A stretch of DNA of 64,000 nucleotides from Antedon mediterranea (taxonomy: Eukaryota > Animalia > Echinodermata). The DNA is taken from contig NC_092679.1 in the NCBI RefSeq assembly GCF_964355755.1, positions 16,847,432 through 16,911,431 of the forward strand, given 5' to 3'. Positions 1-64,000 of the stretch are shown in pieces (positions within the stretch are counted from its first letter, which is position 1; each line of letters opens with the position of its first letter). The notes under the pieces were generated by a model, which was not told the origin of the DNA, made no database searches, and saw only the letters and a program-made list of their open reading frames with translations. The position numbers and the translations under genes were made by a program.

Positions 1-2495
1 GGTTAAAGTATTATGTGTGTATGAAAGCAGTGAAGTCACAGTCATTGTAGTGTTGTCGAGTTTCTCATAGTTATATACTGTATCAAATAATTTTTCATTT
101 CTCTTGATTAATTCACAAGTTTGTTGAACAGCCGACCCACCTTGATTAGGGAGCGTTCGATTTGCGACTACTGACGACCAAAGACACATTGGTTGACCTG
201 ACCGGTTGACCTGACCTGGTTAGGTCGTCTGTTCACATTGGTCGGTTGACAATCATCGCTCCTGATTAAATCAAGTGTGGAGTCCTACATCAACTGTTTT
301 TTGTAATTTGGCAACGTGTACTACAGTATTATGTTTTGTTAACACTACTCTGTCTGGTTAACATGTTTGTACGCAAGCAATGAATTCACATACGTAGTGT
401 TGTCTTTTTGCTTTTAGTTGTACTGCATCAATTTAGCTGTTAGCTGCAGTAACAAGTTTCTTATTTGTTGTACAGTCAAACCAACACGACTAAATCAAGT
501 TTGGTGTGTTCCACTGAGTTTTCTGAGATTCAGTGTATTTTGTACTACAGTAGTACTATGTATGTAAGCAATGAATTCACAGTCTAGTGTTGTCGTGTTG
601 CATAGTTAATAATTTAAATTAATTTTTCCTTTTACTTGTTTAATTAGTTGCTTAAATTGTAACAGTTAATTACACGTTAAGTCAACACAATTTTATAGGA
701 TTGTAATTAAGAGCCTCAAGTTTACTGTTATAAATGATATAGGCTAGTAAAAGCAGTTCATTTGCAGTACAATACTGTTATTGTGTTTGGTTAAACACTA
801 GCACGCTGGAACACCATCATGTTTGTGTACGTACAACCTATTCTAGACAGCATTTCAGCTTAATATTCATAAACATACATTTTAGCACATTTGGCATGCC
901 ATACCTATACTTGAGGTGGAATAAAAACCAAACTATCTTCAAGTGGCGATTGTAAAGGATGTAACAGCGGCAAAAAACAATAACCAGAGACTAGTTACAA
1001 GCAATTAATTCCATGTTTGTCGTGTTTCTATGATTTTATTATACAAATTTTACTTCATGCTACGTTTTTCTTGATGCCATGTTTTTCTCGGTACCGTATA
1101 TATAGCTAACGCAGTGTTGAACAACAGCGCAATATTAATTCATGTGCTTTTTACCGTTATGTCAAATATGAAATTAATTTTAGTTACATTTTGTAGATAT
1201 GCATATATTTTAAGCGATGAATTTTTCAGTTTTCAGCATCGAAGCATAATAATTGTTTCCGTAAATATATAATTGAGAATATTTACTTAAAAATACAATG
1301 TACAATTTTATATGTTTTAATTACAAAGTGAAAGCAAATGTTTACTACTAAATTTATTTGCCCGATAGTAAATGATATTATTTTGCGTAATGTTTGCCAA
1401 AATTTAAAATGAAATGATTTAATGAAACATATGTTAAAGAGTTGAATAAAATTTTCTGAATTTACATAAGCAAAATTTGTACATTGCAACTTGTGGGTAG
1501 GATGCTGACTGGATAAAACAAACATATGCTTTAATTATTTTAAATAGGTGTTGACATTCCATTGATTACACAGCAACTCAATATTATACCTTGTACGAAT
1601 GTATTCCTAAGATTTGATACCAAGGGTCAGTCCTGCCCCAAGCTGATTGTTGTCTATTATATATTTTTATTGTAAAATAATGTACTATTTACTAATTAAG
1701 CTCACATTTTGTATGAATTGTCAAAATACAGCAAATAATGTACACTTGTAAAAATAAAGGAGTATTCATTTGTGTTACATGAGTTGTGTTACATGTTATG
1801 TATAGATACAGTATTATAACACACCTACTGTAACTTGTAATTGTATCCTTGCTATTTGATTGGATGATTATGTATCACATGCCATGTATCCATCCTCATG
1901 ATAGCTGGTGGTACATTGCACATTTAAGTTCTTGTTGAAATGTTGTGCAACTCAAGGCTGGTTGTACGTTCACAGAGTCATCCTGTATTGTATTCTGTCT
2001 ACAACTACTCAACTTCATGACCAAAGTTTGAGCGCTATATTTTTTGTTGATGGGCCTTTCAAATTTAAAGTAGTTGTGTTATAAAAACAAAATAATGTTT
2101 GTATTATGGAATGTATAGAATATTTTCATGAGTTGAATGTGTAGAACAGCTCAATTCCTCTTTGAGAATGTGTACTCAAATACGGTACTTTAAAAGCCAG
2201 ATTTAAAAAAAATCAATTCTACCAAGATCATAAGGAGTTATCGGTTGGCAGAACGGGTTTGTGGTCTTGCTTTTATTTGCGTAAATATCTGATTGAACTG
2301 CTTATAATTTTTGTACCAAAAAAGTAAGGGACATTTTTTTTTATTTGTATGCAATATTTTATTTCAATTTTTGGTAGCAATTTTTCTTTATGACAGCTTT
2401 CCTCGTTATGAGGAACAGAACATTTTGCAGCAACTTAAATTAAGCTTAGGCCTACTCTGTATATTATGTCTTGAGGCATTCACATTAAAATATAA

Positions 2496-2649
2496 AGCTC
2501 TGTCTACACTATCTAACTTCATACAAAAAAATGTGATGTGCCCATATATGGACACGATGATGTCATATCCCTACTATATTTAGGCATACCATTACCATAT
2601 TTGGGTACATCACACTTTTTTTGTCTAGTTTGATAGTGTAGACAGAGCT
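2496..2649. mobile_element. PIF/Harbinger-type MITE family (about 155 bp), representative copy
   Basis: TIR AGCTCTGTCTACACTATC with TAA TSD. Further copies at about 24567-24669, 37720-37885, 38220-38399, 43850-43945, 46745-46854, 51658-51817, 53340-53463, 55208-55355 and 61536-61690. Confidence 0.88.
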
Positions 2650-3299
2650 TAAGATGGGATAAACGATAACATGTTTACACTAGTTTATGTACAAAGAAAG
2701 ACTTTAATTTTCTTGTTTAGGCCTATTTCCTCTTAATTGATGTTTATTGATTACTGCTGGTCTTAAAAGTCAGAGCAATTAATATGCTAACATGGTCAGC
2801 TCATAATGAACACACTTTATATTTATTCAATCAATTGTATTTCTTTTTGCACCTACACTACAGACAATGTATTCCAACCAGGTATTCAACTCAATTGTTC
2901 TAACTGCTAGATTTTCATAAGGTAAGAGTTAAGTTTTCATATGCACACACTAGCAATGGTTTAATCTGAACCTTAATAATGACACCCTCCTAGAGTGACC
3001 CAGACCTTAAGTGTTTATGCATATAACCCTAGTACAGGACCAAACAATAATGCGCTTGCAGTAGTACAGAGCCTGTAAAGAATACCTCTCAACAGACCTA
3101 AGTGTTCTTCATCATTCGCATCAATTGCTTTAACAAATACAAAATGTATGCAAGCCTTTAATAGCAAAACATCTGTAAATTGGCCAAGATAGTGAGTCTG
3201 CTGATCTTATATTAACAAAAAACAGAAGTTTCCATTGCACTCAATCATTTGCCTCTTCAACCAGCTGACGTCAGGGTACGATTGATGAACTTTGACCAG

Positions 3300-5452
3300 T
3301 TACATTTCATCAAGATCTTCCTCTGGGAAATCTCCGACCGTCACAAAGTTTGGTTTGGTAAAGCCGCCGTATTTATCTGGACATTCAAAATACTTCTTTC
3401 CACCAACACTGTGAATACAGAAAAGTATTACAACACGATTTATAGTAGTGATATTGAACTGGTTGTGGATTTGGGGTTCAATAACTAATACTCCTGTCTG
3501 CAATCTAAGCAACTGTGTATGCTAAAGCTTAGATGCAATACTGGGTCATAAGCGCGCTCCAAGTAATTTGACCAATCACGACGCGATGGATTGGTCAACT
3601 TGCTTGTGTTGCACCTATGTCATTGCATTATGCCCAGGTGGGTACAAAGCTATACTGATAATCTCACCTGCCATCATTCTTTCCATGAGGTTCATCATAC
3701 TGTATACCAACCCACCAACCTGGTTTAAAGTCTGTTTTACCTATAAATAAAAACAAAACACATTATATTCACAGTGTAAATATCATTCCGTATTCTAGCA
3801 CAGGATCAAGGCTCTCCTCGACTTGGACAAGTACTTAAAACTGGAGGTTTAGTGTACACATATAGTTTGTGTACACTTTAAAGAAATCAGTGCATATTTC
3901 AGACGAGTAGAAGGTTACCTTGGTGTGCTAGTCCCAATGAGTGCAGTTTGGTGGTAAACATGACACGACTTCAACATGAAGGGACCTTTGGGTGAAATGA
4001 CATTTGCTGTACACTATGTGACAATTTCAGTTCAATGCTAGTTGGGAAAATCACCACCAAACCTCGAGAACATTATTTACAAAGCGTTTTTTGCAGGAAA
4101 AAATGTATTTAGATCAGCTTGACAAAACAATTCATATATCCTCACCTACGAACATGACAGTTCCTCTTTTTACAGGGGGTACTTTTGGATTATTGACCTC
4201 ACACCTTGACCCTACAGTAATAGCTTTTGCTAATGCTTCTTCTTCTGCTGCTTTCCTCAACTGTTCTTCCTCCCTCTTTTTCTCTTCTTCCGGATCCTTA
4301 TCAGCGTATTTCCCAATTTTATTCTTTATTTTAAAAGCACGAACTGAATCTGAAAATGAATAATATTTTACAGGACTATTTCATTAATATGTGTAATGAA
4401 ATTTAAGCGTTATTGTGTTTTACAGTGTACATCATGCGAATAGGCCACATTGCATCACCTTTTCACTGATTTTTTTTGTCCATATATAAGTAAAATATTC
4501 AAAATACAAAAAATATAAACAAAACCTTAGGCTGCGGAGAAAGTTGTTGACAATGAACGTTGATATAGATTATTGTAACAATTGTAAAGAATGAAAGTGA
4601 ATCTCACAAAAGACAAAAAAAGTCCCTTTATTCATAGCGGTGTAACCTGAATATTAATAGTTGTCCCGAATGAAGGGTTTTACTGTAAATATAAGACTGT
4701 CAAAAGAAAACACTGTCACAAAGTAAAAAAGGTACATATTATAAGAAGATAGTTTAAGACTCCTTTTGTTTACCAGTTCTAGCGCTATACTCCTCAGCAG
4801 AAATCTCAAATTTCTCTACTTTTGAAACATCTTCATATTCGCCAACAGTTCTTGTGGCATCTTTATCAATAACCTATCAAGAAAAAAAAATGTGATCAAT
4901 ATATTATGTAAATTCAAATCTTCACAGTGAGCAGTTACCAAACAGGTAGGGATTTCCCCAACTAATCATCGGTTTTTTTCCAACATCATTACACCACTTA
5001 CATGTATTCTCATATTATCTTCAATTGGAAATGATCCTAGTAGCGCAGCATCGTCTGACATTGACACCATCAGCTTACCATTAGCATCAAATAACTGCAG
5101 CTCCATATATGATGCTGAAGATCCAACAATCATCTCTAATTTAGACTTTAAAAAAAGAAGTGATATATATATATTACAATCGGTAAAATGTCTGATACCT
5201 CTAGGCCTGACATACTTTGCTATGACTGCTGTCTGGGTGATGGGCCGGGCGATAAAGTTAATATCTAAGGCTAGCAAAAGCAGACATCAAATTGGACCAA
5301 CTCAAACAGCTAGGCCTAGGAGGTTACCACGTTTTTACCTTTACTTCAGAAATGGTTATATCTTTTGGAAATCTACGTTGACTTCCAAATGAATTTAATG
5401 AACTAGAAATAGCAACATTCACAATATCCTGAGTTACGACGGAATAAGACAT
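3300..5452 (-). CDS. TBCB: Tubulin-folding cofactor B, complete spliced CDS (247 aa)
   Basis: Six GT-AG exons 5452-5339, 5145-5002, 4873-4774, 4349-4146, 3740-3668, 3408-3300 join in frame (744 nt). N-terminal ubiquitin-like region ([18 protein letters not shown]...[18 protein letters not shown]), [12 protein letters not shown] segment, and CAP-Gly domain ([25 protein letters not shown]). Confidence 0.96.
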
Positions 5453-6079
5453 GTTTTCTAACTTCTTTTTTGGATTGGTTTTTTCCCGATTCTGAATTTG
5501 TTTAGGTCTATATTACTATAGCGCCACCAACGGAGCAAAATGAATTATAAGAAGATTTACAGGTATAGTATGTAGTTGTTTTTTGATAACAGAGAGCTAT
5601 CACTTATGCCATCCTCGTATATAATTAATTTCGTACGGAAATACATTTAATTGATAATATCATTAGGTAGAGTATCCTTCTTACAATTAATTATCAGTAA
5701 TATATATAACTTTTTAAATGTTAGGGATATATTTTAAAATAACTATAAATAGATATATAATTACACAAACTCAAGATGTTCTTTTCTGCCTGAAACCTAG
5801 GCCCACCCTAGGCCTCCTCCTCTGTGCTCTCACCAAAGATCGTATAGCGCCACTTCGTGGCGCTATAGTATCTTTGGCTCTCACTTCGTTCGTTTTGCTA
5901 CCTGATCCGTGCAGGCCTAGGCCTAGGCTAGACTGGATATTATGATTGCAAGCCAAAAAGGTAGATTTAGAAGCATATTTTATTGATTACCCATCATCAG
6001 TGTCACCCTTAACAGATAGTTAAGCTATATTTGTAGGTCATAGCTTATTTCAGACAATATTTTAGCCTCCAAAAAGGGC

Positions 6080-6720
6080 AGATTAGGCCTAGGCTAGGCC
6101 TAGCCTATTATTATAGCCTACTGTATAGGCCTAGGCCTAGCTAGAAAGAGGCTAGGCCTAGGCTAGCTAGGGCCTAGGCCTAGTTAGGCTAGCATCTCGC
6201 TACTCTAGCTAGTAGTTTAGGCCTAGGTAGGCCTAGTACTACTAGGCCTATAGCCTAGCTGGCCTACTAGTACTAGGGCTAGCCTAGTCTTGCTAGGCCT
6301 AGAAAGAAGTAGTAGGCCTAGCTAGGCTACTACGGATCCGCTACTACTACTAGCTAGGCTAGGCTACTAGGCCCACCTGGTTAGGGATCCCCTAGTTAGG
6401 CCCTACTAGGGAACTGGTAGGCTAGCTAGCTAGGCCTACTTACTAGCTAATAAATAAGTCTAGGCCTAGGCTGCCTAACTAGCTAGCTCTATGTATTCTA
6501 GTTAGGGCCTAGACTAGTTTATTAGGCCTTTGTTTAGGCTGATTAGGCCTGCCTAGTCCTAGTTAAATAAATAGGCATATAACCAGGCTCAGTCTAAACA
6601 CTCTAGGCCTATCTATATGAGACCTGTGCTATTAATTATAGGACTAGACCTAGGGCCTTGCTAGCTAGCCAGCAGAATGGTCTAGAGAGGCATAGGCCTA
6701 GCTAGGGATAGGCTGGGGAG
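6080..6720. repeat. Low-complexity tract of palindromic AGGCCT/CTAG/AGCT words
   Basis: Dense, non-periodic TAGGCCTAG, GCTAGC and TAGTACTA motifs. Confidence 0.8.
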
Positions 6721-7077
6721 TCATAGACAGCCTATCTATATAAAATATTATTATTTCATTGCTAATGCCAAGGTATTATTTAGGCCTGTTTATTTTCAGG
6801 TTGAAAGCAATGGATAAAGAGAGATTCAATTCTACAACAAAAGTCAAACTCAAACTGATAATTAACAATGTTTCCAGTTAATTAATGTTAATTATTTTAA
6901 TAGATTGTAGTGACCCTAACTACCTTACTGTTTGTGTATGGCTGTAATATTATATTAAATGTCATCACAATTAGTAAGGTTGTGAGGCTTCACAATTTCA
7001 AACAACTCTTCACTTCTTCATGTGGATGGATTAAAAAATACTGTGAGTATTGTACACTCTTTATATGAATATATCAT

Positions 7078-9745
7078 CAATCACAATATCAAATATGATC
7101 AGTGTAGTCAAAATTTGATAACTTAGCATGAATCTTTTAATATCTACATCATCAATAATTAATATTAATATAAATCTACATCACAATGTTGGATATGATC
7201 TTTGTAGTCAAAATTTGATAACTGAGCACGCATCTTTTAATAACTACCTTATCAATAACTATTAATAATGTCCTATATCACAATGTACAGTAGGATATGA
7301 TCAGTGTTAGTCATAATTTGATAACTGAGCACGCATCTTTTAATATCTACCTCATCAATAATTAATATTAGTATCATATATCACATTGTTCGATATGATC
7401 AGTGAAGTCAGAATTTGATAACTGAGCACGCATCTTTTAATATATACCTTATCAATGACTATTAATAATATCCTATATCACAATGTTGGATATGATTAGT
7501 GATTAGATAAATGAGCACGCATCTTTCAATATCTATTTCATCAATAATTATTTGTATTTTGTATTTGTATTTTTGTATTTGTATTATAATAATTATTATT
7601 AATAATTTATATCACATTGTTCGATATGATCAGTGTAGTCATATTTGATAACTGAGCACGCATCTTTCAATATCTATTTCATCAATAATTATTTGTATTT
7701 TGTATTTGTATTTTTGTATTTGTATTATAATAATTATTATTAATAATTTATATCACATTGTTCGATATGATCAGTGTAGTCATATTTGATAACTGAGCAC
7801 GCATCTTTCAATATCTATTTCATCAATAATTATTTGTATTTTGTATTTGTATTTTTGTATTTGTATTATAATAATTATTATTAATAATTTATATCACATT
7901 GTTCGATATGATCAGTGTAGTCATAATTTGATAACTGAGCACGCATCTTTCAATATCTATTTCATCAATAATTATTTGTATTTTGTATTTGTATTTTTGT
8001 ATTTGTATTATAATAATTATTATTAATAATTTATATCACATTGTTCAATATGATCAGTGTAGTCATAATTTGATAACTGAGCACGCATCTTTCAATATCT
8101 ATTTCATCAATAATTATTTGTATTTTGTATTTGTATTTTGGTATTTGTATTATAATAATTATTATTAATATTATATCACATTGTTCAATATGATCAGTGT
8201 AGTCATAATTTGATAACTGAGCACGCATCTTTCAATATCTATTTCATCAATAATTATTTGTATTTTGTATTTGTATTTTGGTATTTGTATTATAATAATT
8301 ATTATTAATATTATATCACATTGTTGGATATGATCAGTGTAGTCATAATTTGATAACTGAGCACGCATCTTTCAATATCTATTTCATCAATAATTATTAT
8401 TAATAATTTATATCACATTGTTCAATATGATCAGTGTAGTCATAATTTGATAACTGAGCACGCATCTTTCAATATCTATTTCATCAATAATTATTTGTAT
8501 TTTGTATTTGTATTTTGGTATTTGTATTATAATAATTATTATTAATATTATATCACATTGTTGGATATGATCAGTGTAGTCATAATTTGATAAATGAGCA
8601 CGCATCTTTCAATATCTATTTCATCAATAATTATTTGTATTTTGTATTTGTATTTTTGTATTTGTATTATAATAATTATTATTAATAATTTATATCACAT
8701 TGTTCGATATGATCAGTGTAGTCATATTTGATAACTGAGCACGCATCTTTCAATATCTATTTCATCAATAATTATTATTAATAATTTATATCACATTGCT
8801 GGATATGATCAGTGTAGTCATAATTTGATAACTGAGCATACATCTTTAAAAATCTACCTCATTAATAATTAATATTAATAATCTATATCACACTGTTGGA
8901 TATGATCTGTTTAGTTTTTTAATATCTACCTTATCAATAACTATTAATAATATCCTATATCACAATGTTGGATATGATCAGTGTAGTCATAGTTTGATAA
9001 CTGTGAGCATACATATTTTAATATCTACCTCATCAATAATTATTATTAATAATCTATATCACAATGTTGGATATGATTAGTGTAGTCATAATTTGATAAC
9101 TGAGCACGCATCTTTCAATATCTATTTCATCAATAATTATTATTAATAATTTATATCACATTGTTGGATATGATCAGTGTAGTCATACAGTAATTTGATA
9201 ACTGAGCAAAAATCTTTTAATATCTACCTCATCAATAATTAATATTAATAATCTATATCACATTGTTCGATATGATCAGTGTAGTCATAATTTGATAACT
9301 GAGCACGCATCTTTCAATATCTACCTCATCAATAATTAATATTAATATCATATATCACATTGTTCGATATGATCAGTGTAGTCATAATTTGATAACTGAG
9401 CACGCATCTTTTAAAATCTACCTCATCAATAATTAATATTAATAATCATATCGCATTGTTCAATATGATCAGTGTAGTCATAAATTGATAACTGAGCAAA
9501 AATCTTTTAATATCTGCATCATCAATTAATATTAATAATCTATATCAAACTGTTGGATATGATCTGTTTAGTTTTTTAATATCTACCTTTTCCAAAATAA
9601 TATTCTATATCACAATGTTGGATATGATCAGTGTAATCATAGTTTGAACTACCTCAACAATAATTAATATTAATTGTCTATATACCAATATCAAATATCA
9701 GTGTAGGCCTAGTCATTTGATAACTGAGCATGCATCATTTTATAT
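7078..9745 (+). repeat. Tandem array of about 97-bp satellite; central units lengthened to about 140 bp
   Basis: Repeating core ATATCACATTGTTGGATATGATCAGTGTAGTCATAATTTGATAACTGAGCACGCATCTTT. Units at about 7510-8700 carry an added (TTGTATTT)n block. Confidence 0.95.
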
Positions 9746-9769
9746 CTGCTTCAAATATTAATATTGTCC

Positions 9770-11295
9770 GAATATAATAAGTGGTTTGAAGGATTTTTGC
9801 AGATGGCCTTTTTTGCATTGTAAAGTTTACACTTTAAAATCTGTCAATTTATCCAAAAAGGTCAAACTTTGACCTATTTCAATAAAATCATTTCATAAGT
9901 TGTCTTCTTTTATAGTTTTAGTGATAATCAATATTAAGTGGTTTTTTACCCCAAAAAAGTCAAACCTAGAGCTATTTTAATAAAATTATTTCATAAATTG
10001 TCTTCTTTTATAGTTCTAGTAGTGATATAATCAATATTAAGTGGTTTGGATGATGTTTGTGGGGTGTTTTTTTAAAGTTTGCACAGTTTACATGGTAAAA
10101 TGTGTCAATTTATTCCTAGAGCTATTTCAATAAAATTATTTCATAATCACCCCAAAAATGTCAAACCTAGAACTATTTTAATAAAATGATTTCATAAATT
10201 GTCTTCTTTTATAGTTCTAGTAGTGGTATAATCAGTATTCAATTGTTTGAATGATGTTTGTGGGGTATTTTTTAAAGTTTGCATTAAGTTTACGCAGTTT
10301 ACATGGTAAAATCTATCAATTATCCAAAATTGACATTTTTCACCCTAAAAAATCAAACCTAGAGCTATTTCAATAAAATGATTTCATAAATTGTCCTCTT
10401 TTATAGTTCTAATAATGATATAATCAATATTAAGTGGTTTGAATGATGTTTGTGGGTGTTTTTTTAAAGTTTGCATTAAGTTTACGCAGTTGAAATGGTG
10501 AAATCTGTAAATTTATCCAAAATTGGCATTTTCACCCTAAAAAATCAAACTTAGAGCTATTTCTATTAAATTATTTTATAAATTGTCCTCTTTTATAGTT
10601 CTTGTAGTGCTATAATCAGTATTAAGTGGTTTGAATAATGTTTGTGGGGTGTTTTTTTTAAGTTGGCATTAAGTTTACGCAGTTTACGTGGTAAAATCTG
10701 TAAATTTATCCAAAATTGACATTTTTTACCCAAAAAATTCAAACCTAGAGCTATTTCAATAAAATTATTTCATAAATTGTCCTCTTTTATAGTTCTTGTA
10801 GTGGTATAATCAATATTAAGTGGTTTAGATGATGTTTGTGGGGTGTTTTTTTTAAAGTTTGCACAGTTCACATGGTAAAATCTGTCAATTTATCCAATAT
10901 TGACGTTTTCACTCCAAAAAAGTCAAACCTAGAGCTATTTCAATAACATTATTTCATAAATTGTCTTCTTTTATAGTTCTAGTAGTGCTATAATCAGTAT
11001 TCAATTGTTTGAATGATGTTTGTGGGGTATTTTTTAAAGTTTGCATTAAGTTTACGCAGTTTAAATGGTAAAATCTGTCAATTTATCCAAAAATTGATAT
11101 TTTTCACCCGAAAAAATCAAACCTAGAGCTATTTCAATAAAATGATTTCATAAATTGTCCTCTTTTATAGTTCTTGTAGTGGTATAATCAATATTAAGTT
11201 GTTTGGATGATGTTTGTGGGTGTTTTTTTAAAGTTTGCATTACGTTTACGCAGTTTAAATGGTAAAATCTGTAAATTTATCCAAAATTGACATTT
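9770..11295. repeat. Tandem repeat, about 190-bp unit, about 8 copies
   Basis: AAACCTAGAGCTATTT recurs near 9962, 10163, 10355, 10547, 10741, 10925 and 11119. Confidence 0.9.
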
Positions 11296-12029
11296 AAAAA
11301 CACGAACTAGGTTGTAAAAAGTGAAGGAAGTCATTATATTTTATTATTGTTTGGTCTACCCATAGTTATAGCAGGGAAGAGTTAAATTTAACTCTTCCCT
11401 GGTTATAGGTAATAAAGGATGCCTATCATAGTCAAATGGCAATAACTGATTAGCCGAGACCAATGACATTTAAAACAACTCCTACTTAAAATTCCCTACT
11501 TATACAGTACAGCAGCTTTTTGATTGGCTGCAAGTTTAGTTTTCTGTTCGTTCATCAGAAATGGTATACATAATTATTAATCAATAAGATTACTGGATTT
11601 CTTTAGTATTTCTGACACATTTCCAATCTTAATTGAATTATTAATGTAATGGAAATTGGTCATAGGCCTATTATAGCAACATATCATTTCTGGAAGAGTA
11701 TTACGGTCTGTATAGATCGATGTTAAAACACACGTCCTCATTTATCAAATAATTCATTCACTGCACATTTATTCTGTTAAGAAGAACTGGGACCCTCAAT
11801 AGAAGCCAAAGCATGTCTCATGATGGCCTCTACAATACATATCAAACATAAAAAGATATGGAATATTTTTATTTTTACAGCGGCACACGTTCATCATAAA
11901 CGATGCGTTCTTAAAAGTATAAATTTAAACAGCAAACGGATACAAATCAATAGGGTAATTAGGAACAAAAGAATAACACATTTTCAAAACCCATCGACTC
12001 GATCTCTTGTATACAGTAAATCTAACAAA

Positions 12030-15000
12030 ATCACACTGATCATATCCAACATTAAGTATTAATAATTATTATTGATTAGGTAGATAATAAAAGATGCGTT
12101 ATATCAATTTATGAATACACAGATCATATCCAACAATGTGATATAGATTATTAATAATAATTTTTAATGAGGTAGATATTTAAAGATGCGTGCTCAGTTA
12201 TCAAATTATGACTACACTGATCATATCCAACAATGTGATATAAGACATTAATAATAATTATTGATGAAATAGATATTTAAAGATGCGTGCTCAGTTATCA
12301 AATGACGACTACACTGATCATATCCAACAATGTGATATATGATATTAATATGAATTATTGATGCGGTAGATATTGAAAGATGCGTGCTCAGTTATCAAAT
12401 TCTGACTACACTGATCATATCCAACAATGTGATATATGATATTAATATAAATTATTAATGAGGTAGATATTTAAAGATACGTGATCAGTTATCAAATTCT
12501 GACTACACTGATCATATCCAACAATGTGATATATGATATTAATATAAATTATTAATGAGGTAGATATTGAAAGATACGTGATCAGTTATCAAATGACGAC
12601 TACACTGATCATATCCAACAATGTGATATAGATTATTAATATTAATTAATGATGTGGTAGATATTAAAAGATGCGTGCTCAGTTATCAAATTCTGACTAT
12701 ACTGATCATATCCAACAATGTGATATACGATATTAATATAAATTATTAATGAGGTAGATATTGACAGATACGTGATCAGTTATCAAATGACGACTACACT
12801 GATCATATCCAACAATGTGATATATGATATTAATATGAATTATTGATGCGGTAGATATTGAAAGACGCGTGCTCAGTTATCAAATTCTGACTACACAGAT
12901 CATATCCAACAATGTGATATATGATATTAATATAAATTATTATTGAGGTAGATATTAAAAAATACGTGCTCAGTTATCAAATTATGACTACACTGATCAT
13001 ATCCAACAATGTGATATATGATATTAATATTAATTAATGATAAGGTAGATATTGAAAAATACGTGATCAGTTATCAAATGACGACTACACTGATCTTATC
13101 CAACAATGTGATATATGATATTAATATAAATTATTGATGACGTAGATATTAAAAGATGCGTGCTCAGTTATCAAATTCTGACTACACTGATCATATCCAA
13201 CAATGTGATATATGATATTAATATAAATTATTAATGAGGTAGATATTAAAAGATGCGTGCTCAGTTATCAAATTCTGACTACACTGATCATATCCAACAA
13301 TGTGATATATGATATTAATATAAATTATTAATGAGGTAGATATTGAAAGATGCGTGCTCAGTTATCAAATTCTGACTACACTGATCATATCCAACAATGT
13401 GATATATGATATTAATATAAATTATTATTGAGGTAGATATTAAAAGATACGTGCATGCTCAGTTATCAAATTCTGACTACACTGATCATATCCAACAATG
13501 TGATATATGATATTAATATAAATTATTAATGAGGTAGATATTGACAGATACGTGATCAGTTATCAAATGACGACTACACTGATCATATCCAACAATGTGA
13601 TATATGATATTAATATGAATTATTGATGCGGTAGATATTGAAAGACGCGTGCTCAGTTATCAAATTCTGACTACAGAGATCATATCCAACAATGTGATAT
13701 ATGATATTAATATAAATTATTATTGAGGTAGATATTAAAAAATACGTGCTCAGTTATCAAATTATGACTACACTGATCATATCCAACAATGTGATATATG
13801 ATATTAATATTAATTAATGATGAGGTAGATATTGAAAGATACGTGATCAGTTATCAAATGACGACTACACTGATCATATCCAACAATGTGATATATGATA
13901 TTAATATAAATTATTATTGAGGTAGATATTAAAAGATACGTGCTCAGTTATCAAATTCTGACTACACTGATCATATCCAACAATGTGATATATGATATTA
14001 ATATAAATTATTAATGAGGTAGATATTAAAAGATACGTGCTCAGTTATCAAATTCTGACTACACTGATCATATCCAACAATGTGATATATGATATTAATA
14101 TAAATTATTAATGAGGTAGATATTTAAAGATGCGTGCTCAGTTATCAAATTACGACTACACTGATCATATCCAACAATGTGATATATGATATTAATATAA
14201 ATTATTAATGAGGTAGATATTGAAAGATGCGTGCTCAGTTATCAAATTCTGACTACACTGATCATATCCAACAATGTGATATATGATATTAATATAAATT
14301 ATTATTGAGGTAGATATTAAAAGATACGTGCTCAGTTATCAAATTCTGACTACACTGATCATATCCAACAATGTGATATATGATATTAATATAAATTATT
14401 AATGAGGTAGATATTTAAAGATGCGTGCTCAGTTATCAAATCACGACTACACTGATCATATCCAACAATGTGATATATGATATTAATATAAATTATTATT
14501 GAGGTAGATATTAAAAGATACGTGCTCAGTTATCAATTTCTGACTACACTGATCATATCCAACAATGTGATATATGATATTAATATAAATTATTAATGAG
14601 GTAGATATTTAAAGATGCGTGCTCAGTTATCAAATTACGACTACACTGATCATATCCAACAATGTGATATATGATATTAATATAAATTATAATTGAGGTA
14701 GATATTGAAAGATGCGTGCTCAGTTATCAAATTATGACTGCACTCATCATATTCAACAATGTGATATAGGATATTAATAATAATTCTTAATGAGGTAGAT
14801 ATTGAAAGATACGTCCTCAGTTATCAAATTCTGACTACACGGATCATATCCAACAATGTGATATATGATATTAATATAAATTATTAATGAGGTAGATATT
14901 GAAAGATGCGTGCTCAGTTATCAAATTCTGACTACACTGATCATATCCAACAATGTGATATATGATATTAATATAAATTATTAATGAGGTAGATATTGAC

Positions 15001-16496
15001 AGATACGTGATCAGTTATCAAATGACGACTACACTGATCATATCCAACAATGTGATATATGATATTAATATAAATTATTAATGAGGTAGATATTGACAGA
15101 TACGTGATCAGTTATCAAATGACGACTACACTGATCCTATCCAACAATGTGATATATGATATTAATATAAATTATTGATGACGTAGATATTAAAAGATGC
15201 GTGCTCAGTTATCAAATTCTGACTACACTGATCATATCCAACAATGTGATATATGATATTAATATAAATTATTAATGAGGTAGATATTAAAAGATGCGTG
15301 CTCAGTTATCAAATTCTGACTACACTGATCATATCCAACAATGTGATATATGATATTAATATAAATTATTAATGAGGTAGATATTGAAAGATGCGTGCTC
15401 AGTTATCAAATTCTGACTACACTGATCATATCCAACAATGTGATATATGATATTAATATAAATTATTAATGAGGTAGATATTAAAAGATGCGTGCTCAGT
15501 TATCAAATTCTGACTACACTGATCATATCCAACAATGTGATATATGATATTAATATAAATTATTATTGAGGTAGATATTAAAAGATACGTGCTCAGTTAT
15601 CAAATTCTGACTACACTGATCATATCCAACAATGTGATATATGATATTAATATAAATTATTAATGAGGTAGATATTTAAAGATGCGTGCTCAGTTATCAA
15701 ATTACGACTACACTGATCATATCATCAACAATGTGATATATGATATTAATATAAATTATTAATGAGGTAGATATTTAAAGATGCGTGCTCAGTTATCAAA
15801 TTACGACTACACTGATCATATCATCAACAATGTGATATAGGATATTAATATAAATTATTAATGAGGTAGATATTAAAAGATGCGTGCTCAGTTATCAAAT
15901 TCTGACTACACTGATCATATCCAACAATGTGATATATGATATTAATATAAATTATTATTGAGGTAGATATTAAAGGATACGTGCTCAGTTATCAAATTCT
16001 GACTACACTGATCATATCCAACAATGTGATATATGATATTAATATAAATTATTAATGAGGTAGATATTTAAAGATGCGTGCTCAGTTATCAAATTACGAC
16101 TACACTGATCATATCCAACAATGTGATATAGATTATTTATATTAATTTTGATGCGGTAGATATTTAAAGATGCGTGCTCAGTTATCAAATGACGACTACA
16201 CTGATCATATCCAACAATGTGATATAGATTATTAATAATAATTATTGATGATGTAGATATTAAAAGATACGTGCTCAGTTATCAAATTATGACTACACTG
16301 ATCATATCCAACAATGTGATATATGATATTAATATTAAAATTGATGACGTAGATTCTAAAAGATGCGTGCTCAGTTATCAAATTATGACTACACTCATCA
16401 TATTCAACAACGTGATATAGATTATTAATAATAATTATTGATGAGGTAGATGTGAGATGCGTGCTCAGTTATCAAATTGTAACTACACTGATCATA
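12030..16496 (-). repeat. Tandem array of the same 97-bp satellite in reverse orientation (about 46 units)
   Basis: Unit AAAGATGCGTGCTCAGTTATCAAATTCTGACTACACTGATCATATCCAACAATGTGATAT is the reverse complement of the left-array core. Period 97 (e.g. 13201 to 13298). Confidence 0.95.
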
Positions 16497-17102
16497 ATAC
16501 TGTACACATAGTCCTTATGCAATTAGACATTGATTTAGTAGTACTACATATCATTTGTTAAATTAAGAATGTTGTTTCTGTGTTATTAAAAAACTTATTG
16601 AAATTTTTTAAAGTAAAAATATCAGTATTGATACCTATAAATTTGTATATCATAATAACATGCTTGATATTATAATAATGTGTTCTTTATTACAACTAAG
16701 AAACAATTATGTACGAGGATTATACACACTGATAGCTCTCAGTTATCAAAAAACGACTACACAATATAGCTCAGATTTATCATCATCCCCTTCGAAAAAG
16801 TCTACGATTAAAATATCGATTTAATAATGTATTGTTAACCTTTGGTACTTTTCAATCATTGCAATAATATATTCTGTTTTTAAACGACACTACAAAATAG
16901 TCTTCACTACCAGAAGGTAGACTAAAATATAAATATATAGCCCACTGAAAATTTATTAAAACATATTCTCAATCCCTTACACATACAGTACAGAGTGTTA
17001 GAGAGTAATTGGAATTTTACCCACAATACTTTGCTAGACCACCCTTGTTTCAATTGCAAGTATGGCGGATGGTTTGTCATCATAACAGCAAAGATGATTA
17101 GA

Positions 17103-20100
17103 ATGGAAAACGGGGCTGGATCATCTCCGCAGCATTTAAACCAGTTAAATGCTGGCACAAATGCTAACTTAAATGTTTTAGGAAATAAATTAGAAGATGA
17201 CAATTCACGATCGAAGTATACAATACCCGGAATATTGCATTTTATTCAACATGAGTGGGCGAGATTTGAGATGGAAAGGGCTCAGTGGGAGGTTGAACGA
17301 GCCGAGTTACAGGTAAAGCTATGGGAGTGAAGCCCTGTCCTGGGTGTATAATGTTGGCCTAAGAAACCAGCTAACCGAAGATGTGATTTATACTGTCAAT
17401 AAACGATTACTATGCGCCCTAATATACATAAAACAGTAATAAATAAGCTGAAGGAAATTCAGATAGTTTGTTGTGTGTTCATTCTTCAAATCATTTGCAA
17501 AAAAGTCAATAAATAAATGATGGAATTTTAATTTTGAAAATACTTTTTTTGTTGTATCATATTCTATACTCTGTGTGTAGGCCTAGGTTGTGTCACCTTT
17601 ATCTTCTTTTTATGCCGTAGCCTTCTAGTACTACCATTTACCCAGGAGAGGAAAGCCTAGACCCAAATTGTTTACAAAATTCTAATGCCAAACCATTTCA
17701 CAGTGAAATTTCAGGAAGTGCTATACCGGTAGATTAATTGGCAATTATTTGTTTTGCTATTAACTTTTTTCAACAGGTTTGTTCTTCGATAATTTCTTTC
17801 AATTGCAATTTTGTTTTCTTCCTTTTTATTGAACTTTTTTTACTTTTCAACTGTATTTTAGCAGAATTTTTGTTGATGCTATATTTCTTTCTTTCACAGT
17901 AGCCTGATGCTACACTGTACTTTATTTCAATAACATTTCTTCATATTTTTGTATGACAAAATATCATAACAAATAAAGTGAAAATTTGTTTGCATAAATT
18001 TGCCAACTTTGTCATTTGGAAGGTCTAAGAATATACATTTAATTTAATTGTATACAAACATTTAATTTTCATCATTTTGACAGCATGGTAGACATTTTTT
18101 GTACAACCTCTACGTTTAACTAGCCAGGAAGTATTGTTCAGATTACTTCCAAAATTGCTTTACTGTAGGTACATTTGTAAAAATTATGAAGCTTTGACCT
18201 TGAGAAAAGACCACTAATAGGCTACTGAGACCGACAATAGATGTGATTCATTGGAAAGCTACCTACATTAGTATTCTTCTAAAAACCACAACAGTACTGC
18301 AGTAGACCAACATTTCTGTATATTTGTGTGTCGAAATAGGTTGCACTGATGAAACATAACTTGTGTGTATAATTTATTTTTTTGCATTCTGTTTTGTATG
18401 CCAGGTTTTTATAAGACAGAGATGCAGGATTCTTTTCCAAAGCTATTTTGGTTAAAATTGGTTTATGCTATTTTTTTAAATCTAAGCCTAAGTTAGACTT
18501 AGGTTATTAGAGGCTTCCTTAAATCCTGGATACCAAAATGTTTCTCGTATATTATTTCTCCCTTTAAATATAGATGGACCATTTTGGTATGAAGGATTTA
18601 AGGAAGGCTTACTGTAGGTTAAAAAAATCTTTAAGAAAACCCCTCTATATAGATTACCAATAAATAAAGGTTTTATACAGACTTTTACCTAGCAATTTTG
18701 GTTTTGATGTGGTATTTTTAGGTCTAGGCTAGAGGCAAGTTATTAATAATTCATCGTATTAAATGCTTAAAAGATTACTGTTAGGCTAAAAAAAATCTTT
18801 AAGAAAACCCCTTTATATATACAGTATACTACCATTAAAATTGTTTTATTATTACAGACTTTTACCCAGCAATTTTGGTTTTGATGTTGGGTATTTTTTG
18901 GGTCTAGGCTAGAGATAAAGTTTTTAATAAATCATATTAAATGCTTTTTTCCCCCCTATTTTTATTTTATTTATATTTTTATTTCATGACTTCTATTTTA
19001 TATTTAAAAATGGAATGGACACCAGGAAACTACTGTACAGTATAGTATTGCTGAATGAAGTTTTTACATTATTGAAAGAAAACTTTACTGTACATCACTA
19101 CTTTAGTAACCCCCAAAAATCCCAACGTCAAAGAATTTTGTTTTCATTCAATAAAGGCCATTGAATGCGTTAGCTTTCCGTGAATTCAATTGCATTATTT
19201 TACTCTGTTGACCCAAGTTTATTATTCATGCATAAACACAATTCATATTGTACAATTTTTTTGGACACTGTATCTATGATATATGATACAAAACAGCTGT
19301 ATTAATGAGCTATTATTACACAGTATAGACACTGTTATTGTGTTGGTCATTGATGAGTTTTTTAAATGAATGAACAAGGTTGTATAGGAAAATTATTTAC
19401 TATACATTTTTTAGTATGCGCCCTCTCTGGAGCCGTGATTTGTTGCATCTCCTCTATAGCCGTAATTTAGGTTTTTTTTACAATTCTGGAGTAGAAACCG
19501 CTCATTTGGAACATTTATTTAGGGTAAAAATTTAGTACACTCCTATTATTTATTAAGGGACACTTTCCTGTGAAACGGATGAGTTCAATATATGTATACA
19601 GTATCACTATCAGTATGTCCAATCTGTAAGCTGGAGCGGGGACACCCTTAAAATAAAGGCCAATTTACACAGATGACCGGTAATTGTAAGCGGAAAACTG
19701 CATAGCTTGTCCCATGCAGAATAACTGTCTATCCTGAAACCCTCCCGTCCAATCTGCCTTGTGTGTAAATGGTCATAAGGAATAACATAGATTCTATATT
19801 TTTATTTACTGTTAGTGTTACCATTCGTCTGTGTAAATTGGGACATTTCTATGTACAGTACTGTATACTCTTAATAGGGTTTCTAAACTGTGTGTTAATA
19901 TTACACTTTTTATTCTAGATAACAATGACATTTATACCTGCAATGTCAATGGGCTCTAGTTAGAATGGATACAAATTTGTAATTTTTACATAAATAGTTT
20001 AAAAAGAAAATTGTTCACATACTGTGATAATTATCAGCATTAAATAGCATTAAAAAAATCAAGGCTAAATGTGTTTGATGTTTTTCATAAACCATATTAT

Positions 20101-23100
20101 TATTAGGATTATCTCTGCATCCGCATTTGTGTTTTTTATGTGTTAATTAACATACGATGATTTATGTTTTTAATTTTGCAGGCAAGAATAGCATTCCTTC
20201 AAGGTGAACGAAAAGGTCAGGAAAATCTGAAACACGACTTGGTTCGGCGAATAAAGATGTTAGAATATGCGTTAAAACAAGAGAGGTGAGTGACTCATTG
20301 TAATACATTAGAGCCTCATCATCATCTTAAACCAAGATCGCTAGCTACAACCAATGGACAGTTTGTGTTTATCATATCCTGGACATTTGGACATCTGGGC
20401 ATTTGAGACCGATTGATGATCTAATTGTATTTTTAAGAAGGCTACTGTAACTTGTAATTTAAAATTGTATTTAGCTTTGATATATTTAAATCAATTGAAT
20501 TAAAATTGACAGCAGACATACAGTATTATAAGTCAAAATATACCTTTTAATTCTAAAAATATAGAAACTTGTTCATTGTATTGGTAAGTCTAGGCCTAAA
20601 TTACAACTTTTAATGTGCCTCGGTAGTGATCAGGTGTGGGTGTCCATTTTTCCAAGCTACTTATCTCTGGAGAAAAAAAATGTATTTTGGCTCAGGTACA
20701 CTACAGTTTGTTATTGTCTAAAACATCCTGGTTTTCAGCTCACTTAAATCGGATTACTAACTTGTGAGTTCTGAGTGTTAGGTCCTGTTCAGACCTTCAA
20801 AGTTATGGTTTTGTATTGTACACTGCATAGGAAAAGATTACTCTAAGCCACCTTTTATGACGATATGAAAACTCAAGATGCTTATGATACGAAAGTCGTG
20901 CATTAACGTTTATATAGGTCTGTGTTGCGTTTCAAATTTGTTTTCCCATAATTTGTCTCCTTATATAGTTCTAGTTGTTATCTAATCAATATTAATTGAT
21001 TTAAAGGAGGTTTGCGCAGCTTTTTTTTTAGGTTTGCGCTGTGAAATCAGTAATTTTCCCAAAAATTGAAGTTTTTCACACAAAAAAAGGCAAACTTAAA
21101 GGAATTTTAAATTTTTTCCCCATAAATTGTCTCCCTATATAGGTCTAGTTGTGTTTTAATCAATATTAATTGATTTAAAGGAGGTTTGCGCAGCTTTTTT
21201 TGGAGGTTTGCGCTGTGAAATCAGTAATTTTCCCAAAAATTGAAGTTTTTTACCCAAAAAAGGGCAAACTTGAAGGAATCTCAAATGTTTTTTCCCATAA
21301 ATTGTCTCCCTATATAGGTCTAGTTGTGTTTTAATCTATATTAATAGATTTAAAGGAGGTTTGCGCAGCTTTTTTTGTTCTTTGCGCTGTTAAATTAGTA
21401 ATTTTCCCAAAAATTGAAGTTTTTCACCCAAAAAAAGGCAAACTTAAAGGAATTTCAAATTTTTTTCCTCATAAATTGTCTCCCTATATAATTCTAGTTG
21501 TGTTCTAATCAATAATAATTGTTTTGAAGGAGGTTTGCGCAGCTTTTTTTGTTGTTTGCGCAGTTTAGCAATACCCACGATCAGTGACACTTTGACTTTA
21601 AACAAAAGCTTACTTAATCGAATCTGAACATTTTGCTAATTCTTGTGCTAATTATGTGAGTTACCGTGCTTTAAGATAAGAACAATTTGTTGGTCTGAAC
21701 ATACCCTTAGAATACATGCCTGTCATGTGTCGGCTGTACTAAAGAAAGTTTATTTATTCCCTATAGGACATGTCAATGAAACACAATAGATTTTATTATG
21801 GACATTAATTTGGTGAATAATGTAAAAATAGCACTTTATCACTATCATCAGTTCATTAACGGGAATAATAGTATAATATCACTGTTCAGAAAGTACCAAT
21901 GATTAATCAAAAAATAAGGTTATGCAAATGTACCATCTGTTTAACTTTTTTTTTAAATACACTTGAATGATGTCATCATAGATATTATGCTGATAACATT
22001 ATTATATTTTATTATTAATACAAATAATAGATTTATAAGCTAGGAAGCCGGTATTAGTAATTCATTTCTGATTTCATAAACCTTTACAGAAAGTTGAATT
22101 TAAACATCTGATTGTCAAAATGTGTTCTCGGTAGAAAGTGAAAATTCGTAATTAATAAGTTAATTGCAGTTTGGTAATACTACTCTATATACTTTAAACA
22201 GATTTTGTTTTCTGTACAAATGACACAGATGCAATTTTCATGAAATTCTGTAGTAGAACCTCTCTTTGAAAGCACGTACCTCAAAAAAGACATCCCTACA
22301 GTAGTAGTATGTTTTAACCAAAGATTTTATATAGCCGAAGGCTAGATCGCAAAGAACAATGTTATAGCAGTTCAAAAAGTGATTCTCCATGGAGAAGGAA
22401 CCAACAAGATGGCGGCTGCATTCGACCAATCAGATATGCCCTACGCAGTACGCACTACTACGCCTGTGTTGAGCCTATCTGCGGGAGAACGATACGCAAC
22501 GCAGCGCATTAAGCATATAAACATGAACGTATTCTATATGATCTGACCTCGTATACAAAAAATGCTAGATTACCAAGAAATTATTCATTCTATTGCGATT
22601 AACAATAATTATATTTAATTTTATAACAACTTTACTGTGCTTTGACAAGAATATGTGTTGTAATTTATGTGGTCTTAATGTATTATGTTAGATTATTATT
22701 TTTTATATTATTAAATAATGTTTTTGAACATCTATACGGCCACCATCTTGTTGGTTCCCCTCCTGTTGGAATCACTTTTCAGTCTGGAATACATCCTCTA
22801 GCCTTCGGCATTACCTCACTGGTTTTAACACTACTGTACAGTACTACAGACGGACATTTTGTTGTGTCCCAAAAGGTGTCCCTTTAATAGAGGTTCTACT
22901 GAAATTTAACTCTAGTATTTTAATTTATTGTTGTTGTTAATGTTAGTGGCATTTACTGTATTTCAGTTCACTTCAGAATTACAAAATTATGTACAGATTT
23001 GTTTAAATTAAAATTATTAAAAATTGTTACTCAAACCAATTTCTGTTACTAACAACAACATCAGTACTTCTCAATGATACTGTAGTATCAGTATTCTATT

Positions 23101-26100
23101 AGTAAACCTATAAACTCTTAAGTTCTATGGAGTATTTGGCAATGAAAACTACATATAAAGTACTGAGCAGTAGCATAAAAACCTAGATTTACAGTATAAA
23201 GTACTGTACAAAAAGCTAACATAACCAATCAATTTGTTATAGAGCACTTAGCATAGCTTCAGGCTATAGATGTTCCCATTGTTACAGTAATTATCTCTCA
23301 GATACCTATCTGCTGTTGACATTTTGGGTCATGTACTATTCTGCTATTGGTTGATTATATGTGCCCTGTACATGTATGTCATCATAGGTGTATGAATCAT
23401 CAAGGTACATAATAATCTATTCTATTTATAATCCTATGGTAAATTCAGGAATTGATTTTTTTTTAATTCATTAGCTATTTATTTATTATTTTAAGTTGTT
23501 TATCATTTTTTGTTTGTTTAAATAATAATATTTCATATCTTAATATTTGTTTTGTGTTTTTCCTTCAGATCAAAATTTCACAAATTAAAATTCGGAACTG
23601 ATCCTTCTGGGGAATTAAAACCACCAACGTTTGAAGGAGGTATGTATAAATTTATACTTTGATACTGTGTTTGAATTAAGAATAAATTCTTAAAGATATA
23701 TTGTCCCCTCAAAAAATTATTTTATACATTTTTTAATGAATATCCAAAAATTGGATCAGAAAAAAAAAATTTTTACATGAAAAAAAATTTCAAATTGACT
23801 GGAAATCAATGGGTTTTTAAAAGAGCCAAAATATTAAAACCAAAGCACTATCAGTGTCAGGCAAAAATCGGAGACAATTTTAGACTTACTCATGATGGAA
23901 TTTGCATTTAATTCTGAGGTAGGACTCAAACCCAGGACCTACAGATCACTACCCGACGTTCATCCTCTAGATCATTAAGCTTAACTCACATTCTTGTGTC
24001 TGATTGGTAGTTGTTATTTGATAATAAATTAATAATAAACCACAATGATGCTTTTATTTTGTTCCCCATCTTTCGGATTGGACATTGAGAACTAGGAATG
24101 TGCTTAGTTGTTAGGTTTTCATCAACAGAACTATACAAAGATTACCATACAGAGTTTGGTATTTACCATTGTCTCTTATGTGATTTATTAAAGTGGTCAT
24201 TTGTTCGTCACACCTGATTTTATTTCTTTTTTTTTTTAATTTTCAGATGATATAAGTGAAGATGACTCTGTTATCTCTCCAAATGCACAAGTCAATTTCA
24301 AACAAGGAAGGCAGTTACTTAGGCAGTAAGTAATCCTTATGTGTGTCACATGACTGATATTGTGTAAACAAATGCAGTGGGAGCGGGGATGGTTATTGTA
24401 TTACAAATTGTAAATGAAACATAAATTATAATGTCACCTTTCTTTATGACTGACATTGACAACCTATTGTTCATGGAACCATAGCAATACACTGTTGTGT
24501 GACTGTTATACACAAGTGGTTGTGATACAGTGTCGTGTGCTACCTGTATCATAGGAACAATGTAAAGATCTGTCTACACTATCAAACTTTATGTGACAAA
24601 AAAATGTGATGTGCCCATATATGGATCACACTTTTTCTGTCAAACTAGTTTGATAATGTAGACAGAGCTTAAGAGACACTATATGGATTCTAACCTTACT
24701 GATCCCATTAATTAATTAATTTGATGCCAAAAATATAATGCTTACCTTATTAAAGTGATTCTTACCTTAGTGAAATAAGGAGGCAAAGAGTATTACTCGT
24801 ATAGACTGCCTCCTCTCATAGTGTTTATGTGCGAGTCATATGTACGTTTAAAAGTTTTTAGTGTTGGGCTTGAAACAATGTGGTAAAGGTAATAAATTAT
24901 CTCTACTAAAGGTATTAAACCGGGATTTACACAACTTAAAACGATGACCTCGCCATAATACATAATTTACCTCTGTTTAAACTTGTTTCAGATATTTACA
25001 AGAGATTGGTTATACCGACACAATCCTAGATGTACGATCAAACCGAGTGCGGTCTTTACTTGGCCTACAGTCCGGTGAACAGAATTCAAATAATGTAGAA
25101 AGTGATGGTACCTCACCTGTAGAGCCATTAGTGAACGGAGAGAGCCCAGCAAAACCAAACCGATCAGACCCAAATGCAATTAAAAGGTATTGTAATGTAT
25201 AATTATTCCATTAATATACTATATAAATAATGTATAAACTACATTTAAATCCATTTGATTTTTTAATTTTGTATCATATCCTGTTCATTATTGTTTCACA
25301 TTTAAACAGGTTTTTATCAGATAAAAAAAAACGTTGAGCTATTCTTTAGAATGACGCATGGTGGAAAATAGTGTGTAGTATTTGCCATTTATAACTGCCC
25401 TATCCTGCAGCCAATTTCCGAGTGCAGTATTTTTAACGGGCCTAGCCTGACAATTTTTAAACTCCACTCCCAAAGACTTGTAATAGGTATCCCAATGAAA
25501 GCGCACAGAGGGGTATCACTTTTGAAATATTGACGAAATTCGAAAAAGTAGTATGACTTTGATGTTAAATAAATCGTATTCAATCTTAATTAATACTTAC
25601 AAAATTTATATTGTTTGAAAGTACTTGTTTTAATCTATGTATAAGTGTGTTTATAATTAAAATTAATGAATTAGTTGCCGAGAAAATGCGATTTTAAAAC
25701 GGTTCTAAAATCCCGTCGAGCCGATTTCCGCGCGTTGAAAACCTCATCGGAAAATCCCCATCAGTTTTCAAAACACGATCGCACGATTACCATTGGAGCT
25801 AGCGGATTAATTTTTGTTGTATGTTATCAGGCTTTAAATAAGCTTTAATTTGATACGAAAATCGTCTTCTATAAATAGGTTTTTCGTAACGAAAAGGTAA
25901 TTTTTGTGACAAAAATCCAATTTTGATTCACCGTTTATGGAAAAATATTATGGATTTTGGTATTAAATTATAGCTAAATCTACATTGAAATCGATAAAAC
26001 ATAGTTTACAAACGTATTGTGCATGGTAATTGAGCGAACTACATTTTAAAATGGTGCATGAGGCGTAAATCCCGTTCAAAATTTTAAAGATCCAACCATT

Positions 26101-29100
26101 ATAATCCGGTGAATATTGTAGTGAGTAAAATATTGTACTCTAAAATACGCGCGTGTTTGTTGTGGCGTTTTCCGTTAAATACATTAATGCACCCTATCAG
26201 CGAATGGTACGTTCCATATTTTGAACACGTTGTTTAGTTTTCCTCGCTCGAGTTCGACCGGCTCGACGCGAGATGTGTGACAGCAGCGATGTCGGAGATT
26301 GACATGTCCTTTTCCGTCGTAGAATATCTGGTTTTACACATTAATTTAACAACTTAAAATTGATGTAATGTGCGGAAGATTTATTATGCAAGTATACAAT
26401 GCAAATGCGTTAGGTTAAAATGTACCGAGGAAATTTATTAAGCTAATTTACCAACGTTACATTTGACTCTGTATACGGCGGCCGAAAGTCATTAACTGCG
26501 ACCGAAATACTTTAACGGAGCGACTACTGATCGCGAGTAAGCCGTGACTTGGCCTAAACTTTAGCTCCGTATTTCAATTTAATAACGTAATAATACGAAA
26601 AGAAAACAATTTTTATAATGTTATATATACTATTCAGGTAAACAATTAATTGTTTTAATTAACATTGATTATTTTAAATGAGTTTATTTTGACCCATACT
26701 GTGCGTTTGCCTTAAAAGAGCATATTTTACTTAGCAGCCCGGCTTAGATTTGGTGTCATAATCATATGGGCCTAAAATCTTGTTTTACGTATTCAAAAGT
26801 TATATATAATAGTATTTATGATTGAAATTATAAATATAAAGTATATTAAAATATTCTAATAATTATACTTACCGAAAATTAGTGTAAAAGAAAGGAAACA
26901 GTACACACCGTTTTTAACATACTTTTTCATTTTTTCTTTTTATAATTTTAAATTTCACCATTAAAACAATTTTTTTTTTTCATATACACATCTAAAATAT
27001 ATTTATTAATGAAATATACACTACATTCTAACAAGTACAAAAAAAAATTCAATGAATTAGTACAGTAGTTCAAAAGTTACAGATCATTGAAAAATAGCAG
27101 TTTTTTCATTTTTTTAGGGAATTCCAGCAAAAATGGGCGTTAAATGCTTTCCTACCACTTTGCGGACCAATAATTTAAAAAATAGGTTTCGTTGAGGCTC
27201 CAAAAAAAATAGAGTTGTACAGTCTATATCGTGCCTAGCTTACCTGGATAAACCAACATAAGCCTCTCTCTCCGACGAGAGGTAAACATTACGAAAAGAA
27301 GAACATTAATAACATTAATTTTTCCCCACCCCCGTCGGATAATGGATCAGTCCGCCACCAGTACGCCCTCAAGTGAGACACACCCACTTATCATCGTCAT
27401 CATTTCTTTTCGTAACGTCGTTGTGTACGTACGTCTTTTCTGAACACATTCCTGGAATTCCTGAGGAATTTGCGATAAAGACTTTATACTGTAGACTGGA
27501 AGAGAAGAATAGAGCAAGAAAACGAAGCTAAGTGTAGTAGATCGTTATCTTGTGGTTGGATACGTTTAGAATCGTTACCCTTGGCTAGTTGCCAGGAGTT
27601 AAAATTTAGCGTTGTAAGCCGTTATCCAGTGTGTTTCACCTGGATAGAAATACTGGAAGATCTTTTGTTGTTCGTTAGGCTAGTGGGGAAAAGTAGGTCT
27701 GTTAGATCACCATGCCTAAGCAGGAGTGTGTTAAATGTAGGGGTCCCCGCTCTACCGTGAAGTGGGACCGCCACTTGGAGTGCATAAATTGCCGCACGTG
27801 TACCGAGTTGTCGCCGTGCGATGTTTGTGTCCGCTGGACACCGTCCAAGTTCAAATCGCTCACTAGGCCTAAAGAACGCACGGAAGCTGTACCACCTCCG
27901 GAGGTGGGTACCGCTGATACGGCAGGCCCTCCTGTCGTTGCGCCGGAAGTTAGCCTTCCAGATATGCCTGCACCGGCTGCGGCCTCTGCGGTTCCGGGGG
28001 TGAATGAGATTTCTCCGGGGTTACTGCAAGCCATTGTTGCAGCTGTGAGAGCTCTGCCGAGGGATGAGCCTGAGGTACCCTCTCAGATTAGACCTCCTCC
28101 CCAGATTCCATACATTGATGTTGGCCCACAGCAGACCTCGTTTTTCGATGGTTCGTCCGTCCGGCAAAGGGACTACGATAGTGACAGGACGATGGCCTCG
28201 CTCTCTGACGATGATAGAGATAGCTTACGAGAGCAGGCCGGGCCAGGGGAGGAAGGTCTGCAGGCGCTAGTTATGCGGACGGTCCCCGCGGTGCTGTCCT
28301 TTCTCGGCGTCGATTTCACGTATCGCGAGCCTAAACATACTCCTTCGTCTAAGCGGTTTTCCACTTTTGGCGTACGCACGCCCTTTAAGAAGGTATCTTC
28401 GTGCCCGGTTACGCCTCTCGATCCAGAACTTGTGGAACGTGTGGAGCTGATCGCTAAGGAGTCCAAGATTCGTAGGCCTATGCCTTATAGCCTGTCATCG
28501 GCTTTTCCGGTGCCGCAGAAACAATTCGAACTGTACATCGCGGCGCCGAGCGTCCCGGAGGCAGCGAAGGAACGGGTCCGTGAGGACCAGAACCTGGACC
28601 CGTCCAGGACTAATTTTTTGAAGCCTTCGGAATCCCGCACAGAGGACGTCCTTACGTCCGTCGACAGGGCCGCACGCGAGACGCTTAGAGCCGCCTCTAT
28701 GGCCGGGTACTTGCTATCCTTTCTGGCTGATCCAGAACATCCGCCCCAGGGCGATTCGGACGTGATAGCTCTACTACAGCAGATCATGGGCCTGGTTGTT
28801 GATCAACAGGCAACGATCTCATTATCTGCGGCCGCGGCCCGTCGCGTTAACGTCTTGGGTGCAACTGACATCGCACCGACCGATTTCCGTAGGTTTACTA
28901 CGTCTGACTCCTTCGGGGCGCAGGACTTGTTCTTTGGCTCCTTCTCACAGAAGGAAGATAAATGGGCCCGTGAGAGGGAAGCTCGTCGGGAGACAAGAGC
29001 GCGCTTCCCGCAAAAACGCCGAGCTAGCAATTCACGCTCAAGGACAGCCGCACGACCGCCGCCTGCCCCTGCTGCTCCTCAGCAGATGCAGCCTCCCCCG

Positions 29101-32100
29101 CCGCCACCGGCTCAGCCTATGCAAAGTCAGGCTTCTACATCAAGACAGGCTTCACACCCCCCTCGCGGAATGCGAAATAGGGGTGGCAAAGGCGCCACCA
29201 ACAGGAGTGGTCGCCGGTATTATAATGTGAAGCGCCGGTGACGGCTTGGGGGCGCCCGTCCCTCCAAGCGAGGGCGGGCAGGTGGGGGGTCGCTTGAAAC
29301 GGTTTTCACGGGTTTGGGAGACCCTGACCACAGACAGATGGGTTCTCTCCACCGTGACACACGGGTATCGTATCGAATTCTCGAGCCCTCCGGTGAGCGG
29401 AGGTGCCCGGCACACGAGGATTCCGTCAGAGCCGGAAAAGAGTCAAGCGCTCATGACGGGCCTCGAAGCACTGCTCCAGAAAGGAGCTGTGGTGCATGTT
29501 CAAAAAGAACAACTTACGATCCCGGGACACGAATCCACCGTTTTCCTCGCCCAGAAAAAATCGGGCGATTGGCGACCCATCCTAAACCTCAAAAGTCTGA
29601 ACAAGCGGTACATTCGGCCCCGCAGGTTCAGGATGGAGACTGTCTCATCTATCCTGTTGGGGCTAAGACGAGGGGACTGGGCAGCCACAATAGACTTGAA
29701 AGACGCGTACTTTCACGTGCCTATTGCGCAAGAACACCAGAGTTGGCTGCGCTTCCGCATTCACGATCAGGTATACCAATTCGTAGCTCTGCCGTTCGGC
29801 CTCTCAACGGCCCCACGAGTGTTTACTCGTCTAGTGAGAACCCTGGCGGCGTTCTTTCATCAACACGGCATCAGAGTGTTCATGTACTTAGACGATTGGT
29901 TGATCGTGGCCCAGTCCAGGGACCAGCTGCTGAGCAGCTTATCTTTTGTCCGCCTCGTGACGGAACAAGCAGGGTTCATAATAAACGAGGAGAAGTCATG
30001 TCTTCTCCCTTCTCAGAACCCTCTGTATCTCGGAGCCCAAATAAATTTGGTTACGGGCCGTGCGTGCCCATCCATCGAGCGTGTGGCCAAGGCAAGAACT
30101 GCAGTGCTACATCTTATCAATGCTCAGGCTCCGACGGCGTACGACTGGCTACGCACCTTGGGGTCACTGGCCAGCTTCGTCGCCCTCGTTCCGTTCTGCC
30201 GGTTAAGGATGCGGCCTCTACATCTGCACCTTCTGGCAGCATACCGCCCAAGATCAGACTCTCTACACAAGGTGGTTCCAACGAATGCGTTCATTATCTC
30301 GCATCTCGAATGGTGGCTCGTGGAAGACAGGTTACTTGTGGGCACACCTATACAAAGGTCAATTCCGGAGGTCCGTGTGGAAACGGACGCATCCGAAGTA
30401 GGCTGGGGCGGTCACATACCGTCTCCGGACATTCGCGTCTCCGGCCTCTGGTCGCCCGAGGAGACGCGCGCCCACATCAACCTGCTCGAACTTTGGGCAG
30501 TCGAGCGCTCATTGGAGGCTCTTCTTCCCCATCTGGCAAATCGCCATGTTCTCGTCAATTCCGACAACACAACCGTCGTGGCATACATAAACAGGCAAGG
30601 GGGTACACGGTCCCCCACGCTATGTTGCCACACGTGGACGTTGCTAATGTGGTGTATAAGACACAACATCCAACTGTCAGCGGCCCACATTGCGGGTCGT
30701 CTGAACATAGTGGCGGACGCACTGTCCCGTCCACTTCTACGTCCTACGGAATGGCGTCTTCTTCCAATAATCGCCACCCAGATCTTCAACCACTTTGGGC
30801 GGCCCCATGTAGATCTGTTTGCGACGTCAGGCAACACGCAGCTCCCGACGTTCTGCAGTCGATATCGGGATGCACATGCGTGGGCGGTGGATGCCCTGTC
30901 CATACCATGGGACAACCTTTGGGCATATGCCTTTCCACCGATTTCAATACTGCCACTGGTCCTGACGCACATTCAGCGCCATCAATGCCGAGTCCTACTA
31001 ATAGCGCCGTATTGGCCCAGGCAGCCGTGGTTTCCACTGCTTCTAGGCCTTCTGTACGATCAGCCGTTACGTCTTCCGATTCGGAACGACTTGCTGACGC
31101 AGGGCCGAGCTCGGTTTGCTCTACCGAACCTCATATCCCTCGACCTGACTGTATGGCCATTGTCAGGGATCGTTTCAGAGACTCAGGCATTCCAGATGGT
31201 CCGGCCGCCCTCGCGGCGAAATCCCGACGGGAATCCACTCTTGCTGTCTACAATAGCCGATTAAAACACTTTTTCGAATGGTGCAAGCGCCAGAAGACCG
31301 ACCCTATGAAAGTGACTTTGGGCCAGGTCTGCGCTTTCCTACATTACCTGTTTGAGTCAGGTCTGCAGGTTCGCACCGTATCCGGCTATCGGTCTGCCTT
31401 GGCTGCAGTAATTCCGAATTTTAAAGACGGCTCGACCATCTCTTCATCCCCTGCAATTTCCAGTTTGCTTCGCGGGATGTTTCGAGAACGGCCTCCTACT
31501 AAGGCCCTGATTCCACGTTGGGACGTCAATGTCGTCCTAGCCGCTCTTATGCGTCCACCCTTTGAGCCCCTGAGTAGGGCATCACTTTACAACCTGACTC
31601 TCAAAACTGCCTTTTTGATTGCACTAGCCTCGTGCAAGCGCAGAGGTGAACTGCATGCTCTTTCTCTGGAGCCAGGGCACATCAGGTTTGAACGGGGTGG
31701 CGCGCGGTTGGTTTTTAGAAAAGATTTCCTTGCAAAATCTCAGACATTGAACTTCTCGCCGCCGACTGTGTTTATTCCCACCATTGCTGCATATTCAGGG
31801 GTTGAGGAAGACAGACTTTGGTGCCCGGTGCGGGCACTAAAGTTTTACATCAAACGCACAGAGTCCATTCGGGTCTCAGCGTCACATCTGTTCGTATCGA
31901 CAGTTGCACCCTTCCGACCGGCTGCTCGGTCGACGCTGGCAAACTGGGTCGTGGCAGCCATCCGGGCTGGTTACGACTCCACAGATACGCCTCCTCCGGC
32001 ACATATGCACCAAGTGCGTGGCATAGCCGCTTCATGGGCGCTGTTTGCTGGGGTGCCCCTTCCAGACATCCTGCAAGCGGCATGGTGGCGATCACAGTCC

Positions 32101-35100
32101 ACCTTCACATCCCACTACCTGTCGGATACCTCCGCAAACCAGTCTACGGTGGCGGCTTTAATCTTGAAGCCCAGACACTAGGTATGTATGACAATGTTTA
32201 CCTTGCCTCCCGCCTCCGACTAGACTCTAGTCCGGTGCTACACTGGCTTATGTTGGTTTATCCAGGTAAGCTAGGCACGATATAGACTACACAAACCAAC
32301 AGTGGTGTTGGTAGTCTATGAGTGCCGCTTACCTGGATAAACGCCCTCCCTACCGTCCCCTCAGGCAGGTGGTCTTGAGAAATGATGACGATGATAAGTG
32401 GGTGTGTCTCACTTGAGGGCGTACTGGTGGCGGACTGATCCATTATCCGACGGGGGTGGGGAAAAATTAATGTTATTAATGTTCTTCTTTTCGTAATGTT
32501 TACCTCTCGTCGGAGAGAGAGGCTTATGTTGGTTTATCCAGGTAAGCGGCACTCATAGACTACCAACACCACTGTTGGTTTGTGTAACTCTGTGATATCT
32601 ATAGGTTTAACAAAATTCAAAACTTTTAACTAATTATTGTAAAAGTTATAACCTTTTAAAAATGCTTCCAATTTCAACTGCAAAAAACACCATTTTTAGG
32701 CAAAAAATCGTATATTTTTTTACCACTTTAAATAACCATAACTTTAGAACGGGTAATCGGATTTCAATCATTTAAATCGCAAAATGCTAATTACATTAAG
32801 TTCTTTATGGTTAACTGAAAGAAAATGTAAAAAAATTAATCTGAATTTTTTCATTGGGATACCTACTTGTAATAAGACTTTGTTTATGTAGAACATCTTG
32901 TGATGTTTGTGTTGTTTACAGGATTCCCACCTTTAAGAAAGATAGTGAATGAATTTATCCTTGTAAATTCACCTAAATATAAAAAAAAACTTTTTATTAA
33001 AAATGGAAGTGGCAATTCATTGAATAGAACAATCTTTCAACGTATAAAAATATCCTTCCCATTCATAAACTATGACATTGCTAGAAAAGAAATAGACTAT
33101 AAGAATTACAAAACGAATTACTCTTTAGTGTTCTCAATTTAGTTTCTGTTTTTGTATCAAAAGATCAGCCCCTTTTTTTGTGTTTTTTTTATGGGCATTT
33201 TATCACAATAATATTATTTTCACTTGGCAAGGGCATAATTTGAGATAAAATCCTGAAAAAGTCAAAAATACAAATTGATATAAATCGCCTTCATACAATC
33301 AAATGTGCAATCTTATCATGAAAGCTATTTTTACCGTTGAACAGTGAAATTTCACTTGTGTAAAACAGAAAGTACTCGTCGGTACTTCTAATATTTTGGC
33401 AACTTATTCAATGTAGTCGTGACACCCCTTTGATAACCTGTACGTTTAGATATGCACTTAAATCTGAACTATAAATCATTTTAGTATCCTGTTTTTCTTT
33501 CTTTTTCTATTCAATGATAAGTTGGTATTCTTATTATGTACCTTTACTTGGCATTAATGTCATTTTTAATACCCTAAAAAATTCAGATGTACTGTAAGCT
33601 CACCCTGAGTTTTGATTAATTAATTTTACGCACACACAGGAGCACACGGTTTCATAGACAGTATGAAATTGGTATTAAACGTGGTTCCCACTAGTACGTC
33701 AAGCAACGTAAGAAAATGCCCTTCAAATAATTGTGTTTTCCCCTGCGTCAGAAAATCAAAACCTGATTGTTGTACTTCAACATTGCCGTAGACTTTAACC
33801 TGGTTTACTCCACATACTTTTGAGTACGTGTTGTACTACTGTATTTTTCCACTGTTCGTTTGCGTTGCTGCATGAAATCAAACTGATTTGATTTCTTGTA
33901 GCGATGTTTTGCAGCACTGTTGCGTCATTCGTTCCCACTTGTGATTGCGCAAATATAGCACTCTGCGTCGATACGTCACTGCATTGTGTTCTAGTGGGAA
34001 TCACACTTTAGACTTACACATTGTTTTCAAGAACACAATTTTGTACAATTGCTAAAAATATTATCTGTTGATATAAGTTTGCGGTACACCACGTATGTCG
34101 ACGTTTCGATCAATATGCTTTGATCGTCCTCAGGAGTGTGAATGCAGAAAGTCATGTACCGCAAACTTTTGATTTTGATTTTTGCCATGCAAATTACTAA
34201 ATAAATGCGTGAATCTCACAAAAATAAATGCATATTTAGTTCAATTATGAGATTAAAAACAAGCAGAACTTCCTTTTGTATAGAAACTGCTATCTTGCTT
34301 ATGTTTACATTTCATTTTATAGTTGTCAGTTTCTCCCTTTATTTAAATTAATTATTTATTTTGCACGGATTGGTAAACTACTTTTAATTCCTGAGCTCAC
34401 GTTCATTCTGTTTAATTAAGATACTAATCACTTAGTAGGAAAGATGCGATATTGATTAATATTTGGTTTGATGTTTTATTCATCTTTTTCATCATTTTTC
34501 ATATTAATTTATGACATGTTTTGTACGGAATCTAAATTAAAGTTAAATTACGATTTTCTTGCTACCAGATTCCGGCTTCAGTCTGAATGTTTAGACTTAG
34601 ACTCGCGCTTATTTGATCAGATTTATAAAACAAATAAATTAATACAATTAATAGAATCCAGTAATAGGTTGTTGACAGATTTGTTTATATTATGTTAATT
34701 AGGCAAGATAAAAGAATACCTAACCAGTTACCCGAGGGCGTATTAGATAATGTTCTTTCGTCGTTTGAATTACTTGGAAGTGAAAACGTTGAAGAAACCG
34801 AAAATGGTGACCTAGAAGATGGCGGTACAGCAGATGACGAGGCTGATGATAGTATGAACAAGAATATGGCAACTATTATTAAAAGGAAAAAGGTAATTTA
34901 ATTTTTTATAATAATTGTTACATAATATACATACTACAAGAGAAAATGTCTGTATGTATCGTTTTTTTAAAATAATAATATTTTTTGTTTGTATAGTGCC
35001 ATTCCAACGATCATTGATCATGGCGTAGACTTGCCCAAGTCTGTAGTTATTGTTTTTTTTATGTTAGTCCACCAGTCGGCTTTTTGATGTTTGTCTGAAA

Positions 35101-38100
35101 ACTACAAGTTTACAACAAGCTCAAGTAGTATACGTATGGAACACCATTTGTGCCAAAATATTTATCTTTTTACTAATATTAAGTCAAAACTCCGTCTAGA
35201 ACCTAGATTAAGCTCTAGGCCTAGCTGTGAATAGGTTGGTGCTGTATCTTAGGTTAATGCCTAACATTGCAGTGCAATATAAAAAGTAGGGCTAACATCT
35301 TAAATACTGCATCCGTTCACAATTTATAATTTCTAAAAAAAAGAACAATCAATATTTACTCACAAAAACATTGTGATTATAATGTGTAGCATTATTAACT
35401 GCTTTTGGTCATTTCAATCTACTTCCTTTGACAGCAAAAATTAGAAACTTGATTGTTCCTTAGATAAGTTTGAGGAGGCAGCCAAACATTTAACAGGGAC
35501 CTTAAGCGAAACGAGATGGCCCTGACAAGTGCCGATCTTACACTTTTCTTATCAGGAACGAGTGGAAATGACGCGCATTTGTTTTATAATTAGAAACTAT
35601 TAGTAAAGTATCTAATTTCAAACTTTAGTTTTTCATTTGATTTTTTCTGGACTTGTTGTACTTGTACCTTTAAAAACAGTGGGTGATGATTGTTTATTTT
35701 ATAAGTGACCATACAATGAGTGTTTAGAGAAATGTTACTGGAGAAACAATATAAGGTAAGTCATAGGGTAATATATAAGTAACTATTTTCAGTTTATGTC
35801 ATCTATATTACGGTGATTTAATTAAATATGTTAGCAATTAGTTGCTAATTGTCAAAACACGACAGCGATGATTACGGCTGCAACATTATGGGAGGCTGTT
35901 TCCAGATGTGTTTGATCCAAAACATTACTAGGGTAATAATGTGAAGCGCTTAGATGCTTTGTGCATTAAGCTCTATAAAAGGAACGACGTATTATTAATT
36001 ATTATTATTATTAAATCATGTTAAATTTATTTTGTTCAAAAAATCAGCATGTAAATCTAAATTATTATTTGGATGCATGTTTTTTTTTTTAAATATAACT
36101 ACAGTAGAAATATTTAATATTAATTCATTATTATAAAATACAGAATTGGTAATTATTATTTTACCTTAATATGCTCAATGTTTCGTTATAAATGTTAATA
36201 CTAAATATTAAATAATGCAGTAAAATGCTATAAAATAAATATTTAATTTTGTCATATTAAATCAATGTTAAATAGTGAGATTTTTTTATTGTTGTCCAAT
36301 CTATATTGGGTTAAAAATAATCATGATGAAACGCTACATTAAACATTTAATCCTGTCTGTAGGCTAATGAAAGTTGATGTGGCCCTTCTGTACACCCCTG
36401 ATAGGCACACGTTTCACCCCTGTAACAGGAACTAACTCTAATTCAATTTTCATTATTTTGATAAGAGCTGGCTAAAGTACCTCTGTTTTGTCTTAAAAAG
36501 TTGACTGCGCTGTACTCTTAGTAATAATAACAACTTGTTTTTATTTTAATTATTTGGCACTTTTTGTATATTAATTTTTTAAAAGAAATATATATCTTTA
36601 CACTTGACTCCTACTGGAATACTGGAAAAAAATATTTTTTTCTCCCTGACATCAGTACTTTTGTGCCAATCATTTTCATTTTTCAGAAAATAGAACTGAA
36701 AAATTGGTTTTTGTTTTTGTTTTTTTAAAGACAAAGAGAGAGACGTTCTAATCTAAATCATGATCATGAGAAAAAACAATTGAAATATCTGCCAAAGTGA
36801 AAAAAAAAATTGCTTAATTTTCTTGATATATGCACTGATTATTAAACTACTATGGCTCAAAAACACTTTTAAAATTTAAATCTCAAAAGAGATCCATAAA
36901 TATTTATTGACTTAAAGGTAAATGTCACTTGAGTGTGATTGTTATGGCCACAGTGCTATCATGGTATTTTAAAATCAGATTTTAAATAATTTTCCCTCTT
37001 TTTCTTTGCAGCCTATTCTTGGGAACGAAAGCATGGTGGAAGATGTTGTCACAGATCCAGACACGGAAGAGGCACTGGCAGAGTTTGACTTCCTTGTGGC
37101 AGAGGGCGGCGAGGGAGCTGGAGAAGCACGCACCACTGGCGACGGTACTGAATGGCTAGGTAGTAAATTAGCAAACAAACTAACACAGTGGTCGTTGTGT
37201 AAGAGCTACAGTGGCGTCCTCATTGACAATCGTGTAATTGTATGACCAATTGACGTAATGTCTGTGTTGGGTGTTCAATCTTCTGCTTGCCCTCCCTCCT
37301 TTATTCCTTCATTTTCTATTGTCCTAGCATCTTGACATGTTATCTGTATATCAATATTTCCTACAGTCCGTAGAAAAGTATTTGATAAAAGATTGTTTAA
37401 CTTTGATTAACAAAAAACAGTATTTAGAAACTAATAGGTTTTGATCTCTAATCTAACTATATTAGAGGACTAGTAGATGATTTATTTAAAGGTAGTCCCA
37501 TAGCATCTATGTATGAACTGTGGCAGGTCAAAATGCTTTGATGTCTCCATGCACTTAAATTAAATGAAATTTCCATCCTACAATACATGCATATTTGACA
37601 ATTAGACAAGATTTTCTTGTGAAGGGGAATACACCAACTGTATGCCACTGTATCTACAGCACATATAATAGTCAATAGGAAACACAAACTCTACTCCAAT
37701 CAATTTGCACTATGCTTTAAGCTCTGTCTACACTATCAAAAAAGTGTGATATGTTCAAGTATGGTAGTGGCATGCCCAAATATGGTAGTGATATTGATAA
37801 ATATGGTATTAATATGACATCATCATCATTAAATGGGCACATCATATTTTGTTGTTCCATAAAGTTTGATAGTGTAAACAGAGCTTTAGTTTATAATCCC
37901 ATATAGTAGAACACCTGTTAATGGAACACTTTAGGGACCCAACAAATTGTCTCCGTAATAATAGGGTGTTCCCTGAATAGGGGTGTCCCAAAGAAGGGGA
38001 GTCTACTGTATTAACAGCCACGTTTAAAACTTTCATGATCGATAGAAATGGCTAGCTCATATGAATTTAAAAATAGAATATTTCCATTTGCATGACAAAT

Positions 38101-41100
38101 TATTGGGCCAAAACAATCGGCAATTAAAGAATTTAGTGTATTTTGAAGAAGTCCATAATATATTACATTTTAAAGTTTTAGGAGCCCAACTAATGAAATG
38201 AGTCATGCCAGTAGCGTTAAGCTCTGTCTATTATTATTATCAAACTTTATGTGACAAAAAAATGCGATGTGCCCATACAGTATATGAACATGATGATGTC
38301 ATATCTGGGCATATCACTACCATATCTGGGCATATCACTACCATATCTGGGCATATCACCAGCATACTTTTAAACTAGTTTAATAGTGTAAACAGAGCTT
38401 TAGCATCTTCTTAACATCTGTAGTAGTTTGCCAAATCTTGTTAGCATCAATAAAGTAGATTGTGGTTTAAGTTGGTCTGTTCTGTAGGAATATAATTGTT
38501 TATCTTTTGTCAGATACAAGCCAGACATAGAAGGTGTCAATGTAATTGATTGCCTCATTTGTATAGAAAACACTTCTAATTCACACTTCCTTTTTAAATT
38601 TGTTTGCCAAATATTACCCATAATAAACACATCCTTAAATCTCAGACATGTTTTTGCTGGTTTGATATAGACATCAACCTTACATCTTCAGGATACTTTG
38701 TTTTGTAATTTGACATCTAAACTTAGTACAGTACAGTGGATTCCAATATTGTGACGCCTCTCTTTAAGGGGACAAATGTTTTTTTTTAACCCTACAAACC
38801 TCTATTAAGGGGACATTGTTGGTCCATGGAAACTTCATGGAAACTTTTGGGTCCCAAAGGTATCTCCTTAAGAGCTTTAATATATTTCCAATTAAATATA
38901 TAATTTTAATTTAATTACCTCTAACTTTTGTAGGGTTTTATGATTGATAGGTATACATATTATTAATATAGAATTATTTAAAATGTCGGGAATATTAAAT
39001 TAACATATTTTTATTTCCAGTAAATAATAATTTTTTTTTATCAGTTCTTGCCAATATAAACTCATTTTGCATGCTGTGGAATGTTTTATTTGCCTGTACT
39101 GTATACTAACCTAATATTTGGGTCCACGCAAAGAAAAAAAAAGAAAAACACACCATGTTGGTGGCCTTTTAGCCTAACCCATATCTGTTCTGCTTGCAGA
39201 CACGAAATTGGACCTCTCTCCTACGAGTGAGGACTGGGGGGTTGATGAGGGAATGATCAGTAAGCTAAAAGAAGACTATAAAAAGGCACGGAAAGGCAAG
39301 AAGCCTGTCGTTCGTAAGTTGAGGGCGCTGTTCATCAGCATGGGTTGCATGATTGCACCTCGTATAACATCGCTTTAACGCTTGTTCATTTTGCACTACG
39401 CATTCATTACACACGGCTAAGGCGCTGTGCTTTTATTAATTTTGTTACGCTCTTTATTATTCTTACTGCTAACAAAGCTTTTTATTTAGAAATTTTAATA
39501 ATTTGCTATTAAAATATTTCAATTTTTTGACATTTTTTTTTATACTTGAATTTCAAGAGTATCAATTGTAACGTAAAAATAGCTATATTATAATAACATT
39601 TTATTAGTACAGTAAAATTATCTTGTATGCTGACCGCTGTTGCTACAAAAGAAAAATATATTCTGTTTATATTATCTGATTGGATGGGGTATAATTATAA
39701 TTACTGGCTAATTACAAACGACTTATCATCTCTACCTTATATAAACAATATTATAAATTTATCTGTAATCTCTAAGGGATACACAGACGAAGTACATGAT
39801 ACTTTACTGTTCCATAGGCAGTTGAAATAAACGCCGCAGTTTTCAGATGCATTTAAAAAAAAATCTAGAATATCCTCAGGCTTATCCCACGGACCGATTT
39901 TAGGCCTCTAGATATCTTTTCACTCCTCTGCTCAAAAGTAAAATGTAATGAATAGAACCCCAATTTTTTAAAGCATTGAAAACCTTTGATTTGTCAATCC
40001 AACCATGACGTCTTTCATCATTTGCATGCTTATTTTATTTTCGTTTGTTCACATTTTTTGTATATTTAGCATTTTTATTTTGCATGTTTCAGTTGCATCA
40101 ACTAACTCACTACACCATGATGTACCAAGTTTTAATGAAAACAATTTTTTTAGGGTTTTCTAATAGGACGAGTGATCGTCTCAAATCTCAATAGATTAAT
40201 ACCATAGTATATGAAATTGAATACTAAGGAGTTGTTTTATACTTTTGAATGTAATACAGTCAACTATCTCAATAGCGGACTCTCTGAAAACCAGAAACTC
40301 TCCCAATACCAGACTTTTCTTGAGGAGCAAAAGGTCATAAATTGATTTTTACCATTAAAGACACACCATACTTACATTTGGTCAGCCCAAATGTGTCCAG
40401 TATTTAGAGAGTAAAACCTGTTTTCCTGTCGACGCTATCATTAACAATAATCGGCAATCTTCTATGTAAAAATTGAAATGTTAACGATTTACAGGAAAAG
40501 GTACTCGCTATCGTTATCATTTTAACTAGATAGTTTTCAAACGATCGTCGTTGAACTGTTAGCGATCAATGTTGATAACGTTGACAGGAAAACAGGATTA
40601 AAATACACTGAATATGCAAGTATTTATGGGAGGTAGATGTTGATCAGTTAGTGGAGTACATATAGAATACCCATAGTTGTAGGATGGAGGAAATATTTAT
40701 CTGTGGTTGTAGTGTTTTCCGGCGATTCATAGAGCATAACAGTTAGATCCTCTTTAATAATAAATTAATGAAGGAGAAAAGTCGCATCACCCAGGATGTT
40801 CCCTTAATTTTGAACATCAACTCTACACACTGTGGTATGGCTTGTACTGGTGTAACATGTTTCTCCTCAGTCCAAGCTGCGTTCGTACTTATAACTCGGG
40901 CAAAATAATGTTCTGTCTTCATCTGTGATACGCTATACTGATGTTTTAATTAGTTTTTGTAATATTAATACTCGTGGTCTGGGAAATTTAGAGTTGTTGA
41001 CCTAGCATTTTTAGACATCATAGCTGTACATGTTGTTACTAGGGATCACGTCTGCTGTGGTTTTATCTTTTTTATGTAGCTTGGATTGCGTTTTGCACCA

Positions 41101-44100
41101 TGGTTTGTGAGCACTACATGTTATTGTTTAATGATGATAATCATCTATATGCAATTTGATTATATAATATTAATATTAATGTAAAAATATATTAAGTGCT
41201 TTTAAATTGCATATTTTTGCCTACTATGGGAAATGCTGGAATGAATTGTTCATTATAACATTCAAATGCTTTTATTGTTTATAGAACATTTTTTAAACTA
41301 TTGATATTATACAAAATGAATATATAGTACATACAATACCTAAAAATATACTTACTTCGCAAAAAAAACAAACTTTTAAATACAGTATACATGGCTATTA
41401 TCACAATACTTATACAATATTACTATATATTAAATATATTGTATTGATGTTTTACAAAATTCAATATAAAATATTGAAGTACACTAACTTTATATATATC
41501 CTTTCTCATAATGCTATTAAATAATAGCACAATACATTATTTTATTGGAATTTAAATACTGTATTTCATCTAGTAAATAAATATTAATAATTGCTTTATT
41601 AATTTTGAAAATATATGCATATTCAAATTATAAATTTACTAAACTATAAGTAAAATAATTAATTTAAAGTAAATAAAAATATTAATCATTGCTTAAATAA
41701 CTTTTGTATAAAATATTATTTATTAATTACTCTTCCTACTGACAAAAATATTTAGGCATTTTTTAACATCCATAGTATTACCCAAAAATTGCTATAATGC
41801 CATACTTTGTAATTCATAAACATTTCAGAAAAAATAACCCCTTACTTTTTATATTTACATGTGCCCTGCTCTGTTGCAATATTTAGCCAAGTACTTTATG
41901 TATAGCACAATTTCATTTTTTTCTCAATTGATTTCATCCCACACAATCAGTACAGTGTCTGTGAACATTTTTTTTACATTTACATTTTATTATGCATTTA
42001 TATTTAGCTCTTCTTAAATTTTAAATCCCAAAATATTAGAAATTTTATATTTGACATTAAATTAATGTGCAATTATTGTCCCATTCTCTCATTTAGTAAT
42101 CCATGCCGTACCAACTCTGCAAACAACAAAGCCCGCCCTCTATCGACAATGTGTTTGTCAGCCATACTTCAAACAAGCTTATACTCCACAACAAAAATTT
42201 TGTTCGGCTTTATTGCTTAACGTGCGAGCTTGATGTTAAATTCAACATCCATTCTTTTAAGTATTTTTTTTTTTGTAATGAATGTGAATTCTGTCCTGCG
42301 GCTTTAAATAAAAAGCTTAACATTTGTAATCTGAGGCATAAAAAAGACAAGTTTAATTACTCTCAAATCCAAAATACAACGCACAATTAAGTCGCATGAA
42401 CTGTGGTATGGATTAACGGAAAATTAACCGTATTAATAAACATTTAGCTTTGGAGAAAATATTGTCTTGTAACTAGAAATGTATATTAAATATGTACTCT
42501 GCAATATTATTGCCTTGCATATAGTCATTTACTACTGCACAGTTGACTTGCAAATAGCTTTTAATGTCTTACAGGTCCTAAACGTTCAGCGTTACAGGCG
42601 ATGTTGGAAAATCTGGGTCGTGATGAGGGAATTCCCCCTCCCCCTCGAGGAAAACCAATACAACAGGAAGTTGATATCCCAGAATCTGCAGGTAAACAAA
42701 CTTCAATCCAAGTTTCAAACATCAAAATCCTTTTTATTCTGTATGGTATATATATGCTAAAAACTCCTCTTAATTGTGATTGACAGCTCAAGGGGCGTTT
42801 CCAGCAGGGCGTAGACCAATGGTAGGAATCGGTGAAGATGAGGCAATAGAGACGGCGCTCGGGTTAGGAGATCTTGCCAAATTAACAGTTTCAAATGAAG
42901 CAGACGCCCTTTCCAGTTACGATGTAAGTTTTTTCTGCTTCTATTTCCTAAGTATTTATAAAAAATATCTATTCTAAGTATTGGTTGGTTAAAAAATTCA
43001 GTAGATAAACCTACGGTAATTCATTTTAATTTTAGGTGAATGCCGCTGCCACTAAAGACACATTCAGGAAAACATGGAATCCAAAGTATACATTACGAAA
43101 TCACTTTGATGCTGTTCGAACACTGGCCTTCCACCCCGTAGAACCGGTACTTATCACCGGATCAGAGGACCATTCACTCAAATTATGGAATCTAGACAAA
43201 ACAGTGCCAGCCAAAAAGTAAATAATGTGGAATTTAAATATCTGTTTTATTTTGTTATTTATTTTGTGCCAATATTTAGGTAACAGTAGGAGTGGAATTG
43301 CTTTATTTTTAGTATATAAAACAATGACACAAGATGGGATTTGAACCCAGGAATTTGGAATTGATAGGCAAGCATCTTAACCACTAAAGCGTGGTTCCCA
43401 CTAGCGACGCAACACAAGGACGTAACGCAACGCAAGTGAATTGACCAATCACAAGCGATGGCTTATTCGCTTGTGATTGCTAACTGTCTATAACTTCGCT
43501 TGTCATCGGTTAAAACGCTTGCGTTGCATTTACGTCCTTGCGTCAAGTTCTAGTGGGAACCACGCTTAAGCTACAAATCCTCTCCCCAAGTTAATAATTT
43601 GTTCTTAAAATGTTTCTTTGCATAGAGTAAAAAAGTAAAATTCTAATACTGTACTTCCAATAATCACCATTTCGTTTGTTCTTTTCTTCCAGAACTGCAT
43701 CATTGGATGTAGAACCAATCTATACTTTCCGAGGTCATTCGTAAGTAGACATGTTTTACGGTTGAACTGGGAAAACTTTTAATACATATTTTTTTGTGTA
43801 TAAATAATCCCTTTTTTACTAATTATTGAATACACACTCACTCAATAAAGCTCTGTCTACACTATCAAACTTTATGTGACAAAAAATGTGATGTGCCCAT
43901 ATATGGACATGATGATGTCATATCATTTTGATAGTGTGAATAGAGTGTCAGAAAAATTATGTGAGTGAGTGTTCAAGATTTGACTCTCATTTAAGTAAGG
44001 AAAGCATGTATGTGTAACTGTCATGTCATAAATTATCATTATAGGGCGGCTGTACTCTGTCTATCTATCAGTGCAGATGGGTCCAAGTGTTTCAGCGGTA

Positions 44101-47100
44101 GTATGGATTCTACTATTTGTTGTTGGGGTATGCCAGATATAAATATGGATCCATATGATTCCTATGGTACGTACAATTGTCGGTAAATGTTACAAAAGTA
44201 ATCTGCCGAAATTACATATAAGATAAGATAAGATAACTTTTATTGATCCTCAAAAAGGAAATTCATTGCTCGTCATAATAACAAAGAAAACACTATAAAA
44301 ACAAATATAGCATAAAACCATTCATATAAAAACATCTAAAAAATTACAATATAAAATTATCTTCTTGACTTCCTGTTGTACTGGATGATACCGGAGGGAA
44401 TAAAGGATTTAGCAAATCGATTTGTTTTCACACTGAGGAGCCTCAATCTACCACTTGGATTAAGTTGGTCTATGATCACTTTGTGGAGAGGATGAGAGGC
44501 ATCCGACTCAATGCGTTCGAAATCTTTCTGGAGGTGTTCTAGGTGCACTTCGGTAAAGGAAGGCAGTTCCAGACCAATCATTTTACCAGCCCGACGGATG
44601 AAAGTTTCAAGGCGTCCTTTATTCCCTCCGGTAACATTACCAGCCCAACAGGAGAGGCAATACGTCCAAACACTACATATAACGGATCTATAGAACGAAA
44701 GTAACATCAAATCACAGGAGTTAAATTTATATAAAGTTCTCATACAATACATTCTGGGACTTAATTTTTTGCTGATGAAGTCTATATGGTCTCCCCAACT
44801 CAGTTTATCATTGAAAACAATTCCTAGATACTTGTACTGGTCAACAATTTCAATTTCTTTACCTTTGATAGTGATTGGTTGAAAATTAAATTTATGTTTA
44901 GTCCTAAAATCAATGATCATCTCCTTTGTTTTTGATGCATTTATTTGGAGATAATTATCGTCACAAAATTTAACAAATCTTTGTATTTCGCTACGATAAT
45001 TTTCATCATTGTTTGAAACTATGAGACCAATAGTGCTAGTGTCATCAGCGAATTTAACAACGGGGCAAAGCTCATCATTTAAAGATCTGTAATCCGCCGT
45101 ATACAAGGAATATAATTTAGGTGCGTTGACAGTACCCTGAGGAACACCGGTGTCAGAGGTTACGATTTCTGACTTAACACCATTAATATTAACAAATTGT
45201 TTTCTATCACAAATGAAATTTAAAACTAAACGAACAATCGGACGGGGAAACTCCATATTCAACATTTTGTCTGCTAAGATATGGGGTTGTATGGTATTAA
45301 ACGCAGATTGAAAATCAAAATACATAATACGTGCCGAGTGGCCTTTCTTTACATTATCTAGATGTGAATACAATTTATGTAATTTAAAATAAATCGCATC
45401 ACTGGTACTACGGAGTGATCGGTAAGCAAATTGCAACGGGTCTAACACTTTTTCAGCATAAGGTTGCATAATTTTTAAAATAATACGTTCCAATATTTTC
45501 ATCGCGACAGACGTGAGTGCAACGGGTCTCAAATCATTCATGCAGTTAATCTTAGGTTTCTTAGGTACCGGTATTATGCATGAAAGTTTCCAAATATCCG
45601 GGAACGCATGATAAGAAAGACACATATTGAAAATAAATGTAAATATACCATCAAGGTGAGGAGAGCAGACCTTAAGTACTCGTGGTGGATTTAATGGACT
45701 TAAACAATTTTTGTTTGCCTAAATTACGTTGATTTACATATTATTATTATTATCTTTATTTCCCAGATTGCAGTATATTGAAAGAACCATTGATCGGCCA
45801 CACCAATGCAGTGTGGGATATCGCATTCGACGCCACCAAAAACCACCTTGTATCGGCCTCGGCTGATGGTACTGTAAGGTTATGGAACCCTCAACAGAAG
45901 TCTCCACTTCTAAATAAGTACATTGGAGAAAAATGTAAGATATGATATGGTTTATCTCTCAGTCATATCTCATGACTAACAATACGGTAGAACCTCTATT
46001 TAAGGGACACCTTCGTGACCAAACAACTTTGATTATCATATTTCATCATTGTCTTGTCTTTCTTTAGCCTATGGAGTTCCAACCACTGTTGATTTTGTAC
46101 GCTGTGACCCGTGTCAAATTATCGTTGGCTACAAATCCTCAGATGCTGTCATCTATGACCTGGAGACAGCGAAACCAGTGATAACGCTAGATAGCAAGTT
46201 ATTGTCCGACACTGATGGAACCACACAGATTAATTGTGCAATTAGCCACCCAACTCTACCTATAACCATTACTGCACACGAGGACAGACACATACGCTTC
46301 TTTGATAATAATACAGGTAAATCATATATGTCTCTATACCACAAATAACATACATAAAATGTTTACAAAATCTGTTTTATCTTTGTATTTGTGATTTTTA
46401 TTTGTTTCTGTCTTTTCCGTTGGTTTCCTGTATAATTTTTACCGTTTTTAAATACTTTTATCAGTTTATACATTTTAATGTAAATACACAGTAATTCAGC
46501 TTCGGCTGCGGCAGTGATATGAATAAAAGAATATACTCAAATAATGGTTCTATTTTATAACGGCTTCATAGTGGTCTAAATAAACTAGAAAATGTGAATT
46601 GTCATGCATATTTCTATTCATGTTTTAGGTAAAATGGAACACAGTATGGTGGCTCATTTGGATGCTGTAACTAGCCTGGCCATCGATCCAAATGGATTAT
46701 ATCTCCTATCTGGAAGTGAGTATTTGAATAATGTCTTAACTGGTTTGACAAAAGTGTGATGTGCCCAAATATGGTAGTCATATGCCCAAATATAGTAGTG
46801 ATATGACATCATCATGTCCATATATATGGGCACATCACATAGTTTGACAGAGCTTTAGACCAATATGCTCTACGGTAACTACAATACTTTGAACCCATCT
46901 TTTTCTGTCTTGTTGTGTTTGACCAGATTCTTTACTTTCATTGCCTCGTCCTTTGGATGGGACATGATGTCACTGGTCCTTTTTTTAAAATTTTAATGGA
47001 TGTGGTCCAATAGGTGGTCTAATTCGGTGCCATTCTTTATAGATGATAGGTAAATGCCTACATAATAATTTACAACCTAATTAATATATTTTTATAGTTA

Positions 47101-47460
47101 TATGTAACCTTTTTATGGTGGTAATTTTTTATATTTTTGTATAACAGAACGTTTGTAATTTTGTAATTTGAATAATGCTTTTTACCTGTATTTTATATAA
47201 AGATATTGATTGCTATTTTTATTCCATAATAAAACAAATTCCATAGTTGTTTTCTATATTAATAATTGATGTTATTGTCGTTGCTTCCAGGTCATGATTG
47301 CTCGATTAGACTGTGGAACCTAGAAAGTAAAACGTGTGTCCAAGAGATAACGTCACATCGAAAGAAGTTTGATGAAGCGATATACTCGGTAGCCTTTCAC
47401 CCTAGCAAACCCTACATTGCAAGTGGGGGTGCTGACGCTCTGGCCAAAGTCTTTGTATGA
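17103..47460 (+). CDS. STRN3: Striatin family protein (STRN/STRN3-like, STRIPAK scaffold), complete spliced CDS of about 796 aa
   Basis: Seventeen phase-compatible GT-AG exons: 17103-17312, 20182-20285, 23569-23639, 24247-24325, 24992-25186, 34703-34892, 37012-37159, 39200-39313, 42575-42691, 42787-42923, 43036-43217, 43693-43740, 44045-44166, 45767-45934, 46068-46316, 46629-46715, 47291-47460 (2391 nt). Motifs: YTIPGILHFIQHEWARFEMERAQWEVERAELQARIAFLQGERKGQENLK, GRQLLRQYLQEIGY, EALAEFDFL, WD40 repeats ending GADALAKVFV. Alternative in-frame ATG at 17094. The vertebrate paralogue name is nominal. Confidence 0.95.
20781..21706. mobile_element. Degenerate PIF/Harbinger-like element containing a tandem repeat of about 175 bp (20930-21565)
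   Basis: Termini GGTCCTGTTCAGACC / GGTCTGAACATACCC flanked by TTA on both sides. Internal unit ATAAATTGTCTCCCTATATA recurs at about 21122, 21297 and 21471. Confidence 0.6.
22319..22821. mobile_element. Non-autonomous CA...TG element with 8-bp TSD (P- or hAT-like), nested in a Tc1/pogo-like MITE (22251-22901)
   Basis: TSD GTTTTAAC at 22311-22318 and 22822-22829. Subterminal inverted repeats GCCGAAGGCTAGA and GGAACCAACAAGATGG. Outer element ends AGTAGAACCTCT / AGAGGTTCTACT. Confidence 0.75.
27712..29241 (+). CDS. DIRS ORF1, Gag-like protein (509 aa)
   Basis: ATG-initiated ORF with N-terminal Cys/His cluster (CVKC...DRHLECINC...CDVC) and basic, Pro-rich C-terminus. Its position first in the element fits DIRS1 gag. 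Confidence 0.85.
   Translation: MPKQECVKCRGPRSTVKWDRHLECINCRTCTELSPCDVCVRWTPSKFKSLTRPKERTEAVPPPEVGTADTAGPPVVAPEVSLPDMPAPAAASAVPGVNEISPGLLQAIVAAVRALPRDEPEVPSQIRPPPQIPYIDVGPQQTSFFDGSSVRQRDYDSDRTMASLSDDDRDSLREQAGPGEEGLQALVMRTVPAVLSFLGVDFTYREPKHTPSSKRFSTFGVRTPFKKVSSCPVTPLDPELVERVELIAKESKIRRPMPYSLSSAFPVPQKQFELYIAAPSVPEAAKERVREDQNLDPSRTNFLKPSESRTEDVLTSVDRAARETLRAASMAGYLLSFLADPEHPPQGDSDVIALLQQIMGLVVDQQATISLSAAAARRVNVLGATDIAPTDFRRFTTSDSFGAQDLFFGSFSQKEDKWAREREARRETRARFPQKRRASNSRSRTAARPPPAPAAPQQMQPPPPPPAQPMQSQASTSRQASHPPRGMRNRGGKGATNRSGRRYYNVKRR
29246..31264 (+). CDS. DIRS ORF2: reverse transcriptase - RNase H - methyltransferase-like domain
   Basis: VGGRL..F...W, WRPILNLK, IDLKDAYFH, LPFGLSTAP, YLDD; RNase H TDAS / INLLEL / SDN / NIVADALSR; C-terminal DLFAT...YAFPP...IAPYWPRQPWF. 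The frame is open from 29231 and has no AUG near its start. Confidence 0.93.
   Translation: MGAPVPPSEGGQVGGRLKRFSRVWETLTTDRWVLSTVTHGYRIEFSSPPVSGGARHTRIPSEPEKSQALMTGLEALLQKGAVVHVQKEQLTIPGHESTVFLAQKKSGDWRPILNLKSLNKRYIRPRRFRMETVSSILLGLRRGDWAATIDLKDAYFHVPIAQEHQSWLRFRIHDQVYQFVALPFGLSTAPRVFTRLVRTLAAFFHQHGIRVFMYLDDWLIVAQSRDQLLSSLSFVRLVTEQAGFIINEEKSCLLPSQNPLYLGAQINLVTGRACPSIERVAKARTAVLHLINAQAPTAYDWLRTLGSLASFVALVPFCRLRMRPLHLHLLAAYRPRSDSLHKVVPTNAFIISHLEWWLVEDRLLVGTPIQRSIPEVRVETDASEVGWGGHIPSPDIRVSGLWSPEETRAHINLLELWAVERSLEALLPHLANRHVLVNSDNTTVVAYINRQGGTRSPTLCCHTWTLLMWCIRHNIQLSAAHIAGRLNIVADALSRPLLRPTEWRLLPIIATQIFNHFGRPHVDLFATSGNTQLPTFCSRYRDAHAWAVDALSIPWDNLWAYAFPPISILPLVLTHIQRHQCRVLLIAPYWPRQPWFPLLLGLLYDQPLRLPIRNDLLTQGRARFALPNLISLDLTVWPLSGIVSETQAFQMVRPPSRRNPDGNPLLLSTIAD
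29314..32181 (+). CDS. DIRS ORF3: tyrosine recombinase with long N-terminal extension overlapping ORF2
   Basis: C-terminal part has SRRESTLAVY, YRSALAA, LKTAFLIALASCKRRGEL (Arg), CPVRAL, HQVR (HxxR), AAWW and FTSHYL (Tyr). The true start is uncertain; the frame is open from 29242. Confidence 0.9.
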   Translation: MGDPDHRQMGSLHRDTRVSYRILEPSGERRCPAHEDSVRAGKESSAHDGPRSTAPERSCGACSKRTTYDPGTRIHRFPRPEKIGRLATHPKPQKSEQAVHSAPQVQDGDCLIYPVGAKTRGLGSHNRLERRVLSRAYCARTPELAALPHSRSGIPIRSSAVRPLNGPTSVYSSSENPGGVLSSTRHQSVHVLRRLVDRGPVQGPAAEQLIFCPPRDGTSRVHNKRGEVMSSPFSEPSVSRSPNKFGYGPCVPIHRACGQGKNCSATSYQCSGSDGVRLATHLGVTGQLRRPRSVLPVKDAASTSAPSGSIPPKIRLSTQGGSNECVHYLASRMVARGRQVTCGHTYTKVNSGGPCGNGRIRSRLGRSHTVSGHSRLRPLVARGDARPHQPARTLGSRALIGGSSSPSGKSPCSRQFRQHNRRGIHKQARGYTVPHAMLPHVDVANVVYKTQHPTVSGPHCGSSEHSGGRTVPSTSTSYGMASSSNNRHPDLQPLWAAPCRSVCDVRQHAAPDVLQSISGCTCVGGGCPVHTMGQPLGICLSTDFNTATGPDAHSAPSMPSPTNSAVLAQAAVVSTASRPSVRSAVTSSDSERLADAGPSSVCSTEPHIPRPDCMAIVRDRFRDSGIPDGPAALAAKSRRESTLAVYNSRLKHFFEWCKRQKTDPMKVTLGQVCAFLHYLFESGLQVRTVSGYRSALAAVIPNFKDGSTISSSPAISSLLRGMFRERPPTKALIPRWDVNVVLAALMRPPFEPLSRASLYNLTLKTAFLIALASCKRRGELHALSLEPGHIRFERGGARLVFRKDFLAKSQTLNFSPPTVFIPTIAAYSGVEEDRLWCPVRALKFYIKRTESIRVSASHLFVSTVAPFRPAARSTLANWVVAAIRAGYDSTDTPPPAHMHQVRGIAASWALFAGVPLPDILQAAWWRSQSTFTSHYLSDTSANQSTVAALILKPRH
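34089..34140 (-). ncRNA. Candidate minimal type I hammerhead ribozyme (Penelope-like element relic)
   Basis: Minus strand reads CUGAGGA-C-GAUCAA(AGCAUA)UUGAUC-GAAAC-GUC, enclosed by a 14-bp inverted repeat AAGTTTGCGGTACA / TGTACCGCAAACTT. Confidence 0.55.
40414..40598. mobile_element. MITE with about 30-bp TIR
   Basis: CCTGTTTTCCTGTCGACGCTATCA / TGATAACGTTGACAGGAAAACAGG, with TAA-like flanks. Confidence 0.6.
43388..43566. mobile_element. PIF/Harbinger-type MITE inserted in a tRNA-derived SINE head
   Basis: TIR AGCGTGGTTCCCACTAG / CTAGTGGGAACCACGCT, TAA TSD. Related copy at about 33678-34007. The flanks (43333-43387, 43570-43577) rejoin into a minus-strand A-box/B-box SINE head. Confidence 0.85.
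44217..45690 (-). mobile_element. 5'-truncated LINE (Rex1/Babar-like, CR1/L2 group) in striatin intron 13
   Basis: RT ORF extending upstream to PPRVLKVCSPHL near 45688, short 3' UTR, (ATCTT)n tandem tail at about 44217-44236, no evident TSD. Confidence 0.88.
44357..45625 (-). CDS. LINE reverse transcriptase, N-terminally truncated (endonuclease missing)
   Basis: NDLRPVALTS, LDPLQFAYR, DFQSAFNTI, GVPQG, LYTAD, KFADD, KTKEMIIDFR, YKYLG. Uninterrupted for at least 422 codons. Confidence 0.85.
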   Translation of the reverse strand: MCLSYHAFPDIWKLSCIIPVPKKPKINCMNDLRPVALTSVAMKILERIILKIMQPYAEKVLDPLQFAYRSLRSTSDAIYFKLHKLYSHLDNVKKGHSARIMYFDFQSAFNTIQPHILADKMLNMEFPRPIVRLVLNFICDRKQFVNINGVKSEIVTSDTGVPQGTVNAPKLYSLYTADYRSLNDELCPVVKFADDTSTIGLIVSNNDENYRSEIQRFVKFCDDNYLQINASKTKEMIIDFRTKHKFNFQPITIKGKEIEIVDQYKYLGIVFNDKLSWGDHIDFISKKLSPRMYCMRTLYKFNSCDLMLLSFYRSVICSVWTYCLSCWAGNVTGGNKGRLETFIRRAGKMIGLELPSFTEVHLEHLQKDFERIESDASHPLHKVIIDQLNPSGRLRLLSVKTNRFAKSFIPSGIIQYNRKSRR

Positions 47461-49075
47461 TGATGTAGTGTGATGTAAATTGAACTATTATAGTGCAGGA
47501 ACTTAACTGGAAACCGTTCGGTTCTATACACATATGCACGATTTGAAGTAACCTATCCAGACGAAAAGCTTCAAAACGGAACCTTGATGGAATTATAATC
47601 TGGATTTTATCGAAAATTCAATGTCGGGGTCTGTTTTTGTGTGTATGTGTACAGCGTCCAATGTGCATTGTTTTAAATAATACATGTATAACACGTGTAT
47701 AAACTTACTCTTTACAAGAAGTTACTTCGGTATTATATTACAGTCATTGAGCAGATCGGAAGGGGATCGTACCCAGCTCTGCGGTTTTAAACCAAGGGCG
47801 CACAAAACTGATGACTTTCGAATTAAAATGATTAATGTAATTAACGCCAATTAAGACTCGAGGTTTGTCTTATTTTTAAATTAATTTCACAGATGAAATA
47901 TTTGTTGTAAAATAACTGATGTAATTGTTTGATATAGAATGAAGAATGAATGAGGTGTATTAAGGTCATGTCGGGTCAGGTCAGGTCGATCAATAGTTAA
48001 CCATAATGTTGTAATTGTAGCAAATATATTATCGTGTATGCTTGAATATTTATTTAACGATCTAGCTGTATAGTTTTGGCAATCGCATTTTTACCTTTGC
48101 TTTTTGGAGTTTTTAATAGACTGGAAGTCGGTTGCTCAATTTCATACAACCATGGATTTTCATAACAAATCAATAATTCATATCCTGTACAATTATCGTT
48201 TATGATTTATTCTACTTATTGCTAATATTTATTTGTCATATTTATGATTATAATATAACATAAGATACTATTATTTTTTCATTTATTGTCTGTAATATTG
48301 TTTTATTTTTTTGTTATAAAAATGTTTTGATATTTTTTTTAACTAATAGATTATTGTAACTTAAAATAATATAATAATTTCATTTAAAATGTGTAGCTGG
48401 TGACGTCCGATTGATTTTGCATAGACATAATAAGTCGTGAAAAAAAATAAAAACTTAGAATTTAGTCTGTACTTTGATAAGCCGTTGCGTAAACCCAGAT
48501 AAACAATAGAACATTCATTAAACCGTCAATTATTTCCTCCACAGATTTATGTGTTGTAAATTACAGTCTTTCTAAACTATAGGTGGCAGCAGATACATTT
48601 ATATGATCATGCAGAAATCGTTAAACTGTTCAGACTTTAATCATGGAGTAAAGAATAATTATTCTTATTCTTTACTCCATGCTTTAATACATAGTAAACA
48701 TTACATTATTAGTGTAATAAGATGAATAGTGACAAATATCCATGAATGTAATATGGCAACCAATTAAAGAATTAAAGACGCAACAGCTGACATGTATTCT
48801 ATTCATATTTGATTTTTTTTTACCTATATTGCATTTTTTTCTTTTTTAGAATACTCTATGCTCTATAATACCTCCTATTATTCATTATTTCTTTGTGGTA
48901 CATTTATAAACACCAAATAATACCTCTTTTATATGTACGTTCAGCAGTGGTTTATAAATTAGATAATGCTTGACCTTGACCTACCAATTTGGTTTATTGT
49001 TTATACCGCTGCTGAATTCATCCATGCTTTTCATACGTGTTTCTTTTTTCCGTGCATCAACATACGATTTTTTAT

Positions 49076-49844
49076 ACGCCGTGGTTAGGATTCCGGCACC
49101 GGAACTCAACTGCCCACCGTTAGGGAATCCGACACGATATTGCGCATGCCCAGAGCTCTGGGAAGTGAATTATAGCTTGCACTAATAGTGCCACACACCA
49201 CACCACCGAGAGTCGGAGTGTTATAGGGATTTACTGTAGCCTAGATAGTCGAGTCGTTGCGCGAGCGAGAGATGGATGAAACTTGGCCTATGCCATACAT
49301 GAATTAATAATTAAAATACGACTACGCCACGCGTTAAAATAATTATAATGATATTAATAAGAATCAGTATCTATCTAAGAATCGTAATGCTGTTTTTAAC
49401 GTTGCGACCCCGAATTCCCGAACAGTTTTTTCACATCCACGCGGTGGCTGCCGTCAACAAATCAACTTGTGAATATTGCATGTTATGTACAGTATATTAA
49501 ATGCGTTATGAAAAACCATAAAACTAGTCATGTAATTATATAATTCATAATGATATGAAGTTTATATATGAATGCAGCAACCACTTTTTAATTACAAAAT
49601 AAATAGGCCCACTGGTCACGTCTAACTGGTAGGCCTAGATTAGTGGATCCCGCATTATTAGTAGGCATCTAGGCTAGTTCGCCGTGTGTGGCGGCGCAGC
49701 TATGAAATGATCCATCGCTGTATAGTCAAAGAATTGGTATAGTATAGAGTCGCCGATTACCTCGCTCTGGGCATGCGCAATAGCGTGTCGGATTTCCTAA
49801 CGCTGGGCAGTTGGGTTCCGGTGCCGGAATCCTAACCACGGCGT
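49076..49844. mobile_element. Non-autonomous element with about 80-bp terminal inverted repeats upstream of MTR
   Basis: ACGCCGTGGTTAGGATTCCGGCACCGGAAC...GCGCATGCCCAGAGC is mirrored at about 49764-49844 with few mismatches. No clear TSD. Confidence 0.75.
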
Positions 49845-50370
49845 TTTTCGCCAGGAGTTCAAGAGGTGCTGGCTAGATATAGAAGTTTCTGTAGGCCCAA
49901 ATATTTTTGTAAGGTGAACTCAAAGCAACATGAACTGTCCAGGTGAGTTTGTACTGTAATTTGATAAAGATTTGACAACCATAATTGAATATACGCTAGC
50001 CTACCCTCGTCTAGTAGGGTAGGCCTAGTAGGAGGTAGGCTACCTAGGGCTAGGGGCCTAGTTCAAGCAGGTTACACCCGCCCGGTATACCACGAAGGCT
50101 AGCTGCTTGACCGGCTAGGGATTAACTAGCCTATATTATATGCCTGGCCTAGCCAGTTCTATTACTACAATACATGCTACCACAAACTAACTAGGCCTAG
50201 GCTACACTGGTTATGAAAAGTAAACAATCTTTTATTCCAAGTGCCCCATCCATCGTTCAAAATTGTTATTTTTAATGAAACAATTTTTTAAATTTAAATT
50301 TTAGTTCAGATTTATATCAGGTGAAACCACAAGGCAAGTCTCTAATAATTCATCAATTCTTTGAAACAGG
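49845..50370 (+). promoter_or_regulatory. Putative MTR promoter and non-coding 5' exons
   Basis: Strong donors CAG|GTGAGT (49942/49943) and AGG|GTAAGT (50370/50371), acceptors near 50320 and 51099, and an AGGCCT-rich tract after the first donor as in TBCB intron 1. Confidence 0.5.
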
Positions 50371-51126
50371 GTAAGTTCTAATGTACTGACTTTAGTCAAA
50401 GAATCTCCTGTTCGTCCGAAGCGCGTAACAATTTCGAAAGGCATTGTGGGATAGAATAGAGCTAATGGGTGGCGCCATTGTGAGCCATGGAGTAGGGCGC
50501 CCGAATCAAATTAGAAAGTCAAAATCATAGAGGGGATCTGCTAATACTCTAGGGGGGTAGAGTAATTGACTTCCTAGTTTGGAGGGGGCGCTGCTCCATG
50601 CTGTGAAATAGCGTCGCCCAGTTTGACCTTTTAACCCTGTACTTCCGATACTGTGTTTTGAATGCAAATTGAAGAACAGGAGATTCTTTGCTGTAGTTAG
50701 TTGTTGTTGTTGTCTAATTGTCAATAATATGTTGTTATGCCTAGAGAATGCACTTGTGAATTATATGACACACTTTAAAACCCCTAGGAGAGCTGTGTCA
50801 TTTGTCTGATGTGCGTCATACCTTATGAATACCATGACGCACCCGTACAGCAAAAATATGAAACCATAAAATTAAAATACTAGTCTTTAAACAAATAAAA
50901 ATATTCAAATCGTAAGCATTCATTATTTATTTTATAATATACAGTACTGTATAAAATAATGTGTTTTTGTTGAGAGTTTTTAAAATTGGTATTGTTTCGT
51001 GTTGATATAAATATTGTAATTATGATGTATTTTAAGACGAGCAATGTAATTTTCTCATTGTGGGAAAGAATAAAGATGATACTTGATACTCTCTTCTAGA
51101 GTGGTTGAAAATAAATATATATTAAA

Positions 51127-54100
51127 ATGGGGGTCGAAACGGAGATTGCCAAGACACTGCAGGAGCGGATTATGATCTTTGATGGTGGAATGGGTACAAT
51201 GATTCAAGCATTAAAATTTGATGAAAATGAGTTCCGTGGCGAGGAGTTTAAAAATCATCCAAAATCATTGAAGGGTAACAATGATCTGTTGTCTCTTACA
51301 CAAGCAGATGCCATCTTAAAGATACATAAGGTATGATTGAACATTTAAAAAAAATGTAGTGTCTAGTCATAGATGCAATCCCCATGCTATACCTATGACA
51401 ACAAATTTTTTTTACTAAAGAAGATACTATGAGTTTCGAACCGTAGCCTAATGCTACAGCATGATGTTGCGAAACCCAAGCTACCGACCAGCTTACAGTA
51501 CAATGCAACGACATTAGTTTTTTATCTAACGTCATTGGTGGCACTATATACATAGATATACTGTAGTCTGGAGATTGTATCTACGACTAGTTGTAGATGC
51601 AGCCAGTTTGTTAAAAAAAATAAGATAATAAATTATTTGATTTTGTTGATTGCATAAAGCTCTGTCAACACTATCAATCTTTATGTGACAAAAAAATGTG
51701 ATGTGCCCATATATGCCCATGATGATGTCATATAACTACCATGTTTGGGCATATCACTACCATATTTGGACACATCACACTTTTTTTGTCAAACTAGTTT
51801 GATAGTGTAGACAGAGCTTAATGTGGCATTTGTTCATTTTATTAATGCAACATGCTACGCTCGATGGTCTTACCTTTGACATCCGGAAACTGGTTTTGAC
51901 AATTTTCTGTATGGATAACAATTTCTTTCCTTCTTAAAAATTAAAAACAAATATAGATATAAAAGGCAAGGAAAGACCAAACAGGTGCTATTTACATGTA
52001 TGCTAATTGGTCAACCAAAAACTGATAAAAACAAGATAAATAAATATCTACAAATTACAATATTTAGACGGTCTTTTAATATAAAAGGTCTTAAAAAACA
52101 TTGGAAATCATGATATATGTTGGCCTACTGTATGTCTGATTTTGTCAAAAACTCTAACCTGTGTCAACTGCAACAAATTCCACAGTCTTGAAGTTTTTCT
52201 CCTCACTTGTAGTAGGGGTATCCTTAGTATCGACAGGTAATGTCTATTTTCATTTTTATCATATTTCAGGATTACCTACTAGCAGGTTCCGACTTTGTTG
52301 AAACAAATACATTTAGTGGAACCAGTGTTGCACAAGCTGACTATGGATTAGAACACATTGTAAGTATTATTTTTATTTGAGTATAGGCCTACATGTATAC
52401 CTTTAATTAAAGACGGCCACCCAGCAAAACCCTGCCAGCCTGGGGAGGAGATAGGCACCACTTGGAGATATGACTTTATGCCTGTGTATCATATCATAAT
52501 GCTCGTACAACTACTGTATCTCATCTGCAACGCATGGGGCAAGAGAGGACGAGAGAATTGTTTTTAAAGATTTTGATTTACTATATTATTTCACTCACAG
52601 GTTTACCGATTAAATAAAGAATCAGCACAAATAGCTAAAAAGGCTGCAGAGGAAGTGACTAAAGAAACAGGTGTCCAACGCTATGTTGCAGGGGCTTTAG
52701 GGCCGACTAATCGTACACTATCCATCTCACCATCTGTTGAACAACCAGAGTTTAGAAACATAAGTATGTTTATTCATTGGATTCTAGTCTCATATCAAAA
52801 TATTGAATTGTAAATCTATGCTAATATATTTCATTAATAATGCTTATATATTAGTAAGTGAGTGGCCGAGCGGTTAAGACAGTGGAACCGTAATTACATA
52901 GCCATAACATCGGCAGGGGTTCAAGGCTCACTCACTCATGGTTCTGGTGGTAGAACGAGTCTTCTCGGATAAGGACTATAAACCGTAGGTCCAGTGTACA
53001 CATCTAGCTCGTGTGCACTTTAAAGAACCTAGTACATCTTTCGAGACGAGTAGGGGGTTACCCCGGTGTATTAGTACATCATAGCCACTGATCATAACTG
53101 AGCCCTCCGGGAGACCAGTATTTGACTGAAGAGGTCACCCAGTATAAATATATATTTCAATCAATCATAAACCTTATTTTGTTGAGTCAAGTGGTTAAAG
53201 CAGGCTGAGGAACACTCTGCAAACCATGTTGATATTGGCCCAGGTTCCAGGCTTCTCGGTAAAGAAGACTTAAATTAGGGTTATCCTGGTCCATATACAC
53301 CTAAGCCCATTTAGTGGTAGTTCTGCACAAAGGGAAAGTGTACACTATCAAACTAGTGTGATGTGTCTAAATATAGTAAGTGATATGACATCATCATGTC
53401 CATATATGGGCACATCACATTTTTTTGTCACATACAGTAAAGTTTGATAGTGTAGACAGAGCTTTAGGGAAGATAAAAGTCCACTGCACTTTAATACGTA
53501 AAGCATTATAAGCAATTTACAGCATATTTATTATTCTAGAATCTGGTGGTAATTTTTTACTAGGCCATTTAGCACAGATTTTTGACCAGCAAATGTGATT
53601 TTATTAACAATTTATATGCAATGCTGGTATTAAATCCAATCATATTAAGTATTCAAACAAATTATGAAAGATGTTTTTTTTTGTGATTTTTGAACAATTA
53701 AATTTTGAAATTTTACAAAAAATGTTTTGAATTAGTAGAGGCATACACAAAGCAAATTATGAAAAAGCGTTATTGTGTAGTTTTAAACACTAAATTCAGA
53801 AAATACTATGAAATTTGATAATGTATAAAAGTTAACATATTACCGTGTAATGTTTGTTTATTAGCTTTTGATAAACTAGTCGAGGCATACACAGAGCAAG
53901 CAAAAGGACTACTAGACGGCGGTTCAGATGTTTTACTCGTAGAGACTATATTTGACACGCTTAATGCAAAAGCCGCCCTCTATGCTATCCAGTTGCTTTT
54001 TGAGAGTGAATACGAACCAGTTCCACTCTTTGTAAGTAACAACCTATACAGTTTCTTTCAGCTCAACTACACTAAATTTTTAAGTTTAAATAATTTATAT

Positions 54101-57100
54101 TATATCAAAGGGCAGTCAAAACCTAGTAGATTTTATACATTTATATTTGTCATTTTGTGTATTTTGGAGGAAATAAACAAAAAAGAATTACTTATAAATT
54201 GCATTGTTCAATAAAATGATTATTTATAGTATTGACCCTCACAAACTATTGTCTTATAGGTTTTTATTAGGCATCATTACATCTGTGTGGTGTTGGTATT
54301 ATTTATCTAGTAAAAATGGATATGATAATGCTGCAGTTATATAATGATAAGAGTCACCCACAAGGGTAAAATCTCAGATATTTTAAATTTGTGTTTTTAC
54401 TAAATTTTCAGTATATGCACATTTTTATATTCTAAATGTTTTATCTGTAATCAGTGCAAAGGATACACTTACTAGATAGTGATTAGTTTCATTTTTTAGG
54501 AATCCTTGTATTAAATATATATTGTTTATTTAGTATATATGTAGGCAAAATAAATATCCAATCACTTGTTCAAAAGCTACAACGATATTTAATTTTGATA
54601 TTTAATTAAAGCATGGACCTATACATTTAGTTTATAGATCTTTGATTAAAGCACAGTAGACTAAATTGTAACTTAAAACATAGTGGTATAAAAAAGGCCA
54701 AAACATAGGGAAGTTTTGTTGTTGTTACAATTAAACCTTTGTGATGCAGTCATGCATTACAAGGTCACAAGATGAATAAGTTACCAAATCATACTACACA
54801 CTGCTGATTTTCTTTCCAGTTTTGATTCAAAAACTTTGTATAGAGTTTAACATAGCACCATGTTACACCCTTTCTGCTTGAAAGATTCCATAATCTTCTA
54901 CAGTAGACCTTCAGAAATAGGCATTTAAAATTTACTGTAGAAAGGACAAAAGCTAGCAGCAAAGCTGTTTTGATAAAATAAAAGCTGAGCTCTACATTTT
55001 TCATCCCCTACATCGTGGCTGTGCTGGCGGATCTTTTAATATACATACAATATTCGGCAACGGAACTACTAGGGCTATGCTGTTCAATGTTGTGTTCGAA
55101 ATATCTTAAATATTTTAGCCAGGTTACTTAAGAATGCCCAATTTTTTCCTAACCACCAACACAAGGTCCCTAAATAATAAAATTAATGAATTTGAAGCCG
55201 TTATTAACCTCTGTCTACACTATCAGCCTTTATGTGAAAAAAAAAAATTAAATATAATATGTGGGCATGATGATGTCATATCATTACCAAAATTTGGCCA
55301 TATCACTACCATATTTTGGCACTTTTATTTCTCAAACTATTTCGATGTTGTAGATCTTTTTATAGTTTTTTTATATGTACTTTTACATTTTTTATACTGT
55401 ATCTTTTTTTTTAAATGTTTAATATATTTTTTATAGGTTTTGATGTTAAACTTTCAGTTTTAAACATGTCTGAACATCACATGCAATTCAGTCTTTACCA
55501 CTGGCCAATTGTGATTTTAATAACATGAACTTAATATACAAATGTATACAGCAGAACCCCTATTAAGAGGACAACTTTGGGACACAAAGTGTGGTTTTAT
55601 TATCTGGTGTCCTCAGATTCGGGTTGGCCATATTGTTAAATGATATAGTGCCTCTTGGTTATTTTGTGGGAAAGTGTCCACTTAATAGAGGTTTCCCTGA
55701 ATAACAGAGGGGTTCCACTGTTTAATTTGTATTAATTCTATTCATTATTGTTTATGTTTTCTTCTCTTTTTGAGAGTGGAGCTGTTCTTGGTGGTTAACA
55801 TGCTTGCCTTCCAATCCAAGTGTCCAGGGTTCAATCCTGACCTAACGTAGTGCCAGAGTTCAATCCTGACCTAACGTAGTGCCAGGGTTTAATCCTGACC
55901 TAACGTAGTGCCAGGGTTTAATCCTGACCTAACGTAGTGCCAGAGTTCAATCCTGACCTAACGTAGTGCCAGGGTTGTAACTCATGACCTAACGTAGTGC
56001 CAGGGTTCAAACCTGACCTAGCGTAGTGCCAGGGTTGTAACTCATGACTCTTTCAACTCCACTCCCTAAGCCTCAAATGATCCTTATAGTAGTTTATAAG
56101 CATGTGTAATTGGCGAGTTACTTGCTGTTGGATGCGTATGAAATGATAATGATGATAATAATAATTTTAAAAAATAACATATTTTCTTTATAAATCTTTG
56201 TTTTTGCCACTGTACCGTTTATGTACAGTATGTATCAAGTTGTAATTTTCGAAACTAACTGATTATTTTTTCCAAATTCAGATTTCTGGGACCATCGTTG
56301 ACAAAAGTGGAAGAACTCTGTCGGGCCAGACGGGGGAGGCCTTTGTTATCAGTGTGTCTCATGTGAAACCAATGTGTCTTGGTCTGAACTGTGCTTTAGG
56401 GGCCACTGAAATGAGACCGTTTATAGAAGCCATTGGACTATTCACTCCCTCATATGTTATATGCTACCCCAATGCAGGTATATTTTTATTATTTACATTA
56501 AAAATAGTGTGATCTGTTTAAAATATGATGTAATGTTTACACTTCATAAATTAATATTCAAACAACAATGGAACATGATCTGAATTCCATTTTTTGACAG
56601 GAAATGGATCTTTACCACTAGACTATAAAGTATCATGATTACAGGTCAACACAATTTTCTATATCATGCAGTATATCATGCAGTATATCATCAATATATA
56701 CCATCATGGAGTACAGTATACTGTGCATTATATCATGCAATATATTTTTCAGTGTATTGTGCAGTGTATCATGCAATATATTGTGCAGTATATCATGCAA
56801 TATATTGTGCAGTATATCATGCAATATATTGTGAAGTATATCATGCCATATATTTTGCAGTATATCATGCAATATATTGTGCAGTATATCATGCAGTATA
56901 TCATCAATATATACCATCATGGAGTACAGTATACTGTGCATTATATCATGCAATATATTTTTCAGTGTATTGTGCAGTGTATCATGCAATATATTGTGCA
57001 GTATATCATGCAATATATTGTGCAGTATATCATGCAATATATTGTGAAGTATATCATGCCATATATTTTGCAGTATATCATGCAATATATTGTGCAGTAT

Positions 57101-60100
57101 ATCATGCAATATATTGTGTAGTGTATTGTGCAGTGAATCATGCAATATACAGTGTAATGCAATGTATCATGTATTATATTATACCATAATCTCATGCAAT
57201 ATATCATTATGCAGTATATCATTCAATGAACCAGGTACTGTATCATGCAGTATATTGTGCAGTATATTATACATAATCTCATGCAATATATCATGCAGTA
57301 AACCATGTATTTCAGTAATAAGCAGTATTTGTATGAAACAGTATTTCATGCAATAAGCCATGTACTGTATCATGCAGTATATCGTGCAATATACCATATA
57401 ATATGGCGTTCAGTATATCATGCAATATACCATATAGTATGGCGTTCAGTATATCATGCAGTATATTCATACCAAGCCTTTTTCCCATACCCTCTTGAAA
57501 CTAGTGTGTAATTGTACAATCTGTACATCTCTCTGCATTGTCTAATAATTGGATTCCTTCTTTAGGTTTGCCGAATACTTTTGGAGACTATGATGAGACT
57601 CCAGAGATGATGTCCTCGCAGCTAGCTGAATTTGCTAAAGACGGCCTGTTGAACATTGTCGGTGGATGCTGTGGCACAACACCAAAACACATCAAAGCAA
57701 TCAAAGAAGCAGTTAGCGTCTATAAACCAAGAATTCCTCCTAAATCAGTTCATCCAGATGCTCTGATGACATCTGGTAAATATATTCAAGCTTCACTTGA
57801 ATCTTTATAAACGCAAAGATATAGAGCACTTAATAATATTATCTGTATGAGTTTAGTTTTAGCTTGTTTTGCTGGTGGGTGGTATTGGAATAGATCCACT
57901 GAGAACCTCTATTTCATGTCTTTATTTCAGGACTTGAACCCATGATAATGGAAAAAGACTTTTTATTTGTAAACATTGGTGAGAGGTGCAACGTAGCTGG
58001 TTCAAGACGCTTTGCTAAGCTAATTGCGAACAATAAATATGAGGTAGATATTAAAACAAGTTTTTTTAAATTTAATGCACCGGTGTTTGTCAACACAATT
58101 TGCTCATGTCTGGATTAGACTCTCTACAGCAGTTTCTAAAAAAAATATATTGAAAAATGGCTGCAATTTTTTATTATGCAAAAGGCCAAAAATATCCTAA
58201 CATTGTTTTTGCCCAAACATTGGAAATGTTGAATCTTTGCACTATATTTTTCTTCAAATTTTAATTGCATTTTTCTTAGGATGCGCTGAGTGTGGCTAAA
58301 TCTCAGGTTGAGTTAGGAGCTCAAATTCTTGATATTAATATGGATGAGGGTATGTTGGATGGTTTGAAAGCAATGAATAAGTTTATCAATTTAATAGCAT
58401 CAGAGCCTGATATCAGCCGGGTAAGTTGCTTGTGTATTGTGCAGGGCACTATTCCAATGATAGTTCCCTTGGAATGATTTTAAAGCATTAATAGCTTCCT
58501 AAAGGGAATTATTTTCCAATAGTATCCAGACAATAATTGGATATTACAACAGTGACGTCTGAGTATATTATCACAAGCCATTCAGTATTTAGTTCTATTG
58601 CATGGTAAAAATTCTATTTAACGGTTCTGTTGCATGCTCAGCCTATTGTAAATATAACAAACATGAGTGTATCCTCGTTGTTTGTTTGATGGTAAATTAA
58701 TTATCATAGGCCATTCAATATTAGTTTTATTGCATGGTAAAATGTCTATTTAATGGTTCTATTAAATGGTTCTATTGCATGTTCATGTAAACATTTTGAT
58801 AATGTGCAAGGCTGGTGATTATTGCATGTTTGAAAACCAACGGTGTCGTTTCTACTTGTAAATATAAATGGGGTCCGGAATAGCCTGCGACTTGCAGCCT
58901 ACTGGACTGAATTGCGCACAGGTGTGGTTGACACATACCACAACTTTCTTCTCCCCTAAGGGTCCCTTCGTGTTGAGTGGTGCCATCAAAGGCACCCTTT
59001 AGTTTGTCCAGAACCAAAATCCAAGCATACATAACTTTTTACCTACTTTTACAGGTCCCTCTTTGTGTAGATTCGTCAAAGTTCCAAGTTGTAGAAGCAG
59101 GGTTGAAATGCACACAAGGAAAATGTATTGTAAATAGTATAAGTTTGAAAGAAGGAGAGGCTGATTTTATTGAGAAAGCTAGCATTATAAAACGACATGG
59201 TGCGGCTGTAGTTGTAATGGCATTTGACGAAGTTGGACAGGTAACAATCTCACGAAAATCACTTTTTAGCTGATAAATGATTTTATTTATTTTTTTTTTT
59301 ATTTTATTCATTTCGGCAATAAACATAAAATAATAATTACAAAAAAAAACATAGAAATATATATATATATATGAAATACAAGACACGAGGCCGAGGAAGG
59401 ACAAAAGCATTAAACAAAATGCTGTCACCGGTAACGTGTGTCTCTCCAACAATGATGATGATACAGCAGCTTTAAAATTAAACTGAATGCCATTATTTCT
59501 TAATGGACACCCCTTCCAAGTTTATAACCAGTACTACACACTAAAATAGTTGCTTTAGTCATAAGTTATTTAATTTTCTTTTTTTCACAGGCGGCTGACA
59601 GCCAAAGAAAGATTGAAATATGTACACGCTCTTACAACATACTGGTGAACGAGGTCGGATTTAACCAAAATGACATCATATTTGACCCCAACATTCTGAC
59701 GATAGCAACTGGTATAGAGGAGCACAATACATATGCTATAGACTTTATAAATGCATTGAAGGAGATTAAGGTAAGATTAACATTAAGGTAACTTTGTTTA
59801 AATATGTTTATGGTTTTTTTACATATGGAAAGCCAAATCTGCCAAAAATTTACAATGCATACATATTATTTTTCTACCGATCTCTTAAAATTCACGATTC
59901 TATTTATGTTTTCTGCGCATCTTGTGTTCGCGAGTACGTTTTTGTGCATGTTTTATTCTGCGAATACATTTTTGTGTGTCTTTGGTTGTCCTTTTCTACA
60001 CATGCGATGTGTGTTTGTAGTTGTATTTTTGGTTGCTCTCACCTTGTCTTTGTACGTTGTGTGTTTGTATTAGTACATTGTGTGTTTGTAATTGTACTTT

Positions 60101-63100
60101 TGGCGAATTTGGCTTTCCATAAGGCAGATGAAATGCATTTACATCATAATGCAAATTGATCAATAATGCAATTTGAATACTAATATTATGGTATTGTGAC
60201 ATTTATTTCTCATTTATATTTATTTTGTTTTGGTATAAAAAAACATATATATATATATATACAAAAAACAGCAGAAGCTGAAAGTATTGCATTTACAAAA
60301 ATACTGATTAAGAAGTACACAAAACATCAAACATTAACATAAGAGGCAACCCTGGTTTAATATTAAAACATTAGGTAATAACAATTTATATTTACCTGTT
60401 AATATTTTATAGAGAACGTTACCAGGAGCTCGCATCAGTGGTGGACTGTCTAACTTGTCATTTTCATTCCGTGGAATGGAAGTTGTACGTGAAGCCATGC
60501 ATAGTGTGTTCCTATTCCACGCTATTAAGGTAAATTGTGGCAATTATAGCTCTAATTGCCAGTGAATATTATACAGATATTGCCTGCTTAGAGGTTAAAT
60601 ATAAGATTTTACATCCCCGAAGCGCTGAGGGAAATATATTTCCTCCAACAAAATAATCATTCCCAAGGGGTTGTCAAATCTTATATTTTACTGATATAAA
60701 AGGCGATATCTATTATATTACATAGCCAACAACAAGTTGAATATCTACTGCTGGGTCGGGTATAGCTAGCCCTCCTTTGTAATAAGCCTGCCTAGTTAGG
60801 CGTTGCATTCACCTTACCTTGGGAAGAATAATATACAGATAATTACTAATTAAACAATGGAATATCTAAAATAACATCAATTTTTATTTGTTGTGAAAAT
60901 GTTGGGCTTTACATTATAAATATATAAATTCAATTCAGTATTCATTTCCTTGTATCTCTGCTAATATACAATAAAATATGTACAATTTACTATTTAAAAA
61001 AAAGATATAAATATATAACCACCTTTTCTAGTATGTTAAAATGTAGTGTTGATAATATCTTTAGGCTGGTATGGATATGGGCATTGTCAATGCAGGTAAT
61101 TTACCAGTGTATGATGATATCAATCCAACGTTACTCCAACTCTGTGAAAGCCTTATATGGAACAAGGACCCAGATGGCACAGAGAAACTACTAGCCTACG
61201 CACAAGTAAGTTAAAATGCACTTATCACCAGTTTTACTTTACTGGTCATGGGTAATGACATGGCTTATTGTGGTGTGGTGATTATGTTTTGTTTTGTAAA
61301 CCCACTTGATTTTGTTCGTATTTGGGAATCCTGTCTCTCTCTCTATTGTTTATTTTTTGTTATATGTGAGACGAAATAAATGAAATGAAATGTAATTTTC
61401 ATCTATGTACATCAGTACAAAGGTGAAATAAAGTATATTGAATGTTTGCACATTTCCACAGTGTTATAATACTGTATGTGTAATACAGTAGAAATACCCA
61501 ACAAATTGTTTGCTTAAAAATGGGTTCTAATGTAAAGCTCTGTCTACATTATCAAAATAGTTTGACAAAAAAAGTGTGATCTGCTCAAATATGGTAGTGG
61601 TATGCCTAAATATGGTAATTATATGACATCATCATTTCCATTTTAGGGCAAATTTTTAGTCGCATAAAGTTTGATAGTGTAGACAGAGCTTAATATATTA
61701 TAATACAGATAAGAAAGGCCTTTTTGTGGATCAAATCACTCAGAGCCTTGATAAAGATATGTGTTTAAAATATAGAATTGTAGTAAAATAACAAACATTT
61801 TTATTTCAGACTTTAGGAAAGGGAGCCAAAAAAGTGGTTGAAGACAATGAATGGAGAAATATGCCAGTAGAGAATAGATTAGAACATGCATTAGTCAAGG
61901 TAATTTAACCACACCAACTCATTTTAGCCATATATATATATATATATATTATCTATCATAAAATAGTCTATGATTCTGTATGTCTACAGTACACATCCTT
62001 ACGAAATTACTTGTACACTTATTATTATTATAATATATATTATACTTACTGTATATATTGTCCCCCTGAATATGCAATTTTCATGCCACATAATAGTTAT
62101 CCACTTTGACCAAAAATTGGATTTAAACAAAATTGATTTACCTGAAAAAACTGGAATTTTTTAAAGCAAAAAAAAAGTTAAAATTGCCTGCGAGCCAATG
62201 GATTTTTGGTCGAATTTAACCATTATGTTATTTTATAAGTGTTTTTTTTTCTACTAGGGGAGTGATTAATTTTATTAAAACTACAAGTAACCAAAGTCTG
62301 ATTTAATTAATCTCCATTTTTCATGTTTTTGAGGGACAAAACATCTTTTTTATCTTGCAGGGAATTGACAAATATGTTGTTGAGGACACTGAAGAAGCGC
62401 GTTTTGATAAGACCAAATACCCGCGACCATTAAATGTCATTGAGGGTCCACTGATGAAGGTCAGGCATAAATTTAATTACATTACTTTTTCAGTTCCTTC
62501 TTTGGGACACCCCTATTTAGAGGAAACATCTATTAAAGGGACACTTTCCTGTGAAATAAGCTAGGGGAAATATAATTTTAAGACTATGACCAATCCCTAT
62601 GAATGGGATACTTTAGTGGTTGTTCCTTTAATAGTAGTGGTACTGTATTCATAATATATTTCATCAAAATGCCTATCCGATAAAGCTTTGCTTTCACTAA
62701 GACACAAAGTAAATACATATATGTAATGCATTAACCAATCACAGTGAAGGATCATCCTTTTTTCATTTCTTATTGGTCAAATTATTTTGTAGTTTTGTAG
62801 TGGCACCCAAGCTTTTGATGTGAACAGCTATGTGTGTGTGTGTGTATATAACCATTAAATGGTCTATTGTATGAAGGTTAGCATGGAGAAATCAATATGA
62901 GTTTTTGGTACACCACAGCTCTGAAAAGAACTGATTGAGTTTTTCGATGTTTTGATCAATGTACTTCATATAACATTGTCATCGTTCATCCTCCTCTTAA
63001 CTGATTTTTGTTGGCATTGTAATCAATATTTTCACAATTTTTTAGGGGATGAGTATAGTAGGAGATTTGTTTGGGGCGGGTAAGATGTTTTTACCGCAAG

Positions 63101-63878
63101 TTATCAAGTCTGCAAGAGTAATGAAAAAGGCTGTTGGTTATCTTATACCATATATGGAGAAAGAAAAGCAAGAGATGTTAAAAAACCAAGAAGGCGGTGA
63201 AGAAAGATCACTAGAGGTATTTGTTCAATAATTAGATACGATTGTATTTATTGTCATTTTACAACAAGTTTAAATAAAATGTAAAAAAGTAAATTTAAAA
63301 TGATGTTTATTGGAATACTACTGGAGCCAATAACTGTATACATAGACAACGGACTCATTAGGTGTCATTATTTATACTCGGCTAATTTGCATATCCATTA
63401 GGTTTATCATTCTGTTGTTTATGCAGGTGTTTCACCAAATGCTGACATACTTTGTACCAAATATTAGATTAAATTTAGTGCAGCTGTAGCTTGGTGGTTA
63501 ACGTGCCTTCCAATCCCAGGGTCCAGGGTACAATCCTGACTTAGTGCCAGGGTTGTGAGACCAAGTTTATAAGCACGATAAGTTATAAAATAGGTTATCA
63601 ATCCTGTAATTGGCGATTTGCTCGCTGTTGGATGCGTATGAATTAAAAAAAATAATAATAACAAAAAAAGCCACCCAACCAAATTATTGGTATATTTATT
63701 TTCTTGCAGGATTTAAACAATGGGACTATTGTTATTGCCACTGTGAAAGGCGATGTACATGACATAGGAAAGAATATTGTTGGTGTGGTCTTAGGTTGTA
63801 ATAATTACAAGGTCATTGACCTAGGGGTCATGACCCCTTGTGATAAGATCCTGAAGACTGCAGTAGAGATGAAAGCAG
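51127..63878 (+). CDS. MTR: Cobalamin-dependent methionine synthase, 5' part (continues beyond window)
   Basis: Sixteen in-frame exons: 51127-51330, 52270-52359, 52601-52763, 53865-54031, 56282-56477, 57566-57775, 57931-58043, 58280-58420, 59055-59240, 59591-59770, 60413-60529, 61065-61205, 61810-61899, 62361-62459, 63046-63216, 63710-63878. Motifs [20 protein letters not shown] (zinc), [11 protein letters not shown] (pterin domain), [27 protein letters not shown] (B12-binding DxHxxG). Confidence 0.97.
52855..53167 (+). mobile_element. tRNA-derived SINE with Deu/Nin-like central domain
   Basis: A box TGGCCGAGCGG, B box GGTTCAAGGC, central CTTCTCGGATAAGGACTATAAACCGTAGGTCC...TTAAAGAACC...GAGTAGGGG, (TCAA)n tail. 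Decayed copies at about 3795-3930 and 53185-53300. The domain assignment is from memory of the consensus. Confidence 0.7.
55780..56165 (+). mobile_element. tRNA-derived SINE with internal 29-bp tandem amplification (7 copies)
   Basis: Head TTGGTGGTTAACATGCTTGCCTTCCAATCC..GGTTCAATCC, unit GTTCAATCCTGACCTAACGTAGTGCCAGG, (ATA)n tail. Unamplified sibling at 63483-63660. Confidence 0.75.
56658..57468. repeat. 12-bp minisatellite (TATATCATGCAG / TATATTGTGCAG) with a higher-order duplication of about 213 bp
   Basis: Alternating 12-mers; the distinctive block TATACCATCATGGAGTACAG occurs twice, about 213 bp apart. Lies in MTR intron 5. Confidence 0.93.
59825..60121. mobile_element. MITE-like element with about 24-bp TIR
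   Basis: TATGGAAAGCCAAATCTGCCAAAA / TTTTGGCGAATTTGGCTTTCCATA. Confidence 0.55.
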
Positions 63879-64000
63879 GTAGGTAATAAGTAGATGTATA
63901 TATTTGCCAGTAATATTAGTTCCTGGAACTAGAAAGATTTGAGTGGTACAGCATCCCACAATACAATGCACTTATATGTATCCCACAATACAACTCACTT

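Follow-up and report, generated by a model that had tools for sequence, protein, structure and literature searches.

The 64,000-nt window that we analyzed (the whole stretch of Antedon mediterranea DNA, in whose numbering all positions are given here) contains an intact DIRS1-like retrotransposon, inserted with no duplication of its target at a palindromic site of a DNA transposon. The explanation toward which we lean, with modest confidence, is that the tyrosine recombinase (YR) of the element recognizes no more than a short AT-rich site with loose mirror symmetry, of which the perfect symmetry seen at this locus is a lucky extreme. The palindrome by itself would matter little. The locus does, however, provide both an intact enzyme and a naturally empty site, and because the triplet of the family differs from that of its targets, binding can be separated from homology.

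The element occupies positions 27222 to 32586 on the forward strand (5,365 bp, 54% GC); bounds of 27221 to 32585 are equally good from this copy alone, and we chose the former by comparison with a relative, L009. The left and right inverted terminal repeats (ITRs; 27222 to 27407 and 32378 to 32560, both forward) match each other over 170 bp at 100% identity and have, in addition, a divergent outer part. They are followed by a 26-nt right extension (32561 to 32586, forward) containing a 7-bp stem closed by a 4-nt loop, which the ITRs do not impose (shuffle P = 0.005). An internal complementary region (ICR; 32245 to 32342, no strand assigned) is a copy of the end-to-end junction, forms a long hairpin in either strand, and is complementary to both element ends, which bears out the claim of the first-pass annotation that the ICR fixes those ends.

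ORF1 (27712 to 29241, forward) is labeled gag-like from its position and an N-terminal Cys cluster; a Pfam search with it returned no match. ORF2 (29231 to 31264, forward) encodes a reverse transcriptase (Pfam RVT_1, E = 6e-23) and an RNase H-like region (RT_RNaseH, E = 0.0035, below the cut-off), followed by a putative methyltransferase-like C terminus. Pfam gave no match to a methyltransferase domain after RNase H, and the label of the C terminus comes from methyltransferase-like motifs. The YR, with a predicted Cre-like fold, lies at 31177 to 32181 (forward; 334-aa translation), and Pfam found integrase-type domains in its frame. The predicted catalytic residues (R156, K187, H278, R281, W303/304, and Y314) are all present. 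Its nearest protein is a crinoid YR with 78% identity, and its best match, both by sequence profile and by fold, is Cre (Foldseek E = 4e-9; predicted structure with a mean pLDDT of 77). The PDB matches also included 6en0 (Tn916/Tn1549 integrases), and the integron integrase 2a3v appeared only at rank 45 of the structure matches.

The element is an ordinary DIRS1-like member, of a type whose anatomy and trinucleotide model are described in the accessible text of PMC3266345 and 10.1101/2021.08.05.455354. As in the DIRS1-like elements covered by the available portions of PMC3266345 and PMC7192593, we found ITRs, an ICR complementary to both ends, a right extension, gag, reverse transcriptase/RNase H, and YR ORFs, and no target site duplication (TSD); the length falls within the 3,974 to 6,283 bp given in that part of Piednoel et al. 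(2011; PMC3266345). One usual trait, an identical NTT triplet at the two ends and the junction, was absent: the element starts with GTC, its target goes on with ACT or ATT, and a single base is common to the two. The repetition of the triplet on both sides is usual, not universal, being recorded for 23 of 28 elements in a table of PMC3266345, as far as its accessible text goes.

The surrounding host element is a nonautonomous, high-copy DNA transposon (25485 to 32864, no strand assigned; 2,014 bp when empty) with 16- to 17-bp terminal inverted repeats. Empty-site contigs support its own TSDs of 9 bp at 25476 to 25484 and 32865 to 32873 (both forward), for the first of which a 7-bp reading fits equally. 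Empty copies of this host, which the first-pass annotation had suggested seeking, were readily found: contigs of all four runs aligned link position 27220 directly to position 32586 with no letters between, and the DIRS empty site is therefore real. In run X7, the empty-site joint had a depth of 3,939, compared with ~3,470 to 3,570 for the main host transposon contigs and 500 to 650 for the main DIRS contigs. Copies of this high-copy host thus normally carry the palindrome in its empty form. (Runs X7 and X8 are of one sample, which may be the one that the window comes from; X1, X2, and X4 are of other samples, and runs X1 to X3 and X4 to X6 account for small shares.) No fixed differences fell inside the 16-mer among the 40 difference rows listed (758 further rows lie beyond those), and the 64,000-nt window holds no second copy of the element, of the host transposon, or of the 16-mer at fewer than 4 mismatches.

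Joining the flanks at 27220/32586 gives the perfect 16-bp palindrome that had been described (27211 to 27220 plus 32586 to 32591), at the ends of which the symmetry stops. There is no TSD at the DIRS insertion, again as described, and a single A (27221/32586) is assignable to either side. We number this A as position 8 and the next base as position 9, so that the axis falls between positions 5 and 6 and mirror pairs sum to 11. The left target part (27211 to 27221, forward) comprises the left palindrome arm, a 6-bp core (27216 to 27221), and the A in common with the element end, and the right target part (32587 to 32591, forward) is the rest of the right arm. This copy has AGTT at positions 0 to 3 and AACT at positions 8 to 11.

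A site like this is improbable for one draw, but a reader scanning a very large amount of sequence singled it out. Palindromes of at least 16 bp occur at 16 of 58,594 host centers (6 of these 16 have more than two letters), and an insertion would meet such a palindrome with a chance of ~1e-4 to 2e-3, according to how many centers are allowed. Even under a mirrored motif, a perfect 16-mer would have a probability of ~0.002; hence, the site still calls for luck (selection from the large scan) or for a stronger preference for symmetry. Since other copies occupy short AT-rich motifs with loose mirror symmetry at best, the perfect symmetry is probably mostly luck, an extreme case of a loose preference for mirrored AT-rich sites, rather than the sign of a new rule of targeting.

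The insertion had been placed 2 to 3 nt off center. The off-center position held up, and comparison of this copy with L009, which sets the crossover after the common A, refines it to 3 nt to the right of the axis. The crossover lies between positions 8 and 9: position 9 of this copy is a target base, and at the left end of L009, the base at position 8 is not that of the circle. This is the first base of the ITR and, at 3 nt from the axis, also the edge of a 6-bp core centered on it. The overlap of Cre is likewise 6 bp, and by this analogy, the offset is as would be expected for a Cre-like recombinase dimer. All 27 contigs in three right-junction rows at 32288 retain element sequence up to the common A, and none of the 15 rows listed, out of 36, has the target core on the right. 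A single crossover class of this kind would point to one exchanged strand.

We read the flanks of other copies from contigs, as unpaired majority strings. Alignment to the ICR reference at 92% gave 36 rows, 15 of which are considered here, the X8 rows among these 15 representing 54 loose ends of 69 partly aligned contigs. On the right side, 21 X8 contigs run into mixed sequence (agreement, 0.48), and 42 X7 contigs have AA at positions 8 and 9 and then diverge (agreement, 0.44, at an 82% threshold with sister families included). The rows of 21, 5, and 1 contigs from the 92% alignment all have A and T at positions 9 and 10, where this copy has A and C, and the relatives L007, L018, and L020 also continue with AT (three of three). 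On the left side, T stands at position 7 in 11 X8 contigs and 3 X1 contigs, circle-like bases occupy positions 5 to 7 in 6 X8 contigs, and one contig found in both X2 and X3 has A at position 7. A second X2 left flank (a two-contig majority string, read with an assumed tie rule) seems to be shifted by one base relative to the motif and was left out of the count. From these rows, the usual target is an AT-rich stretch reading approximately (T)A|AT, and it is not the host transposon. That the family as a rule targets the host transposon, which had been raised as a possibility, is not supported, in view of the unrelated, mixed right flanks of the 21 X8 and 42 X7 contigs. We also considered the agreement of the flank consensuses as evidence of a motif. 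The values exceed those of random flanks at the window composition but are equalled by motif-free flanks of ~80% AT; because of this, they lend the motif no support, and we rejected them.

The relatives came from 41 metagenome loci, among which both flanks were available for L018 only, a left flank for L009, and short right flanks for L007 and L020; L024, apparently fused to its ICR, and L036, identical to L026, were dropped. An exact search of the metagenome contigs with a 27-nt stretch of the element end gave no matches, viral contigs yielded no relatives, and genome contigs yielded two loci, neither with usable ends.

Because positions 3 to 8 lie wholly inside the left flank, their pairing can be assessed without paired flanks. 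Pair 3/8, the innermost of the stem, holds in the 11-contig X8 and 3-contig X1 rows and fails in four of six left-flank rows (the 6-contig X8 row, the X2/X3 contig, L009, and L018). In the 11-contig row, it is pair 4/7 that is broken, a majority G standing opposite a fixed T. L018, the one relative with both flanks, has an asymmetric target (its YR identity is 41%, and its flanks are possibly chimeric). Perfect palindromes or hairpins are not the rule for the targets of this family. The proposal of the first-pass annotation that the family may target palindromic or hairpin sites mostly fails, and targeting of long palindromes or hairpins as a general habit is not supported.

A short, degenerate, loosely mirrored dyad is weakly plausible, and only to this extent does the earlier idea of a dyad-symmetric target survive. 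On its right side, AT is present in all three consensus rows and in the three relatives, and the right consensuses of X8 and X1 have AATT at positions 8 to 11. On its left side, the mirror positions 0 to 3 read AATT in three of six rows (X8, n = 11; X1, n = 3; and L009), and the cut lies at the edge of a core centered on the axis. The chance of the mirror motif is 0.02 to 0.05 per row, or ~1e-3 for three rows by a hand binomial with a 4-letter window chosen post hoc. The left half-site is missing from the other three rows (X8, n = 6; the X2/X3 contig; and L018), in the first of which the alignment itself disfavors TT.

These data bear on other accounts of the target. Pure coincidence, which we hold doubtful, would have the family need only 2 to 4 bases at the cut, of the (T)A|AT type, with no left half-site, the palindrome being a chance find from a large scan. 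The rows without the mirror motif and the agreement values, which fit AT-rich random flanks, speak for coincidence, as do a second perfect 16-mer in the host transposon (26640 to 26655) and the published target rule, which in the accessible text of PMC3266345 is a trinucleotide only. It leaves unexplained, however, why AATT recurs in three rows at a position preset by the palindrome axis and why that axis falls exactly where a 6-bp core would center. Selection of long palindromes or extruded hairpins irrespective of sequence is improbable in view of the failures of pairs 3/8 and 4/7 and the asymmetric L018 target, and the hairpin of the target is weak. Even so, the site is rare by chance (a stem of at least 6 bp occurs at 0.12% of A|AY host sites), the target as a single strand folds with the cut adjoining the loop (−3.4 kcal/mol), and unpaired consensus strings are blind to sequence-free symmetry across the cut, so that a minority of hairpin targets is possible. 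It is likewise improbable that this palindrome is a hotspot with a sizeable share of the family's copies. The depth of the empty joint does indicate a site available in many copies, but at least 21 right flanks in X8 and 42 in X7 (the latter at the looser threshold with sister families) lie elsewhere, which is approximately the copy number suggested by depth, and the empty-site depth is near the total host depth. A few extra insertions at this palindrome are possible, the flank strings being unpaired majorities.

The joined ends of the element fold into a long two-stem hairpin (z, about −11). The ITRs force part of this fold but not its inner stem, which lies in the right extension. ICR arms enclosing 24 to 27 nt were found in 20 of 26 ICRs, and 6 lacked an arm pair under the rule used. 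The inner stem was at least 6 bp in 16 of the 20 ICRs with arms, and in 15 of the 20 it beat shuffled sequences at P < 0.05 (two loci being identical). Among nine loci picked for equal length, from which the structure itself was read, both partners vary in six of seven inner pairs, and 94% of cells pair. When the ITR arms alone set the register, pairing is seen in 100 of 133 cells over 19 loci, compared with 35 to 51% when slid and 46% across families. The common layout is 3/7/4/7/4, which our element fits poorly (4 of 7 pairs in that register), its own 7-bp stem being shifted. On these counts, the two-stem junction fold is kept by compensatory changes across related families, and this conserved fold suggests integron-like insertion of folded single-stranded cDNA.

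In the mechanism that we favor, a Cre-like dimer would bind double-stranded target half-sites RRT and AYY (usually AAT and ATT) around a 6-bp core. One target strand would be cut 3 nt from the axis, where the core ends, and joined to antisense cDNA whose end-to-end junction is folded as a hairpin of two stems. The product would then be resolved by replication, as in integron attC × attG recombination. Just ~1 or 2 bases in common would be required, and because that number would suffice, the element triplet (GTC) would not need to match that of the target (ACT here, usually ATT). Points against this explanation are the left half-site missing from half of the rows, the use of unpaired majority strings, a YR that is not IntI-like, and a junction that fits the common layout poorly. 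The general form of the idea, that DIRS YRs insert in the manner of integron integrases acting on attG sites, with a folded single-stranded cDNA junction, exchange of one strand, mirrored AAT-N6-ATT half-sites, no matching triplet, and symmetric sites such as this 16-mer as preferred hotspots, we put forward only tentatively. If true, such a mirrored-site, single-strand model would take the place of the one based on triplet homology, and integron-like chemistry would then reach into animal retroelements.

The same loose symmetric target could also be used by two-strand exchange from a double-stranded circle, with the mismatched core repaired later, a possibility to which we give well under even weight. 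Its model is Cre geometry combined with the tolerance of core mismatches seen in Tn916/Tn1549-like elements. The predicted Cre-like fold of the YR and the six left junctions with circle-like bases at positions 5 to 7 fit two-strand exchange, and the standard model, in the available parts of PMC7192593 and PMC3266345, uses a double-stranded circle. A double-stranded site, however, would not need an inner stem conserved in pairing and not in sequence, and retention of the element core in all 27 right-junction contigs also argues against it.

Parts of this picture have precedents. The accessible text of Malicki et al. (2020; PMC7192593) describes DIRS-1 cDNA as single stranded and mostly linear, DIRS-1 cDNA is reported as antisense in the available literature, and the former text states that the target specificity of the DIRS recombinase has not been investigated experimentally. 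Neither target symmetry nor a junction fold is described in the available portions of PMC3266345 and PMC7192593, and a literature search, covering mostly titles and the starts of abstracts, with subscription papers and supplements thinly represented, returned no paper describing palindromic targets for DIRS elements or a DIRS junction that resembles attC. Integron attG sites are double stranded, are cut on one strand, and have a 3-nt consensus, according to the accessible part of 10.1101/2022.09.11.507474. The inferred likeness to attC × attG would comprise a folded single-stranded donor, conserved as such, with two stems and an unpaired spacer, a cut at the outer-stem edge of the spacer, a tiny double-stranded target consensus, and one crossover point. 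In contrast to integrons, we are dealing with a eukaryotic retroelement, known from sequence only, whose spacer is shorter (3 × 4 nt) and whose YR is nearer to Cre than to IntI. IntI-type integrases carry an IntI insertion (PMC8138268, in its accessible portion), and the likeness to integrons would be one of function, the enzyme not being IntI-like. With Cre/loxP and Tn916/Tn1549, the element shares the predicted YR fold, and the 3-nt offset of the cut is consistent with a dyad centered on a 6-bp core, but long specific half-sites and core homology are lacking here. The junction hairpin could also serve cDNA end-joining and not recombination.

The DIRS element is nested at three levels: it lies in the host DNA transposon, which is itself carried as an insertion by a very high-copy repeat (window 25476-32873 and 32753-33000). 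The host transposon's own empty site was seen in 37 contigs, and the outer repeat had a bin depth of 49,043 in sequencing run X7. The 2-kb host transposon contains, besides the palindrome occupied by the DIRS element, another perfect 16-bp palindrome at 26640-26655.

At window positions 32258-32320, the depth of the end sequences and of the internal complementary region (ICR) was far above that of the coding body, and variants of the inverted terminal repeat were present. These results indicate that the DIRS ends are common to sister or nonautonomous DIRS families. We also found a 469-bp contig, placed at 32258-32288, in runs X2 and X3, with a depth of 90-110 versus a run depth of about 2-4. 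In this contig, a DIRS end is fused to a single fixed flank that is similar to degenerate end pieces. The contig could derive from a left junction that has been amplified or from a right end without the 18-nt hairpin.

Among the DIRS relatives, the ICR of metagenomic locus L007 (L007:4645-4756) lacks part of the inner stem, a part that is retained in the right end of the same copy, and this copy is therefore probably unable to rebuild its own junction. Two further DIRS-type elements (L042 and L043) were located within bacterial MAG contigs, which probably reflects eukaryotic contamination.

Elsewhere in the window, long AT-rich tandem arrays occupy 7060-16500; their periods are about 97 bp and about 141 bp, they are in part inverted relative to each other, and they include a perfect 30-bp palindrome (11372-11401). 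A MITE-like self-complementary repeat of about 170 bp is present in at least 10 copies (2484-2660, 24559-24676, 37717-37897, 38216-38403, 43845-43928, 46738-46849, 51654-51829, 53358-53467, 55202-55354, and 61529-61704). A 453-amino-acid open frame on the minus strand (44357-45718) encodes what we take, from its motifs, to be a non-LTR-type reverse transcriptase, and a short-period tandem repeat lies at 56629-57470.

What the first reader, a model, noticed from the sequence alone, without database searches (positions are those of the whole stretch)
29225..29313. One UGA at the end of DIRS gag may be a three-way recoding switch (stop, readthrough to recombinase, +1 shift to RT)
Seen in sequence: gag ends CGC CGG TGA (29239-29241). 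The same frame then runs stop-free from 29242 to the recombinase stop at 32181, so one UGA separates gag from YR (readthrough product 1489 aa). The RT frame is +1, opens only at 29231, and has no AUG until about 70 codons in, after the conserved VGGRL..F...W block. Skipping the U of UGA gives GAC GGC TTG GGG, exactly the RT frame (fusion about 1183 aa). Established: UGA-CGG is a readthrough context in alphaviruses, and +1 shifting at a UGA followed by a pseudoknot is the antizyme mechanism. Inference: this one codon could set the Gag : Gag-RT : Gag-YR ratio. I do not know of such a description for DIRS elements, but have not searched.
Basis: partly seen in the sequence, partly recalled or inferred. 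Interest (0 to 1): 0.9.

Follow-up and report, generated by a model that had tools for sequence, protein, structure and literature searches.

The report
One stop codon, three retrotransposon proteins
In this jumping gene and dozens of distant relatives, the coat gene ends in a single weak-looking stop codon with two long genes open right behind it, so ribosomes likely stop, read through or slip one base there to make three proteins from one message, which we found no description of for this kind of element.

Summary
Observation confirmed. The window holds an intact DIRS1-like retrotransposon (27222-32587). Gag ends CGG-UGA-CGG; the recombinase (YR) frame continues in frame, and the RT frame is +1 and opens only 3 codons earlier. 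The layout is family-wide: 63 of 77 anchored elements have it. In 53 families (RT under 80% identical) the gag stop is UGA 42, UAG 11, UAA 0 (YR end: UAA 14 of 29), mostly UGA-C or UAG-G. Both downstream frames stay open back to that stop (YR 0 stops in 5346 codons before its first AUG; RT 1 in 1018, 16-30 expected), 26 of 53 lack an RT start codon, and known +1 shift codons precede the stop in 19 of 53 (9.6% background). Best reading: readthrough gives Gag-YR and a +1 shift at the stop gives Gag-RT (0.55). Against: this copy's own CGG is no known shift codon, no pseudoknot is supported, early YR AUGs are enriched (34 of 52), five families put RT in frame instead, and no RNA or ribosome data exist. 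Earlier scan notes found gag-stop-RT readthrough in protist relatives, not this three-way form.

The parts
27222..32587 (+). Full-length DIRS1-like tyrosine-recombinase retrotransposon, multi-copy family
   Evidence: Ends from contig loose ends at 27222 and 32587 with differing AT-rich flanks; GC 55-57% against about 32% in the flanks
27238..27407 (.). Left inverted terminal repeat
   Evidence: 170 nt, 100% complementary to 32378-32547
27712..29241 (+). gag-like ORF1, 509 aa, Cys-rich N-terminus, basic R/G/Q/P tail
   Evidence: no Pfam family; weak BLASTP similarity to gag ORFs of 12 relatives, best E 5e-9
29228..29230 (+). Last stop in the RT frame; limits RT entry to the last 3 gag codons or later
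   Evidence: unchanged in the deepest family contig; in the other 52 families the RT frame opens 33 or more codons earlier
29236..29244 (+). Proposed recoding site CGG-UGA-CGG (P-site codon, stop, type II readthrough triplet)
   Evidence: Sequence; family statistics; motif classes from PMC3159437
29254..29279 (+). Predicted 10-bp hairpin starting 12 nt after the UGA; role unproven
   Evidence: -18.5 kcal/mol alone, present in the fold, but the region is no better than shuffles (z -0.78; z -0.2)
29240..31264 (+). RT/RNase H/(methyltransferase) frame, +1 to gag, 674 codons from the GAC that overlaps the stop; first AUG 29453
   Evidence: RVT_1 E 6e-23, RT_RNaseH E 0.0035; 2004 homologues at E<=1e-20 among 7995 candidates
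29242..32181 (+). YR frame, in frame with gag, 979 codons; about 640-codon overlap with RT, recombinase at the C-terminus
   Evidence: Phage_int_SAM_1 E 4e-4 and Phage_integrase E 0.018, both under the curated cut-offs; open frame
29338..29340 (+). First AUG of the YR frame (codon 33), formed by an A before a conserved RT tryptophan codon; possible alternative start
32245..32342 (.). Internal complementary region (left part pairs with the left end, right part with the right end)
   Evidence: 32245-32294 with 27215-27264, 96%; 32288-32342 with 32532-32586, 100%
32378..32547 (.). Right inverted terminal repeat

Best explanation
This is an intact DIRS1-like retrotransposon whose gag stop codon likely works as a three-way switch: most ribosomes would stop and release Gag, some would read through into the in-frame recombinase gene, and some would slip +1 at the stop into the reverse-transcriptase gene. 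Shown: the frame layout, its conservation, the avoidance of UAA, the UGA-C/UAG-G contexts, the biased codon before the stop, and both frames kept open from the stop onward. Inferred: that ribosomes actually do this, that the route into the +1 frame is a +1 (not -2) slip, and that Gag fusion serves to bring RT and YR to the particle in small fixed amounts.
For: Layout: 63 of 77 anchored elements (76 of 80 metagenome loci plus the window) have gag, one stop, YR in frame and RT at +1, none with an extra in-frame stop. Weak stop (53 families): UGA 42, UAG 11, UAA 0 against UAA 14 of 29 at the YR end (p 4e-8); UGA-C 29 of 42 against 68 of 291 third-frame UGAs; UAG-G 8 of 11; top hexamer UGA-CUA 9 of 53; it holds at 70% and 60% clustering (47 and 39 groups). 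UAG recurs in many clades of the RT tree, UAA in one in-frame-RT family only. PMC9841425 (parts 1-3 of 6 read) reports that UA after UGA-C raises readthrough specifically. For readthrough: 0 stops in 5346 YR-frame codons between the gag stop and the first YR AUG (third frame 294); that AUG lies 8 to 543 codons away. For RT entry at the stop: 1 RT-frame stop in 1018 spacer codons against 15.8+-2.9 and 29.8+-5.1 in two shuffles; 26 of 53 have no AUG before VGGRL; only 5 have one between stop and VGGRL. All 9 UGA-CUA junctions continue with C or U, never the stronger CUAG, which would close the +1 frame at once and which PMC9841425 had to mutate for that reason (modest alone: 22 of 34 background cases are also C/U). 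Codon before the stop: second and third base equal in 38 of 53 (background 26%; 15.6 expected given the amino acids; YR end 7 of 29); antizyme/RF2 shift codons (set from PMC1874602, passages) in 19 of 53 against 9.6% (p 2e-7; 14 of 39 at 60%; YR end 2 of 29). Hold-out: 7 anchored of 10 further loci have the same layout, UAG 5, UGA 2, UAA 0, equal second and third base in 6. In this organism a diverged sibling keeps 29224-29286 with 3 differences in 63 nt beside 97 nt too diverged to lay.
Against: No RNA, ribosome or protein evidence of any kind. The window's own P-site codon CGG is unique in the set and not a known shift codon; NGG codons are not enriched (3 of 53); only 1 of the 7 hold-out loci has an antizyme-type codon. 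The NAA class (16 of 53) is also a known readthrough context, so it does not speak for a shift. No general 3' structure: mean z -0.8 just after the stop against -0.4 to -0.9 in other windows. YR-frame AUGs at two early RT tryptophans are enriched (36 of 98 against 157 of 790, p 4e-4; 34 of 52 families have one), which favours an own start for YR. Six loci of five families, in four places on the tree, have RT in frame with gag and YR at -1, so the frames can swap; only two of the five show an A-AAA-AAC type slippery site. A weak stop favours both events, so stop identity alone cannot separate them. Families are related, so the p-values overstate independence. In Tca2 a similar-looking junction did not direct readthrough in a reporter (PMC2194720, abstract).
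Confidence: 0.55

Rival explanations
1. The weak stop serves only the +1 shift into RT; YR starts mostly at its own early AUG (29338 here) by reinitiation or from a shorter RNA.
For: Early YR-frame AUGs are enriched and present in 34 of 52 families, the window included; the first AUG after the gag stop is in the YR frame in 27 of 53; shorter sense DIRS-1 RNAs are reported in Dictyostelium (PMC3950715, passages).
Against: 18 of 52 families have no such AUG, and the YR frame is stop-free back to the gag stop in all 53 (0 in 5346 codons); UGA-CUA, a readthrough-specific context, is the top hexamer; the first YR AUG has a purine at -3 in only 27 of 52, against 32 of 33 for gag starts.
Confidence: 0.15
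2. YR is made by readthrough, but RT is entered another way just downstream: a splice acceptor, a non-AUG start, or readthrough followed by a shift in the spacer.
Against: The acceptor excess vanishes in a codon shuffle (25 against 23.1+-2.9), and no AG position is conserved relative to the stop or to VGGRL; the RT frame is open from the stop itself; the bias of the pre-stop codon toward shift codons would be unexplained; UAA-C, which fits the branch-point consensus best (recalled), never occurs in the 53.
Confidence: 0.15
3. No recoding: RT and YR both come from spliced or subgenomic RNAs, and the junction pattern is inherited or a by-product of composition.
For: No expression data exclude it; Tca2 shows that junction sequences can hide promoters; RT-frame openness upstream of the stop is indeed a by-product of the gag tail's composition (27 stops seen, 24.5-28 expected).
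Against: It does not explain 0 of 53 UAA, the 3' context, the pre-stop codon bias, or two frames open over variable spacers of 13-223 nt with no conserved AUG or acceptor; the same signature appears in hold-out loci.
Confidence: 0.1

Closest known systems
DIRS1-like retrotransposons (DIRS-1 of Dictyostelium; PMC3266345, PMC7192593, PMC5633606)
   Same: Inverted terminal repeats, internal complementary region, gag + RT/RNase H + tyrosine recombinase, long RT/YR overlap.
   Different: The passages read describe the overlap but give no mechanism for translating the second and third ORFs. The fixed gag/YR frame, the stop context and the pre-stop codon bias shown here were not found in them.
Type II readthrough (alphavirus nsP3/nsP4, UGA-CGG or UGA-CUA) and type III (gammaretrovirus UAG-G); PMC3159437, PMC13517186
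   Same: The window has UGA-CGG with a hairpin 12 nt downstream; relatives have UGA-CUA, other UGA-C, UAG-G and one UAG-CAA-CCA; an in-frame enzyme ORF follows.
   Different: A second long frame (+1) also opens at the same stop; no conserved 3' structure is shown; the read-through product is the recombinase, not the polymerase.
Antizyme and RF2 +1 frameshifting at a stop codon; PMC1874602, PMC9841425
   Same: Stop at the end of ORF1 with the enzyme ORF in +1; P-site codons UCC, CCC, UUU, GUU, CUU enriched in relatives (19 of 53).
   Different: This element's codon is CGG; no pseudoknot support; UAG is used too; the 0 frame is also a selected gene; no known regulatory ligand.
Retroelements with gag-stop-pol in one frame
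   Same: One stop separates gag from an enzyme gene; the minority in-frame-RT families here have this layout.
   Different: There one stop gives two products. Here the majority layout needs three, with RT out of frame.

Membership tests
DIRS1-like retrotransposon | Inverted terminal repeats | tested here: met
   170 nt, 100% complementary
DIRS1-like retrotransposon | Internal complementary region matching both outer ends | tested here: met
   Inverted pairs I2 and I3
DIRS1-like retrotransposon | RT and RNase H ORF | tested here: met
   RVT_1 E 6e-23; RT_RNaseH E 0.0035 in the window and matched in 52 of 52 alignment members at E<=1
DIRS1-like retrotransposon | Tyrosine recombinase at the 3' end of an ORF overlapping RT | tested here: met
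   Four integrase/SAM families at E 4e-4 to 0.018, each under its curated cut-off; region conserved in relatives, always in the frame -1 to RT in intact copies
DIRS1-like retrotransposon | Adenine methyltransferase domain after RNase H | tested here: inconclusive
   No Pfam hit in the window protein; Dam in 9 and PCIF1_WW in 5 of 52 alignment members at E<=1; DLF and FPP motifs seen by eye (labels recalled)
DIRS1-like retrotransposon | RT tree placement against PAT and Ngaro references; no target-site duplication | not tested
Type II stop-codon readthrough site | UGA followed by CGG or CUA | tested here: met
   Window UGA-CGG; 11 of 53 families exact, 29 of 53 UGA-C
Type II stop-codon readthrough site | 3' stem-loop stimulator | tested here: inconclusive
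   Hairpin 29254-29279 predicted; best hairpin after the stop averages -17.6 against -14.2 kcal/mol in gag tails of like GC, but shuffle z-scores are unremarkable
Type II stop-codon readthrough site | Measured readthrough product | not testable with these tools
   Needs reporter, ribosome profiling or mass spectrometry
Antizyme-type +1 frameshift | ORF2 in +1, open across the ORF1 stop, without its own start | tested here: met
Antizyme-type +1 frameshift | [quoted passage not shown] | tested here: not met
   Window codon is CGG. Met as an enrichment in relatives, 19 of 53. So it may work like antizyme but is not filed as an antizyme-type site.
Antizyme-type +1 frameshift | 3' pseudoknot or other conserved stimulator | tested here: inconclusive
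   The folding program cannot predict pseudoknots; the hairpin loop could pair with 29291-29296, but the loop letters differ in a sibling's loose end
Antizyme-type +1 frameshift | Measured shift and polyamine response | not testable with these tools
   Bench test

The most novel reading that the evidence does not exclude
Animal DIRS1-like retrotransposons as a group use one stop codon as a selected three-way decoding switch (terminate, read through to the recombinase, shift +1 to the reverse transcriptase), tuned by a weak 3' context and a slippery P-site codon, and a few lineages have swapped which enzyme is in frame. It would be a natural gene family in which both readthrough and frameshifting at the same stop are required.
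Probability: 0.5. Interest if true: 0.9.

Novelty: new variant of a known kind. Interest (0 to 1): 0.8.

Why it matters
How DIRS elements translate two overlapping, often start-less enzyme ORFs from one RNA is left open in the papers read. This gives a specific, cheap-to-test answer and about 60 natural junction variants to test it with. It would explain why a roughly 640-codon unconserved extension of the recombinase frame is kept open across RT. For the recoding field it would be a natural case where termination, readthrough and +1 shifting at one stop all give needed proteins, a competition so far dissected with engineered reporters (PMC9841425). It also means gene callers mis-start these RT and YR proteins.

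Tried and rejected
No whole genome is held for this window, so copies could be seen only through run contigs. RNA: no RNA holder listed; run X1 is only guessed to be RNA and shows many different flanks like the other runs; contig joints shown had no GT..AG ends (15 of 59 shown, all 4), which is no evidence on splicing. Viral contigs gave no relative and one unrelated RT locus, L081, left out. Gag search found only the window's own protein. A search for natural Gag-YR fusions over 1389 aa found one unrelated host gene model: weak and uninformative. L078 has gag and YR in one open frame, but a UUC-UGA-CUC junction sits in the RT frame next to an A7 run, so compensating indels are likely; not counted as support. 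P0097 (Gag-RT) and P0046 (RT-YR) are single-copy fusions that look like indels; not counted. Rejected: RT-frame openness upstream of the stop as a signal (explained by gag-tail composition); the stop as a branch point or splice donor (no UAA-C; donor-like motifs 13 of 53 against 7 in a control window); a conserved acceptor; stop-start reinitiation (the AUG in A-UGA lies in the closed third frame); a pseudoknot as a general feature. The careful tree did not finish; the quick tree was used, with 74 rows (L043, L056, L080 left out; L023 is a frameshifted long branch). The last, unused line of the script failed; a planned test of protein conservation in the YR extension was not run. Nine literature searches found no paper on DIRS recoding.

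Full report
What is there. The finding lies in a complete DIRS1-like retrotransposon at 27222-32587, GC-rich in an AT-rich, apparently animal genome. [quoted passage not shown] Contigs of four runs (two samples at most) cover it end to end with many different flanks, so it is a multi-copy family. The named nearest RT proteins are from echinoderms at 48-55% identity; the host was not identified.

The observation. The YR frame has an AUG at codon 33 (29338). The deepest family contig differs from the window at 29246, 29247 and 29252, changing amino acids in both frames, but keeps CGG-UGA-CGG and the RT-frame stop at 29228. A diverged sibling in the same organism matches 29224-29286 with 3 differences in 63 nt while the 97 nt before are too diverged to lay; the loose end of another suggests a gag two residues shorter, with UGA-CGG kept and the RT-frame stop only one codon before it (my reading of a 30-letter loose end, not verified).

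Relatives. An alignment of 52 RT proteins fetched 80 metagenome loci at 37-50% identity. 76 could be anchored at the VGGRL motif (L026, L040, L051, L062 dropped); with the window that is 77. 63 have gag, one stop, YR in frame and RT at +1; 7 have RT in frame with gag (one, L073, is a one-base-deletion copy of a majority-type family); 7 are broken, cut or fused. The 63 collapse to 53 families at 80% RT identity, 47 at 70% and 39 at 60%.

The stop is selected to be weak. Among 53 families it is UGA 42, UAG 11, UAA 0; the true YR terminator is UAA in 14 of 29. UGA is followed by C in 29 of 42 (third-frame UGAs: 68 of 291) and UAG by G in 8 of 11; UGA-CUA is the commonest hexamer (9). The pattern holds at the stricter clusterings. 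These are the type II and type III readthrough contexts (PMC3159437, passages). On the RT tree UAG appears in many separate clades. In RT proteins, Asp-Tyr, the +1 reading of UGA-CUA, occurs in 13 of 62 usable N-terminal extensions (of 120 proteins) against 1.1 in shuffles (partly the same elements).

Both frames are kept open from the stop. YR: 0 stops in the first 600 RT codons of 35 intact elements where 723 are expected, and 0 in 5346 codons between the gag stop and the first YR AUG, which lies 8 to 543 codons away. RT: 1 stop in 1018 codons between the gag stop and VGGRL, against 15.8 and 29.8 in two shuffles; 26 of 53 have no AUG upstream of VGGRL. Upstream of the stop the RT frame is usually open for 33 or more codons, but composition explains that; the window is the one element where it closes 3 codons before the stop, so here RT entry is pinned to the stop region or later. 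All 9 UGA-CUA junctions continue with C or U; CUAG, the stronger readthrough motif, would end the +1 frame, and PMC9841425 (parts 1-3 of 6 read) changed it to CUAC for that reason at a cost of over half the readthrough.

The codon before the stop is biased. [quoted passage not shown] 16 are NAA, also a known readthrough context. 19 are UCC, CCC, UUU, GUU or CUU, shift codons of antizyme and RF2 (PMC1874602, passages), against 9.6% background. Seven anchored hold-out loci (of 10) repeat the layout, the lack of UAA and the equal-base bias (6 of 7), but only one has an antizyme-type codon.

Against. The window's own codon, CGG, is not a known shift codon. A hairpin at 29254-29279 is predicted, but neither the window nor the family folds unusually after the stop; the best-folding window is the 60 nt before the stop (mean z -1.4, 18 of 53 under -2), which I cannot explain. 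YR-frame AUGs at two early RT tryptophans are enriched (36 of 98 against 157 of 790) and 34 of 52 families have one, so YR may also start on its own. Five families in four places on the tree have RT in frame and YR at -1; their stops still look leaky, but their route to YR is unclear. Splice acceptors are not enriched once codons are kept, yet splicing is untested because no RNA run is on record. Related families are not independent, so the p-values are optimistic.

Mechanism. Shown: layout, conservation and context. Inferred: slow termination lets a near-cognate tRNA read the stop (Gag-YR, 1489 aa) or lets the ribosome move to the overlapping GAC (Gag-RT, 1183 aa); a -2 slip would reach the same frame and is not excluded. 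I put both events together at 0.55, readthrough alone near 0.7 and entry to RT at the stop near 0.7.

Prior knowledge. Keyword passages of eight DIRS papers (PMC3266345, PMC9210276, PMC3783388, PMC6681497, PMC7192593, PMC5633606, PMC3950715, PMC5941688) describe the ORF overlap but no translation route; the frameshifting review PMC5009743 has no 'DIRS' in the 300,000 of 449,034 characters held, nor has the readthrough review PMC13517186; the zebrafish preprint's 'readthrough' is transcriptional. Nine searches found no account. The founding papers (Cappello 1985; Goodwin and Poulter 2001, 2004; Poulter and Butler 2015) were not seen and may have remarked on the in-frame stop; no supplements were read. 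Earlier notes of this scan report gag-stop-RT readthrough candidates and a Gag-YR splice in protist Ngaro/DIRS elements; none describes the three-way layout (searches returned nothing).

Verdict. A real, conserved feature of a known element class, with a probably undescribed expression mechanism that is directly testable. New variant of a known kind; interest 0.8.

Noticed in passing
L044, L057, L032, L075, L059/L061: A minority DIRS layout with RT in frame behind the gag stop and YR at -1, arising in four places on the tree among majority-type elements; L057 and L032 have an A-AAA-AAC heptamer in the RT/gag frame, the others none; L032 has a 167-codon spacer open in both frames.
   Followed up: partly
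RT codons 12 and 20 after the VGGRL anchor in 52 families; window 29338: The base before two conserved RT tryptophan codons is A more often than elsewhere (36 of 98 against 157 of 790), creating YR-frame AUGs: a possible second, Gag-free start for the recombinase.
   Followed up: partly
window 29181-29241 and the same place in 53 families: The 60 nt before the gag stop fold better than shuffles (mean z -1.4; -1.35 in a codon shuffle against -0.9 in a control window); in the window a predicted hairpin at 29211-29241 includes the UGA.
   Followed up: partly
runs X1-X5, element ends 27200-27410 and 32090-32600: Terminal repeats and the internal complementary region have over ten times the contig depth of the coding part, with joints skipping most of the element: many related or non-autonomous DIRS derivatives in this organism, or repeats counted twice.
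   Followed up: no
window 44357-45718, minus strand: A 453-codon open frame that looks like a LINE-type reverse transcriptase fragment (by eye, not searched).
   Followed up: no
window 53822-54214, plus strand: An open frame with a stretch resembling an exon of methionine synthase (recalled resemblance, not searched); the DIRS element may lie in or near this host gene.
   Followed up: no
window 7071-16496: A 97-nt AT-rich satellite, including 45.8 copies at 12057-16496 with 92% matches, and a 194-nt array at 9943-11295.
   Followed up: no
L082-L091: Ten DIRS-like RT loci lie in bacterial genome bins (Sedimenticola, Brevinema, SUP05 and others), most likely eukaryotic host DNA binned by mistake.
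   Followed up: no

Follow-up and report, generated by a model that had tools for sequence, protein, structure and literature searches.

A gag stop codon as a candidate three-way decoding site in a DIRS1-like retrotransposon of Antedon mediterranea

The DIRS1-like elements share inverted terminal repeats, an internal complementary region, a gag gene, a reverse transcriptase/RNase H (RT) gene, and a recombinase frame that overlaps pol (PMC3266345, PMC5633606, PMC9210276). A long overlap between pol and the recombinase is known in half of the 28 described elements (PMC3266345). The available sections of these three papers describe the overlap, and contain neither a translation route for the RT and the tyrosine recombinase (YR) nor a recoded gag stop; how these elements express both enzymes, and why approximately 2 kb of sequence codes twice, is left unexplained there. 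A review quoted in PMC13003380 has proposed a frameshift between the RT and the YR of the Ngaro elements. In the literature searched, which included sections of PMC7192593, PMC5633606, PMC3266345, and PMC9210276, no description was found of recoding at a DIRS1-like gag stop; the in-frame gag-YR layout may already have been noted elsewhere.

Type II readthrough, as found in the alphaviruses and a coltivirus, is defined by the hexanucleotides UGACGG and UGACUA, with a 3' stem downstream (PMC13517186). In Moloney murine leukaemia virus, the gag UAG is followed by a spacer and a G-C-rich H-type pseudoknot (PMC13517186), and in the Candida retrotransposon Tca2, the gag UGA precedes a predicted pseudoknot, with pol being reached in frame through the stop. 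The Tca2 junction alone gave no readthrough in yeast reporters (PMC2194720), which calls for caution over the recoding proposed here. In antizyme and release factor 2, a shift-prone codon stands directly before UGA-C (UCC-UGA, CUU-UGA), known +1 sites being found among the codons UCC, UUU, CUU, and CCC (PMC5009743).

The gag junction of the A. mediterranea element contains UGACGG, and UGACUA is present in 19 of the 57 related junctions described below. Counted from the stop-codon U, its predicted helix starts at +16, the position given for Sindbis virus (PMC13517186). Unlike in the type II viruses, the product of readthrough would be a recombinase fusion that traverses the whole RT gene out of its reading frame; a +1 product would be required as well. 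The succession of gag stop, spacer, and G-C-rich H-type pseudoknot is that of the Moloney virus, but the spacer is of 12 nt rather than 8, the stop is UGA rather than UAG-G, pol lies +1 to gag rather than in its frame, and the pseudoknot is not conserved across the relatives. The likeness to Tca2 lies in the gag UGA and the predicted pseudoknot behind it. A shift-prone codon directly before UGA-C, as in antizyme and release factor 2, occurs here as UCC-UGA in 8/57 relatives and as CUU-UGA in 2/57, whereas the CGG-UGA of the present element is not a known site in that system, in which there is no readthrough product, and the antizyme pseudoknot begins 3 nt after the site (PMC5009743).

The element and its overlapping frames

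The window is the whole 64,000-nt stretch that was analyzed (contig NC_092679.1, positions 16,847,432 to 16,911,431). It contains a GC-rich island of 5.4 kb, in AT-rich surroundings, which carries the junction. As judged from its sequence, this island is an intact DIRS1-like retrotransposon, and its named homologues, which are approximately 50% identical, are from echinoderms. Its features are as follows:

27238–27407, plus strand: left inverted terminal repeat, 170 nt, 100% complementary to 32378–32547; left terminus at about 27221.
27712–29241, plus strand: gag-like open reading frame of 509 codons, with a Cys-rich N-terminus and an Arg/Gly-rich C-terminus, ending in UGA.
29231–31264, plus strand: RT/RNase H/methyltransferase-like frame, +1 to gag.
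29236–29244, plus strand: candidate recoding site, formed by CGG (a codon of the form XYY, with identical second and third bases), UGA, and CGG; UGACGG is a type II readthrough hexanucleotide.
29242–32181, plus strand: tyrosine recombinase frame, in the gag frame, open for 979 codons from the stop and overlapping all of the RT.
32245–32342, plus strand: internal complementary region, left and right halves, complementary to 27215–27264 and 32532–32586.
32378–32586, plus strand: right inverted terminal repeat (32378–32547) and right extension, with joints and loose ends at 32586–32587 in related runs.

The inverted terminal repeats and the internal complementary region, which matches both termini, are accompanied by an RT/RNase H frame (RVT_1, E 6e-23; RNase H, E 0.0035) and by a tyrosine recombinase at the 3' end of the frame that overlaps pol. 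The latter is recognized by an integrase SAM-like domain (PF02899, E 4e-4) and a Phage_integrase domain (PF00589, E 3e-4), both of which narrowly miss the Pfam cut-offs, and a search of the PDB sequences with the recombinase part returned no informative match. For a putative methyltransferase domain after the RNase H, there is a weak Dam match, below the cut-off (E 0.31). The gag-like frame has no Pfam hit, and is named from its position.

The gag UGA occupies positions 29239–29241. The conserved VGGRL start of the RT is found at 29282, and the first AUG in its frame lies 57 codons further on. In the window, a closure of the RT frame lies 11 nt upstream of the gag stop, and this +1 frame is thus reachable only at the stop. 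An AUG-UGA in the RT frame, at 29225–29230, closes this frame and confines entry to the RT to the last few gag codons.

The stop codon in related junctions

A degenerate pattern for the conserved N-terminus of the RT recovered 87 metagenome loci, making 88 with the window; viral contigs and prokaryotic genomes yielded no loci. The junction filter specified an open gag frame and a single stop, followed by an open frame, 16–118 nt upstream of VGGRL; 57 of the 88 loci passed, 28 failed, and three had no upstream stop in the available sequence. The removal of near-duplicates left 47, to which a further 10 of this type, either short or broken, were added by hand, giving the 57 distinct junctions considered here, with 10 near-duplicates, 14 separate-clade loci, some of which have gag fused in frame to the RT, four broken or odd loci, and the three without a stop being left out. 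The counts in the 47 alone are similar (XYY 33, UGA-C 33, UGA-CUA 18, UAA 0). The closest of these relatives to the window has approximately 50% RT identity.

Seven loci (L066, L074, L010, L023, L063, L030, and L058) belong to a separate clade in which the YR overlap is only partial, and in the first three of these, the RT frame is open for more than 1 kb upstream, as though gag were fused to the RT. In L045, gag is seemingly in frame with the RT across UAG-G, and the YR frame becomes open 127 nt ahead of VGGRL, an arrangement that is either a real rearrangement or an indel.

The gag stop is UGA in 48 of the 57 junctions, UAG in nine, and UAA in none, with UGA-C in 41. By comparison, among the stops that end the RT and YR frames in these loci, 20/55 are UAA and 2/55 are UGA-C. 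One or other of the type II hexanucleotides is present in 20/57 junctions, and five of the nine UAG junctions fit the type III hexanucleotides. In 31 of the 41 long loci, the gag frame also remains free of stops over 1950 nt of the RT, where 18–76 stops occur in the third frame; as the working set was selected for open frames, this count is based on all 41 loci with enough sequence. In six of the 23 complete loci, the first YR-frame AUG lies 115–427 codons after the stop, which indicates that its openness is maintained starting at the stop itself rather than at an AUG. In the remaining 17, such an AUG occurs within 42 codons, so reinitiation is possible for those loci. Taken together, these signals make it likely that readthrough occurs at the gag stop.

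There is no AUG in the RT frame before VGGRL in 20 of 53 loci. The codon before the gag stop has the form XYY in 41/57 junctions, in comparison with 280 of 1131 upstream codons (25%) and 13/55 of the other stops, and this bias survives the clustering of the sequences at 56% identity (16 of 25 clusters, p 4e-5). In 19/57 junctions, the codon is UCC, UUU, CUU, or CCC; the window, with CGG, has no known shift codon before its stop. Codons CGG and CAA re-pair poorly after a +1 slip, as would the CGG of the window, and full re-pairing is not enriched (at least two matches in 18/57, against a background of 24%), nor is a −2 slip favored (12/57, against 18%). XYY is absent from 16 of the 57 junctions, and among the 41 XYY codons there are 16 of the form xAA, which may reflect the context of readthrough.

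In 18 pairs of sequences, the differences at the three positions of the gag codons amount to 0.32/0.29/0.46 over the final 30 nt of gag; immediately past the stop, they are 0.45/0.35/0.41, and within the RT, 0.50/0.27/0.19. The most variable position thus shifts from that of the gag frame to that of the RT frame at the stop, as judged from some 140 sites per position near the stop. A +1 shift at the gag stop appears fairly probable on these grounds, at a somewhat lower level of confidence than readthrough.

RNA folds behind the stop

Three predicted elements of RNA structure follow the stop in the window:

29244–29269, plus strand: competing stem (29244–29252 with 29261–29269), a predicted minor fold, −15.5 kcal as a hairpin, pair probability 0.02.
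29254–29279, plus strand: main helix (S1), a candidate 3' stimulator, 12 nt after the stop, present in every predicted fold, pair probability 0.83.
29265–29296, plus strand: predicted pseudoknot stem (S2), its 3' arm falling on the RT-frame codons for Gly-Arg-Leu.

A previous sequence-only reading had named these pairings, and all of them are borne out at their coordinates: GCCCGUCCCU (29254–29263) pairs with AGGGCGGGC (29271–29279), the loop CAAGCG (29265–29270) is complementary to CGCUUG (29291–29296), and GCUUGGGGG (29244–29252) pairs with CCUCCAAGC (29261–29269). A register with no bulge is superior to the one that had been given, with S1 formed by 29254–29261 and 29272–29279 (8 bp, with one U-G pair), a first loop of 3 nt, S2 formed by 29265–29271 and 29290–29296 (7 bp), a second loop of 0 nt, and a third of 10 nt. 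Two interleaved stems with workable loops are therefore present, as in an H-type pseudoknot, at the level of prediction.

The pseudoknots were scored with a purpose-written enumerator, using Turner stacking values and approximate loop limits, with no loop energies. The candidate at the gag stop is the best in the coding region (440 windows on the plus strand and 440 on the minus), and its score was equalled by six of 2000 dinucleotide shuffles, and by 33 of 3000 when shuffling was restricted to the linker and left the RT codons intact, although these ranks need caution, given that the site was picked post hoc. The junction pseudoknot would appear to exceed chance moderately. Nested folding is ordinary, with z from −0.1 to −1.9 in five windows and +0.29 in another. 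The best nested fold of this stretch has −24 kcal/mol, and the pseudoknot stems total −32 before loop penalties, so energy does not decide between the two. A search of Rfam found nothing relevant, with a single match (E 3.1). The second-best pseudoknot candidate, at 31814, lies within the region coding for the recombinase only.

Position 29296 is A in related copies, in all contigs of two runs and at about half of the depth in two others (from contigs of 4 of 14 runs, and from 40 differences listed of 1010), and S2 loses its outer pair in these copies, being reduced to 6 bp. The 3' arm of S1 looks like a local duplicate of the VGG codons. The 10-mer GCGCCCGUCC (29252–29261) recurs unchanged in two other loci; its partner there is the VGGR codons, and in the window a nearer look-alike.

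Across the family, the junctions fold somewhat better than the controls, with a mean z of −1.08 (n = 47) against −0.44 (n = 216; p 0.004), and p 0.05 in comparison with upstream windows. Many are weakly structured, with a z below −2 in only 13/47, and the AT-rich relatives have little structure. Linkers pair better with the VGGRL codons of their own element than with VGGRL codons taken from the others (n = 53, p = 0.0003; five controls, p 0.12–0.65), in a comparison that ignores kinship; the linker of the window has no such preference (rank 0.47). Mean pairing is 0.19–0.28 at +2 to +7 (0.38–0.41 in shuffled sequences) and 0.40–0.52 at +10 to +23 (0.29–0.36).

None of the relatives can be aligned for the covariation check that had been suggested for the window. 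In a sister clade of six loci, a three-way junction is predicted, with a base stem that is 96% paired and has C-G, G-C, and A-U at one position, that is, a single compensatory pair, in a stem to which the linker of the window does not align. Stem S2 of the window uses as its 3' arm the Gly-Arg codons that are also used in this clade. In six loci (L077, L005, L016, L086, L082, and L065), UUU- or CUU-UGA-CUA precedes one or two hairpins that are predicted to be strong and whose sequences are unrelated.

A pseudoknot conserved in the family was rejected, being found in 8/57 relatives and 10/151 control windows. It is the arrangement of a spacer followed by a helix that looks conserved in these predictions, the pseudoknot being at most lineage-specific. 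A role of S1 as a stimulator of recoding is somewhat favored, and the closing of S1 and S2 into a pseudoknot in this lineage is given somewhat less than an even chance.

Proposed three-way decoding and its rivals

The preferred reading, which is given an even chance on the sequence signals, is that the gag stop of the DIRS1-like elements is decoded in three ways, by termination, by readthrough to the YR, and by a +1 shift to the RT. At a UGA that is slowly decoded, with a helix standing at the entrance of the mRNA channel, most ribosomes would terminate, yielding Gag; some would read through the UGA to produce Gag-YR across the open frame, and others would slip +1 at the stop to produce Gag-RT. 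The downstream helix S1 is predicted to slow termination. The competing 5' stem would be melted by the incoming ribosome, leaving S1, with or without S2, in which case there would be no switch, and kinetic competition at the slow stop would decide how ribosomes divide among the outcomes. Three-way decoding would explain why the YR frame is open over the whole RT gene. The fuller version, in which the stop sets the ratio of Gag to recombinase to reverse transcriptase, and the 3' RNA structure has been rebuilt repeatedly as a hairpin, a three-way junction, or a pseudoknot, falls just short of an even chance.

Recoding might also depend on the context of the stop alone, the helices being a lineage-specific by-product of a C-rich linker facing G-rich Gly-Gly codons, or being involved in packaging or reverse transcription. 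The ordinary z of the nested fold, the unconserved pseudoknot, the scant structure of the AT-rich relatives, and the similarity of the 3' arm of S1 to a VGG duplicate are consistent with this possibility, which is nevertheless judged unlikely, given that the best pseudoknot of 880 windows sits at the stop, and that the family has cognate pairing, a spacer-then-helix profile, and a compensatory pair in the sister clade. A different account dispenses with recoding, derives the RT and YR from spliced, internally initiated, or reinitiated messages, and leaves the open frames and the stop context to some other cause. It has a precedent in the junction promoter of Tca2 (PMC2194720), an AUG in the YR frame comes within about 45 codons in many loci, and one subclade has donor-like sites after the stop. 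These sites, GGTAAG or GGTGAG, lie 3–8 nt after the gag stop in nine loci, and may be mere Lys-Val codons of the RT frame. Among the 15 listed of 118 joints in the related runs, none is of the GT..AG type within the open reading frames, a result that has no bearing on splicing. No AG acceptor is conserved at any position near the stop or VGGRL (best 17/57), and the lack of an RT-frame AUG in 20/53 loci and the long open stretch before the YR-frame AUG in 6/23 also argue against this account, which does not predict the absence of UAA or the CUA and XYY biases, and is regarded as improbable.

The sequence-only reading had envisaged two mutually exclusive folds that separately favor readthrough and +1 shifting. 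Both outcomes are backed indirectly by the family-wide signals, but their steering by two alternative folds is unsupported, and a switch of this type is considered very improbable. Both stems are indeed present, and their stacking energies are close (−19.6 and −18.7). Only 2 nt separate the stop from the 5' stem, near the 3-nt spacing of the antizyme pseudoknot, so closeness to the stop alone does not exclude a role for it (PMC5009743), and, if shortened, this stem could combine with the core helix in a second pseudoknot. Exclusivity is only partly right, however, as the 5' stem is compatible with the core helix 29254–29260/29273–29279, and its pairing probability is about 2%, against 83% for the main helix. 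The relatives are also under-paired at +2 to +7, and approximately 11–12 nt past the A-site codon lie within the mRNA channel of the ribosome, where the 5' arm of the stem would be found during the decoding of the UGA (PMC13517186).

Were three-way decoding to hold, a single stop with readthrough and +1 products would answer the questions of both RT/YR expression and double coding, and the family would offer recoding biologists dozens of naturally occurring versions of a codon that is contested by termination, readthrough, and shifting.

The surroundings of the element have some features of their own. The element is located in a high-depth repeat (27211–27220 and 32587–32591), its target being a 14-bp palindrome, GAGTTGTACAACTC, as seen in an empty-site contig, and its termini differ from the usual NTT type. 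A short frame at 36973–37245 resembles a host coding exon. A tandem array of 97-bp units extends from 11993 to about 16200, with at least 44 overlapping matches, and has an inverted partial copy upstream, at 9190–9447.

Follow-up and report, generated by a model that had tools for sequence, protein, structure and literature searches.

Fly P transposase cuts at the 3′ ends of its element and 17 bp inside on the other strand, a 17-nt stagger described as its hallmark (PMC7776569). The junctions left by fly P excision run from the target duplication through up to 17 end bases, then a blunt join, a microhomology or a templated insert, and again up to 17 end bases, to the second duplication (PMC2895639 Table 1). 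These junctions come from Rad51-mutant flies, and polymerase theta promotes the inserts (PMC2895639). This type of scar is already known from fly experiments. Among other fly elements, 1360 made a 7-bp duplication in 274 of 279 insertions (PMC3276498) and Galileo is a P-group element with 7-bp duplications (PMC4168063); within the available text of these two papers, we found no cut geometry or excision scar for 1360/Hoppel or Galileo. In zebrafish, THAP9 is a deuterostome P-type enzyme that excises Pdre2 elements, with 8-bp duplications, 13-bp repeats and larger donor deletions, and the part of that report available cites the 17-nt stagger only for the fly enzyme (bioRxiv 10.1101/2024.03.22.586318). 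A literature search that mostly fell outside subscription papers returned no natural P-type scars in an echinoderm; nor did it return a stagger measured in any P element that is from outside flies or makes 7-bp duplications.

Two palindromes in a 64-kb window of feather star DNA (the whole stretch that was analysed), at 48635-48688 (site 1, family 1) and 11365-11408 (site 2, family 2), can be set beside these systems. With the P element of Drosophila melanogaster they share the retention of up to 17 end bases, the same junction classes and ends that start with CA, those of family 1 beginning CATG as in fly P. They differ in that the fly data concern an 8-bp duplication and induced excisions in Rad51 mutants, whereas the feather star has 7-bp duplications and natural, segregating germline alleles, and its elements are known here from scars alone. 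Like 1360/Hoppel and Galileo, they have a 7-bp duplication, and their target words have T as the second letter and, in most, A as the sixth, comparable to the motifs GTTNAAC and GTANTAC; the 7-bp duplication suggests that, within the P superfamily, they may belong to the 1360/Galileo branch. With zebrafish THAP9 they would share an origin in a deuterostome P-type enzyme. We put at about 80% the probability that the palindromes mark the excision of elements from two families of the P superfamily, both making 7-bp target duplications and likely cutting with a 17-nt stagger.

At site 1, recomputation reproduced exactly the 17+17-bp arms, the 7-bp target-site duplication and all coordinates of the original prediction. 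The left copy of the duplication (48635-48641, forward strand) matches the right copy (48682-48688, forward strand) exactly at 7 bp, and at no other length tested from 3 to 13 bp. Between them, the left arm (48642-48658, forward strand, starting CATG) and the right arm (48665-48681, reverse strand) are 17 bp each and exact reverse complements, with no outward extension. The 6-bp spacer (48659-48664, forward strand) repeats the inner end of the right arm, its first six letters. The layout is therefore a 7-bp repeat, a 17-bp arm, a 6-bp filler, a 17-bp arm and a 7-bp repeat, with a 40-base palindrome between the repeats. We read the arms as retained transposon ends, the left one being probably the 17-nt 3′ tail left on the donor site, and the filler as likely templated repair synthesis. 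The original prediction had called the spacer templated filler that duplicates adjacent sequence; the copying of adjacent letters held and templating may explain it, but parent sequence or later slippage could also have produced it.

The window contains 55 exact inverted repeats with an arm of at least 10 bp and a spacer of up to 60 bp, and none is longer than the palindrome at 48635-48688. Its folding z-score is -8.8, and none of 200 shuffles was as stable. A detector for exact 7-bp repeats flanking 20-80-bp inserts with exact 10-bp arms matched three times in the window, with arms of 17 bp (48635-48688), 15 bp (11372-11401) and 10 bp (in a low-complexity tract); run with repeats of 6, 8, 9 or 10 bp, it found no case there. 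Chance was modelled with a third-order Markov chain in 2-kb blocks over 1036 simulated windows, of which 23 contained a 7-bp repeat around arms of at least 10 bp and none contained arms of at least 14 bp. When the site-1 arm was searched against the window with three mismatches allowed, it found the two site-1 arms and two 3-mismatch matches in a 24-bp repeat array and nothing else; the search with the second-family arm likewise found nothing else in the window.

Site 1 lies in a non-coding stretch (47458-51129, forward strand) that, as delimited by Pfam hits and translations, runs from the stop codon of striatin (47458-47460) to a coding exon of methionine synthase, whose start is at 51127. 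The scar is 1.2 kb downstream of the stop and 2.4 kb upstream of the exon, in what is predicted from sequence to be 3′ UTR or intergenic DNA. For 73 residues, the first exon of striatin does not differ from a protein named from Antedon mediterranea, and its identity to Anneissia japonica is 93%, which identifies the host as a feather star and agrees with the expectation of such a scar in an animal other than Drosophila. A protein search with the DIRS element of the window had given no more than a hint of an echinoderm.

Six sequencing runs cover the region. Four of them represent one sample, possibly the assembly source, to which runs X3, X4 and X5 belong; X2 has a different organism code and comes from a different study. 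Contigs of X2 to X5 (four of the six runs) were aligned to 47400-49070, and the sampling overall consists of the one sample plus 11 low-depth X2 contigs, two at site 1 and nine at site 2. An assembly error at site 1 was considered and rejected: three of three runs of the one sample, which may themselves be the assembly source, have palindrome-bearing contigs (48590-48675 and 48654-48719) with no other letters. One contig common to both alleles runs as far as 48619 in each of X3, X4 and X5 and there splits into the scar allele and a palindrome-free allele joining 48641 to 48690, and site 1 is therefore heterozygous. Contig depths of the scar and the other allele were 28 and 21 in X3, 155 and 148 in X4, and 8.9 and 10.3 in X5. 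An allele without the insert had been predicted, and the palindrome-free allele indeed has the target once, but with four letters where one is expected after it (three extra) and two other letters. It is not a clean empty site, and could represent either an empty site that has an indel beside it or a different product of repair; the extra and other letters beside the target possibly reflect error-prone repair. These changes sit near the target (48620-48689), and the upstream 1.2 kb is one shared contig in X3. Among the contigs of the one sample (X3-X5), only the scar and insert-free alleles were found, and no allele occupied by a full element.

Sister copies of the site-1 ends appear in the same alignments. 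Depth at site 1 jumps on the palindrome only, and contigs fitting only in part amount to 29 of 50 in X3, 22 of 46 in X4 and 25 of 44 in X5. Most of these are at the palindrome, where their loose ends pile up at 48636-48642 and 48681-48683, the outer ends of the arms (48642 and 48681) included; a few belong elsewhere, for example to a short repeat near 48300-48340. We rebuilt the family-1 forms from the listed centre indel rows, taking each row as the only change of its contig and two rows of equal depth as one contig. Among the rows listed, 11 indel rows gave at least 10 centre forms: 17+17, 17+16, 17+15, 17+2+17, 17+3+17, 16+3+17, 15+1+17, 14+1+17, 16+6+17 and 17+12+17. Sister arms thus measure 14-17 bp, and sisters with none, 1, 2, 3 or 12 letters occur where the window copy has its six-letter filler. 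The 17+16 form has the most contigs among the rows listed (8, 5 and 6), and the 17+2+17 form is also an 18+18 palindrome. In 7 of the 11 listed forms, one arm is prolonged by part of the six-letter filler unit, an extension that could come from templated or slipped synthesis, or could continue the parent sequence past base 17. Both X2 contigs at this site carry the palindrome in other flanks, and reading by hand shows a separate 7-bp duplication in one of them. As a measure of copy number, summed contig depth (34-51 times that of the flank in family 1, about 400 times in family 2) was rejected, and contig counts were used instead.

The second scar, which is absent from the original prediction, was identified by the detector, the simulation and its sister copies. 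It consists of a 7-bp duplication (11365-11371 and 11402-11408) around a 30-bp perfect palindrome (11372-11401; the feature as a whole, 11365-11408, has no assigned strand). The palindrome is 15+15 without a spacer, has CA...TG ends and is unlike family 1 in sequence; its letters would fit two 17-nt ends whose self-complementary 4-nt tips overlap. Contigs of X2 (9) and X3 (143) were aligned to 11297-11500, giving a complete indel table of seven rows and three further rows of inserted letters. A 34-bp form is 17+17 (one contig, depth 242.5), and in a 17+29+17 form 12 nt of the insert copy the end as far as base 17 and no further. The 29-bp form (20 X3 contigs and one X2 contig) and the 25-bp form (11 X3 contigs) each have a 2-nt microhomology. 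Two X2 forms, 16+5+17 and 17+2+13, were read by hand, as was the 25-bp form. In four family-2 forms, one side or both end exactly at base 17; no arm longer than 17 was present in the complete indel table (seven rows; X2 and X3) or among the loose-end rows listed. Since 17 is not set there by the window copy, family 2 provides an independent test of the limit. The ends of family 1 and family 2 are alike at only 8 of 17 letters, and both stop at 17. Family 2 is closer to uniform than family 1, its listed indel forms accounting for about 4,260 of 18,055 in summed depth. X2 has an empty site 2 with a single target copy and no palindrome. In X3, site 2 lies within repeated host sequence, the scar contigs having a depth of 470-478, about ten times the site-1 single-copy level; in another form (depth 387), the scar has been lost by deletion between two GGT words.

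These observations can be compared with what a P scar should look like. A 7- or 8-bp target duplication is expected, and the duplication is exactly 7 bp at both sites; CA...TG ends are kept between the duplications at both. Retained ends do not exceed 17 nt in the listed family-2 forms, and all 11 listed family-1 forms (the window copy included) keep at least one full 17-nt arm, where 17 is defined by the window copy and the fillers are ambiguous. Junctions are mixed in the listed sister forms, with blunt joins, short microhomologies and templated insertions. Sister forms in both families bear out the original prediction: the scars are many, their arm lengths peak at 15-17, and their junctions vary.

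By analogy with the fly P element, the series of events would be as follows. A P-superfamily DNA transposon would have inserted at site 1 with a 7-bp duplication. Transposase would then have cut at the 3′ ends of the element and 17 nt inside on the other strand, so that each flank would have kept a 17-nt 3′ single-stranded tail. End joining, of the polymerase-theta type in flies, would have fused the tails bluntly, by microhomology or after short templated synthesis, and at site 1 the 17 bases of each end were likely joined with six copied bases between them. Tail sequence would predict the product: family-1 tails, which lack a self-complementary tip, should give mixed blunt and filler junctions, and family-2 tails, which end in a self-complementary 4-mer, should give the 30-bp overlap form. 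The tails can account for the difference between the families, since in family 1 a microhomology of at most 1 nt is available with one tail left whole, and in family 2 the 4-nt tip leads to 30 bp. It is also from the fly system that we infer a P-type enzyme as the maker, the strand geometry, the repair pathway and the immobility of the products. The scars are predicted to be immobile dead ends without a function of their own, and the single site-1 scar has no evident function.

The palindromes might instead be mobile micro-MITEs, that is, 25-46-bp palindromic elements that transpose as such and form subfamilies, which we regard as unlikely. Like MITEs, they are short and non-coding, with inverted repeats, duplications and many copies; many copies are dispersed and have duplications of their own, and several forms recur at many loci, as the contig counts of the 17+16 form illustrate. 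In family 2, forms for which no indel is listed account for most of the summed depth, a pattern that a mobile 30-bp element would produce as well. Unlike MITEs, however, they measure only 25-63 bp, have no interior, and differ at their centres as repair junctions do. The variation is central and takes the shape of blunt joins, microhomologies and templated inserts; near-identity over the whole length is not found in family 1, where at least 10 other centre forms are listed. Many identical 40-bp copies, which according to the original prediction would indicate a mobile micro-MITE, were not observed, as the listed sister copies differ at the centre. Recurrent forms are expected where the same tails are joined repeatedly, and one fly junction was recovered 14 times (PMC2895639). 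Fly P transposase binds sites inside its element, beyond the 31-bp repeats (PMC7776569), and such sites are absent here, with only 0-29 filler letters inside. Moreover, a 34-bp element cut with a 17-nt stagger would retain no paired strands.

Scars of P-type excision must also be weighed against extreme internal deletions, arising by aborted sister-chromatid gap repair or by deletion between inverted repeats with no fixed 17-nt cut, of which only the shortest products would pass the alignment filter. Only copies that align over about 30 letters appear, and longer products may be hidden; the six-letter family-1 extension may be copied parent sequence, and a third palindrome in the window (5834-5876, 8-bp duplication) has 20-bp arms. 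Against this, the four independent family-2 forms stop at base 17, the complete indel table is without a longer arm, and two families with such dissimilar ends share the 17 limit. We therefore consider this explanation quite unlikely.

Scars of some other cut-and-paste superfamily, one that cuts deep inside its ends and makes 7-bp duplications, are very improbable. In favour of such a source, no transposase was found among the 120 window ORFs, and the target words fit the 1360 motif KTNBWAB at no more than 6, 6 and 5 of 7 places (three sites only, compared by hand). Against it, scars of hAT elements are built from flank, not element, sequence; here the duplication is 7 bp and the arms are common to unrelated flanks. 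A 7-bp duplication, CA...TG ends and a 17-nt limit are together documented for the P group (PMC4168063, PMC2895639, PMC7776569, PMC3276498), and the hAT element hobo makes 8-bp duplications (PMC3276498). A local fold-back or template switch copying neighbouring DNA into a palindrome, with no transposon involved, would suit a filler that copies adjacent sequence and can safely be dismissed, as the other allele lacks the arms, which in addition turn up next to unrelated flanks in many contigs, including those from another organism's run.

Searches for a parent element and its enzyme found neither. The Pfam scan covered 120 ORFs, namely 117 stop-to-stop frames of at least 62 aa (outside the satellite arrays, the DIRS element and 56.5-57.5 kb) and three DIRS ORFs, and shorter exons would be missed; none of the 120 contained a THAP or DNA-transposase domain. 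A scan for 5-10-bp duplications spaced up to 20 kb found no long element with either end in the window. Among metagenome contigs, a collection not expected to include a feather star, the 17-mer occurred at 92 loci, none with a partner end (at most two mismatches) and a duplication; these matches were read as chance. Twelve of the loci (L006, L012, L015, L028, L042, L045, L046, L050, L063, L082, L086 and L087) form a repeated sequence family in which the 17-mer has a fixed two-sided context and is not an element end; this family has no relation to the scars. Viral contigs, likewise not expected to include a feather star, had no match to either palindrome pattern. The shortest aligned contig pieces listed are about 30 letters, and a parent that shares only 17 letters would therefore probably be invisible in the alignments.

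Since site 1 is polymorphic, the transposon was probably active not long ago, and it may be possible to recover an intact enzyme. We consider it somewhat better than an even bet that both families cut exactly 17 bases inside their ends, that the 17-nt stagger is shared across the protostome-deuterostome split and independent of duplication length, that tail-preserving end joining is common in the germline, that hundreds of scars segregate, and that a recently active enzyme may persist. If true, the 17-base cut of the fly would be at work in a very distant animal. Natural scars of this kind offer a readout without biochemistry, in that the cut can be estimated from the upper edge of the retained end lengths, and end joining in the wild germline can be read from the junction spectrum. 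In annotation, such scars can be mistaken for micro-MITEs or regulatory hairpins.

Several other features of the window were recorded. The third palindrome, a near-palindrome at 5834-5876 (43 bp; 5826-5884 with its flanks), has CA...TG ends, 20-bp arms alike at 18 of 20 positions, a 3-nt loop and an exact 8-bp duplication, and lies about 400 bp upstream of a minus-strand gene with ubiquitin-like and CAP-Gly exons, likely tubulin cofactor B. Candidate readings of its arms, which exceed 17, are another cut length, self-complementary filler or a true mini-element. Some 390 bp downstream of the site-1 scar, a 769-bp MITE-like element (49076-49844) has 81-bp inverted repeats that are 95% alike and no clear duplication. 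A 115-bp inverted-repeat element (50486-50600), about 530 bp before the methionine synthase exon, has ends that share their first 7 letters (9 at the left end) with family 1 and flanks alike at 5 of 8 positions; from these letters, it is possibly a MITE related to family 1. A 7.4-kb element at 25484-32865 has 16-17-bp inverted ends and a 9-bp (or 7-bp) duplication, and contains a DIRS-like retrotransposon (27311-32474). The retrotransposon has inverted ends, and its long open frames encode a reverse transcriptase and a tyrosine recombinase. A LINE-type reverse transcriptase frame of 453 aa (44357-45718, minus strand) lies in a striatin intron. Upstream of striatin, two 97-bp satellite arrays (7071-9572 and 12057-16496, the second with 46 copies) run in opposite orientation, with an array of 194-bp period between them.
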